The notes beneath the pieces were generated by a model. The model was not told the DNA's origin. It saw only the letters and a program-made list of their open reading frames with translations, and did no database searches. From the NCBI GenBank assembly GCA_044892525.1, contig CM097885.1:23872001-23936000 (forward strand): a DNA stretch of 64,000 nt, written 5' to 3'. The translations under genes were made by a program, and so were the position numbers. This document shows, piece after piece, positions 1 to 64,000 of the stretch (position 1 is the stretch's first letter; the number at the start of each line of letters is the position of its first letter). Source of the stretch: Schmidtea polychroa (lineage: Eukaryota).

Positions 1-60
1 ACCACTGTGTCAGTCTAGCCCACTGCGCCATCAAGGTTTGGATTTTTTGTCATTTTTTAA
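1..60. repeat. Inner part of the left terminal inverted repeat of A1
   Basis: Inverted match to 11916-11975; direct match to 26630-26690. Confidence 0.85.
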
Positions 61-104
61 ATTTTTATTATAAAAAATGAATAATATAAATCTTAAAAAA
101 TAAA

Positions 105-3100
105 ATGAAAACAGGGTATCCAATAAAAAATTTTTTTCTAAAAATGAATTGTAATATTTGCAATAAAGTTTTTAAAAATAAAACTGGATTAATTTCTCAC
201 TTAAAATCGAAAGCTCATTTATTAAAAGAAAATAATCTTAATGATACAAATTCAAAACTTTGTCTTAAATGTAAAGGAAGATTTCTACATTCTGGATATA
301 ATAAACATTTTGAAAATTGTATCGGGAAAAATAGAGAAATATTTACATGTCCTCATTGTAACTTTTCAACAAAACTAAATTTCTATTATTTAGAACATAT
401 AAAAGAATGTAAAAATAAAAAACAAAATTCTGACGATGAGGAATGTCATTCAGAAGGAGAGCCTGATCATGTTGAAAGAGAAAAATATAACTGGGATAAT
501 TTTAATCATATAGATGAATTTCAATTAAAAATTAATGGGCCTGCAACTCCTGGAGAATATATAAATAAAAATAAAAAAATTATTAAAAATTCTTTCACTG
601 AAGCTTTAAAAAATTATAAACCGACAAGGTATAATGTTATAAAATATAAAATTATAATCAAAGCAAAATACTGGCGAGGAGCAGAAGAAAAGACAACACC
701 CTTAGATGTTGAAATTGGAATACCTTTTAAATATTTATTTTCAATTAAAGGATTTGATAAAACCATCAAAGAAATAATTAAAGCAGCAGAAGCAAAACAA
801 GAGGAAGTAGAAAATGAATTAGGAGATTCAAACTTAGTATTCAACTCTTTCCAAACTTTAGTGATTGATTATTGGAGAGGATTACCACCCAATCCTAAAT
901 CTTATATTCCTACACCCTTTAAATCTAAAAATGTTATAAATGTACAGAATAATGATAACAAATGTTTCATCTGGTCAATACTTGCACATTTACATCCTCA
1001 AGCAACAAATCCCCAAAGAGTTTCAAAATACAAACAATATGAAAATGAATTAATATTTCCCAAAGGATTCAAACACCCAATGAAACTAGAAGACATTCCA
1101 GAATTTGAAAAATTAAATAATCTTAAACTTAATATTTATGAACATGTTATAGGGAAAGAAATTATTCCAATTTATATTTCAGATAGTGGAACCAAGGATA
1201 ACGGAGCACAGGACAACGAGATATATCTTTTAATCTTGGAACAAGAAAATAATCAACATTATGTTTTAATAAAAAACTTTCAAGCTTTTACATCTCCAGA
1301 GAATCCAACTAGTGGAGGAGGAACATGTAAAAGATGTCTTCATTATTCAACAACTAAAAACTCTATGATTAAACATACAAGATTTTGTGAAAAAGATGAT
1401 CCAGCTTTAATTAAAATGCCTAATAATCCCAAGATGTATTGTAAAAACTTTTCAAATTTACTACAAACAGTTGGAGTTCTTTATGGTGACTTTGAATCTA
1501 TAAACCATAAACAAGATTTGGTTTATCAATATTTAAAAATAATAGAAAAAAATAAACTCATGGATTTATGGAACTCCTCAGGAGAGAAGATGAAACCAGA
1601 GAGGATGAAAGCCTTTCTAAGAAAAAGAAATAAACCTAATAGTGTTAAAAAAACTAAACAATTACCATCTGCTTATAAATTATTATTTAAAAGTAATTAT
1701 CCTGAACTCATAGAATCTAGAGAATATTCAATTCTAGGAGGTACCCCTGAAGAAGTCTTGAATCATTTTACTAAAAATATAAATGATCTAGAACATGAAA
1801 TATTTAAAGTATTAAAAACAAACTATCCTCAAAATATTTCTAATCAACAACAACAAGAATATGAAAATACTTCCAACTGTTGGATGTGTAAACAGAATAT
1901 TCTTCCTGATGAAAAAGTTATAGATCATGATCATTTAAAAAAGGAAAATAATTATCGAGGAGCAGCTCATAAAAATTGAAATCTTAATTGCCATACTCCT
2001 AAATTTATACCTGTTATATTTCATAATCTTTTTGGATATGACATACATCTATTTATTAAACATTTAGCAGCAAATGCTAAAAACTCTTTCAAAGTTATCG
2101 GCTTAACAAAAGAAAAATATAAATCAGTTGAATATGGAAAATTAAAATTTATAGACTCGTTAAACTTTCTCCAAATGTCTCTAGATGCAGTAGCAAAAAC
2201 AATGAAACCAGAAAATTTTAAAATCACTCGAGAATTCTTGGAAAAAAATAATATTCCTCCAGAAGAATATCCTACATGCTTAGCAAAAGGAATATATCCT
2301 TATGACTATGTTGACTCGTTTGAAAGATATAATGAAACAAGTCTTCCTAACAAAGAAGATTTCTTTTCAAACTTACTACAATCAGGGATTACAGATCAAG
2401 AATATTCTCGAGCATTAAAAATGTGGGAATTATTCAAGTGTAAAACTTTAGGAGAATATACCAACATGTATTTATCCTTAGATGTTTATATTCTAGCAGA
2501 TTGCTTTGAAGAATTTACAAACTCTTTTGTTCTTAAACCTTATAATTATATAACTGCACCCTCTTTAGCTTGGGATACTATGTTATATACCATTTGGACT
2601 TCAAATATAGAAGATGCTGATAAAATTATAGATCTTTTAACTAACCTCGATATGTTTAACCAAATTAAAACAAACATTAGAGGAGGAGTCTCTTCAGTAA
2701 TGGGGAATAGAGAAATAAAAGCTAGAAATGCAATAACTACTAGCCGAAGACTATCTAAACACCCTGATGATCCATATATGAAAATTAACAATGAGGAATT
2801 AAAAGAATTATTAGAAACAATGAAAAATCCTATATTTATACTTTATATAGATGCAACAGCTTTATATTCAGGAATTATGACTCAATATTTACCAATGAGT
2901 GATTTCACTGAAATAGAGAACCCAACAGATGACCTTATGAAAGAAATACTTTCAACATCGAAAGATTCTCCAATAGGTTACTTTATAGAATGTGACCTCG
3001 ACTATCCAGATGATATAAAATAAGGAACAAGATATTTTCCTTTAGCTCCCATAAGAAGAAAGATTGATATCAACGAACTTTCTGAATGGCAAATCTCACA

Positions 3101-4424
3101 AGATAAACCTCCAACAATGAAACTTCTTTGTGATCAAACAGATCGAAGGTTTTATCTTTGTCACTATAGACTCCTCCAATTTTATCTCTCACGAGGAATG
3201 ATATTAAAAAAAGTTCATAGTGTCATAAGATTTAAACAAGCTCCATTCATGAAAGCTTTTATCGAGGAGAACATTAGGTGTCGAAACATTGTAAAAAGAG
3301 AAGGTAACCTTTTTAAAGATAATAATTATAAAATTTTAAACAATTCAGTATCTGGGAAAACAATGAAGAATGTTGATAAATATACTCATATTGAACTCCT
3401 AACAAATACTACCAAAGATATTAAGCGTTATAATCGCATGCTAGGAAAGCCTACATTTAAAAACGCACAAGTATTTTCTGAAAATCTTACTGCAGTAGAA
3501 TTAAAAAATTATGAGAAAACATATAACAAACCAATATTTATAGGGTTTACAATTTTAGAACTTTCAAAATTACAAATGTATGAAACATATTATAACATCT
3601 TACAACCTATATACGGAGCAAATATATCAATGCATGCAATGGATACAGATTCAATGTTTTTAACAATAAGAACTCATGATTTACGAAAAGATATGAAAGA
3701 AAATCCTATATTTTCAAATTTAATAAATTCATCTGGAGAACTATTTTCGTTTAAAGATGAAAAACCTTTTACTCCTATAGAAAATGGAATATTTATTCGT
3801 GCTAAACAATATTCATACGAAACATTTAGAAACCCTGAATTTATAACTAGATCATTTATATTTAAAACTCCAGAAACAGAAGAAACCATTACACATAGAT
3901 ATCCTATATTTCCTAAAGAAGAAAAACCTGTAAAGGATAACAGATGTAAAGGAATACAGAGAGTGGTGGCAAAGAATCTTTCTCATCAAGATTATATAGA
4001 TACATTGAATCCAAATCATAAAGATAAAATTGATGAAATACATCAACTTAAAAGTGAAAACCATGATATTCACTTGATAGAATCTCAAAAAGTATCATTA
4101 TCAAATTATGATGATAAGAGATTCATACTAAGTGATTTAAAGACAACTCTACCTATTGGAAATAATTTAATCCCTATAATAAAAAATCTAGAAAAGTTGA
4201 ATAAGTTATATGATACAAAGATTACTGATCTTGATATTTATAATGTTGAAATTATTTATCCCGAGAGAGAAATCGAGAAACCTTTATGTTCTCAAGTTTT
4301 TAATCCTATATGTTTAGAACTTAAATATTTTAATACTGATTCTGAATATATAAAAGGTCTAAGTGATAAAGAATTTAAAGATCATAAATTAATGATTCAT
4401 AGGTTGGCTTTCAACCATAACTGA
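105..4424 (+). pseudogene. Protein-primed family B DNA polymerase (pPolB) with two in-frame stops
   Basis: ORFs 105, 2175 and 3117 share one frame. TGA at 1977-1979 reads HKN*NL (conserved Cys position) and TAA at 3021-3023 reads DIK*GTRYFPLAP. Motifs: ExoI YGDFES, ExoII FHNLFGYD, ExoIII YLSLDV, Pol LYIDATALY, KILNNSVSGK, MDTDS. N-terminal C2H2 fingers and an EndoVII/HNH-like CWMC..DHDH insert are present. Confidence 0.93.
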
Positions 4425-4510
4425 AACCAACGATATTTAATAATAAAATGTCGACAATTAATTTAAGCAACTATAGCAACTTGATCTACTTTTTTAAAAA
4501 TTCATCCATT

Positions 4511-5104
4511 TTATAAGTAAGAATTCTTTAACCACTTGTCTCGTTTAATTTTTTTAGAATATTCATTAGTTATAATATTTGCACTTTTTAATTTTATAAC
4601 TTCATTTTTAATATCTTGAATTATTTGATTTGATTTCATTATTTCATCATCAGTTAAGATTCCATCTTCTAAAGCTTTTAATTGAAATAAAAATAATTTA
4701 GAGATTCCTAATTCTATTGATAAACAAACTTCTCTATATAAACTTTTCTTTTTAGAAGTATAAGATAATGAAACTATTTCAGTTAAGAAACCATCAGCCA
4801 CAGAAATACTTCCAAGTATTACAGGTGCAAGAGTAACAACTGGTAAAGTTATGGGTAAAATAACTGTTAATATTGCAGATGCAAATCCTAAAGAATAACC
4901 TATAACTTTTAAAACTGTATTCCCTTTATTCCATCTATTTTTAATTTTTTTATAATGCTTTAATAAATCTTGTAAATGTAAGGTTTCTGATTTAAATTCT
5001 TTTACTCTCATAATTTCAAGTTCTGTGGGAGCCGAGACCTTGGAAGAATAATATCCTGATGATCTCAATTCTGGGTAAATTTTTTCTTCTCTTACTTCTT
5101 CCAT
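4511..5104 (-). CDS. Polinton accessory membrane protein (hydrophobic hairpin)
   Basis: 197-aa ORF with a long hydrophobic segment VIGYSLGFASAILTVILPITLPVVTLAPVILGSISV, an N-terminal IYPEL..SAP and a C-terminal KALEDGILTDDE. Confidence 0.65.
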   Translation of the reverse strand: MEEVREEKIYPELRSSGYYSSKVSAPTELEIMRVKEFKSETLHLQDLLKHYKKIKNRWNKGNTVLKVIGYSLGFASAILTVILPITLPVVTLAPVILGSISVADGFLTEIVSLSYTSKKKSLYREVCLSIELGISKLFLFQLKALEDGILTDDEIMKSNQIIQDIKNEVIKLKSANIITNEYSKKIKRDKWLKNSYL

Positions 5105-5112
5105 TTTAATAA

Positions 5113-5525
5113 TTAAAAAAATAAGACTTTATTCTTCTGAGCACCATCTGGCACCAATACTCGGATATCAAAAGAAACTCTTGTTGACAGGATATCTTTA
5201 TACAATTCTCTCAATGCTTTACGAACTTCATCAACATCAACCTTTTTTTCATAAAATATTAAATCTATATATTGTACAAGTGAACTAGAAAAATGAATAT
5301 TCTTACTTTTAACTTTATGTAGTCCATGTGAATGAGTATTAACATACCAATCTCCGTGTGGTAAATCATAACTAGTCATTATAACATCACCCTTTTCAAG
5401 CTTACTATTATAATCACATTTCACAAACCATTTCATTCTTTCATTATCATCATCAAACAAAAAGAAATAAGGATCAATAATTTTTACAATCATAAAAACA
5501 CCCCATTCTTTACTGTTTGTTGTTA
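5113..5525 (-). pseudogene. C-terminal remnant of the putative fiber gene (5' part deleted)
   Basis: Near-identical to the 3' part of ORF 33197-34006. A deletion junction at ~5525 removes the equivalent of ~33409-34559. Confidence 0.75.
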
Positions 5526-5777
5526 TGGTTTATGCCCATCACGAGTTTGAATAGTAAATTTATTATTATCTTTAGTTATATTAAAAATAGTATTATAAGC
5601 ACAAAACCATAATAGCCCCAATTCATAATTTAAATTTTGATCTAATTTAATTGAATCTTGAAAGTTTATAGTAAAGTCTGATTCTTTTGAATTTATAGAT
5701 AAAGTTCTTGAATATTTATCTGACATTATGTTTACCATTTTTTTAAAATTATTTTCCGGAGGGTTGTGAAGCTCCAT
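5523..5777 (-). pseudogene. Minor capsid (penton-like) protein, truncated by deletion
   Basis: Matches the first 84 aa of the intact 254-aa ORF at 34047-34811. Confidence 0.8.
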
Positions 5778-5825
5778 TTCTTTAGTAGTAAATTCATATA
5801 GTAAAAATCCTTATAGTAAAAATCC

Positions 5826-6290
5826 TTATAGTAGAGATTCTAGATCATTATAAATTTCTTGAATTATAGATTCAAAATCCTGCGTATGCCCCTTTCCCTC
5901 TCCCTTATTCAATCTATACAAAACATATAAACTTAAAATACCACATATTTTAGTATTCAAAGGTTGAACTTGTAAAGAGTTAAAAGTATAACCATTTGGG
6001 GAATCAATCGGAGAACCCCTCAAGAGATAATCTTCAACTTCTTTAGTAGGTTTAATCCCAAAAGAATCAAAGTAGATAGATTTCTTATATATACAAACCC
6101 AATGAGATCCTTTTTCATTTGAATTTTGATAATTGATTATTATATTCAGGGGACTCTCCAGACTTGATAATTCATCATTCATTAATATTTTAATTTTTAA
6201 ATTTAAATAATTTGCATAATCTTTTAAATCAAAACTTGTTTTTGCATTTATTCCAAATGTTTTTAAAAAATCTAATATTGAAGGAGTCAT
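5826..6290 (-). CDS. Adenain-like maturation cysteine protease
   Basis: Catalytic motifs GSHWVC, YFDSFG and Q.....ICG. Confidence 0.9.
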   Translation of the reverse strand: MTPSILDFLKTFGINAKTSFDLKDYANYLNLKIKILMNDELSSLESPLNIIINYQNSNEKGSHWVCIYKKSIYFDSFGIKPTKEVEDYLLRGSPIDSPNGYTFNSLQVQPLNTKICGILSLYVLYRLNKGEGKGHTQDFESIIQEIYNDLESLL

Positions 6291-6312
6291 TTTGTATTTT
6301 AAAACTTCGTAT

Positions 6313-7230
6313 TTATAACTTCGTATACTTATTAAATTTATCTTTTGAAATTATTCCTTGTTTTAACAAATCTTTAGAAATCTTTAAAATATCAGAATCT
6401 AAATTATTATGTCCTGCTTTCCTTGCAGCTAATAGTTTTCTTAATTCAATAAAAAGATTGATGGGATTTGGTTTACCACCTTCACTAATTAATCCCTCTC
6501 CCTCTGTAACAACATAACCCTTTTCATTTTTATTTAAATAATTCTTTAAATCTTGAATATATTTTGCTTTAGAACTAGCTCTTATTAATCTTATTAAATT
6601 TAAATATTTTTTAATTTCTTCAACATCATCTGAAGAATATCCACAAAGTAATCTATAAAAATCATCTGTAAATTCAAAGTCTAAATATTCATTATTATAA
6701 ACATTTTGTGAATGAATACGTGATTTATTTTCTGAATTTGAATATAAAGTAAAGTTTTGTTTATTAATTGTTATTATTTGATATCCTTCAGTATTAGTAT
6801 TAAATGTGGGTCTAATTGAAGGAGGTAAATCATCTCAAATTTTAGGATCAACTTTAAGAGGTTTTGTTTTTAAAAACATTTCTTCTTCTTCCACATTAGT
6901 AATTCTTCTGCGTTTTCTTTGATTTCTTTCAGGATGGTTTTCACTGGATTCTTTTTCTTTATCCTGCCACTCTAGTTCTTTTATTTTTTGTTTTTTATCT
7001 TCTAACTCTTTAAATTTTGCTTGCTCATTGAAATCTTCTAACTCTTTAAATTTTGCTTGCTCATTGAAATCTTCCAACTCTTTTATAGCTTTAATTGTTG
7101 ACCCCTGTTGTTGTGTTATTACCTCATTTAATATTATAGATTCAGCATGTTGAGTTGTATCTTTTTTATTATATTTATCTTGTTCTGATTGTAATTTTTT
7201 TAAAAGTGCTAATCTTTCTTCATATACCAT
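6313..7230 (-). pseudogene. Polinton core-type protein (~305 codons) with one in-frame TGA
   Basis: Manual translation past TGA 6835-6837 stays open for ~173 more codons, ending ...GEGLISEGGKPNPINLFIELRKLLAARKAGHNN...KYTKL*. The LLA...AG(H)NN C-terminus recurs in Polinton ORFs. Confidence 0.7.
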
Positions 7231-7252
7231 TTTAATGGTATCAAAAATGGTA

Positions 7253-7861
7253 TCATAGTTCGAAGGGCTTCAAGTATAATCCTTTACCATTTTTAGTTTT
7301 ACAAAGGCATCCATTCTTTAAAGATTTACATATTTTTTTTAAATCTTCTTTATCTTTTGAAGATAAAGATTCAGATGTAGAAATTTGATTTTTTAAAAAA
7401 TCATTTAAACCTCTATCTTTATAAGGATCAAGATAGAGACCCTTTCCCTTGGACAGAGTCCCCTGAGACTTTTGCCGACTCCCCTCATATGGATTAAGAT
7501 AGAGACCCTTTCCAACGGACACTCCCCCTTTAGCTTGCCCTACCTTCTTCATTGAATCGATTTCAGTTTGTAGTTTTTCTTTTTCTAGGTCTGTCTTTTG
7601 AGATTTTTTAGCTTTTTGAACTGTAGTTGCAATTCCTCCAGCTATTCCAGCAGCCCCTGATAAACCAGCAATGATTGCAGGTATTAAAGCAGCTAATGGA
7701 AGAATGCCACCTTCTTTAGCTTCGTGGAGCTTCGCTCTAACTTGTTCTTTTACATGTTTTCCAATAAAATATTTTTTACCATCAATTACTACTGATTTAT
7801 TTTTATTTGAATTTATTAATTCTTGCAAAGATTCTTCAGTAGAGGAACTCTTCAAGGTCAT
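7253..7861 (-). CDS. Adenovirus pX(mu)-like core/membrane-active precursor
   Basis: GGILPLAALIPAIIAGLSGAAGIAG resembles the adenovirus pX C-terminus (GGILPLLIPLIAAAIGAVPGIA); three GKGLYL.P repeats. Confidence 0.7.
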   Translation of the reverse strand: MTLKSSSTEESLQELINSNKNKSVVIDGKKYFIGKHVKEQVRAKLHEAKEGGILPLAALIPAIIAGLSGAAGIAGGIATTVQKAKKSQKTDLEKEKLQTEIDSMKKVGQAKGGVSVGKGLYLNPYEGSRQKSQGTLSKGKGLYLDPYKDRGLNDFLKNQISTSESLSSKDKEDLKKICKSLKNGCLCKTKNGKGLYLKPFEL

Positions 7862-7876
7862 TTTATAATAAACAAA

Positions 7877-8683
7877 ATGGATGTACGAAGTCCAATAATT
7901 TGGAAACCAATTTTAAATAGACATAAGAGTAAATTTAATAATAAAGTATTTCCTGATAATTTTAGATTATTAATTGTTGGTTCTTCTGGATGTGGAAAGA
8001 ATGTACTTGTTTTGAGAATGTTACTTGAAGATGATTTTTTAGATTATAATAATTTAATCTTTTATTCTACAACCATAAATCAACCAGAATTACAACTTTT
8101 GAAATGTGGATTTGAAAATAAATTAACTAAAAAAGCAATAATTGATATTTTTAAAAATCAACATAGGTGTCCTGAAGAAGTTTTTCAACCTTGTGATATG
8201 GTTGATTGGTATAAGGAAAAGATTTTAGAATCAGATATTAGTAATAAAAATGATTATATTTGTGAAGAAGGGCAGGAGGCAATTCAAGTTTTATTCTCTA
8301 ATAAACCTGAAGATGTTTTACATTGTGATTTACTTCCTAAAGATAAAAAGAATCTAGTTATATTTGATGATGTTTTTAATATGAAAAATCAAGAGATTCA
8401 AAAGAGTTACTTTACACGAGGTCGACATAATAATTGTAATGTTATTTATATATCTCAAACATATTATGCTTTAGATAAAAATTCAATAAGAAATAATTCC
8501 AATTGTTTTATATTTTTTAAATTAGATCGCCGTGATAAGAATATGATTTATAATGATTTATTTTCAAATGTTGAACCTGATAAGAATATGTTTGATATGT
8601 TTGTTGATAATCATTGGAAAGAAAAATATAATTATATTTATTTGGATAGAGAAGAAGCTGAAATATGGAAAAGTTTGTTTTAG
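7877..8683 (+). CDS. A32/FtsK-like DNA packaging ATPase
   Basis: Walker A GSSGCGKN, Walker B LVIFDD, RGRH.N and ISQ motifs; ATG at 7877. Confidence 0.9.
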   Translation: MDVRSPIIWKPILNRHKSKFNNKVFPDNFRLLIVGSSGCGKNVLVLRMLLEDDFLDYNNLIFYSTTINQPELQLLKCGFENKLTKKAIIDIFKNQHRCPEEVFQPCDMVDWYKEKILESDISNKNDYICEEGQEAIQVLFSNKPEDVLHCDLLPKDKKNLVIFDDVFNMKNQEIQKSYFTRGRHNNCNVIYISQTYYALDKNSIRNNSNCFIFFKLDRRDKNMIYNDLFSNVEPDKNMFDMFVDNHWKEKYNYIYLDREEAEIWKSLF

Positions 8684-8694
8684 GGCTTGTCGAC

Positions 8695-9841
8695 TTAAAA
8701 ATCTGTTTTCTGTAGTTCATTATTATAAAATCTACCTAATATTTTTTCATTATTTAAATCAAAGATGCTATATGATATTGGAGTATATATAATGTATTTT
8801 ATAATGTATAATGTATTTTATTTATAATAAAAATTTCATTTGTCCATTTTGCTGTGAATCCTTTTTCAAATTTATTTTTATATTTAAATATTCTTACTCG
8901 GTCGCCAATTTTAAACTTTGGTTTTTCAATAACATCATTTTCAATATTTACCACTTTAATGGTTTCAGGCTTCATGGAAGCATTTAAAGGTGTTAATTTT
9001 ATAGAACTATGTACATCATTTTTATATTCATTTACAATCTTTTGTAACAATTCATTGTTCCATTTTTGTTTTCCAATAGCAGTAAAATATTTCCACATTT
9101 TATTTTTTAATGTTCTATTTAATCTTTCAACTACGACTGCTTTTCCTTCGTTTTCTGTTGAATATAATTTAATATCATTTTCATTTAAAAACTTTGTAAA
9201 AACTTTGTTATAAAATTCTGTTCCTTTATCACACCATAAATATTTTGGAATTCTTTGATGTTGTTCAAATATATTTTCAAATGCTTCTGTAATAGAATAT
9301 CCTGTTTTATTTTCTAAACACCTTGCAAAGGCAAATCTTGTATATAAATCTATTACTGTTAAAATTATTTTATATTTTTCAGGGTCTGATGATTTGGTTG
9401 GCATAAAGACTAAATCTGCAGACCATGATTGATCTTTTTCATGTACTTGAACTTTTAAATATTTTTTATTTTTTCTAAATTCATGGTGTAATTCGTTGGC
9501 ATATTTTATTTCTGATTCTGTTGGGGTTTGTAAACTAGTCTTGGATATATTCTCGAGGGATCTTTCAGCATCTGCTTGTTCAATAATCTTTTTATTAGCA
9601 ACATCTTTTGCTTTCCTAGGAAGTCTTGCACCCATGGTGATCGGACTGTGTCCTAAGCCTATTTTTCTGTAGTAAAAGGTTTTAATATTGAAGATGTCAT
9701 TTTTGAAGATTGTAGGTCGCCTCCGGCTCGTGGAATCATGTCGCCTCCTATATGTTTTTTAGTTTTTAAATGACTTGCTTTATGATGTCTTGTAACTTGA
9801 CAATTACAACTTTCACATCTCCAATATTTATTTAGAGACAT
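8695..9841 (-). pseudogene. Retroviral-like (rve) integrase with PLA2 domain deleted and 3' end disrupted
   Basis: DDE motifs SADLV, CDKGTEF and VERLNRT. Lacks 286 bp relative to 37728-39101 and is altered near 8780-8815. Confidence 0.85.
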
Positions 9842-9870
9842 TTTAAAATGTTAAAATATCAGGGATTATA

Positions 9871-11157
9871 TCAAGAATCTCCCCTAACATTTTCGATTAT
9901 TGAAATCTTTCCACCATATAATTTCATTTCTATTTTCTTTTCTTCTAATATTAATGTATATACTTTAGCTTTAAAATTAGAATCCTTTGTTACATGAAGT
10001 GTAACATCAACATTATTTATGGCTAGGCGATCATCTTGGTCTGAAACATTTATACAAAATATAGAATATAAATTTTTGAAATCTTCTAAACTTAATTGCG
10101 GTTCAACTTTGAAATCATAACATGTTTCAATATAATTTAGATATGGGAATATGTTTTCATTATTTTCAATATTAAATTCCATTCTATTTATTGGATAATA
10201 AGAACTATTTAATTGAATTTGGATTGTTTTTAAATTATCAACTCCAATCTTTTGAATAAACAAGTTGTTATTTTTTTGGAAAGATGAATCTACTTCTTTG
10301 AATCCAATCAAGATATATCTTGGTCGGTATGCTAAATTTGCTACCTTTATAGAATATGTTGAACCCTCTGTCATACTAAATTCACTACAGATTCTATTTA
10401 AATAATTTACATTTATAGACTTGTTGGAATTTAATCTTTCAAGGAGTTTAATCTCAGAATGTGGGTTTAATGTCCATTCAGGTATATGTAATTCAAGTGT
10501 TGATAATTTTAATTTAGCTTTTGTATCTACAGCTACATAGAACAATCTTTTATCACCTTCTACTCTATTACAGATGAATTCTATAAAAACATTATGAAGT
10601 ATACGATTATAGTTTTGAAGGAATCCAAACAAGTGTTTTAATTCAAAATAACCGTCAAATTTTTTAGATTTATAAAGTTCAGCTCTTTTATGGTAACCAT
10701 GGTTTACATCTAAACCATCTTTATCTAAATCCCCTTTATTAACATCAGGAATCCAACCTGTTAATTCACCATATTCGTTTTTATAATCACAACCAGTCAA
10801 AATAAAATTTAACATTGTAGAATATACTCCCGAATGCAAAACAGTTTCAATTTCTGATGATCCTAGTTTTAATCTCATGTTGGAGAATAAATTTGGAAAG
10901 AAATTATTTTCTAGGGTTATATCTTTGTTTGCTTCAATTTCTAATTCGATTTTATAATATAATTTGGCATTACAAATATCTATAGGGTTTGATGTTTGAA
11001 GAGATTGAAAAACTATATCACCCCTACGATTTAAGTTTGCAATAGATCCTGAAGTTGGGGAGATTTTAAGTACATCGTTTTTCTTGATTTCATGAGTAAA
11101 TTCTTTATTATAATCAAGATTTAATTTATTTTTTTCTTGAATTTTTATATTATTCAT
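9871..11157 (-). CDS. Major capsid protein (double jelly-roll, Polinton type)
   Basis: 428-aa beta-rich ORF with LENNFFPNLF, LFGF and RPRYILIGF motifs; size and position typical of a Polinton MCP. Confidence 0.8.
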   Translation of the reverse strand: MNNIKIQEKNKLNLDYNKEFTHEIKKNDVLKISPTSGSIANLNRRGDIVFQSLQTSNPIDICNAKLYYKIELEIEANKDITLENNFFPNLFSNMRLKLGSSEIETVLHSGVYSTMLNFILTGCDYKNEYGELTGWIPDVNKGDLDKDGLDVNHGYHKRAELYKSKKFDGYFELKHLFGFLQNYNRILHNVFIEFICNRVEGDKRLFYVAVDTKAKLKLSTLELHIPEWTLNPHSEIKLLERLNSNKSINVNYLNRICSEFSMTEGSTYSIKVANLAYRPRYILIGFKEVDSSFQKNNNLFIQKIGVDNLKTIQIQLNSSYYPINRMEFNIENNENIFPYLNYIETCYDFKVEPQLSLEDFKNLYSIFCINVSDQDDRLAINNVDVTLHVTKDSNFKAKVYTLILEEKKIEMKLYGGKISIIENVRGDS

Positions 11158-11212
11158 TTTTATATATTAAAATTTACACACACAAAATAGGATTAATTAA
11201 ATATATTATGTA

Positions 11213-11296
11213 AGCCATTATAGCGGAGTGGGAATAGGCTTCAATTTTATCACCGGGAGTACCGGGTTCAATTTTCGATTTTGGTCAATTTTTTTC
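11213..11296 (+). ncRNA. tRNA-like Pol III unit 1
   Basis: A box TAGCGGAGTGG, B box GGTTCAATT and a downstream T-run; the 3' half resembles tRNA-Asp. Confidence 0.5.
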
Positions 11297-11448
11297 GATA
11301 TTTTTTTTTCAACGGAATCTGATTCAGCGTACTGATTTTAGTATATATTTAAATTTTCAGATGGATCTGAGTGGTAGTTGTCGAGAAAATGAATAATTAA
11401 TTATTAATTTCATCAATAAATAGTCACACATTAACAACTTATTTCATA

Positions 11449-11529
11449 TTGAGTATAGCTTAGTGGTAATAGCACTCGACTGCATTGCCAATACCAATGG
11501 GTTCAAATCCCATTTCCGTCATTTTTTTT
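11449..11529 (+). ncRNA. tRNA-like Pol III unit 2 (tRNA-Cys-like, non-canonical)
   Basis: A box TAGCTTAGTGG, GACTGCA anticodon-like segment, perfect T arm ATGGG-TTCAAAT-CCCAT and T8 terminator. Acceptor and anticodon stems pair poorly. Confidence 0.6.
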
Positions 11530-11689
11530 CAAATTTCTTTAACGAAATATTGATCAGCATACTCGATTTAGTACTTGTACAAATTTTTAAGGAGATTGGT
11601 CAACGGCAACTCTTGGAAATTTAAGATCAAAAACGTTTTAACTTAAGCTACCAAAAATTAATATATCCAATAAAAAAATATTTATAAAA

Positions 11690-11986
11690 ATGGATGAGTT
11701 AAAAGAAAGAATGAGAAATGAATTGAATGAAGTTAAACATAAGAGAATGAAAAGAAGAGAAGAAGAACCATTAGAATAGATCAAAGAGTTGATGGTAGAT
11801 AATGAAAAGTATCGACATTTTTATATGAAGGCTGTAGATGTTGCTGATATAAGATTGAAGAAAATGAAACAATTACAGGAAAGAGTTAAAGAACTTGAAT
11901 CGATTATTTATAGTCTAAAAAATGACAAAAATTCCAACCTTGATGGCGCAGTGGGAATAGACTGGCACAGTGGTTCAAATGGATAG
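11690..11986 (+). pseudogene. Small coiled-coil ORF with premature TAG
   Basis: ATG 11690 (MDELKERMRNEL...) is in frame with ORF 11789; in-frame TAG at ~11777. Confidence 0.45.
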
Positions 11987-12888
11987 CGGTTCAAATCACA
12001 TCTGAGGTTAGTTTTTTTTCAACATAAAATAATATTAAAAATTTGAAAATAATATTGAAAATAGTGTGGGTATCTTATATTTATATTTTATTTTATTTAT
12101 TTTTATTTTATTTTATTTTATTTATTTTATTTATTATTTTATTTTTTAAACATAAATATGAAAAAAAAATATTGAAACGGGTGATGGTGGCGAACCGGTA
12201 ATTATCGCCACCTGTCTTTCGAACACCCCCGGATCGATCCCGGTAATGTGCACATTTATTTCTCAGTTGTTTTCGGACCTCTTTCGGATTCGCTTTCGAA
12301 TTCATTTGTACTTTCGAGCAGCACGCTTAAAACGCCGTTGAAATCGACTTCGTGAGCGAGAAGCGAATAATAAGGCGTGCTGCTATTATCGGATTGATTC
12401 TGATGTATGAGTCTGGCCAGCTTGTATATTAGAAGAGATTTGATAAACGAAAGAGGTTGAAATAAAAAAAAAATGATCCGGATCAAAAAAACTGTTGAGG
12501 GGACAGTGAAAAAAAAAAAAAATACCACTGTCCTCTTTTACTATTTTCATAAAATTTTTTATTCTTCAAGACATCAAGATTAAGATTTCATTTATTTTTT
12601 TTAATTAGCCAATTAGCAACTTGCTAGTTGGCATCCTCAAGTAGCCTTCTAACTTTTTTCATAATACCATTTTCTTTTCTATTCTCTTTATGTTTTTAGT
12701 TTGAAGCTTTTGAGTTTGAGGCTTTAAAGATTAAAACAGTTAGAGTCATTAAGGATGGTTGTTTTCAAAATATAGGGTTAAAATACTATAAAAGTATAAG
12801 TTTTAGGTTGTTTTTCTAATAGCTTAAGTGATTTGGAGGCATGTTTTGTTGGGAGGGCTGTTTTGGTTGGGTATATAACCACACTACT
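11916..12888. repeat. Right terminal inverted repeat of A1 (~970 bp)
   Basis: Reverse complement of 25744-26690 and of 1-60; ends ACTACT. Confidence 0.9.
11936..12019 (+). ncRNA. tRNA-like Pol III unit 3, inside the TIR
   Basis: Two A boxes (TGGCGCAGTGG, TGGCACAGTGG), two B boxes (GGTTCAAAT), terminal stem AACCT/AGGTT, then a T-run. Confidence 0.55.
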
Positions 12889-13285
12889 ATCTTCGTAGAA
12901 AATTTGTTAAAATAAAAAAGTTTAAAGAAGAGATAATTGGATTCTGATATTTACTGAAATAAAATTTATGGAAAAAAAACTGATTTTAATGTTTTACAGG
13001 ATGAACATCCTAATATGGTGGCAGCGGTAAACACTGACGCAATCACCGAAAGATTGCTACCAAAGGTATTCTGCCAAGGTGACGACTTGGAAAAGTTCAT
13101 TAAGAGATGCGAAATTTATTTCGACGCCAAGGGAATCACGCAGAAGAAAGATCAGGAAAGATTAACATCTTGCATGATTGATGAGGATCTCCTGGAAGTG
13201 TACGCCAAAACACTGAAAAAAGCCGAAGGATTCCAGGCTAGGTTGCGATTGGCATTCGATCGCGAAACAGATGTTTTAAAGGATC
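12889..13285 (+). mobile_element. Ty3/Gypsy LTR retrotransposon 5' remnant (LTR end, PBS, gag start)
   Basis: TGGTGGCAGCGGT (13016-13028) is complementary to the tRNA-Leu 3' end, followed by gag-like LLPKVFCQGDDLEKFIKRCEIYF; near-identical to 61123-61520. Confidence 0.75.
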
Positions 13286-14559
13286 TACTTTGTTTTTGCA
13301 CATTTTTCTTTAATTAATATCTCAATTACTCCACAATGACCTTCCTGATAAATATTCGTTATTTCAAACATCAATGGTTATTTTACATCATAACCCGAAT
13401 AGAATTTCATTAAACTCTGTTACAAAAATATTTTCCTTCCATTTCTGGTATTTTCTGTTATATTCTCTTTGTCATTCAATGTAAAACATTCAGAACTGAA
13501 CTCGAAATCTTTTCTGAATCAAAACATTTATTTGGTTTTTGGATTAGTTTATATATTATATAATTTAGATAAATTTAAACAAATTAATTATTAACTTAAA
13601 TGATATTCAAATTTATAATATTTTCCAAAAAAATATATAAAATTTATAAAGTTTAAAAATAAATTGTAAAAAAAATTTTATTCTTTTGAAATATTTGGTC
13701 GCAAATATCAGAATATGACAAATTTTGTTTTTTTAAAATATATTTTTATACTAAATTCACTTTTTCTTATTTATAATACAACACCAATTATATCTAAATT
13801 ACTAATAAATTATTTTTTAAACGCTTTATTAAACTTAATATTAAATATGTATTTAATAATTTATAGCATAAGCAAAATAAATAATTTTAAATGACTATTA
13901 AAATAAAAATAATAATATTTTACAATTTAAAAATTATTATTTATTTTAAATAATATTTAATTTTATTGATATATATTTTAAATAAATTATCATTTTAAAA
14001 TTCTTTGACTTAAACGAAGAGTGTTCATATTTTTTTACAAAGTTTATTTCAATACAAATTTAATAAATTATTTTAAAATCTTTATATATTTCAAATTTTA
14101 AAAATATTGAAAAATATATTGTTCGATTTTAAAAATTTATATATAATTTTTTTCTGATTTCAGGTGTCTTTAAAAAAATTAACAATTACAACTTTCAACA
14201 TGTTATATGAAAAATTGTATTTTAAAATACGGAAATGTTTAAACATGCTTTACACAAACTTTAATTTAAAGCTTCACAAACTCGTTAAATATTAAATTGT
14301 ATTCTCAAGTTATAAAAATTTATCTAATTCCCCAAAATATTAATTTCAAATTTTCATTACAATAACCTATAAACGGCATTCATTGGCTTTCCTAATTTAT
14401 ATTTTAAAATATTTATATTAAATAAAAAAGAAAATAAGTCAATTAAATACACATGATTAATCATTTAAAATTTCTGTTAATATTAAAATTAATAAAAAGC
14501 GCAATTGACTGGATTTTATTTAATGTCCATTTAGTCATTATCAATTGCGCTTTGGTTTA

Positions 14560-15453
14560 CACCAAACACCACTGAGAACCGTTTCCTATAATATAACAAA
14601 AAAATCAATAATCTTACATTATAGAAACATACATACTTACTTTGATTTCACGTTGATGTTCTAATTTATAGCTCAGTGAGATACATCTTATATTATAGAA
14701 AACTGAAAAGTGGAAGGAAAATTAAAAACTGCACACAAACGCAACACATACTAAAAAGCACATACAAATTTTTGATTCGTATAAATGTAACGATGAGATA
14801 CGTTTCTATAATAAACTTTATTTTTGACAATTTTTAGAAAAAAAAGATCGTTGAAAATTTTTAAAATTATATTTTTAATGAAAATATTAAGAGCAGATGA
14901 ATTTGGTTCAATATCATTTCAATCCAGATTTGATTTCCTGAAAGAAGCTCCTCATATTGAGCTCAGAAAAAAAATTACAAAAATTATTTTAATCATCGAT
15001 TTTCCCCAAAATGTTTTAAAAAAATAAATATTTTAGGTGATTGATTTATTTCTTTCATTAACTATAATTAAAAATATATCGGACTCACATTTTTTTGAAA
15101 TAATTCTAAAATAAATAGAGCTAAATATCATAAAATTCCTAGAAACCCTGAAAATTAATTAAAATAATATATAATTATACTGTTGATTAAAAGTAATATT
15201 TAGGAACTTGAATAATGATCTCATATCTCATATGGATCAGAATTCAAGTCTTAAAATTTACTTTAAATAAAAAAAATTACTTGAAAGCCATTTGTAAAAT
15301 GGCTAAAATAAATTTCCAAAATATATAAATGAGACATGATAAATTGACAAAGATGATTTACAATTACAACCAATTACAATTGGTAAATAAATTGGTGAGT
15401 GAATTTACACGCCAACCACCACTATAGAGAACGTATCTCAGTGGTGTTTGGTG
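14560..15453. mobile_element. MITE-like non-autonomous DNA transposon
   Basis: 17-bp perfect TIR CACCAAACACCACTGAG / CTCAGTGGTGTTTGGTG flanked by TA on both sides; no long ORF. Confidence 0.7.
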
Positions 15454-16230
15454 TATATGTGCTGTATTTGTGTGTTAATTTTATTTTTCTACCACTTTCT
15501 CACCTTCTATATAAAAGATTTTATTCATTAAAACATTAAAATTTAAAGCGCAGGTAAGTTTGTGTGTTTCCATAATACAGTCAGTCTATTGAATTTCTTT
15601 GTATAATATAACTTCTTATATATTGAAAGTAAATAAAAGAAAGAATTTTAAATTTATTATGACAAAGTTTGAATAATTGCAAGCTGTTGAGAAATGAAAT
15701 TTTTTATGAAATAATTTTGTAAGATAATTTTAAATAGAAAGTTTTATGAAATAATTTTCAAAGGCAAAATTTAATACAAATTTTTATTAAATTAATTTCA
15801 AAGATCGATTTCAATTAATTTCTTCTACTAAAAATATTAGTAAACAAGGGTTATATTTGGTAAATAAGTAAATGAAGGGCTAAATTTTAAAAACTAGTAA
15901 TAAACTTTGAAATATGATGAGAATAATTTAATTTTAAGTAAATTAAGAGTCTAAAAATTGATCAAATTAAATTATGGGCTTTTATTTTTAAAAAAAGTAA
16001 TCATTGTTCAAAGATTTTAAAAATTTAAGTAATATTTTTAAATTAAGTAAAATAAATAAAAATTTTAAATTAAAGTAAATTTTTAAATAAGTTAATTAAA
16101 GTAATAATTTTAATTTTATAATCAAAAAGTTTGAATGATAGGCAGCTTTTGAGAAATGAAAATCTTTAATGAAAGTTTTTATGAAATAATTTTTAAAGAA
16201 AATTTAGATGCAAATTTCGCAAGTAATAAT

Positions 16231-16293
<63 letters not shown>

Positions 16294-17429
16294 TCAACCA
16301 AATACTTAACAACTAAAGACTTTATTAACAACACATAAAAAATAACTATAATAATAAATAAAAATTAAAAAGACAGTGATAAAGATACAAAATTTATTCA
16401 TCATCATATATTTGCTTATAAGAAGCTTTTCCTAATTCAGGAAGAAGAATATTTCTTAAATTCTTGTCAAAATCTAAAATTCAACCAGATACCTACAACC
16501 AAAATACTAACAAATATGTACTATCTAGGTATTATTTACATTCAGATAATAAATACCAACTATCAGCTGCTAAGGATTTTTAACTAGGTACTAACAAATA
16601 AGTACCAAATACTTACAACTAAGAACTTACAACCAGATAGCTGCTACCATGTATTAACAACCAACAAACAACTAGCTACTAACAGATTAGTTTCAAAGAT
16701 TATTTACTAACAATCAACAACAACCAACTAACTAGGTACCAGATACCAAATACTAAGTAACTCTCAAACAACCAGATACTAAAGACTTACAACCAGGTAT
16801 TTACAATCAACTAAATATTCTTCATTGTATTTTATCAAATGCTTTTTAAATAAATTAACCTTTTATATGTATTAAATTCAAAAATATATTTAATTACAAT
16901 CAGTAGAAAAACATTTTCTGTCTAAGTCTAAATTTAACAAAAATATTGATTTTCGTCAAAAATGAATAATTATCAACTCAAACACTTTAAAACACCACGT
17001 GAAATTGAAAATAATTCAAATATTTTAAAATAACAACGAAAGACTATAGAATTTTAATTTTTATTCACAAAAGATCTGCTCAACTTTTAATTGATTACTA
17101 ATATTCGTACTGCCTTAAAACATTTATTAATGAAATGTAATAAGATTATATTAATTGAAAATAGTCAATAATTTGCAATTTGTCATTAATCAGTTGTTGA
17201 AATCTAATTTTATGTTAACATGAAGAAAAAATCTTTGCCTATTTCACAAAGTAATTATAGCCTCTTGACATGAGTAAACTTTCTAATTAGGAATTCATTA
17301 ACAAGTCATCTATATAGGGAAGAAGGCTTTCTACATTCATTCAATAACAGACAAATGTGAAATATAAACAGTAATATTAAATATAATAATGAATATTGGA
17401 ACTCCATGTCGATTCCAATGCTGACACTT

Positions 17430-17655
17430 TACCAAAGACAATGACTTATCGATGACTCATCGTTTAAATGTGGGTACTGTTTTATTTTTTTGCACATCCC
17501 CCTTTCTGTATGACTCATCGATGACTTATCCTTTTTAGAACAAAGACAATGCATCATTTATTTTTAGAACAAAGACTCGTCAAACGATTCATCATCTATT
17601 TTTTTAGAACAAAGACTCATAAAACAGGACTCCACTAGAACAAAGATCTTATTAC

Positions 17656-17689
<34 letters not shown>

Positions 17690-17930
17690 ATTATTGTTAT
17701 TATTACTATTATTATTATTATTTTCAAAATATTATTTAAAACAATAAAGTGATAATTTAAACCTTTAGCTGTAAATAATGTATTTAATGAAAAAACATTT
17801 TCGACTATAAGATAGTCTTTGTCAATCTCCTGGAACTTTGCAATCTTCTTCCCAAAAATACATTTCTTTCTTTCTTTTATTTCCTTTTTCTTAATTCTCA
17901 TTGAGAATTAATTCTTATTGAGACCAATTA
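17430..17930. repeat. Dispersed repeat with AGAACAAAGAC/GACTCATC minisatellite and (ATT)n
   Basis: Copies at 25480-25743, 44930-45420 and inverted at 23460-23810. Confidence 0.7.
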
Positions 17931-20699
17931 CTGAGTTATTCTAAAATATATTTAAAATTATCTAGAAATATATTTAAAAATTATCTAACAATATATTTAA
18001 AATTATCTAACAATATAAATTTTTTCAATGAAATTTTTACATGAAAATTATGGTCTAAAATTTTCAATTAAGTAAATTAAGGTCTAAAATTTTCAATTTG
18101 TAAATTAATGGTTAAATTTTAAATTAAAGTAAATTTAAAAAAGTCTATATTTTTAAACTTAAATAAATTAAGGATAAATAAGCAAATTAAGGTCTAATAT
18201 TTTCAATTAAATTAAATTAAGGGTCCAAATTTTTATATTGAATTAATCAAGGATCAAAAATTAAACTAAAGTAAATTAATGATAAATAGGTTAATTATGG
18301 TCGAAAATTTTAAATTAAGTTCTAAATTTTTAAACTTAAGTAAATTAAGGGTTCAAATTAGTAATTTAAGGACCAAATTTTAAAATTAAGTAAATTAAAA
18401 TAAATAGGTGAATTAAGGTTAAGTTTTAAATTAAAGTAATTTAGTTCAAAATTTTAAATTAAAGTAAATTAATGTAAAATTTTAAATTAAATTAATAATT
18501 TATTGTCAGATATTTTGAATAACTATCATCTGATGAGAAATAAAAATTTAAAATGAAAACTTTTATAAAATATTTTTCTATGACAATTTTATATAAGTAT
18601 TTTTATGAATAAATTTTAGATGGAAATAATGTAAATTAAGGGATACATTTTTAAATTAAAGTAATCAATGGTCTATATTTTAAACTTCTATATTTGGTAA
18701 ACAAGGGTTAAATTAAAGTAAATTAATGATAAATAGGTAAATTAAAGTTTAAAATTTTTTTTACTTGAGTATTCAAAGGTCTAGAATTAAATTAAAATTT
18801 TTAAATTATAGTAATACTTTTAAATTAAGTAAATTAAAGTAAAAATTTTAAAATTACAGTAATAATTTATTGTCAGATATTTTGAAAAACTATCAACGAT
18901 GAGAATTGACAATTTCAGATGCAAATCTTTTTGAAATAATTTTCAATGATAAATTTAAATAGATTTTTTATGAAATAATAATAAGAGATATATTTAAAAA
19001 AAGTAATTAAATGCTAAAATTTAAAATTAAGAAAATTAAAGGATGCAATTTTAAATTAAGTAATAAATTTTGAAAGATGATGAGAATTAGTAGTAATAAT
19101 TAAAGAAAATTATGACTAAGTTAATTAGATTTAAAGAACACTACAGGGTTAATTCTAACCATTTTACAATAATATTTTTTATCAAAGTTCATATCTTGAT
19201 TTAGTTAATTTTAATTGAATGTAATGACAAATTCCAGCGTGTTGTCTTCAATTTTAATGAATTATTTTGAAAGATTATTTAGATAAATTTTGGTGTCTAT
19301 TCATTAGTAATTTTTTTAGAGTTGATGGTTTTTGAGAATTTTTATCATTTTCGTGAATTTCATGTGGATTGAATGAATATTTAAAAATTTAAAGTTAGTT
19401 CTAAGATAAATTTAATTAATTTCTTGATAATTGGATGCATTTTTATTGATTGATTTTTAATTTTAAATAAAAATTATTTTTAATTACAGTTAGGTTAATT
19501 ATCAAGTGATAGGATATGACTTTGTAATGTAATTGAATTTGACTAAGTAGTTTTTTGTAAATTTTTTCTAATAATTTCATGTTGATTGATTAAATATTTA
19601 AAGTTTTAATCGTGATTTTAATTAAATTTCTTGATAATTTGCTAAATTTTAAAAAAAAATTAATTTTTTAATGACTGTTAGGTTAATAATCAAGTAATAG
19701 GTTTAATTTTAGATGACTTTGTATTGCACTTGACTCAATAATCTTTTCAATACTTTTCTATGAATATTTTCATTTACACATTGATGAACTTTTAAAAATA
19801 CATAAGCTAAGAAACCAGTTAACTTTATCAAGGACTTCAAATTTACTTGAAAATTATTGTAAGATATACTGAAATTTGTGATTTAGTTTGCTATTATGAT
19901 CAATCAATATATATCATCTCTAGGTAGGTATTTGATGGGTGAAATATTTGTAGGAAATAATGAGTTTATTATGTCTTTGTTATATAAATCGACTTTAGCG
20001 TCAAAATGGATTTTTAAAATAAATTTAAATTTTAAAATACCGCAACGTAATATATATATATATATATACATATTTTTCCTACCTTTCCTTGATTTTGATT
20101 GGTTAGAATTTGTTCCTGTTTATTATCTTCAGTCTATAAACAATAATCTATCATTAGTCACATTTTACAAATATTTAACTTTAAAAATGAATTCTCTAAT
20201 AGAAAACGTTATGAATGTCCGAGAAAAAAATTCAGAAATTTGGTAAATTTTAATTTATTGATTAATTAAATAATTTATTTAGTTACATAATATTAATGAA
20301 GACAATTTGAAATCGAAGATTAAAGGAAATTTGAAAAGAAAAAGTAAACATAATTTTTAATTTATTGATTTAATTAATTGATAATTTAGGTAATACGAAT
20401 AAAGAGAAAAATTATGTCAATTAATCGAAATAAAAATTTACAATGTAAGTATTGATTCCTTTTTATAATTTAAAGGAAATTTAATATAATTTTTTATTTA
20501 AGTAAATGTTAATACTTTTAATTTAGTAAATTTTTATTTTTTAGTAAATAAAATTTTGAAAATATTCATTGTAATAAATAATAATGATTTGCAAATTTTT
20601 GCGTAAACATTTATTAAAATATATCATTTAAATTATAATATTTTTTTATTAAATTTTTATTTTATAGGTATACTTTACTCGAATTGAAATATCTTTTAT

Positions 20700-21170
20700 T
20701 AAATAAAATTTATGGAATTATTTAGTGATTTAAAAACGGATGAGAATCCTGATATGGTGGCAGCGGTAAACACCGACGCGATTAACGAAAGATTATTGCC
20801 AAAAGTGTTCTGTCAAGGTGATGACTTGGAAAAATTCATCAGAAGATCCAAGATCTAATTCGATGCTAAAGGCATCAATAAAAAAGAACAAGAAAGATTC
20901 ACCGCATGCATGATCGACGAGGATCTATTGGAGAAATATGCGAAAACAGTTAAAAAAGCAGAAGGATTTCAAGCCAGGTTACGAATGGCATTTGATTACG
21001 AAAGGGACGTAATAAAGGATATGGAAAGTTTATTGAATTATAAAAGAAGAGGCGAAGAGATTGAAACATATTTTAAAAAAGTGTAGGACCTTGTTGACAG
21101 GTTGTTTGAGAATAAAGAATTCACCAAAGAGAAAATAACAGCAAAGATGTTGATAGTATGTGCTGAGAAT
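20700..21170 (+). mobile_element. Ty3/Gypsy gag remnant (second subfamily)
   Basis: PBS at 20755-20767; gag frame has in-frame stops; duplicated at 48210-48671. Confidence 0.7.
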
Positions 21171-21732
21171 TTTCCTCGAGTAAGATTAATTAAAGAATTT
21201 TAAAATAATAAATAAAAAAATAAAACAAACTAAAGAAAATTTAATTACATAAATTTATGTAAAAATATAATAATTTATCATTTAATTACTTTCAAAATCT
21301 TTTTTTATCAATACATTACATAGATTCCTATGATAATCAACACTATAAACGAAATTATAAGGAAAATACATTTCCATGAGGTCAGTACAGCTATTCCAGC
21401 CCTATTTTTCACAAATATGAAACTGTCCAAATTCAAATAAAATTTAAATCAGAAGAAAATAGTTTTACATATTTGAAAAAACAGCGAAATAATTTCGAAT
21501 TTATTATTACAATTATTACATTTGCTGATTACAGATGTGCATTAATTGAGAGGGAGGTTTCGATTTTCATTTGTCTCATCGGAAAACCTTACACAAAACA
21601 TTAAATATAAAAATATTTTAGCATTTTTTAGATTAACAATTACTTTTAACCAATGAAGAATTAAATAAATAATAATATATAAATAATTTGCTTAATTAAT
21701 TAATTAATTTATATAATTATTAAACAAATAAA

Positions 21733-22638
21733 ATGAATAATGACAATATGAAAATGGTTCATTGTAAATATCATCCAAATAGAGTTCTAATAACTGATTG
21801 TCGAACTGGAGATATGATATGTTCCGCTTGTGGTCTGGTTGTAGTTGAACGGGCGATTGATCCTTCTAGTGAATGGAGAACATTCGCATCCGATGGAACG
21901 GATGGACATGACGCTTGTCGAGTCGGAGAGGTGGAAACGTCAGAAACAGATGGACAAACATCGACTGCCGTTCAAACAGGTTTTAACCTCAGATTTCTAG
22001 ATGAAAATGGAAATTCGAAATTTAAATTCCTTTCAACTAAGAGTAGCAAAGAAGTGTCATTGGCGTCCCAGAAACGACAAATCGCAGATTTGTGTGAAAG
22101 AATAAAAGTAGATAGAAATGTTTATTCGCGAGCTGTATCTCTACTCCATGAAATTACAAAATCAGAGGCCTGTGTCAAGCGAAACAAAGCGACCTTGAAT
22201 TGCGTATGTCTATATTTGGCTTGCGTAGACAATGAAGTTCCGAGACTGCCGAAAGAAATATTAAACGAATGTCCACTGGTTGATGAAAAGAAATTCAAAA
22301 AGTTATTAAAACTTATCCAAACTGCATTGAAACGACCAACGCGTGAAATCAAGCCAGATTTACTCGTTGGCAGATTTTTATATTATTTAGACGTGACGGA
22401 TTTCAAAATAGAAAAGCTTGTAAAAGAAGCAGTAAAAAATGTAAGTGAAATTAGTGAATTTCGCATTAAAGGAAGCGTTTTGATTGCGGTATGTTGCATT
22501 CAATTGGTCTGTGACTTAAAAAATGTCGACGTAGACGCAAAATTGCTAGCAGATTCAATTGGATTGTCAAAATCGAATATCGCCTCCTTTTCTAAGATTC
22601 TGCACAAAAATGTCAAAATTATTTTACCAAAATATTAA
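21733..22638 (+). CDS. TFIIB: Transcription initiation factor IIB-like protein, intronless and divergent
   Basis: Zn ribbon CKYHP...GDMICSACGLV, B-reader IDPSSEWRTF, RVG linker, cyclin repeat CLYLAC....VPRLPKEI. Confidence 0.9.
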   Translation: MNNDNMKMVHCKYHPNRVLITDCRTGDMICSACGLVVVERAIDPSSEWRTFASDGTDGHDACRVGEVETSETDGQTSTAVQTGFNLRFLDENGNSKFKFLSTKSSKEVSLASQKRQIADLCERIKVDRNVYSRAVSLLHEITKSEACVKRNKATLNCVCLYLACVDNEVPRLPKEILNECPLVDEKKFKKLLKLIQTALKRPTREIKPDLLVGRFLYYLDVTDFKIEKLVKEAVKNVSEISEFRIKGSVLIAVCCIQLVCDLKNVDVDAKLLADSIGLSKSNIASFSKILHKNVKIILPKY

Positions 22639-22872
22639 TATTTATAAAATGTAATAAATTTAGATTTATAATTTGACTTTTATATTTACATTGATTATTA
22701 TTTTATTTGTTTCCTGCTATTTTATTTATTTATACTAAGAATACAAAATTTTAATTACTTCTTCATTACTTCCCATAAAAAACAGCCACAGATTTAATTT
22801 TATTTAATTTGTTTTAACGATAAATAATTGAAAGTTTATATTGTTATATTTTAATTCATATAATTTCTACTT

Positions 22873-22990
22873 AGATTCTGCACAAAAATGTCAAAACTAT
22901 TTTACCAAAATTTTAATTGTTATAAATTATATTAAATTTAGATTTTTAATTTGACTTTTATATTTACTCTGAATATTATTTTATTTTTGT
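22873..22990 (+). repeat. Diverged local duplicate of the TFIIB 3' end and 3' UTR
   Basis: agattctgcacaaaaatgtcaaaa... repeats 22595-22710. Confidence 0.8.
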
Positions 22991-23093
22991 TTTATATTTT
23001 TATTAATTTTTACTTCTCTTATATCTGAGTTCGGATGTCTCAATTTTTAAAATAAATTTAATCCACAATATTTGTACCAGACATAAAATTCGG

Positions 23094-23135
<42 letters not shown>

Positions 23136-23304
23136 TGATGCAAATGGCGTCAAAATATGTTTTAATAATATATTTAAGTTTTAAAACACCGCAACGTAAT
23201 TTATTTTTGTCCTTCCACTTCATTGATTTTAATTGGTCAGAATTTAATAATACTTTGTAATAATATACCCTTTCAGGCATGTTGGGTGTGAAAAGTACCT
23301 TTGT

Positions 23305-23462
<158 letters not shown>

Positions 23463-24609
23463 TTGGTCTCATTGAGAATTAAGAAAAAGAAAATAAAAGA
23501 AAGATAGAAATGTATTTTCGGTAAGAAAATTCCAAGAGGTTGACAAGGACTACAAGTCGAAAATCTTTTTCATTAAATACATTATTTGCACCAAAACGCT
23601 TAAATGATTGTTTTAAATAATAAATGCTCCTACCAAGAAATCATCACTTTATAATAATAATAGTAATAATAATAATAATATTAATATTGATAATATTATT
23701 TTGATAAATAATATCTTGAAAATAATAATAATAATAGTAATAATAACAATAATATTAATAATATTAATCATAATAACATCTTTGTTCTAGTGTAGTCCTG
23801 TTTTATAAGGTTTTCCAATGAGACAAGTGGAAATCGAAATCTCCTTCTCAATTAATGCCGATTTAAAAAAATAATAATAATAAACTTGTGAAAATAATAA
23901 AACAACAAAACATTTAATTGGGGGTAGTTTCGAATAAAATTTATAGGGCAATTCTTTGTGAGTTTTTTAGGAACTAATTTATTTTGACGAAAACATTCAT
24001 AGAGATTTTATATACCTTTCTGCAAAATATCATTAATTATTAAATTCTTACGAAATTTAACAAGAAACTTGTTCATTTCACATTCAGCAAATTTATATTC
24101 AAATAATGCATGATAAAAAAACATGATTATTTTAGAAATTAACTCATAGGTATATTAAAAAAACAAGATCATTTAATGTATCATTAAGTAAAAACATTTA
24201 GGTAATATAATATATTTGAGTAATTTTAGTTAATTTATGAATATCAGTCTCTTGATATATATAACAAATTAATCAATAAAGATCATAGCATATTGTAAGT
24301 TCTTTTATATATATATTTATCCGCAAAGATATTTTGTCCCCCTATCGGTATTTGTCGTAAAGGTATTGGTCGCAACGGTATATTAATTAAGGCACATATA
24401 TATTAGTTAGAAATTCTTAGGTAATTTAGTGAGAAATATTTCCATTTATGTAATATATTTAGTTATTATTCTTATTTCGAGCGACTAATTTATTGGTTAA
24501 CTTTGTCATTTTTAGTCATTTAAAATAATATTTAGCAAAAGGTAATTGAGTAAAATATTAAGCATTTCTCGAAATTAAAAATCTTAAATTATCAATATTA
24601 TTACCTCAG

Positions 24610-24895
24610 ACGATCTCAGATAATTTATTGGTTACATCGAACTATGATCCAACACACCCCTTGTATAATAGGAACCTTGACTCAGTCATCGGGAAGTTTA
24701 AAGATGAGTGAAATGGATTAGGATATTCTGAATGGGTTTTCTTACGCCCGAAATGTTATAGTCTTTTAGGCAGTAAGGAAACAGTTAAAGCAAAGGGGTT
24801 TAAATTACCTGGGACATCCATAAACCACCGAACATCATACAAATCAGGTGATTTCTGTACCGCAGACTAGAATAGTGACTAGAAATCACAACTGT
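24610..24895 (+). pseudogene. Decayed fragment of a family-B pPolB C-terminus
   Basis: Translates to ..TSNYDPTHPLYNRNLDSVIGKFKDE*NGLGYSEWVFLRPKCYSLLG.., paralogous to 30790-31090. Confidence 0.85.
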
Positions 24896-25223
24896 GGTAG
24901 CAATTTCCTCCACCTTCCTTAAAAATCTAAAATAAAAGTCGGTCCAAAAAATCCAATATATATAATTTTATTTGCACTCTTGTTTTATTTTAATTATTGA
25001 ATTTTTCTCTATTTTGTTTTTTTGTTGATTACTACATCAATGAATAATTATAATTTTCTAGAAGATTTGTCCATCAAATATCTAATGTATTCTGTATGTC
25101 ATGTATTTTGGTTTAATTATTGCATCTTTAATTTAATAATTTTAGTTTTATTATGTCTTTGTTAAATAAGTCAACATTAACGTTTAAAATGTGTTTGTAA
25201 AATATATTTAAGTTTTAAAAGAC

Positions 25224-25254
<31 letters not shown>

Positions 25255-25743
25255 TCTATTCTTTCCTTGATTTCAATTGGTCTCCTGAAATGGTAAATAT
25301 ATTTCTACACAAGCACTGCGCATGGTGAAGCGGTGCAGGTTTGTCGACTGATAATTTGGAATATAGCAGTTCAAATCAATTTATTGTCAATTTAAGTCAT
25401 ACAACTCACACATCAGAATCCACAGGAGTGCAAAAAAAAGGGACAATACTTCTAAAACAATATAAAGTACTAGTTAAACGCTCCAAAACAAAGTCAATGA
25501 CTCATCATTTTTAAACAAAGACATATAGACACTTTACCAAAGACAATGACTCGTCGATGACTCATCTTTTTTAGAACAAAGACAATGACTCATAAAACAG
25601 GACTCCAATAGAACAAAGACCTTTTTACTATTATTATTACTGTTATTATTATTATTTTCAAAATATTATTTAAAACAATAAAGTGATAATTTAAACCTTT
25701 AGCTGTAAATAATGTATTTAATGAAAAAACATTTTCGACTATA

Positions 25744-26690
25744 AGTAGTGTGGTTATATACCCAACCAAAACAGCCCCCCAACAATAACATGCCTCCAAA
25801 TCACTTAAGCTATTAGAAAAACAATCTAAAACTTATACTTTTATAGTATTTTAACCCTATATTTTGAAAACAACCACCCTTAATGACTCTTACTGTTTTA
25901 ATCTTTAAAGCCTCAAACTCAAAAGCTTCAAACTAAAAAGAGAATAGAAAAGAAAATGGCATTATGAAAAAGTTAGAGGGCTATTTGATCTTTATCAGAT
26001 TATTGATTTTAAATTATATAAATTAAAAAATAAATGAAAAATAGTAAAACTGCTCTGAGGGGACAGTGGTATTTTTTTTTTTTTTTTTTCACTGTCCCCT
26101 CAACAGTTTTTTTGATCCGGATCATTTTTTTTTTATTTCAACCTCTTTCGTTTATCAAATCTCTTCTAATATACAAGCTGGCCAGAATCATACATCAGAA
26201 TCAATCCGATAATAGCAGCACGCCTTATTATTCGCTTCTCGCTCACGAAGTCGATTTCAACGGCGTTTTAAGCGTGCTGCTCGAAAGTACAAATGAATTC
26301 GAAAGCGAATCCGAAAGAGGTCCGAAAACAACTGAGAAATAAATGTGCACATTACCGGGATCGATCCGGGGGTGTTCGAAAGACAGGTGGCGATAATTAC
26401 CGGTTCGCCACCATCACCCGTTTCAATATTTTTTTTTTCATATTTATGTTTAAAAAATAATTAATTAATAAAAAAATAAAATAAAATAAAATAAATAAAA
26501 TAAAATATACAAGTACTTTATAAATATAAGATACCCACACTATTTTCAATATTATTTTCAAATTTTTAATATTATTTTATGTTGAAAAAAAACTAACCTC
26601 AGATGTGATTTGAACCACTATCCATTTGAACCACTGTGCCAGTCTATTCCCACTGCGCCATCAAGGTTTGAATTTTTGTCATTTTTTTAA
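25744..26690. repeat. Left terminal inverted repeat of A2
   Basis: Reverse complement of 11916-12888; continues into sequence like bases 55-77. Confidence 0.9.
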
Positions 26691-26911
26691 TTTTTAATTT
26701 ATAAAAAAATAAAATAAAATAAAATAAAATAAATAAAATAAAATATACAAGTACTTTATAAATATAAGATACCCACACTATTTTCAATATTATTTTCAAA
26801 TTTTTAATAATAATACTAAGTTTTTGACATGAAATTAGAAACGAAACGATGAGAATCAAATAGAGAAAATAACGAACTTTGTCCAAAATAAATTTATCGA
26901 TATTAGCACAA

Positions 26912-26984
<73 letters not shown>

Positions 26985-27311
26985 GTTATTATTATTATTA
27001 TTATTATATATAATTGTCACTTATAATTGTCATATTACTGTCAGATATATAATTATAAAGTAAGTACCCAAAATAATTAAATATAAAAATATCAAAAACA
27101 AATTGTTTGTTTATTTCGATATTCAAACTAACTATCGAAATGGGAGTCATGATAAATTAATGTTTAAAATAGAAAAATAAATGCCCCATATAAATATCAA
27201 TAAATACATGATAATAATATTGAATAAAAACATTGCAATAACTCTACAATAAAATTACATTATGAATATACTTTTTATGATTAATATTTTTTCAATAATT
27301 TATAAATATAT

Positions 27312-30300
27312 TTGATATATATTTATAATTTATCAGGTCCATTTTACCCACGATACTGTGTATCGTCAATCGGACATAGTTTGATATGCCACAAAAATAT
27401 GAAGAAATATTATCGCCAACCTTTTAATGGCATCAACTTTTTTATTTGCCCCATATGCAAAACTTCCCAGAGTGTAAGGTATAAGGAATTTTATAGTCAA
27501 CATTCTCAGCACTTAAATTCTTTCAAAACAAATAAACAAGAACTGTTTAAAATAATAAATAAGAATAACATTGAAATTGTAAATATTTTAAATAATAACA
27601 CAAAAAAGAAATCTAACAAAAGACCTGCTGAACATAGGGTGTCTAAAATTAAAAATAAAATTATAAAAACTGAAGTCATTGAGATCAGTGACGACGAAAT
27701 TATTAAAAATGAAGTCATTCTACTCAGTGATGACGAATGTAATAATATTATATATACTATAAATCATGATATTATAAATGATAATATTAATACTATAAAT
27801 ACTATAAATGAAAATATAAATAATGATAATACTATAAATACTATAAATCAAATAGCAGGATCATCTTTAGCGATTGAGCCGATAATAGAATCAAATTTAA
27901 ATGGCGCCATTCGAACTATTCGATTTGATATTGCCGATTCACAATTAATTAAAATTATAATAACGGATAGGATCACTGAAAAGTTAACATCTGAAATAAA
28001 TAACATGGGTAGCGTCAAAATTCAATTCGCTATTCTTATAAGATTTGAAAAAGATGGGGAAATCCGTGACAACTACTTTTCAAATAAATCCGAGATCTTT
28101 TCGGATAACTTTTTAATTGAGGGGGTTAATAAGTTAAACGAAAAAATTGAAAAGTTTACCTATTTAGGTAGTGGCTGGAGAGTAATTAATATCTTAGAGA
28201 TTGATTTCATTCTGACTAAATTTGCTCCTATTTGTCGCCTATCTGGTCATAGTTACATTCGTACACCTGCAGATTTGAAATCTAAAGGAGCAATTATAAA
28301 TGTTAAAAATAAGGATCATAAGTGTTTTCTATATAGTATTCTCGCGCTCTTGAAAAAAGATGAAATAGGTAGCCACCCTGAAAGAGTTTCAAAATATGAA
28401 AATCTTTTAAATATTCTTAATTACAATGAAGTCACGGATTGTCCGATGAAATTGTGTAATATACCTAAATTCGAAAAGAAAAATTTAGACTTAAATCTCG
28501 CCATAAATGTTCTGGCTTATACCCCTACTGTGATAGTTGATGATGATCAGGTTCCTAATGACTATGTTTTTAAACACCTCCACTTAAGTATAATTCACAG
28601 ATCAACGGTTACTGGCGGTACTCCAATTTATTTATTACTCTTGGAAAATAAGGATAATTATCATTACACCGCAGTGACCAACATTACACGTTTAATGAAC
28701 TGCCATCGTAATAATGACTGTAGTATTCAAATAAGATGCAAATGGTGCCCACATTGTCTTAACGGTTTTCGAATGGACAATGCTTTCACTAAACATGTGG
28801 CCCTATGCAGTAAAAATCAAACGGGTACAACCCTTTACACTTTACCCGAAAATAAATATTTAGTGTTTCAAAATCATTCAAAGAGAATCACCCCACCCTT
28901 TGTTATTTATGCCGATTTTGAATCGGTTTTACCTAAAGATGTTAAACATCATCAAATACATTTACCTATTTCAGCAGGTCTTTTATTAATAAATAATCTT
29001 AACAATAGAAAATCGTATTACGAGTTTTATGGTCTTGATTGTATACCTCAATTTCTTAAAAAAGTAGAGCAAATTGCTGTCACAATTGTCCTACCTTATT
29101 ATGAGCTTGAAGGGAAAAAACGGTTAGGACCTATGACTTTTGCTGAGGAACGACAATTCAAATCTTGTAGGAACTGCTATCTTTGCAAGAAGGTTTTATC
29201 CCTTGCTGTTCGAGATCATGACCATTTTACTGGTAATTATCTCGGTGCAGCCTGTAGGAAATGTAATATGGCTCGCAGAATTTATAAACAGCTGCCGATT
29301 GTATTTCATAATTTACGAGGCTACGACTTACACCATATTTTAAAATATGGTCTCAATGGCTTTCCTTCTTGGAATTTGAATATAATACCCACAAGCACAG
29401 AGAAATTTATCTCGATGATTGTTCACATTAAAAAATTAGCTGTTCGTTTTATCGACAGCATACAATTTGTTAATTGTTCTTTGGCTAAGGCTGTAAAAAC
29501 TCTAACTGATCTTCCTTTGACTTCGTCGGTTTTTGATAGGCTAATAATAGATGCTAAAGCCATATTTCCTTATGATTATGCGACTGATTTGGATGTACTT
29601 GAAACCACTTATGAATTGCCTCCTATTTGGTCTGGTGTTACTGAAGATGAGTATGCTAAGGCTCAACTTATTTGGACTCAACAACGTTGTACTAAATTGG
29701 CTGACTATATGTTAACTTATCAAAAATTGGATGTATTCCTCCTTGCGGACTATTTCCAACAATTCCGTGCCAAGGCCATTGCATACAATGGTCTAGAACC
29801 TCTAAACTTTTATGGTATTCCGGGTATGTCATGGGCCTCAGCGCTTATGACATTAACTGAGCCTATAGAACTTTTACAGGACATAGAAATGTTCAATTTT
29901 TACGAAGGAGGAATACGTGGTGGGTTAACATTTGTTAACAAACATTACGTTGCTGCTTCTGATAATACAGAATTATTATATATTGATATAAATAATCTGT
30001 ATGGTTGGGCTCTTAGCCAAAATCTTCCTTTTGCTGATTTCACTTGGGTGTATGATGAATTGAATGATGTATTGCTTGAGTGCATGAATGCTGACATTGA
30101 AATCCTTCCCTATGGTTATACCATAGAAGTGGATATAGATATTCCAGAAATTTTTCATGATTTTTTAAATGACTTTCCTCTTGCTCCTGAGAAAATGTGC
30201 CCGCCTGGTTCGAAAGTTGAGAAGTTGATGCTCACGCATTGGCCAAAGAAGAACCATGTTCTTCATTGGAGGCTTCTCAAGCTTTATTTGTCTCTTGGTG

Positions 30301-31271
30301 CCAAAGTTGTACACATCCATAGGGCTATAAAATTCAAGCAAGCACCGATTTTTAAAAATTATATAAATAAAAATACACAGCTAAGAGCTGAAGCAAGCAG
30401 TGAACTGTACAGAGATTTATTCAAATTGTATAATAATAGCTTGTACGGTAAATCCGTTGAAAACCTTAAGAAGAGATTAAATTTACGACTATGTAATTCC
30501 GCGGAAAAATTAATTACATATTCATCAAAACCATCATTTAGAAAAACCATCAAAATTGATGATGATCTTTTTGGTGTACATCTCAATAAGGAGTCTATAT
30601 GTTTGGATAGACCCAGCTACATCGGACAATCAGTGCTGGATTTATCCAAACTAAGGAAGTATCAATTACAGTACATAGAATTAGCAAAATATAGGAGTCA
30701 GTTTAACTGTGATATAAATATAGTTGCGGGTGATACCGATAGTTTCTTCTTAGAGGTCAAAAATGTAAAGCTTGACGTTCTTTTGCCAGCGATGATTTCG
30801 GATGACTTGTTAGACACCTCAAATTATGATTCCTCTCATCCTTTATATTCTAGGAAACTCGACTCAGTTATAGGAAAGTTTAAGGATGAGAGTAAGGGTG
30901 TAGGATATAGTGAGTGGGTTTTCTTGCGACCAAAGTGCTACAGTCTTTTAGGAAATAAATCTACTATGAGAGCTAAGGGCGTAAAATTACCAGGTACGGA
31001 TATAAAACATCAATCCTATTTAGACTGTTACAACAACAACACAGTTATTTCTGTACCTCAGACTAGAATAGGAACCCGAAATCATCAGCTTTTTACCTTT
31101 AAAAACTCAAAGATTGCTTTAACTAATCATGATGATAAAAGAGCTTGGGTAGAGAAAAACTCTAGTTTTGCATATGGTCATTATTTAGGGGTTGATGTCA
31201 TTGATAATGACGATAATGATATTCAATCAGGAGCAGATCCCGATCTCATCAATCAACATCTACAAGATTAA
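27312..31271 (+). CDS. Protein-primed DNA polymerase B, open frame (first ATG at 27399)
   Basis: IYADFES, FHNLRGYD, LDVFLLAD, LYIDINNLYG, KLYNNSLYGK, AGDTDS and an EndoVII/HNH-like CYLC..DHDH..CRKCN insert. Confidence 0.93.
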   Translation: MIYIYNLSGPFYPRYCVSSIGHSLICHKNMKKYYRQPFNGINFFICPICKTSQSVRYKEFYSQHSQHLNSFKTNKQELFKIINKNNIEIVNILNNNTKKKSNKRPAEHRVSKIKNKIIKTEVIEISDDEIIKNEVILLSDDECNNIIYTINHDIINDNINTINTINENINNDNTINTINQIAGSSLAIEPIIESNLNGAIRTIRFDIADSQLIKIIITDRITEKLTSEINNMGSVKIQFAILIRFEKDGEIRDNYFSNKSEIFSDNFLIEGVNKLNEKIEKFTYLGSGWRVINILEIDFILTKFAPICRLSGHSYIRTPADLKSKGAIINVKNKDHKCFLYSILALLKKDEIGSHPERVSKYENLLNILNYNEVTDCPMKLCNIPKFEKKNLDLNLAINVLAYTPTVIVDDDQVPNDYVFKHLHLSIIHRSTVTGGTPIYLLLLENKDNYHYTAVTNITRLMNCHRNNDCSIQIRCKWCPHCLNGFRMDNAFTKHVALCSKNQTGTTLYTLPENKYLVFQNHSKRITPPFVIYADFESVLPKDVKHHQIHLPISAGLLLINNLNNRKSYYEFYGLDCIPQFLKKVEQIAVTIVLPYYELEGKKRLGPMTFAEERQFKSCRNCYLCKKVLSLAVRDHDHFTGNYLGAACRKCNMARRIYKQLPIVFHNLRGYDLHHILKYGLNGFPSWNLNIIPTSTEKFISMIVHIKKLAVRFIDSIQFVNCSLAKAVKTLTDLPLTSSVFDRLIIDAKAIFPYDYATDLDVLETTYELPPIWSGVTEDEYAKAQLIWTQQRCTKLADYMLTYQKLDVFLLADYFQQFRAKAIAYNGLEPLNFYGIPGMSWASALMTLTEPIELLQDIEMFNFYEGGIRGGLTFVNKHYVAASDNTELLYIDINNLYGWALSQNLPFADFTWVYDELNDVLLECMNADIEILPYGYTIEVDIDIPEIFHDFLNDFPLAPEKMCPPGSKVEKLMLTHWPKKNHVLHWRLLKLYLSLGAKVVHIHRAIKFKQAPIFKNYINKNTQLRAEASSELYRDLFKLYNNSLYGKSVENLKKRLNLRLCNSAEKLITYSSKPSFRKTIKIDDDLFGVHLNKESICLDRPSYIGQSVLDLSKLRKYQLQYIELAKYRSQFNCDINIVAGDTDSFFLEVKNVKLDVLLPAMISDDLLDTSNYDSSHPLYSRKLDSVIGKFKDESKGVGYSEWVFLRPKCYSLLGNKSTMRAKGVKLPGTDIKHQSYLDCYNNNTVISVPQTRIGTRNHQLFTFKNSKIALTNHDDKRAWVEKNSSFAYGHYLGVDVIDNDDNDIQSGADPDLINQHLQD

Positions 31272-31633
31272 TTTAATTCTGTGATCGGACTTGTTTGAAT
31301 TTTTGTAAAATAGAAATTATTGTAAAGTCTCTTTTTCGTTTTATAATTATCGGTTTTATTTCTTTAATTTTTTTTTTAATAATTTGATGTGTAAAAGTAT
31401 TTTATTAGAATGTAGTTTGTTAATAAAAATAATAATAAAAATAATAATACTTACTATATTGTGCACAAACATTATATCTTCAAATATATAACCATTGGAT
31501 AGAGCTCTTCAAGACCTTTTTAATGAACCATTATTCAATAAAATCTATCGAAGATAATCCTTAAAATTACCATTATTGATTTTAAATTATTTTCTTGTTT
31601 AATAAATGAGTTGTTTTAATGTATCTCTTATAA

Positions 31634-32191
31634 ATGTGTGCAGAATATAAGTATTTTCATAAATTTATTAAGAAATTACTGATGACCACGAGATCATTCA
31701 AGTTTTTAAACTGCACCGTTGAAGATTTTATGAACAATTATGATACTTTCACTGAAAAGGAAACCATAAAAATTTTAGAAATTTTCAAACATTCCTCCAT
31801 TGGATATTTGATTGATTTATTTAATTACAATAAATGCATTTTGAAGTTATCGATTTATTTGATGCATTTAGACAAAGCAATAGTAGATAATGATTCATTG
31901 AATGAATGCTTTTGGAATTGTATGGATTTAAGGCTGGAACCAGGATATAGTAGTAGATTGATTTATGAATGGATATCGAAATCCGAATTGATTGAAAATA
32001 AGCTAAGGAAAAAACTCAATGATGGTAGGAAAATGTATTTAACTTGTTACATTTGTAAAGAAAATCAAGTATCGGTTTTGTTTTTACCTTGCGGACATGT
32101 AATTGTATGTTCTAAATGCCATGATTCAAATGTTCGCAAATGTAAAGCATGTTCAATGTATATTAATGAGTATCATACTATATACATTTAA
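31634..32191 (+). CDS. C-terminal IAP-type C3HC4 RING protein (putative E3 ligase)
   Basis: CYICKENQVSVLFLPCGHVIVCSKC...CKAC...I ending IYI; no BIR motif seen. Confidence 0.8.
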   Translation: MCAEYKYFHKFIKKLLMTTRSFKFLNCTVEDFMNNYDTFTEKETIKILEIFKHSSIGYLIDLFNYNKCILKLSIYLMHLDKAIVDNDSLNECFWNCMDLRLEPGYSSRLIYEWISKSELIENKLRKKLNDGRKMYLTCYICKENQVSVLFLPCGHVIVCSKCHDSNVRKCKACSMYINEYHTIYI

Positions 32192-32295
32192 TAAACATTT
32201 ATTTCTTTACCTTTGTTATTAATACTTTGAATATTGTAAATAATAAAACTATGTATCAAATAATAATATTCAAAATAAACCAAATTTACAAACTA

Positions 32296-32349
32296 CCGCC
32301 CAGCGGCGGGCAGCGGGCGGCGGGCGAGCGGGCGGTGGGCGGGCGGCGG
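32296..32349 (+). promoter_or_regulatory. GC island with GGGCGG boxes and six GGG runs
   Basis: ccgcccagcggcgggcagcgggcggcgggcgagcgggcggtgggcgggcggcgg in AT-rich surroundings. Confidence 0.45.
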
Positions 32350-32448
32350 TTGTGTATGTCGATGATTTTAATTTTTATTAAATGCATTTGTTTGATTTCA
32401 GAATTCGATTTGTGTGACTAACCTTGTTAAATTTGAGTTGATGTAAAT

Positions 32449-32563
<115 letters not shown>

Positions 32564-32855
32564 TTAATAATAATAAAGTAATTTCTTATGAAGATTTATA
32601 TTAAAGGGATTCAAAGCTGATTTATGAAATTGGTTGAACCTTTTAAATGTAATTATCCAACAATAAATATTTAATGTAATAATGATCAAATTCACTTAAC
32701 AAGGCAGTGCCGACAATTTGTGAGAGTCGACAAACATCGATATATTACTGATTTATAATCTTCAAAGTCTCTTTTCAATTCAATGGATATTATAATCAGT
32801 GGTGAAATTGGAAGAAATAAAAGTTCTTATAATAATAGTAATTATTTGTAAAAAT

Positions 32856-32930
<75 letters not shown>

Positions 32931-33087
32931 GGAAAAATACTGAATTATTATTGATTAAAATATTTGAAGGGATAACATGTGGTATGAAATTATGCGTTAA
33001 TAATCGATTACATCAACGGAAATTCACATGATTTGCACTATGAACTGTTACTAAATCATGTGTGAATGATATCAGTAAATGATATCA

Positions 33088-33201
33088 GACCTTAAAAAAA
33101 AAATTTGACCTTGACCTTAAAAAATTTGACCTTGACCTTAAAAATTTGACCTTGACCTGTCCTGGATGTGACATGTCCTGGAGGTGACACATCTTACTAC
33201 T
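33088..33201. repeat. Terminal repeats of Polinton B
   Basis: Three AAAATTTGACCTTGACCT units, two TGTCCTGGA.GTGACA units, then ACTACT. Confidence 0.75.
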
Positions 33202-34006
33202 GTAGTCCATGTGAATGAGTATTAACATACCAATCTCCGTGTGGTAAATCATAACTAGTCATTATAACATCACCCTTTTCAAACTTACTATTATAATCAC
33301 ATTTCACAAACCATTTCATTCTTTCATTATCATCATCAAACAAAAAGAAATAAGGATCAATAATTTTTACAACCATAAAAACACCCCATTCTTTACTGTT
33401 TGTTGTTATTAAACTTGGTTCTATAAAATGTTTATATGTATGGGGTAATAATGTTTTATTCTGTTCTAATTCAGCAGCTCTTTTTCTAATACTATGTGTG
33501 GTGTTAATGTGTATTCCATGAGACTCTAAATTTGAAATTCTTTTATTAAATGATGTAATCATCTCATTTATTATTTTATATATTGTATTAAATTTAGTAT
33601 TCATAATTTGTTTATCTTTAGAATTTAATATAGCAGTATTTAACTTTACAACTTGTTCAGTTAACAGACTTTGTAACTTGTCAAATTTATCATTAAATCG
33701 TTGTTCGATATTATTAAGCTTTGATTCCATTGAATCAATTTTTGTTGTTAATGAACTTTCAATTCTTGTTGTTGTTAAATCAGTATATTTTTTAACACCA
33801 TCTACATATTTCTTATTAACTGCATCAGCTTCATCAGTTGGAAAAGATAATTCTTTTATCTTGTGTCCATTTAAAATTAAATCACCCTTCATTGAATCAC
33901 CTCTTACATTAATATATTTATTTTCTGTTAAAGTTAATATTTCTTCTGTATTAAACCCTGTTTTTATTGTTCCACCACCTCTATTACATGGAATATAAGA
34001 ACTCAT
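33197..34006 (-). pseudogene. Putative fiber/attachment protein, 3'-truncated by the Polinton B insertion
   Basis: Fiber-type motif YINVRGDSMKGDL...PTDEADAVNKKYVD, then a coiled coil and RKR. The stop codon comes from the B terminus. Confidence 0.6.
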
Positions 34007-34046
34007 TTATTAATAATTTTAAATGGACGGAGTCCCCTGAGAGGAA

Positions 34047-34811
34047 CTAAACCTGTTTCAAATGTAAATACATTGAAATCTCTTCTCCATTAAAATCAAT
34101 CAATTCTCCTTCTTGATTAAGAATTTTAAAATTAATATCCATTATATATTTTCTACATAAAGGTAAATAATTTGGAGGATTCATTCTTTCAACTATTTTA
34201 TATCCCATAGGAACTGTGTTTGAGGGAAAGGAATATAAAACATTTGTTTGTTTACCATTATTATAAGAACCTGTTATACAATCGCAATGAATATTTATTG
34301 TGTTTGTATTTATTATTTTTATAATATGTTCTGATGTTATTATTTTATCTTCTTTTATTGTTATATCCATAGGTTTAAATCCTAAAACTGTGTGAAAGAA
34401 ACAATTATCTAAAAAACTAATTTTTATATTCTTCAAAGTCATTACACATTTTGAAGTTGGTATATCCATTTTAATTTTAATACCTTCATTTGTTTTTTTA
34501 GAAAGTATATCATTTAAATCTTTTATCTCATATGCCCCAGGTTCTATTGTTATAATTTCTGGTTTATGCCCATCACGAGTTTGAATAGTAAATTTATTAT
34601 TATCTTTAGTTATATTAAAAATAGTATTATAAGCACAAAACCATAATAGCCCCAATTCATAATTTAAATTTTGATCTAATTTAATTGAATCTTGAAAGTT
34701 TATTGTAAAGTCTGATTCTTTTGAATTTATAGATAAAGTTCTTGAATATTTATCTGACATTATGTTTACCATTCTTTTTAAATTATCTTCCGGAGGGTTG
34801 TGAAGCTCCAT
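34047..34811 (-). CDS. Minor capsid (penton-like) protein
   Basis: 254 aa with YELGL, IEPGAY, IHCDCI.GSY.NG and IDFNGE motifs typical of Polinton minor capsid. Confidence 0.85.
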   Translation of the reverse strand: MELHNPPEDNLKRMVNIMSDKYSRTLSINSKESDFTINFQDSIKLDQNLNYELGLLWFCAYNTIFNITKDNNKFTIQTRDGHKPEIITIEPGAYEIKDLNDILSKKTNEGIKIKMDIPTSKCVMTLKNIKISFLDNCFFHTVLGFKPMDITIKEDKIITSEHIIKIINTNTINIHCDCITGSYNNGKQTNVLYSFPSNTVPMGYKIVERMNPPNYLPLCRKYIMDINFKILNQEGELIDFNGEEISMYLHLKQV

Positions 34812-34859
34812 TTCTTTAGTAGTAAATTCATATAGTAAAAATCCTTATAGTAAAAATCC

Positions 34860-35324
34860 TTATAGTAGAGATTCTAGATCATTATAAATTTCTTGAATTA
34901 TAGATTCAAAATCCTGCGTATGCCCCTTTCCCTCTCCCTTATTCAATCTATACAAAACATATAAACTTAAAATACCACATATTTTAGTATTCAAAGGTTG
35001 AACTTGTAAAGAGTTAAAAGTATAACCATTTGGGGAATCAATCGGAGAACCCCTCAAGAGATAATCTTCAATTTCTTTAGTAGGTTTAATCCCAAAAGTA
35101 TCAAAGTAGATAGATTTCTTATATATACAAACCCAATGAGATCCTTTTTCATTTGAATTTTGATAATTGATTATTATATTCAGGGGACTCTCCAGACTTG
35201 ATAATTCATCATTCATTAATATTTTAATTTTTAAATTTAAATAATTTGCATAATCTTTTAAATCAAAATTTGTTTTTGCATTTATTCCAAATGTTTTTAA
35301 AAAATCTAATATTGAAGGAGTCAT
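34860..35324 (-). CDS. Adenain-like protease (A2)
   Basis: H/D/C motifs intact. Confidence 0.9.
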   Translation of the reverse strand: MTPSILDFLKTFGINAKTNFDLKDYANYLNLKIKILMNDELSSLESPLNIIINYQNSNEKGSHWVCIYKKSIYFDTFGIKPTKEIEDYLLRGSPIDSPNGYTFNSLQVQPLNTKICGILSLYVLYRLNKGEGKGHTQDFESIIQEIYNDLESLL

Positions 35325-35346
35325 TTTGTATTTTAAAACTTCGTAT

Positions 35347-36264
35347 TTATAACTTCGTATACTTATTAAATTTATCTTTTGAAATTATTCCTTGTTTTAA
35401 CAAATCTTTAGAAATCTTTAAAATATCAGAATCTAAATTATTATGTCCTGCTTTCCTTGCAGCTAATAGTTTTCTTAATTCAATAAAAAGATTGATGGGA
35501 TTTGGTTTACCACCTTCAATAAATAATCCCTCTCCCTCTGTAACAACATAACCCTTTTCATTTTTATTTAAATAATTCTTTAAATCTTGAATATATTTTG
35601 CTTTAGAACTAGCTCTTATTAATCTTATTAAATTTAAATATTTTTTAATTTCTTCAACATCATCTGAAGAATATCCACAAAGTAATCTATAAAAATCATC
35701 TGTAAATTCAAAGTCTAAATATTCATTATTATAAACATTTTGTGAATGAATACGTGATTTATTTTCTGAATTTGAATATAAAGTAAAGTTTTGTTTATTA
35801 ATTGTTATTATTTGATATCCTTCAGTATTAGTATTAAATGTGGGTCTAATTGAAGGAGGTAAATCATCTCAAATTTTAGGATCAACTTTAAGAGGTTTTG
35901 TTTTTAAAAACATTTCTTCTTCTTCCACATTAGTAATTCTTCTGCGTTTTCTTTGATTTCTTTCAGGATGGTTTTCACTGGATTCTTTTTCTTTATCCTG
36001 CCACTCTAGTTCTTTTATTTTTTGTTTTTTATCTTCTAACTCTTTAAATTTTGCTTGCTCATTGAAATCTTCTAACTCTTTAAATTTTGCTTGCTCATTG
36101 AAATCTTCCAACTCTTTTATAGCTTTAATTGTTGACCCCTGTTGTTGTGTTATTACCTCATTTAATATTATAGATTCAGCATGTTGAGTTGTATCTTTTT
36201 TATTATATTTATCTTGTTCTGATTGTAATTTTTTTAAAAGTGCTAATCTTTCTTCATATACCAT
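35347..36264 (-). pseudogene. Core-type protein with the same in-frame TGA as A1
   Basis: Copy of 6313-7230; TGA at 35869-35871. Confidence 0.7.
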
Positions 36265-36286
36265 TTTAATGGTATCAAAAATGGTA

Positions 36287-36895
36287 TCATAGTTCGAAGG
36301 GCTTCAAGTATAATCCTTTACCATTTTTAGTTTTACAAAGGCATCCATTCTTTAAAGATTTACATATTTTTTTTAAATCTTCTTTATCTTTTGAAGATAA
36401 AGATTCAGATGTAGAAATTTGATTTTTTAAAAAATCATTTAAACCTCTATCTTTATAAGGATCAAGATAGAGACCCTTTCCCTTGGACAGAGTCCCCTGA
36501 GACTTTTGCCGACTCCCCTCATATGGATTAAGATAGAGACCCTTTCCAACGGACACTCCCCCTTTAGCTTGCCCTACCTTCTTCATTGAATCGATTTCAG
36601 TTTGTAGTTTTTCTTTTTCTAGGTCTGTCTTTTGAGATTTTTTAGCTTTTTGAACTGTAGTTGCAATTCCTCCAGCTATTCCAGCAGCCCCTGATAAACC
36701 AGCAATGATTGCAGGTATTAAAGCAGCTAATGGAAGAATGTCACCTTCTTTAGCTTCGTGGAGCTTCGCTCTAACTTGTTCTTTTACATGTTTTCCAATA
36801 AAATATTTTTTACCATCAATTACTACTGATTTATTTTTATTTGAATTTATTAATTCTTGCAAAGATTCTTCAGTAGAGGAACTCTTCAAGGTCAT
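36287..36895 (-). CDS. pX-like protein (A2)
   Basis: Copy of 7253-7861 with EGG changed to EGD. Confidence 0.7.
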   Translation of the reverse strand: MTLKSSSTEESLQELINSNKNKSVVIDGKKYFIGKHVKEQVRAKLHEAKEGDILPLAALIPAIIAGLSGAAGIAGGIATTVQKAKKSQKTDLEKEKLQTEIDSMKKVGQAKGGVSVGKGLYLNPYEGSRQKSQGTLSKGKGLYLDPYKDRGLNDFLKNQISTSESLSSKDKEDLKKICKSLKNGCLCKTKNGKGLYLKPFEL

Positions 36896-36910
36896 TTTAT
36901 AATAAACAAA

Positions 36911-37716
36911 ATGGATGTACGAAGTCCAATAATTTGGAAACCAATTTTAAATAGACATAAGAGTAAATTTAATAATAAAGTATTTCCTGATAATTTTAGA
37001 TTATTAATTGTTGGTTCTTCTGGATGTGGAAAGAATGTACTTGTTTTGAGAATGTTACTTGAAGATGATTTTTTAGATTATAATAATTTAATCTTTTATT
37101 CTACAACCATAAATCAACCAGAATTACAACTTTTGAAATGTGGATTTGAAAATAAATTAACTAAAAAAGCAATAATTGATATTTTTAAAAATCAACATAG
37201 GTGTCCTGAAGAAGTTTTTCAACCTTGTGATATGGTTGATTGGTATAAGGAAAAGATTTTAGAATCAGATGTTAGTAATAAAAATGATTATATTTGTGAA
37301 GAAGGGCAGGAGGCAATTCAATTTTATTCTCTAATAAACCTGAAGATGTTTTACATTGTGATTTACTTCCTAAAGATAAAAAGAATCTAGTTATATTTGA
37401 TGATGTTGTTAATATGAAAAATCAAGAGATTCAAAAGAGTTACTTTACACGAGGTCGACATAATAATTGTAATGTTATTTATATATCTCAAACATATTAT
37501 GCTTTAGATAAAAATTCAATAAGAAATAATTCCAATTGTTTTATATTTTTTAAATTAGATCGCCGTGATAAGAATATGATTTATAATGATTTATTTTCAA
37601 ATGTTGAACCTGATAAGAATATGTTTGATATGTTTGTTGAAAATCATTGGAAAGAAAAATATAATTATATTTATTTGGATAGAGAAGAAGCTGAAATATG
37701 GAAAAGTTTGTTTTAG
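36911..37716 (+). pseudogene. Packaging ATPase, frameshifted
   Basis: 1-bp deletion at ~37321 relative to A1 splits the ORF. Confidence 0.85.
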
Positions 37717-37727
37717 GGCTTGTCGAC

Positions 37728-39101
37728 TTAAAAATCTGTTTTCTGTAGTTCATTATTATAAAATCTACCTAATATTTTTTCATTATTTAAATCAAAGATG
37801 CTATATGTTATTGGAGTTGTATAATTTATTTTATTTATAATAAAAATTTCATTTGTCCATTTTGCTGTGAATCCTTTTTCAAATTTATTTTTATATTTAA
37901 ATATTCTTACTCGGTCACCAATTTTAAACTTTGGTTTTCCAATAACATCATTTTCAATATTTACCACTTTAATGGTTTCAGGCTTCATGGAAGCATTTAA
38001 AGGTGTTAATTTTATAGAACTATGTACATCATTATTATATTCATTTACAATCTTTTGTAACAATTCATTGTTCCATTTTTGTTTTCCAATAGCAGTAAAA
38101 TATTTCCACATTTTATTTTTTAATGTTCTATTTAATCTTTCAACTACGACTGCTTTTCCTTCGTTTTCTGTTGAATATAATTTAATATCATTTTCATTTA
38201 AAAACTTTGTAAAAACTTTGTTATAAAATTCTGTTCCTTTATCACACCATAAATATTTTGGGATTCTTTGATTTTCTTCAAATGCTTCTGTAATAGAATA
38301 TCCTGTTTTATTTTCTAAACATCTTGCAAAAGCAAATCTTGTATATAAATCTATTACAGTTAAAATTATTTTATATTTTTCAGGGTCTGATGATTTGGGC
38401 ATAAAGACTAAATCTGCAGACCATCTTTGATCTTTTTCATGTACTTGAACTTTTAAATATTTTTTATTTTTTCTAAATTCATGGTGTAATTCCTTTGCAT
38501 ATTTTATTTCTGATTCTGTTGGGGTTTGTAAACTAGTCTTGGCTGTACTCTCGAGGGATCTTTCAATCTCTGCTTGTTCGATAATCTTTTTATAAGCAAC
38601 ATCTTTTGCTTTCCTAGGAAGTCTTGCACCCATGGTGATCGGACTGTGTCCTAAGCCTATGAAAATCTTACCTTTCATTGCTAATTTAACTAGAGCTCTT
38701 TGAATCTTTTCTTGGGTTGATGGATTTTGGATACTATTTAAATCATGTATTAAATTCACATCTGCAACATGTCTATCTCTAAGATTTGTTGAATTGTATG
38801 CAATGTCATGTTTTAAAGCTGCTTGATCAATTCTATTTATTGGTTCTTCTCCTTGTTTGGGATTATTATTTTCATCTAATCTAATATCTAATCTTGTTCC
38901 TGGTCCGGTGTAGTTGTGTTTAAATAAATGTCTTTCACCTGGATATTTTTCTGTAGTAAAAGGTTTTGATATTGAAGATGTTGTTTTTGAAGATTGTAGA
39001 TCACCTCCTGTATGTTTTTTAGTTTTTAAATGACTTGCTTTATGATGTCTTGTAACTTGACAATTAAAACTTTCACATCTCCAATATTTATTTAGAGTCA
39101 T
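37728..39101 (-). CDS. ZnF-PLA2-rve integrase fusion
   Basis: N-terminal C/H finger; parvovirus-type PLA2 (NYTGPGT...IDQAALKHDIAY...D); DDE core; C-terminal PKFKIGDRVRI..KW domain. Confidence 0.88.
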   Translation of the reverse strand: MTLNKYWRCESFNCQVTRHHKASHLKTKKHTGGDLQSSKTTSSISKPFTTEKYPGERHLFKHNYTGPGTRLDIRLDENNNPKQGEEPINRIDQAALKHDIAYNSTNLRDRHVADVNLIHDLNSIQNPSTQEKIQRALVKLAMKGKIFIGLGHSPITMGARLPRKAKDVAYKKIIEQAEIERSLESTAKTSLQTPTESEIKYAKELHHEFRKNKKYLKVQVHEKDQRWSADLVFMPKSSDPEKYKIILTVIDLYTRFAFARCLENKTGYSITEAFEENQRIPKYLWCDKGTEFYNKVFTKFLNENDIKLYSTENEGKAVVVERLNRTLKNKMWKYFTAIGKQKWNNELLQKIVNEYNNDVHSSIKLTPLNASMKPETIKVVNIENDVIGKPKFKIGDRVRIFKYKNKFEKGFTAKWTNEIFIINKINYTTPITYSIFDLNNEKILGRFYNNELQKTDF

Positions 39102-39130
39102 TTTAAAATGTTAAAATATCAGGGATTATA

Positions 39131-40423
39131 TCAAGAATCTCCCCTAACATTTTCGATTATTGAAATCTTTCCACCATATAATTTCATTTCTATTTTCTTT
39201 TCTTCTAATATTAATGTATATACTTTAGCTTTAAAATTAGAATCCTTTGTTACATGAAGTGTAACATCAACATTATTTATGGCTAGGCGATCATCTTGGT
39301 CTGAAACATTTATACAAAATATAGAATATAAATTTTTGAAATCTTCTAAACTTAATTGCGGTTCAACTTTGAAATCATAACATGTTTCAATATAATTTAA
39401 ATATGGGAATATGTTTTCATTATTTTCAATATTAAATTCCATTCTATTTATTGGATAATAAGAACTATTTAATTGAATTTGGATTGTTTTTAAATTATCA
39501 ACTCCAATCTTTTGAATAAACAAGTTGTTATTTTTTTGGAAAGATGAATCTACTTCTTTGAATCCAATCAAGATATATCTTGGTCGGTATGCTAAATTTG
39601 CTACCTTTATAGAATATGTTGAACCCTCTGTCATACTAAATTCACTACAGATTCTATTTAAATAATTTACATTTATAGACTTGTTGGAATTTAATCTTTC
39701 AAGGAGTTTAATCTCAGAATGTGGGTTTAATGTCCATTCAGGTATATGTAATTCAAGTGTTGATAATTTTAATTTAGCTTTTGTATCTACAGCTCCATAG
39801 AACAATCTTTTATCACCTTCTACTCTATTACAGATGAATTCTATAAAAACATTATGAAGTATACGATTATAGTTTTGAAGGAATCCAAACAAGTGTTTTA
39901 ATTCAAAATAACCTTCAAATTTTTTAGATTTATAAAGTTCAGCTCTTTTATGGTAACCATGGTTTACATCTAAACCATCTTTATCTAAATCCCCTTTATT
40001 AACATCAGGAATCCAACCTGTTAATTCACCATATTCGTTTTTATAATCACAACCAGTCAAAATAAAATTTAACATTGTAGAATATACTCCCGAATGCAAA
40101 ACAGTTTCAATTTCTGATGATCCTAGTTTTAATCTCATGTTGGAGAATAAATTTGGAAAGAAATTATTTTCTAGGGTTATATCTTTGTTTGCTTCAATTT
40201 CTAATTCTACTTTGTAATATAATTTGGCATTACAAATAACTATTGGGTTTGATGTTTGAAGAGATTGAAAAACTATATCACCCCTACGATTTAAGTTTGC
40301 AATAGATCCTGAAGTTGGAGAGATTTTTAAAATATCATTTTTTTTAATTTCATGAGTAAATTCTTTATTATAATCAAGATTTAATTTATTTTTTTCTTGT
40401 ATTTTAAGATTTATGTTATTCAT
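39131..40423 (-). CDS. Major capsid protein (A2)
   Basis: 430 aa, near-identical to 9871-11157. Confidence 0.8.
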   Translation of the reverse strand: MNNINLKIQEKNKLNLDYNKEFTHEIKKNDILKISPTSGSIANLNRRGDIVFQSLQTSNPIVICNAKLYYKVELEIEANKDITLENNFFPNLFSNMRLKLGSSEIETVLHSGVYSTMLNFILTGCDYKNEYGELTGWIPDVNKGDLDKDGLDVNHGYHKRAELYKSKKFEGYFELKHLFGFLQNYNRILHNVFIEFICNRVEGDKRLFYGAVDTKAKLKLSTLELHIPEWTLNPHSEIKLLERLNSNKSINVNYLNRICSEFSMTEGSTYSIKVANLAYRPRYILIGFKEVDSSFQKNNNLFIQKIGVDNLKTIQIQLNSSYYPINRMEFNIENNENIFPYLNYIETCYDFKVEPQLSLEDFKNLYSIFCINVSDQDDRLAINNVDVTLHVTKDSNFKAKVYTLILEEKKIEMKLYGGKISIIENVRGDS

Positions 40424-40478
40424 TTTTATATATTAAAATTTACACACACAAAATAGGATTAATTAAATATATTATGTA

Positions 40479-40804
40479 AACCATTATAGCGGAGTGGGAA
40501 TAGGCTTCAATTTTATCACCGGGAGTACCGGGTTCAATTTTCGATTTTGGTCAATTTTTTTCGATATTTTTTTTTCAACGGAATCTGATTCAGCGTACTG
40601 ATTTTAGTATATATTTAAATTTTCAGATGGATCTGAGTGGTAGTTGTCGAGAAAATGAATAATTATTTATTAATTTCATCAATAAATAGTCACAAATTAA
40701 CAACTTATTTTATATTGAGTATAGCTCTAATAGCTTAGTGGTAATAGCACTCGACTGCATTGCCAATACCAATGGGTTCAAATCCCATTTCGGTCATTTT
40801 TTTT
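40479..40804 (+). ncRNA. A2 copies of tRNA-like units 1 and 2
   Basis: Same A/B boxes and T-runs at ~40480-40561 and ~40716-40804. Confidence 0.5.
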
Positions 40805-42109
40805 CAAATTTTTTTTAACGAAATATTGATCAGCATACTCGATTTAGTACTTGTACAAATTTTTATTTTTACTCCACAATGACCTTCCTGATAAATATTC
40901 GTTATTTCAAACATCAATGGTTATTTTACATCATAACCCGAATAGAATTTCATTAAACTCTGTTACAAAAATATTTTCCTTCCATTTCTGGTATTTTCTG
41001 TTATATTCTCTTTGTCATTCAATGTAAAACATTCAGAACTGAACTCGAAATCTTTTCTGAATCAAAACATTTATTTGGTTTTTGGATTAGTTTATATATT
41101 ATATAATTTAGATAAATTTAAACAAATTAATTATTAACTTAAATGATATTCAAATTTATAATATTTTCCAAAAAAATATATAAAATTTATAAAGTTTAAA
41201 AATAAATTGTAAAAAAAATTTTATTCTTTTGAAATATTTGGTCGCAAATATCAGAATATGACAAATTTTGTTTTTTTAAAATATATTTTTATACTAAATT
41301 CACTTTTTCTTATTTATAATACAACACCAATTATATCTAAATTACTAATAAATTATTTTTTAAACGCTTTATTAAACTTAATATTAAATATGTATTTAAT
41401 AATTTATAGCATAAGCAAAATAAATAATTTTAAATGACTATTAAAATAAAAATAATAATATTTTACAATTTAAAAATTATTATTTATTTTAAATAATATT
41501 TAATTTTATTGATATATATTTTAAATAAATTATCATTTTAAAATTCTTTGACTTAAACGAAGAGTGTTCATTAAAAATATTTTTTTACAAAGTTTATTTC
41601 AATACAAATTTAATAAATTATTTTAAAATCTTTATATATTTCAAATTTTAAAAATATTGAAAAATATATTGTTCGATTTTAAAAATTTATATATAATTTT
41701 TTTCTGATTTCAGGTGTCTTTAAAAAAATTAACAATTACAACTTTCAACAAGTTATATGAAAAATTGTATTTTAAAATACGGAAATGTTTAAACATGCTT
41801 TACACAAACTTTAATTTAAAGCTTCACAAACTCGTTAAATATTAAATTGTATTCTCAAGTTATAAAAATTTATCTAATTCCCCAAAATATTAATTTCAAA
41901 TTTTCATTACAATAACCTATAAACGGCATTCATTGGCTTTCCTAATTTATATTTTAAAATATTTATATTAAATAAAAAAGAAAATAAGTCAATTAAATAC
42001 ACATGATTAATCATTTAAAATTTCTGTTAATATTAAAATTAATAAAAAGCGCAATTGACTGGATTTTATTTAATGTCCATTTAGTCATTATCAATTGCGC
42101 TTTGGTTTA

Positions 42110-43003
42110 CACCAAACACCACTGAGAACCGTTTCCTATAATATAACAAAAAAATCAATAATCTTACATTATAGAAACATACATACTTACTTTGATTTCA
42201 CGTTGATGTTCTAATTTATAGCTCAGTGAGATACATCTTATATTATAGAAAACTGAAAAGTGGAAGGAAAATTAAAAACTGCACACAAACGCAACACATA
42301 CTAAAAAGCACATACAAATTTTTGATTCGTATAAATGTAACGATGAGATACGTTTCTATAATAAACTTTATTTTTGACAATTTTTAGAAAAAAAAGATCG
42401 TTGAAAATTTTTAAAATTATATTTTTAATGAAAATATTAAGAGCAGATGAATTTGGTTCAATATCATTTCAATCCAGATTTGATTTCCTGAAAGAAGCTC
42501 CTCATATTGAGCTCAGAAAAAAAATTACAAAAATTATTTTAATCATCGATTTTCCCCAAAATGTTTTAAAAAAATAAATATTTTAGGTGATTGATTTATT
42601 TATTTCATTAACTATAATTAAAAATATATCGGACTCACATTTTTTTGAAATAATTCTAAAATAAATAGAGCTAAATATCATAAAATTCCTAGAAACCCTG
42701 AAAATTAATTAAAATAATATATAATTATACTGTTGATTAAAAGTAATATTTAAGAACTTGAATAATGATCTCATATCTCATATGGATCAGAATTCAAGTC
42801 TTAAAATTTACTTTAAATAAAAAAAATTACTTGAAAGCCATTTGTAAAATGGCTAAAATAAATTTCCAAAATATATAAATGAGACATGATAAATTGACAA
42901 AGATGATTTACAATTACAACCAATTACAATTGGTAAATAAATTGGTGAGTGAATTTACACGCCAACCACCACTATAGAGAACGTATCTCAGTGGTGTTTG
43001 GTG
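42110..43003. mobile_element. MITE-like element (duplicate)
   Basis: Same TIRs and TA flanks as 14560-15453. Confidence 0.7.
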
Positions 43004-46000
43004 TATATGTGCTGTATTTGTGTGTTAATTTTATTTTTCTACCACTTTCTCACCTTCTATATAAAAGATTTTATTCATTAAAACATTAAAATTTAAAGCG
43101 CAGGTAAGTTTGTGTGTTTCCATAATACAGTCAGTCTATTGAATTTCTTTGTATAATATAACTTATATATTGAAAGTAAATAAAAGAAAGAATTTTAAAT
43201 TTATTATGACAAAGTTTGAATAATTGCAAGCTGTTGAGAAACGAAATTTTTTATGAAATAATTTTGTAAGATAATTTTAAATAGAAAGTTTTATGAAATA
43301 ATTTTCAAAGGCAAAATTTAATACAAATTTTTATTAAATTAATTTCAAAGATCGATTTCAATTAATTTCTTCTACTAAAAATATTAGTAAACAAGGGTTA
43401 TATTTGGTAAATAAGTAAATGAAGGGCTAAATTTTGAAAACTAGTAATAGACTTTGAAAGATAATGAGAATAATTTAATTTTAAGTAAATTAAGAGTCTA
43501 AAAATTGATCAAATTAAATTATGGGCTTTTATTTTTAAAAAAAAGTAATCATTGTTCAAAGATTTTAAAAATTTAAGTAATATTTTTAAATTAAGTAAAA
43601 TAAATAAAAATTTTAAATTAAAGTAAATTTTTAAATAAGTTAATTAAAGTAATAATTTTAATTTTATAATCAAAAAGTTTGAATGATAGGCAGCTTTTGA
43701 GAAATGAAAATCTTTAATGAAAGATTTTATGAAATAATTTTTAAAGAAAATTTAGATGCAAATTTCGCAAGTAATAATTATAATAATAATAATAACTCAA
43801 TCAAATACTTAACAACTAAAGACTTTATTAACAACACATAAAAAATAACTATAATAATAAATAAAAATTAACAAGACAGTGATAAAGATACAAAATTTAT
43901 TCATCATCATATATTTGCTTATAAGAAGCTTTTCCTAATTCAGGAAGAAGAATATTTCTTAAATTCTTGTCAAAATCTAAAATTCAACCAGATACCTACA
44001 ACCAAAATACTAACAAATATGTACTATCTAGGTATTATTTACATTCAGATAATAAATACCAACTATCAGCTGCTAAGGATTTTTAACTAGGTACTAACAA
44101 ATAAGTACCAAATACTTACAACTAAGAACTTACAACCAGATAGCTGCTACCATGTATTAACAACCAACAAACAACTAGCTACTAACAGATTAGTTTCAAA
44201 GATTATTTACTAACAATCAACAACAACCAACTAACTAGGTACCAGATACCAAATACTAAGTAACTCTCAAACAACCAGATACTAAAGACTTACAACCAGG
44301 TATTTACAATCAACTAAATATTCTTCATTGTATTTTATCAAATGCTTTTTAAATAAATTAACCTTTTATATGTATTAAATTCAAAAATATATTTAATTAC
44401 AATCAGTAGAAAAACATTTTCTGTCTAAGTCTAAATTTAACAAAAATATTGATTTTCGTCAAAAATGAATAATTATCAACTCAAACACTTTAAAACACCA
44501 CGTGAAATTGAAAATAATTCAAATATTTTAAAATAACAACGAAAGACTATAGAATTTTAATTTTTATTCACAAAAGATCTGCTCAACTTTTAATTGATTA
44601 CTAATATTCGTACTGCCTTAAAACATTTATTAATGAAATGTAATAAGATTATATTAATTGAAAATAGTCAATAATTTGCAATTTGTCATTAATCAGTTGT
44701 TGAAATCTAATTTTATGTTAACATGAAGAAAAAATCTTTGCCTATTTCACAAAGTAATTATAGCCTCTTGACATGAGTAAACTTTCTAATTAGGAATTCA
44801 TTAACAAGTCATCTATATAGGGAAGAAGGCTTTCTACATTCATTCAATAACAGACAAATGTGAAATATAAACAGTAATATTAAATATAATAATGAATATT
44901 GGAACTCCATGTCGATTCCAATGCTGACACTTTACCAAAGACAATGACTTATCGATGACTCATCGTTTAAATGTGGGTACTGTTTTATTTTTTTGCACAT
45001 CCCCCTTTCTGTATGACTCATCGATGACTTATCCTTTTTAGAACAAAGACAATGCATCATTTATTTTTAGAACAAAGACTCGTCAAACGATTCATCATCT
45101 ATTTTTTTAGAACAAAGACTCATAAAACAGGACTCCACTAGAACAAGATCTTATTACTATTATTATTATTATTATTATTAATATTATTGTTATTATTACT
45201 ATTATTATTATTATTTTCAAAATATTATTTAAAACAATAAAGTGATAATTTAAACCTTTAGCTGTAAATAATGGATTTAATGAAAAAACATTTTCGACTA
45301 TAAGATAGTCTTTGTCAATCTCCTGGAACTTTGCAATCTTCTTCCCGAAAATACATTTCTTTCTTTCTTTTATTTCCTTTTTCTTAATTCTCATTGAGAA
45401 TTAATTCTTATTGAGACCAATTACTGAGTTATTCTAAAATATATTTAAAATTATCTAGAAATATATTTAAAAATTATCTAACAATATATTTAAAATTATC
45501 TAACAATATAAATTTTTTCAATGACATTTTTACATGAAAATTATGGTCTAAAATTTTCAATTAAGTAAATTAAGGTCTAAAATTTTCAATTTGTAAATTA
45601 ATGATTAAATTTTAAATTAAAGTAAATTTAAAAAAGTCTATATTTTTAAACTTAAATAAATTAAGGATAAATAAGCAAATTAAGGTCTAATATTTTCAAT
45701 TAAATTAAATTAAGGGTCTAAATTTTTATATTGAATTAATCAAGGATCAAAAATTAAACTAAAGTAAATTAATGATAAATAGGTTAATTATGGTCGAAAA
45801 TTTTAAATTAAGTTCTAAATTTTTAAACTTAAGTAAATTAAGGGTTCAAATTAATAATTTAAGGACCAAATTTTAAAATTAAGTAAATTAAAATAAATAG
45901 GTGAATTAAGGTTAAGTTTTAAATTAAAGTAATTTAGTTCAAAATTTTAAATTAAAGTAAATTAATGTAAAATTTTAAATTAAATTAATAATTTATTGTC

Positions 46001-48209
46001 AGATATTTTGAATAACTATCATCTGATGAGAAATAAAAATTTAAAATGAAAACTTTTATAAAATATTTTTCTATGACAATTTTATATAAATATTTTTATG
46101 AATAAATTTTAGATGGAAATAATGTAAATTAAGGGATACATTTTTAAATTAAAGTAATCAATGGTCTATATTTAAAACTTCTATATTTGGTAAACAAGGG
46201 TTAAATTAAAGTAAATTAATGATAAATAGGTAAATTAAGGTTTAAAATTTTTTTTACTTGAGTATACAAAGGTCTAGAATTAAATTAAAATTTTTAAATT
46301 ATAGTAATACTTTTAAATTAAGTAAATTAAAGTAAAAATTTTAAAATTACAGTAATAATTTATTGTCAGATATTTTGAAAAACTATCAACGATGAGAATT
46401 GACAATTTCAGATGCAAATCTTTTTGAAATTATTTTCAATGATAAATTTAAATAGATTTTTTATGAAATAATAATAAGAGATATATTTAAAAAAAGTAAT
46501 TAAATGCTAAAATTTAAAATTAAGAAAATTAAAGGATTTAATTTTAAATTAAGTAATAAATTTTGAAAGATGATGAGAATTAGTAGTAATAATTAAAGAA
46601 AATTATGACTAAGTTAATTAGATTTAAAGAACACTACAGTGTTAATTCTAACCATTTTACAATAATATTTTTTATCAAAGTTCATATCTTGATTTAGTTA
46701 ATTTTAATTGAATGTAATGACAAATTCCAGCGTGTTGTCTTCAATTTTAATGAATTATTTTGAAAGATTATTTAGATAAATTTTGGTGTCTATTCATTAG
46801 CAATTTTTTTAGAGTTGATGGTTTTTGAGAATTTTTATCATTTTCGTGAATTTCATGTGGATTGAATGAATATTTAAAAATTTAAAGTTAGTTCTAAGAT
46901 AAATTTAATTAATTTCTTGATAATTGGATGCATTTTTATTGATTGATTTTTAATTTTAAATAAAAATTATTTTTAATGACAGTTAGGTTAATTATCAAGT
47001 GATAGGATATGACTTTGTAATGTAATTGAATTTGACTAAGTAGTTTTTTGTATATTTTCTAAGAATTTCATGTTGATTGATTAAATATTTAAAGTTTTAA
47101 TGGTGATTTTAATTGAATTTCTTGATAATTTGCTAAATTTTAAAAAAAAATTAATTTTTTTAATGACTGTTAGGTTAATAATCAAGTAATAGGTTTAATT
47201 TTAGATGACTTTGTATTGCACTTGACTCAATAATCTTTTCAATACTTTTCTAAGAATATTTTCATTTCCACATTGATGAACTTTTAAAAATACATAAGCT
47301 AAGAAACCAGGTAACTTTATCAAGGACTTCAAATTTACTTGAAAATTATTGTAAGATATACTGAAATTTGTGATTTAGTTTGCTATTATGATCAATCAAT
47401 ATATATCATCTCTAGGTAGGTATTTGATGGGTGAAATATTTGTAGGAAATAATGAGTTTATTATGTCTTTGTTATATAAATCGACTTTAGCGTCAAAATG
47501 GATTTTTAAAATAAATTTAAATTTTAAAATACCGCAACGTAATATATATATATATATATATATACATATTTTTCCTACCTTTCCTTGATTTTGATTGGTT
47601 AGAATTTGTTCCTGTTTATTATCTTCAGTCTATAAACAATAATCTATCATTAGTCACATTTTACAAATATTTAACTTTAAAAATGAATTCTCTAATAGAA
47701 AACGTTATGAATGTCCGAGAAAAAAATTCAGAAATTTGGTAAATTTTAATTTATTGATTAATTAAATAATTTATTTAGTTACATAATATTAATGAAGACA
47801 ATTTGAAATCGAAGATTAAAGGAAATTTGAAAAGAAAAAGTAAACATAATTTTTAATTTATTGATTTAATTAATTGATAATTTAGGAAATACGAATAAAG
47901 AGAAAAATTATGTCAATAAATCGAAATAAAAAATTACAATGTAAGTATTGATTTCTTTTTATAATTTAAAGGAAATTTAATATAATTTTTTATTTAAGTA
48001 AATGTTAATATTTTTAATTTAGTAAATTTTTATTTTTTAGTAAATAAAATTTGTAAAATAAATTTTGTAAATATTCATTGTAATAAATAATAATGATTTG
48101 CAAATTTTTGCGTAAACATTTATTAAAATATATCATTTAAATTATAATATTTTTTTATTAAATTTTTATTTTATAGGTATACTTTACCCGAATTGAGATA
48201 TCTTTTATT

Positions 48210-48671
48210 AAATAAAATTTATGGAATTATTTAGTGATTTAAAAACGGATGAGAATCCTGATATGGTGGCAGCGGTAAACACCGACGCGATTAACGAAAG
48301 ATTATTGCCAAAAGTGTTCTGTCAAGGTGATGACTTGGAAAAATTCATCAGAAGATCCAAGATCTAATTCGATGCTAAAGGCATCAATAAAAAAGAACAA
48401 GAAAGATTCACCGCATGCATGATCGACGAGGATCTATTGGAGAAATATGCGAAAACAGTTAAAAAAGCAGAAGGATTTCAAGCCAGGTTACGAATGGCAT
48501 TTGATTACGAAAGGGACGTAATAAAGGATATGGAAAGTTTATTGAATTATAAAAGAAGAGGCGAAGAGATTGAAACATATTTTAAAAAAGTGGAGGACCT
48601 TGTTGACAGGTTGTTTGAGAATAAAGAATTCACCAAAGAGAAAATAACAGCAAAGATGTTGATAGTATGTG
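48210..48671 (+). mobile_element. Ty3/Gypsy gag remnant cut by an insertion at 48672
   Basis: PBS at 48264-48276; gag-like ORF. Confidence 0.7.
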
Positions 48672-49230
48672 AGTAGGTAGATAGTAGCCCGCTGCAACAA
48701 TGGGGGGTACCCCCCCCCCCCTATGTTGCAAGATTTTTTTTGTTGCACGATTTTTTTTTGTTGCAACTTTTGATTACGCAATTTTTCAGACTATAGTGAG
48801 GGGGGTCTCGGTGGTCCTGGGATTTTCAATACAAAAATCCGACTACCACTAAAAAAGCATGGAATTTTCAGACTATAGTGAGGGGGTCTCGATGGTCCTA
48901 GGATTTTCAATACAAAAAAAATTTTTCAATTCAAAAATCCGACTACCACTAAAAAAGCATGGTAATTTAAGGTCTCAGGATATTTTCAATACAAAAATCC
49001 GATTATCACTAAAAAAGCCAAGGACTTTTCAGACTATAGTGAGGTGAGTCTCCTTGGTTCTGAGAAATAGGTGGTCTACACTAAAAAAACGTGGTAATTT
49101 AAGGTCTCAGGATATTTTCAATACAAAAATCCGATTATCACTAAAAAAGCCAAGGATTTTTCAGACTATAGTGAGGTGAGTCTCCTTGGTCCTGAGAAAA
49201 AGGTGGTCTACACTAAAAACGTGGTAAATT
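48672..49230. mobile_element. Terminus of an unidentified element (AGTAG start, hairpin, subterminal repeats)
   Basis: Sharp junction relative to empty sites at 21162 and ~61964; four CAGACTATAGTGAGG repeats. Confidence 0.55.
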
Positions 49231-49890
49231 TTTCAATTACAGTAAATTATGGCTCAAATTTTTGAATTACAGTAAATTATGGGTCTAAAAATTAAATTAC
49301 AGTATATTATAGTTCAAATCTTTAAATTACAGTAAGTAATGGGTCTAAAAATTAAATTACAGTATATTATAGTTCAAATTTTTAAATTACAGTAAATTAT
49401 TGTGCTAAAAAATTAAATTACAGTAAATAATGGTCCAAATTTTAAAATTACAGTAAATTATGGTCCAAAAATTTAAATTAAAGTAAATTATAGTTCTAAA
49501 AATTGAATTAAAGTAAATAATGGTCCAAATTTTTAAATTAAAATAAATTATGGTTCTAAAAATTGAATTAAAGTAAATAATGGTCCAAATTTTTAAATTA
49601 AAGTAAATTTAAGTTCTTAAAAATTAAATTACAGTAAATTATGGTCCAAATTTTTCAAATACAGTAAATTATGGGTCAAAAAATTAAATTACAGTAAATT
49701 AAGGTTCTAAATTTTAAATTAAAGTAAATTAAGGTTCTAAAAAATTAAAATAAAGTAAATTAAGGTTCAAATTTTTGAATTAAGTAATCAATGGTAAAAA
49801 ATTTTAAATAAGTAAATTAAAGTAATAATTTTTAAATTAAGTAATCAACGGTAAAAAATTTTAAATAAGTAAATTAAAGTAAGATTTTAA
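49230..49890. repeat. ~30-bp tandem AAATTACAGTAAATTATGG satellite
   Basis: Read directly; degenerate relatives at 18050-19060 and 45540-46560. Confidence 0.85.
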
Positions 49891-50164
49891 AATTTATTAA
49901 CAAAAAGTTGAAGGTGTTTGAGAATTGAAATTTTTTATTGAAAATTTTTATGGAATAATTTTTTAAGTAATTTTTAATGGAAATTTTTATGAAATAATTT
50001 TTTAAGTTAATTTTTAATGGAAATTTTTATGGAATAATTTTTTAAGTAATTTTTAATGGAAATTTTTATGAAATATTTTTCAATGATAATTTTAGATGGA
50101 AATTTTTAAGATAATTTTTAATGGAAATTTTTATGAAATATTTTTCAATGACAAATTTTAATAA

Positions 50165-51970
50165 TAATTCAACAACAAACCAACAACTTAGTACCAACAA
50201 CCAGTAACTTACGAACATGTATTAACAACCAGATACCTACAACTAGTTACTAACAACTAGTTACATGATACTAAGTAAATACAACCACCTAACAAGTACT
50301 AACAACCAAAAACAAGCAACCAACCAGGTACCAGTTACCACCTACCAAGTACCTACAACCAACTACTAAGTACCTACAACCAAAAACAACCAACTAAGTA
50401 CTAGATACCAAGTACTTACAACAAACATCAACCAAGTACCTACTACCACCTACCAAGTACTTACAACTAGTTACTAACAACCAGTTACCTGCTACCAAGT
50501 ACTTACAACTAGTTACTAACAACCAATTACCTGCTACAAAGTACTTACAACTAGATACCACGTACTAACTAACTCTCAACTCCCACCTACCCATTAACTA
50601 GCTACTAAGTACTAACAACCAACAACAACCAAGTACTAAGCATTATCAACCAACTAAATACTAAGTACTAACAACCAACATCAACCAGGTACCAGATACC
50701 AACTAGCTACCAAGTACTAACAACCAACAACAACCAGGTACTAAGCATTATTAACCACCTACTAAGTACCAACAACCAGTAACTTACGAACATGTATTAC
50801 CAACCAGATACCTACAACCAGTTACCTGATACCAAATACTTACAACTAGATACCAAGTACTATCAACCAAAAACCACCAACCAACTAGGTACTAGATACC
50901 AAGTACTCACAACCGACAACAACCAGGTACTAAGCATTAATTACCTACAACTGGTACTAACAACCAACCAACTAGGTACTAGCTACCAAGTACTCACAAG
51001 CGACAACAACCAAGTACTAAGCATTATTAACCAACTACTAAGTACCTACAACCAACTACTAAGTACCTACAACCAACATCAACCAGATACCTACAACTAG
51101 ATACTAACAACCAGTTACCTGCTACCAAGTACTTACAACTAGATACCACGTACTAACTAACTCTCAACCCCCACCTACCCATTAACTAGCTACTAAGTAC
51201 TAACAACCAGCTAACAACTAGATACCAAGTACTTACAACCAACATCAACCAGGTACTAAGCATTATCAACCAACTAAATACTAAGTACTAACAACCAACC
51301 AACTAGGTACTAGATACCAAGTACTTACAACCAACATCAACCAGGCACTAAGCATTATCAACCAACTACTAAGTACCTACAACCACCTATCAAGTACTAA
51401 CAATCAAAAGCAACAACTAGATTCTAACAACCAAAAACATGCAACCAACTAGCTACAACCAGCACTCAACTAGATACCAACTACTAAGTACCTACAACCA
51501 ACTAGCTACCACCTACCAAGTACTAACAACCAGTTACCAACTACTAAGCATTAATTACCTACAACTAGTTACTAACAACTAGATACCAAGTACATACAAC
51601 CAACAACTAAGCATTATCAACCATGTACTAACAACCAACTACTAACAACCTACAACAACTAGGTACTAAGCATTATCAACCAAGTACCTAAAACCACCTA
51701 CCAAGTACATACAACCAACATCAACCAGATACCTACAACTAGATACTAACAACCAGTTACCAAGTACCTACAACCACCTACCCATTAACTAACTACAACC
51801 AGCTAACAGCAACCAACCAACTACCAAGTACTAACAACCAACAACCAGCTAACAACTAACTACCAGATACCAACTACTTACAACCAACAACTAAGTACTA
51901 ACAACCAGCTAACAACTAGATACCTAGTACTAAGCACTGTCAACTTGATACCAAGCACTGACAACCAGAT
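50165..51970. repeat. Complex A/C-rich satellite (ACAACC/AAGTACT words)
   Basis: Strong strand asymmetry; inverted copy at 59880-61033. Confidence 0.9.
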
Positions 51971-52518
51971 GACCACATGAAATTATTGGTTAAATAAGTA
52001 AAATAATGTTTAATTTTTAAATTAACTAATCAATGATCTAAAATATTAAAGTTAAAGTCAATTTAAGATGAAGATTTTCTGGGATTTCCAATGTTAATTT
52101 TAGATGCAAATCTTCGTCAATTAATCAATGACCACATGAAATTATTGGTTAAATATGAAAATAAGGATTATATTTAGTTGTTAAGTAAATTATGGTGTAA
52201 AATTAAGAAATAAAGAATAATTAGGTAAATTAAGGATAAGTAAAGTTAAAAATTTTAAATAAGTAAATTAAGGTTCAAAATTTTAAATTAAAGAAAATTA
52301 TGGTTTTAATTTTAAATTAAAGCTAAATGAGTAAATTAAAGTAATAATTTTTAAATAAGTAAATTAAGGTTCAAAATCTAAAATTAAGTAACCAATGGTT
52401 CAAATTTTTAATTAAAGCTAAATAAGTAAATTAAAGTAAGATTTTTAAATTTATTATCAAAATATTGAATAACCACCAATTTTTTTGAGAAATGTAATTT
52501 TTAATGAAAATTTAAATG

Positions 52519-52587
<69 letters not shown>

Positions 52588-53939
52588 TAATAATAATAAT
52601 AATTCAACAGTTACCAACAATCGGTTACTAAATATTTTTAACTAGGTGCTGACAAATACTTACAACATGATACCACGTACTAACTTTCAAACAACCAGAT
52701 ACTTACAACGAACTACTAAATATTCTTCATTGTATTTTATGAAATGCTTTTTAAATTAATTTTTTATACATCTTCTATAATAATTTTAATTACAATCAGT
52801 AGAAAAACCTTTTCATATTTAACAAAAATGTTGATTTTCATCAAAAAATGAATAATTGTCAACTCATCCCCACGTGAAATTCAAAATAATTACAATGAAA
52901 GACTAATGAATTCTAATTTACAAAACATTCTTCTTTTAATTGATAACTTATTATTGCAATGTAAAAATCGCATTCAATAAATACTTATTGTTGATCAGTT
53001 TTATTATATATACTCTGAGTTTATCCGACAGGATGTTTTGACCCCCTAAGGCTACTGGTCGTAAGGGTATTGGTAACACTCAACCCCCACCTACTCATTA
53101 ATTAGTTACCATGTACTAACAACTAGGTTTCAAACAACTAAATACTAAACACTAACAACCAACAACAACCAGGTACTAAGCATTATCAACCTACAACTAT
53201 ATAACAACAATCAGTAAACAACACTGTACCAACTACCAAATACAAGAAACCAACAACTTAGTACCAACAATCAACTAACAACACATAAAAATAATAGCAA
53301 TTAAATAAAAAAATTATTCTTCATCGCATACACTATTTTCTTATCAAAATCTAAAAAGTCAACCAACTACTTACAACCAACAACTATGTACTAACAAATT
53401 GATCTTTAAAAGCAAATACTCATCACTTGAAAAAAATTAGATGAAAAATTAATTGAACTCAAGGCACTTTTAAGATATTTGAACTCAAGGCATCAATAAC
53501 TTGGTAAAAATTGATTAAATTATTATAAAAATTTAAATTATTCAAAATATACTAAATTAAAAAAATATAATTAATGGGCAAGAAAGAACTTTAAATTCTA
53601 GTCATAGATCATTCAAGTTAATATGAATCAACTAAGATAATAAAATAATAAGATAAGATCTAGTAGATAATTGATTTAGATTGAATAAATTAATTTAAAT
53701 AAAATTAAATTTATTTATTTTTGTAAAAGTAATACATGTACTCAAATTGATTGACTGATTTCTCAATATATTCAAAAAAATCAGTATAAATTCATTACAA
53801 TTATCAAAGTCAGCAATCTACAATAAAAATAATTATCATTAAATTCCAAAAGAGACTAGATAACTAATGATAACATCTAACAAACCAGTAAATTCATTTA
53901 AATGACAATAATTGGTATATCCAAGTGAATTCTCCAATA

Positions 53940-54420
53940 AAATCATCTAAAAAGAATCATTTTCCCCTAGATATATCAATATTTAAAGATTGGTATTTTA
54001 ATGATAAGTACTTGTTAAAGATCATATATTCACCTCAAACTAACAAGATTCCTTAAAATCCCCTTAAATGACTACATTTCTATCCTTAATTCATATTATT
54101 ACAAATATCATCTAAAAAGCATCAAATTTCATTGAAATAACACTATCTTTAAAGATTGATATTTTAATGATAAGTACCCTTAAAAGACTATATATTCACC
54201 TCAAACTAACAAGATTCCTTAAAATCTCCTAAATGACTATATTTCTACCCTTAATCCATATTATTACAAATATTTCACTAAAATCATCTAAAAAGCATCA
54301 AATTTCCCTGAAATAACTATCTTTAAAGATTAGTATTTTATCGATAAATATCCTTAAAAGGTTATATATTTACCTCAGACAAATAAGATTGCTTAAAATC
54401 CCCTTTAAATGACTTTAATT
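53940..54420. repeat. Three diverged ~170-bp tandem units
   Basis: Recurring atcatctaaaaag...tatattcacctcaaactaacaagattccttaaaatc. Confidence 0.7.
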
Positions 54421-54999
54421 CCTATTATCACGAATATTTCCCTATAAAACATGTAAAATAATTTGGTCATTAACCCTAAATAATTGATAAAATCTAATGA
54501 TAAAACCGGTTATAATTAACTTTTTGTTAATCACTGTACTCGAAATTTAAAATAAATATAACTGACTAGGTCCCATTAAAAGATTAAATTTATCCATTCA
54601 ATAAAATATATTTCTTCAAATGATCATTTTACCGATATTCAACCGATTTAATTACTAATTAAAATCAAGATTTCTTTCAATAAAGATCAATTTTATTTAG
54701 TCGATGTTTTAAGTCCATATTTCTAAACTTTTGTCATTCTCCGTCTAAATAAAGATAAAAATAATTTAAAGTTGATATCAATCCCAATTATCTGTAAAGT
54801 TTTCATTGTCAAAACCAAGTAAATCGATCATTATCCCTACTTAATAATCCATAAATCTAAATTAATATACAATGGATTAATCACAACCTAATAAAACGAT
54901 ATAATTATTATTGATTCATAACTGACTAATGTATTGCAATTTCCTTAAAAAACATTGATATTTTACCAACATCACCCTTAAAAAATCATATCGAAACCC

Positions 55000-55320
55000 T
55001 TCCCTCATTAAAAGCAACCGACTATATCTCCCTTACAATAATATATTCCCATCTTAACCCATCTCACATTAAATATAACCGACTATATCCCCTTAAAAGA
55101 TCATATTTTCCCCATCTTAACCGATCTCTCATTAAATCTAACCAACAATATCCCATCTTAACCGATCTCTCATTAAATCTAACCGACTATATCCCTTTAA
55201 AAATCATATATTCCCATCTTAACCCATCCCTCATTAAATTTAACCGACAATATCCCATCTTATCCGATCTCTCAGCAAATATTTCTACCCTTTTAAACAT
55301 CTATCCGATTATATCCCTTA
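55000..55320. repeat. CCCATCTTAACC minisatellite
   Basis: Read directly; inverted copy at 58100-58420. Confidence 0.8.
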
Positions 55321-56343
55321 TTTTCCCTAAAGATTTCACCCACTTGAGCCCTTTAATATATATCAATCCTCTTAAAATCCTCAGAGAACTTCAAAAATAT
55401 GACTTTTAATTAATTGTTATAGAACCAGACAAATAATAAGAGCCCATTAAAAGATCAAAATCCACTAAATTTTCTACAAATATTTACCATCAAATACTGG
55501 AGATGATAGTATATTGTTTGATCATAATTCTTCATCGATTCAGCCAATCATTTTCAAGCAAACTAAATTTCAGTATATTCTACAATCATTTTCATGTAAA
55601 TTTAAAGTTAACTGGTTTCTTAGCTTATGTTTTTTAAAGTTCATCAATGAGTAAATTATTGAAAAAATTATTTAGTCAAATATATTACAAAGTTATCATC
55701 AAAAATCACTTAATTATTAACCTAATTGTCAATGAAATTAATTTTTATTTAAAAACTATTCAATAAAATACCACTAATTATCAAGAAATTAACTAAATTT
55801 ATCAATTAAATTTATCACCATTAAAACTTTTAATCAGTCAACATGAAATTCTTAGAAAATTATTCAATATCCTCATCAAAATTTATCCTATCACTTGATT
55901 ATTGATTATTTCTTATTTACATTTACTTATAAAATTTATATTTTTAAATTTAGTGTAAAAGTATTTAATTTTTATTGTAATTTATAAAAATCATCTATTT
56001 GAATAGTTATCTTATTTTGATTAAAAAGGGTAATATAATTAATAATATGATAATTGTTTTTGAAATATTTAACGTAAAATAATAAATTTATTAATAAATA
56101 GCTATTATTACAATATTAAATGACTTAGTCATAATTTTGAAAAAAAAATAGCCTAAGTAACTTTTTATTTCTAATACATAATTCCGTCAATAAGTTTAAG
56201 TCTATACCCGGTAAAAATTAAATTATTATTTACATTATTCGAGAATTTGAAAAACTTATAAAATTTATATTTTTAAAATTTAATTTTGATTGTATTTTCT
56301 AAGATATATATTTGAATATTCAACTTATTTTGAATGAAAAGGG

Positions 56344-56387
<44 letters not shown>

Positions 56388-59300
56388 TTCATTTATGATA
56401 ATTGTTTTTGAAATACATAATGTAAATTAAAACATTTTAGTATTAATTAGTTATTATTTTAGAATTTATTTTAGTCAAAAATTTAAAAAAATAAGAACTA
56501 TTCCATATTTCTTATTCAAAAACCATTCACAGCTTGTTATGTAATAAATTAGTTGCGGCATGTTATGTAATAAACTAGTCACGGCTTGTTATGTAATAAA
56601 TTAGCTTAAATTATATATCCTCCTCACTTATATTCACTATTATTCTCCACTATTTAATCCCTATATTACCCCCGATTCCCGATTTTCCATTAATTATTCA
56701 CTTATATTCCCCGATTCTCTATTTTCAATTAATTAATCACTAATATCCCTCCGATTTTGATTAATTATTCCCCACAAATATTTGTTTTAAAAGTTTTTTT
56801 TATTAAATTTATGAATTTTATGAAATAATTTTAAATAAATTCAATTAATATATTTACATTTTTATCAACCTTCTTCTTATCTATGCCACTTCTCATTATT
56901 TACCTCCATTAATGAATTATTCTACCAATTATTTTCACCCATTTGAATTTATCATCGAGTAATTTCCTCACTTTAATGAAGATTCTTACCACCTTCATTG
57001 TTAATTTTATCAAAGTTTAAAGAATATTTCTCTTTACATTGCTTACCACATAAGATTTTTTATCGAAATTTATGATAATTTTACTGATTCAATGAAGAAT
57101 AAGTTAATTAATATATACTCTGAGTTTATCCGACAAAATATTCTGTCCCCCTATGGGTATTGCTCACAAGGGTACTACTCACATTCAACATGTCGTAAGG
57201 GTATAAGTCGTAAAGATATTTATTGCTTTTATTTGAATTTAAGCAAATTTGTTGTTTAAGGCATTCATTGATAATTTTTAGAGTTGATGGTTTTAGTAAA
57301 TATTCAAGTAAATTTCTATAATTTTTGTGAATTTTTATCAATTTTGTGAATTTCCATTATTTTCATGAATTTCCGTAATTTTTGTGAATATCTGTAATTT
57401 AATACTAATTCTAAGGTAAATTTAATTAATTTCTTGATAATTGAATGTATTTTTATTGACTTGTTTTTTAATTTTAAATAAAAATTTATTTTAATGAGGT
57501 TAATAATTAAAGTTTGTACAATAATCAAGTGATAGGATAAATTTTGATGAGGATATTGAATAATTTTCTAAGAATTTCATGTTGACTGATTAAAAGTTTT
57601 AATGGTGATAAATTTAATTGATAAATTTAGTTAATTTCTTGATAATTAGTGGTATTTTATTGAATAGTTTTTAAATAAAAATTAATTTCATTGACAATTA
57701 GGTTAATAATTAAGTGATTTTTGATGATAACTTTGTAATATATTTGACTAAATAATTTTTTCAATAATTTACTCATTGATGAACTTTAAAAAACATAAGC
57801 TAAGAAACCAGTTAACTTTAAATTTACATGAAAATGATTGTAGAATATACTGAAATTTAGTTTGCTTGAAAATGATTGGCTGAATCGATGAAGAATTATG
57901 ATCAAACAATATACTATCATCTCCAGTATTTGATGGTAAATATTTGTAGAAAATTTAGTGAATTTTGATCTTTTAATGGGCTCTTATTATTTGTCTGGTT
58001 CTATAACAATTAATTAAAAGTCATATTTTTGAAGTTCTCTGAGGATTTTAAGAGGATTGATATATATTAAAGGGCTCAAGTGGGTGAAATCTCTAGGGAA
58101 AATAAGGGATATAATCGGATAGATGTTTAAAAGGGTAGAAATATTTGCTGAGAGATCGGATAAGATGGGATATTGTCGGTTAAATTTAATGAGGGATGGG
58201 TTAAGATGGGAATATATGATTTTTAAAGGGATATAGTCGGTTAGATTTAATGAGAGATCGGTTAAGATGGGATATTGTTGGTTAGATTTAATGAGAGATC
58301 GGTTAAGATGGGGAAAATATGATCTTTTAAGGGGATATAGTCGGTTATATTTAATGTGAGATGGGTTAAGATGGGAATATATTATTGTAAGGGAGATATA
58401 GTCGGTTGCTTTTAATGAGGGAAGGGTTTCGATATGATTTTTTAAGGGTGATGTTGGTAAAATATCAATGTTTTTTAAGGAAATTGCAATACATTAGTCA
58501 GTTATGAATCAATAATAATTATATCGTTTTATTAGGTTGTGATTAATCCATTGTATATTAATTTAGATTTATGGATTATTAAGTAGGGATAATGATCGAT
58601 TTACTTGGTTTTGACAATGAAAACTTTACAGATAATTGGGATTGATATCAACTTTAAATTATTTTTATCTTTATTTAGACGGAGAATGACAAAAGTTTAG
58701 AAATATGGACTTAAAACATCGACTAAATAAAATTGATCTTTATTGAAAGAAATCTTGATTTTAATTAGTAATTAAATCGGTTGAATATCGGTAAAATGAT
58801 CATTTGAAGAAATATATTTTATTGAATGGATAAATTTAATCTTTTAATGGGACCTAGTCAGTTATATTTATTTTAAATTTCGAGTAGAGTGATTAACAAA
58901 AAGTTAATTATAACCGGTTTTATTATTAGATTTTATCAATTATTTAGGGTTAATGACCAAATTATTTTACATGTTTTATAGGGAAATATTCGTGATAATA
59001 GGAATTAAAGTCATTTAAAGGGGATTTTAAGCAATCTTATTAGTCTGAGGTAAATATATAACCTTTTAAGGATATTTATCGATAAAATACTAATCTTTAA
59101 AGATAGTTATTTCAGGGAAATTTGATGCTTTTTAGATGATTTTAGTGAAATATTTGTAATAATATGGATTAAGGGTAGAAATAAAAAAAAAAAAAAAAAA
59201 AAAAAAAAAGCATTTCATAAAATACAATGAAGAATATTTAGTAGTTAGTTGTAAGTATCTGGTTGTTTGAGAGTTAGTACGTGGTATCATGTTGTAAGTA

Positions 59301-59389
59301 TTTGTCAGCACCTAGTTAAAAATATTTAGTAATCGATTGTTGGTAACTGTTGAATTATTATTATTATTTTTATTATTATTATTAATATA

Positions 59390-59423
<34 letters not shown>

Positions 59424-61119
59424 CTTTTAAATTTTCATTAAAAATTACATTTCTCAAAAAAATTGGTGGTTATTCAATATTTTGATAATAAATTTAAAAA
59501 TCTTACTTTAATTTACTTATTTAGCTTTAATTAAAAATTTGAACCATTGGTTACTTAATTTTAGATTTTGAACCTTAATTTACTTATTTAAAATTTTTAA
59601 CTTTACTTATCCTTAATTTACCTAATTATTCTTTATTTCTTAATTTTACACCATAATTTACTTAACAACTAAATATAATCCTTATTTTCATATTTAACCA
59701 ATAATTTCATGTGGTCATTGATTAATTGACGAAGATTTGCATCTAAAATTAACATTGGAAATCCCAGAAAATCTTCATCTTAAATTGACTTTAACTTTAA
59801 TATTTTAGATCATTGATTAGTTAATTTAAAAATTAAACATTATTTTACTTATTTAACCAATAATTTCATGTGGTCATCTGGTTGTCAGTGCTTGGTATCA
59901 AGTTGACAGTGCTTAGTACTAGGTATCTAGTTGTTAGCTGGTTGTTAGTACTTAGTTGTTGGTTGTAAGTAGTTGGTATCTGGTAGTTAGTTGTTAGCTG
60001 GTTGTTGGTTGTTAGTACTTGGTAGTTGGTTGGTTGCTGTTAGCTGGTTGTAGTTAGTTAATGGGTAGGTGGTTGTAGGTACTTGGTAACTGGTTGTTAG
60101 TATCTAGTTGTAGGTATCTGAATGATGTTGGTTGTATGTACTTGGTAGGTGGTTTTAGGTACTTGGTTGATAATGCTTAGTACCTAGTTGTTGTAGGTTG
60201 TTAGTAGTTGGTTGTTAGTACATGGTTGATAATGCTTAGTTGTTGGTTGTATGTACTTGGTATCTAGTTGTTAGTAACTAGTTGTAGGTAATTAATGCTT
60301 AGTAGTTGGTAACTGGTTGTTAGTACTTGGTAGGTGGTAGCTAGTTGGTTGTAGGTACTTAGTAGTTGGTATCTAGTTGAGTGCTGGTTGTAGCTAGTTG
60401 GTTGCATGTTTTTGGTTGTTAGAATCTAGTTGTTGCTTTTGATTGTTAGTACTTGATAGGTGGTTGTAGGTACTTAGTAGTTGGTTGATAATGCTTAGTG
60501 CCTGGTTGATGTTGGTTGTAAGTACTTGGTATCTAGTACCTAGTTGGTTGGTTGTTAGTACTTAGTATTTAGTTGGTTGATAATGCTTAGTACCTGGTTG
60601 ATGTTGGTTGTAAGTACTTGGTATCTAGTTGTTAGCTGGTTGTTAGTACTTAGTAGCTAGTTAATGGGTAGGTGGGGGTTGAGAGTTAGTTAGTACGTGG
60701 TATCTAGTTGTAAGTACTTGGTAGCAGGTAACTGGTTGTTAGTATCTAGTTGTAGGTATCTGGTTGATGTTGGTTGTAGGTACTTAGTAGTTGGTTGTAG
60801 GTACTTAGTAGTTGGTTAATAATGCTTAGTACTTGGTTGTTGTCGCTTGTGAGTACTTGGTAGCTAGTACCTAGTTGGTTGGTTGTTAGTACCAGTTGTA
60901 GGTAATTAATGCTTAGTACCTGGTTGTTGTCGGTTGTTAGTACATGGTAGATTGTAGCTAGTTGGTTGTAGGTACTTAGTAGTTGGTTAATAATGCTTAG
61001 TAACTGGTTGTTGTCGGTTGTGAGTACTTGGTATTTTAATTAAAAAGATATTAAGATATTATATTATTAAGATATATATTATTATTATTAAGATATATAT
61101 TAAGATATTTTAATTAAAA

Positions 61120-62003
61120 ATATCTTCGTAGAAAATTTGTTTAAATAAGAAAGTTTAAAGAAGATATAATTTGATACTGATATTTACTGAAATAAAATTT
61201 ATGGAAACAAACACTGATTTTAATGTTTAACAGGATGAACATCCTAATATGGTGGCAGCGGTAAACACTGACGCAATCACCGAAAGATTGCTACCAAAGG
61301 TATTCTGGCAAGGTGAGGACTTGGAATAGTTCATTAAGAGATGCGAAATTTATTTCGACGCCAAGGGAATCACGCATAAGAAAGATCAGGAAAGACTAAC
61401 ATCTTGCATGATTGATGAGGATCTCCTGGAAGTGTATGCCAAAACACATAAAAAAGCAGAAGGATTCCAGGCTAGGTTGCGATTGGCATTCGATCGCGAA
61501 GGAGATGTTTTAAAGGATATACAAAACTTGTTGAATTACAAGCGGAAGGGTGAAGAAATAGAAACGTTATTTTAAAAAGTTGGAGGACCTAGTTGATAGG
61601 TTGTTTGAAAATAAAGAATTTACCAAAGAGAAATTAACAGCAAGGATGTTAATAGTATGTGCGGAGAATAAAGAAGTTTAGAAAGAAGTGATACTACGGA
61701 AAATAAAAAGCACAGAGGAAATAAAGGAAACACTAATTCTGATGGACAAAGTAGACAAGCAAAGAGATCAGATAAACAGTATGAAAACTACTCCAGAGTG
61801 GTCTATAAAATTAGGAAAAAATATGGAAAGTTTATTGAATTATAAAAGAAGAGGCGAAGAGATTGAAATATATTTTTAAAAAGTGGAGGACCTTGTTGAC
61901 AGGTTATTTGAGAATAAAGAATTCACCAAAGAGAAAATAACAACAAAGATGTTGATAGTATGTGCTGAGAATAAATAAGTTGAGAAAGAAGTAATATTGC
62001 GGA
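61120..62003 (+). mobile_element. Ty3/Gypsy remnants: LTR end, PBS, longest gag fragment and a second gag piece
   Basis: PBS at 61250-61262; gag with stops and a frameshift; second-subfamily piece from ~61820. Confidence 0.75.
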
Positions 62004-62113
62004 ATAATATCGCAATATTAGACAATTAACCGAAAGTTATGTATAAAAACATCCACATTTGGATATTATACTAATATATTATTTTTATATTATATTATTT
62101 TTTTATAAAGCCT

Positions 62114-62168
62114 TAGAACAATGTAGGTAAGGGAAGTCGGCAAATTAGATCCGTACCTTCGGTAAAAG
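62114..62168 (+). rRNA. ~55-bp 28S rRNA fragment (not a gene)
   Basis: GAACAATGTAGGTAAGGGAAGTCGGCAAATTAGATCCGTA.CTTCGG matches a conserved eukaryotic LSU segment. Confidence 0.8.
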
Positions 62169-62329
62169 AAGTAATATTGCGGAATAATATCGCAATATTA
62201 GACAATTAACCGAAAATTATGTATAAAAACATTCACATTTGGATATTATACTAATATATTATATTTATATTATATTATATTTTTATAAAGTTTCTATAAT
62301 TAGCTTAGCAAATATTTAGCTAGAATCAA

Positions 62330-63400
62330 CGAAATCAAGAAACCTTATTTGAATAACCACCCAAAAGAATTGATTTAATAGGTACAAAGACAATCTTTCA
62401 TGACAGCAGAAGCACATTATTCCCTGTGATTAGACAAAAGGATCAAACAATGAAACACTGGATAGAAACAACAGCATTACATTGAACAAATAATCGGTAA
62501 CCGACCTCACAAATTGTCTATCTGAAGGTACAAAAGGATTACTTTCACTAGGACCAAAGTTCAGTATAAACAGAAAAATAGATGAAGCAGCCATCCTCAA
62601 TTTCAAAACAGCTCTTTGTCGCATTGCGTACCAGATCAAATGGAACAATACAATATCTCATGAAAATGAAAATAGCGAAGAAAAGCTCCCAGTATACATA
62701 AACGCAGATAAACTCTATCAACTAAATCCTGATGCAGAATTAGATTCAACACTCTCAAAGGTCTGTCACAAAATTATGGAGATAGTTGAGAAGGAAAAAA
62801 GAAAACCATAACTCTCAAACCTATCGAAAGATGAACAAGCAATATTAAAATCCCTCGAAAAGAAACCATACGTTTACTTACCAAGTGACAAGGGGGAGAA
62901 TTTTGCATTATAGAGAAGAATCGGTACTTTGAAGCTGGTTACGAACACCTCGGCAATATCGAAACATACAAGAAAGTCAGCCGCATGTCACCAAACAATA
63001 TCGAAATGAAGATCAACAAAGTATGGAAAGCCATAGCTTTGGAAATGAAGCTCAACAACAGAATAACCAACAGCTTCGTCACAAAAAATTCTGATCTTCC
63101 CAACTTCTACCACCTAATTAAAACTCACAAAGAGGATTCTGTTATCAAAAATAGGCCTATAGTGTTCAACAAAAATGGACCAACAACTAAAACAAGTTGG
63201 CTCCTTGCAAAGATCTTGAAACCTTTATTGGACCACACCATCTTTAAAGCAGCGACTGTCTCATGACAAGATTAAATAATAACAAAACTTCTCATAGAGA
63301 ATTCAAATACCCATTCAGTTTTGATGTCTTATCACTATACACATCTATCGAACCAAAAGAGGCTATTCAATGTTTAAAAAAGAAATTAAGAGAAAGAGCA
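62330..63400 (+). pseudogene. Penelope-like retroelement reverse transcriptase, N-terminal remnant
   Basis: LSLGPKF, NLSKDEQAILKSL, LPSDKG, PNFYHLIKTHK, RPIV and SFDVLSLYTSI; frameshifts at ~62895 and ~63250. Confidence 0.8.
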
Positions 63401-64000
63401 ATTTCGATTGATTTAGTTTGAATTTTAATTCTACCTGAAGACCACAGTGATTTTGTCGAAATATATTGTAGTAAAATATATATATTAGATTTAGTGCTTT
63501 TCGTTATATCTAAATCAATGCCATTAAATAGTGATTGTTATAATAAATTTGAAAGTGACACTTTGTTTTTTTTGTATTACTCAATAGAAGCTCTTTGGAA
63601 TTGATGAAGAGATGTAGAATGTTAATGAAAGAATAACTATCAATGATTAAATTGGATATATGTGATAAAAATTATGAATTTAGTCTATTTCTGTTCTTGC
63701 TTAGAAGATGTTCAGATGTTGATTTTGAATTTCAATTCTTCCTGAAGATCACAGTGATTCTGTCGAAATATATTGTAGTAAAAAATACATAAATACAAGG
63801 AGCCCAAAAATTATTTCACGATTATAGAAGAGTTAGTTGATAAAATATTGGGACATGAATTAAACAAGGAAATATTAATAAATACTTGGAATTGTGACCT
63901 TATCTTTTAAATCTGATTAAAAACGATAATTTACAAGATGTTCTAGGAAATTCGAAAATGGTGACCAAATATATGATTTCTTTATAAAGAAGCTATTTCA

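Follow-up and report, generated by a model that had tools for sequence, protein, structure and literature searches.

Do the tRNA-like Pol III units at one end of a planarian Polinton supply the element with small RNAs of its own, or do they act as end insulators? Both possibilities were raised by a sequence-only reading of this locus, in which three such units were presented as candidate analogs of the adenovirus VA RNAs. The window, i.e., the whole 64 kb stretch of DNA that was analyzed, corresponds to C1:23,872,001-23,936,000 of the host genome (G000), which is AT-rich and 781-Mb in size. Positions 1-12888 of the window hold the larger part of a Polinton whose AGTAGT termini lie 13,768 bp apart and in which domain profiles identify pPolB, A32 ATPase, rve integrase, and double-jelly-roll capsid genes (matches to PF03175, which is weak, the pPolB gene being in pieces, and to PF00665, PF04665, and PF21738). 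The polymerase is spread over three frames, and the major capsid protein gene occupies 9871..11157 on the minus strand (PF21738, E=7e-25). Both the Polinton/Maverick (adintovirus-like) gene set and AGT-starting TIRs are thus present; a 6-bp target duplication was found in sister copies (C2, C3) and not in the window copy. Genome-wide, 2,304 sites match a capsid 24-mer with at most two mismatches, and the family comprises about 2,300 capsid copies in the host genome.

The Pol III units, collectively termed the cassette here, sit upstream of the capsid gene and are oriented away from it. Terminal-repeat comparison assigns the window element a right TIR of the long type (11916..12888) that encloses units 3 and 4; of the unit-3 copy in the left TIR, the 5' portion lies at 1..37 on the minus strand, and the remainder, along with unit 4, immediately precedes the window (L031). 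A second Polinton, located at 25744-40865 and interrupted at its right end (40865), carries units 3 and 4 in its left TIR (26037..26667, minus strand, A boxes at 26660 and 26410) and units 1 and 2 at 40480..40804 on the plus strand (A boxes at 40487 and 40731). The copy at 26590-26670, previously listed among the end copies of unit 3, in fact belongs to this left TIR of the second Polinton. Placement of unit 3 in the TIR, and so at both ends, is correct for the window element (left copy at 1-40) and fails in short-TIR subfamilies: among six other elements fetched, four have TIRs of ~325-346 bp that fall wholly outside the cassette, beyond the window-equivalent of 12563, one has the long type, and one has no detectable TIR, such that the cassette is inside the TIR only in long-TIR types.

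The layout of a type-2 Pol III gene (A box, B box, tRNA spacing, and T-run) is found in four units, all on the plus strand. Unit 1 (11214..11295, with a start inferred via tRNA numbering) has its A box at 11221, its B box at 11265, and a T7 run from 11289; the equivalent positions are 11456, 11500, and 11522 (T8) for unit 2 (11449..11529) and 11944, 11988, and 12012 (T8) for unit 3 (11937..12019), which is element-specific. Unit 4 (12181..12560) comprises a type-2 promoter leader (A box at 12188, B box at 12231) followed by a structured region, with T4 runs at 12270, 12536, and 12544 and the first T6 at 12555. The A-B spacing is 44 in units 1-3 and 43-44 across all four, and the T-runs of units 1-3 start 66-68 bases past the A box. 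Chance is an inadequate source of this arrangement, as four A/B pairs at tRNA spacing occur within 1.7 kb (11158-12888), whereas 300 dinucleotide shuffles averaged 0.03 such pairs and never exceeded one; over the whole 64 kb, 11 of 16 scan rows are these units or their copies, and the other five are single or low-grade. The three units originally described are therefore present, complete with both boxes and T-run, where they had been placed and on the plus strand, although the count of three, accurate for units 1-3, overlooked the fourth at 12181-12560. Nor are the four units one system, as they differ in origin and constraint.

A translational tRNA gene is ruled out by ARAGORN, Rfam score, and stem counts. 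ARAGORN reports no tRNA gene in the entire window, and the Rfam tRNA model matches unit 2 alone, below threshold (26.5 bits vs. a cut-off of 29). Acceptor pairs number 5/7, 2/7, and 6/7 in units 1, 2, and 3, and T-stem pairs number 4/5, 5/5, and 2/5, respectively; the leader of unit 4, which lacks a tRNA match in ARAGORN and Rfam, has 3/7 acceptor and 4/5 T-stem pairs. Folding relative to shuffled sequences yields z values of 0.08 for unit 1, -1.96 (weak) for unit 2, and 0.30 for unit 3. The earlier characterization of the units as non-translational is upheld by these results, while their stems, which had been called poor, are uneven rather than uniformly so.

Units 1 and 2 are, according to the alignments, host rDNA-spacer DNA that has recently been shared. 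Both are held by a ~485 bp segment (11169..11654) that is common to the host rDNA intergenic spacer, with 89-93% identity (indels included) to all four rDNA repeats fetched (C115, C202, C218, and C1). In the spacer, unit 1 and a tandem array of two to three unit-2 copies run antisense to the rRNA genes, and unit 1 of the element is letter-identical to its spacer counterpart; in its 5' half, unit 2 resembles host tRNA-Cys(GCA) through the anticodon (46/73 columns). Other subfamilies lack exactly the segment 11169-11654, with an empty junction visible in one element (L134) and in contigs assembled from sequencing runs. As the spacer array extends past the common piece, the simpler assumption is that the element captured it, and units 1 and 2 would thus be recent acquisitions from the rDNA spacer. 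About half of the elements carry them: unit 1 adjoins 34 of 68 exact capsid matches in C1:0-19.4 Mb (counted by eye) and is present in 30 of 30 loci chosen for closeness to the window capsid, vs. 3 of 24 obtained with distant queries. In the 30 close copies, units 1 and 2 are no less variable than their own spacers, and they show no sign of selection within the element.

Unit 3 is of a different character. When 227 copies were located by their flanks alone, variants common to at least four copies were found at 3 of 18 box sites vs. 39 of 60 other sites (p=4e-4). The T-stem has 2/5 pairs in 161 of 168 distinct copies, the acceptor has at most 4/7 pairs in 78 of the 168, and no terminal-stem covariation was detected in this set. 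Since variation spares the boxes and not the stems, unit 3 appears to be kept as a promoter rather than as an RNA, and selection on it, as read from these variants, targets binding and termination signals and not RNA shape. One or two copies occur per end, tandem duplications are encountered, and in an older lineage the same boxes enclose a different middle. Unit 3 may have been acquired in the same manner as units 1 and 2, at an earlier time. The proposal that units 1-3 are VA-like folded decoys is accordingly abandoned, as two of them are rDNA spacer and the third lacks conserved stems.

The confinement of units 3 and 4 to Polintons, together with their uneven presence among them, bears on what the cassette could do. 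The unit-3 motif has 2,717 matches in the host genome, the unit-4 A-box motif 3,095, and hairpin A of unit 4 (described below) 3,123, to be set beside the 2,304 capsids. Polinton context was found for all 50 places sampled, namely 30/30 for unit 3 (the first 30 exact matches, all in Polinton ends) and 20/20 for unit 4 (from the first 100 listed, mostly picked for having no exact unit-3 match nearby). Units 3 and 4 are hence not ordinary SINE heads, and a tRNA-derived SINE is rejected for them (0/50 sampled copies outside Polintons); units 1 and 2 do occur outside Polintons, in rDNA repeats. Like tRNA-derived SINEs, unit 4 has a tRNA-derived head with A/B boxes, a body, and A-rich tracts; unlike SINEs, units 3 and 4 track the Polinton in copy number, and no poly-A tail insertions of their own were seen. 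Within 2.5 kb of at least 51 of the 68 exact capsid matches in C1:0-19.4 Mb, the unit-4 motif occurs without mismatch. Among 20 divergent elements retrieved with a distant protease query, 19 have a capsid; unit 3, alone or with unit 4, is found in 10 of them, and the remaining nine are cassette-less, eight of which reach their terminus 250-390 bp beyond the capsid start, and three cassette-less elements form a multi-copy family. An Rfam scan of nine divergent element ends from the host genome returned nothing. Many family members therefore carry the units while some lineages lack them, and their absence from 9/19 divergent elements marks the cassette as accessory.

These observations allow a cis-acting role to be weighed, wherein the whole cassette, as a cluster of TFIIIC/Pol III sites, would form a barrier or hold chromatin open for the inward promoters of the capsid and polymerase genes, and its RNAs would be irrelevant. 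Unit 3 retains its boxes and T-run and nothing else, units have been gained, duplicated, and swapped, units of this kind are also present in the rDNA spacer, and tRNA genes can insulate (PMC11346459). Such a role is probably right for units 1-3. Extended to the whole cassette it is improbable, for it would leave unexplained 300 nt of compensatory RNA structure 3' of the unit-4 promoter as well as a one-strand G.U pattern; moreover, the many elements with the cassette at one end or at neither weaken the idea of a required two-end insulator, and with it the earlier inference of end insulators insofar as this implied a need at both ends.

Attention thus turns to unit 4, which is likely a Pol III RNA of about 375 nt, as predicted from its boxes, T-runs, and fold. 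The plus strand folds with z=-5.7, and a comparison of strands gives z=-5.1 for plus vs. -2.3 for minus. Three components of the fold are considered here, all on the plus strand. Helix 3 (12318..12383) has two-sided changes between lineages at 7 of its 10 pairs and is shortened or deleted in some lineages. Hairpin A (12388..12444) is a sequence-conserved, G.U-rich stem of ~25 bp and a candidate small-RNA precursor; it folds only on the plus strand (z=-5.06, vs. +1.19 on minus) because its stem uses many G.U pairs. Hairpin B (12493..12545), a terminal stem with an A-rich loop, lies immediately 5' of the T-runs; most copies have a longer version of it than the window element. After exclusion of copies truncated at the edge of a locus, 134 cassettes remain with full context; hairpin A is retained in 131 of these and the helix-3 loop in 121, and in two elements (L152 and L154) hairpins A and B persist without a promoter of their own, directly behind unit 3.

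Variation within the main lineage, assessed in 90 distinct sequences out of 108 matches longer than 300 bases, indicates that this fold matters as RNA. With shared variants defined as those in at least three rows, an initial test on the window's own single structure found 12/19 shared vs. 14/42 rare variants to be pairing-preserving (p=0.049). When pairs were pooled from seven copies, with A-tracts omitted and thresholds chosen post hoc, shared variants kept pairing in 12/14 cases vs. 11/34 for rare ones at pairs of probability >=0.5 (p=1e-3) and in 10/10 vs. 11/35 at pairs of probability >=0.95 (p=1e-4). No such contrast between shared and rare variants is seen on the minus strand of unit 4, and a minus-strand RNA is ruled out by both fold and variant pattern. 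In hairpin A, the stem of which is short, variable sites number 2/19 in the 5' arm and 4/19 in the 3' arm.

Comparison across lineages extends the result. In 17 rows (five from the main lineage and 12 of the 21 older-lineage copies), 9 of 40 pairs have changed on both sides, seven of them in helix 3; two-sided changes amount to 42 cells vs. 14.0 after shuffling, and pairing stands at 97% vs. 38-49% when slid, with two further analyses in agreement. As these changes mostly separate two lineages, they may represent few independent events. In the 21 older-lineage copies, the unit-4 boxes are kept at a spacing of 44 while the leader is 63% identical to that of the window. The commonest B-box variant is at position 60, which is free. 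Median identity between the older lineage and the window is 42% in the helix-3 stems, which are yet paired, vs. 88% in hairpin A, and the hairpin B arm is 90% identical. Selection on the plus-strand RNA fold of unit 4 can be asserted with high confidence. The view that all units are neutral passengers, i.e., captured host tRNA-like DNA amplified along with a very successful element, is true for the origin of units 1 and 2 and agrees with their being conserved no better than spacers in a young subfamily and with the transposition of cassette-less lineages (L359, L360, and L361); for the cassette as a whole it is very improbable, given the box-biased conservation of unit 3 and the pairing-preserving shared variants and two-sided changes of unit 4.

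Whether this fold belongs to a Pol III transcript depends in part on where transcription could stop. Unit 4 is free of plus-strand T-runs of five or more for 367 bases past its A box, in an element of 25-30% GC. Host genes for tRNA-Cys end at T4 and those for Lys, Arg, and Tyr at T6-T8; a stop at about 90 nt is thus possible in the main lineage, which has a T4 at 12270, although the equivalent T4 is missing from most older-lineage copies. Contigs from three runs guessed to be RNA (X1, X2, and X7; two studies) cover the body of unit 4, and two cover unit 3 heavily. Summed contig depth over 12220-12524 is 5,000-26,000 in X1 and X2 vs. 15-300 at the capsid start, which is no measure of level or strand, while depth is flat within a few fold in two runs of unknown type (X3 and X4), in which capsid and hairpin variants carried by the X1 and X2 contigs are rare. 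As contigs convey no strand, start, end, or level, this coverage is a weak hint. Units 1 and 2 have almost no contig cover in those runs (X10 has none), which is not evidence against their transcription, since short RNAs are lost in such libraries.

The same fold could instead reside in a Pol II transcript or in single-stranded DNA from protein-primed replication or packaging, with the unit-4 boxes as relics. This would suit a GC-rich island near the terminus that is found at both ends in long-TIR elements, and the RNA-guess contigs, being without strand or start, are compatible with it. It is nonetheless quite improbable, and a shade more so than a purely cis-acting cassette: the letters and spacing of the unit-4 boxes have been held while the leader diverged, the plus strand of an element this low in GC stays free of T-runs of five or more over that distance, and the cassette, unlike a replication signal, is missing at short-TIR left ends and in whole lineages. 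There is accordingly good reason, on the sequence features above, to predict that unit 4 yields a Pol III product. The original suggestion that the element makes its own Pol III small RNAs thereby becomes likely for unit 4, by virtue of its fold and boxes, and is set aside for units 1-3.

In the mechanism preferred here, TFIIIC would bind the A and B boxes of unit 4, Pol III would start near 12181, and part of the polymerase would read through the T4 at 12270 and stop at 12536-12560. Shape-only constraint in helix 3 beside letter-level constraint in hairpin A suggests a scaffold carrying a guide: helix 3 would provide the scaffold, with its shape kept and its letters free, and hairpin A the information, with its letters kept, as in the TMERs (tRNA-miRNA-encoded RNAs) of murine gammaherpesvirus 68 (MHV68). 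That the unit-4 RNA is processed into a guide, rather than acting whole, seems marginally the better supposition; the complete proposal, in which unit 4 is a Pol III RNA diced in TMER-like fashion into a small guide from hairpin A, is offered tentatively, at somewhat less than even confidence. Hairpin A, at ~25 bp, is shorter than a canonical Drosha stem. It has no Rfam match, unit-4 likeness to mir-15 and mir-46/281 is at chance level (E 3.5-4.7) and was discarded, and no hairpin-arm match longer than 11 nt that would suggest self-targeting occurs elsewhere in the two window elements. The contribution of units 1-3 would be in cis: besides giving rise to by-products of 75-80 nt, they would gather Pol III factors and hold the capsid-side end open within chromatin silenced by PIWI. 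Because planarian Polintons are PIWI targets, being repressed by PIWI (PMC8532177), a counter-measure would be rewarded.

Alternatively, unit 4 may act whole, as a decoy of the VA-RNA/EBER type that ties up Dicer, Argonaute loading, or a dsRNA sensor, with any small RNAs as by-products. Its multi-branched, covarying fold with long imperfect stems would be apt for this purpose, and about 3,100 templates could supply the abundance that a decoy needs. Adenovirus VA RNAI/II and EBV EBER1/2 likewise have internal type-2 (A/B-box) promoters, U-rich ends, and high structure (PMC4378190), and the carrier of the VA RNAs resembles a Polinton in its linear dsDNA, protein-primed polymerase, and jelly-roll capsid. 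A decoy is still rather unlikely, as helix 3 has been shortened or deleted in lineages that kept spreading, while the letters of hairpin A are conserved, a constraint not needed for a decoy that depends on shape only. Furthermore, at about 375 nt, unit 4 is more than twice the size of a VA RNA (about 160 nt, with terminal stem, central domain, and apical stem) and branches differently, units 1-3 are without a conserved fold, and no sequence or Rfam match links the cassette to VA RNAs (E<=10) or EBERs. An adenovirus VA RNA inhibits PKR or saturates Exportin-5/Dicer; any such activity of unit 4 would be putative.

For a unit 4 that is cut into guides, the nearest known parallel is with the TMERs of MHV68, a DNA virus in which type-2 Pol III units likewise occur as a cluster (PMC4378190 and PMC8223928). 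In a TMER, two hairpins and a U-run come after a tRNA-like leader, and unit 4 shares this order of Pol III leader, hairpins, and U-run. The differences are that the unit-4 leader is not a cloverleaf, which makes release by RNase Z as in TMERs doubtful; that an additional multi-branched domain stands between leader and hairpins; and that the carrier is an integrating invertebrate Polinton in which processing is putative. The Pol III pre-miRNAs of BLV and foamy viruses are comparable in belonging to an integrated element with its own Pol III promoters and hairpins off the main mRNAs (PMC4378190), and, as with those hairpins, unit 4 is found in a terminal repeat (in long-TIR copies only); unlike these viruses, the element is a DNA transposon-virus, and its hairpins are embedded in a longer RNA.

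Closer to the Polintons themselves, Polinton-like viruses, virophages, and MELD viruses also carry tRNA-type genes, according to PMC12220804 and PMC8502044, the latter of which flags tRNA genes in a MELD virus figure. The tRNAs of the protist elements pass Rfam and ARAGORN and are read as translation helpers, (PMC12220804), whereas the units described here fail both. Ten miRNA rows in that work are Rfam matches in protist Polinton-like viruses (e.g., mir-598 in a Paulinella element), with mir-754 not among them. Planarian pseudo-tRNAs are treated in PMC7962491, the available text of which leaves Polintons unmentioned. In a full-text search that covered few subscription journals and no repeat or microRNA database tables, no paper dealing with RNAs that animal Polintons make by Pol III, or that resemble VA RNAs, came up.

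Evidence of another hairpin was obtained from the relatives of the element. One metagenome relative (L159), the capsid of which is 52% identical, contains a mir-754-like hairpin (E=7.8e-7; 48.6 bits, with a cut-off of 84), this being the single match among the 18 of 35 metagenome relatives that were scanned against Rfam. The hairpin and the capsid are on opposite strands; a T7 run follows the hairpin, which folds with z=-8.0, has no A/B boxes, and is unrelated in sequence to unit 4. The mir-754 model gave no match in any control, and neither model nor pattern detects mir-754 in the planarian genome; among viral contigs, the hairpin pattern occurs in 71 places, none of which is similar to the L159 hairpin, and relatives were not found. 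The 35 metagenome relatives, most of which are too short to reach an end, contain no convincing A/B units. The mir-754 family is treated in PMC3854530 and goes unmentioned in PMC3840308, each as far as its accessible text extends. Taken with unit 4, the L159 hairpin suggests that hairpin RNAs recur in this Polinton clade, and its likeness to mir-754 suggests that some "lineage-specific" host microRNAs are element-borne.

In its broadest form, the proposal would hold that animal Polintons encode their own Pol III microRNA or decoy RNAs from repeatedly captured rDNA-spacer promoters, that some planarian-specific microRNAs (mir-754) are Polinton genes, and that the cassette aided the spread to ~2,300 copies against PIWI silencing; in this full extent it is doubtful. 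Its core is directly testable for unit 4 through existing small-RNA and ChIP data, as thousands of templates are available in Polintons that are PIWI targets. Pol III non-coding RNAs are a hallmark of host-defense handling in adenoviruses, gammaherpesviruses, and some retroviruses. If the reading of unit 4 is true, its selected, structured RNA would constitute sequence evidence of virus-like, RNA-level counter-defense or regulation in Polintons and would bear on the origin of the adenovirus VA RNAs.

The rDNA intergenic spacer of the host genome, S. polychroa, carries an array of four to five tRNA-like A/B-box units, which run antisense to the rRNA genes, at the spacer loci examined on contigs C115, C202, C218 and C1:5000-15000 (fetched as L383, L385, L387 and L388). 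This array includes two to three tandem copies of unit 2, one of the tRNA-like units beside the Polinton capsid gene, as well as one further A/B-box unit that is absent from the Polinton. Host tRNA genes lie in long tandem arrays on contigs C1, C4, C140, C333 and C474, and a single tRNA-Cys motif has 1,001 matches in the genome.

The Polinton family itself is very large, with 2,304 genome-wide matches to a capsid 24-mer (up to two mismatches allowed); open capsid frames at 99% identity number at least 98. Its elements have a mosaic make-up: among them are three or more types of polymerase and several types of TIR. The second Polinton of the window (25744-40865) shares the capsid module of the first and has a different left half, made up of a 1,290-aa frame (27399-31271), a gene for a RING-finger protein (31634-32191) and an integrase frame to which a phospholipase-A2-like domain is fused (37728-39101); its right end is broken by a 7.8-kb repeat, another copy of which lies at 13326-21162. 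An intronless TFIIB-like frame of 301 aa (21733-22638) was also noted between the two Polintons.

Given that its polymerase gene (105-4424) is split into three separate frames and that no target duplication was found at its flanks, the first Polinton copy looks decayed or recombinant. Between its units 2 and 3 lies a short coding-like stretch (11690-11986), which some subfamilies have and others have lost by deletion; it contains a 64-aa frame (11792-11986) with no Pfam match.

In a metagenomic Polinton relative (L159; capsid 52% identical, N-part of the polymerase 35%), a mir-754-like hairpin (3807-3886, minus strand) is situated between the protease gene and the next gene. This Rfam match is sub-threshold (48.6 bits, E=7.8e-7, versus a mir-754 family cut-off of 84); the hairpin folds at z=-8.0 relative to shuffled sequences and has a T7 run after it, and a scan for A/B boxes found none there. 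PMC3854530 gives mir-754 as a Schmidtea microRNA family.

Elsewhere in the window, nested long inverted repeats (50859-60987; 1,665 bp at 100% and 1,433 bp at 99%), the arms of which consist of minisatellite sequence, resemble a fold-back element. Lastly, at window 12637-12888 and in seven fetched Polinton loci (L359, L363, L365, L367, L373, L375 and L376), lineages differ in the outermost 250-380 bp of the Polinton end, and in many of them this segment is flanked by its own short inverted repeat, starting with the terminal motif. The Polinton end segment resembles an exchangeable end module that could fold back.
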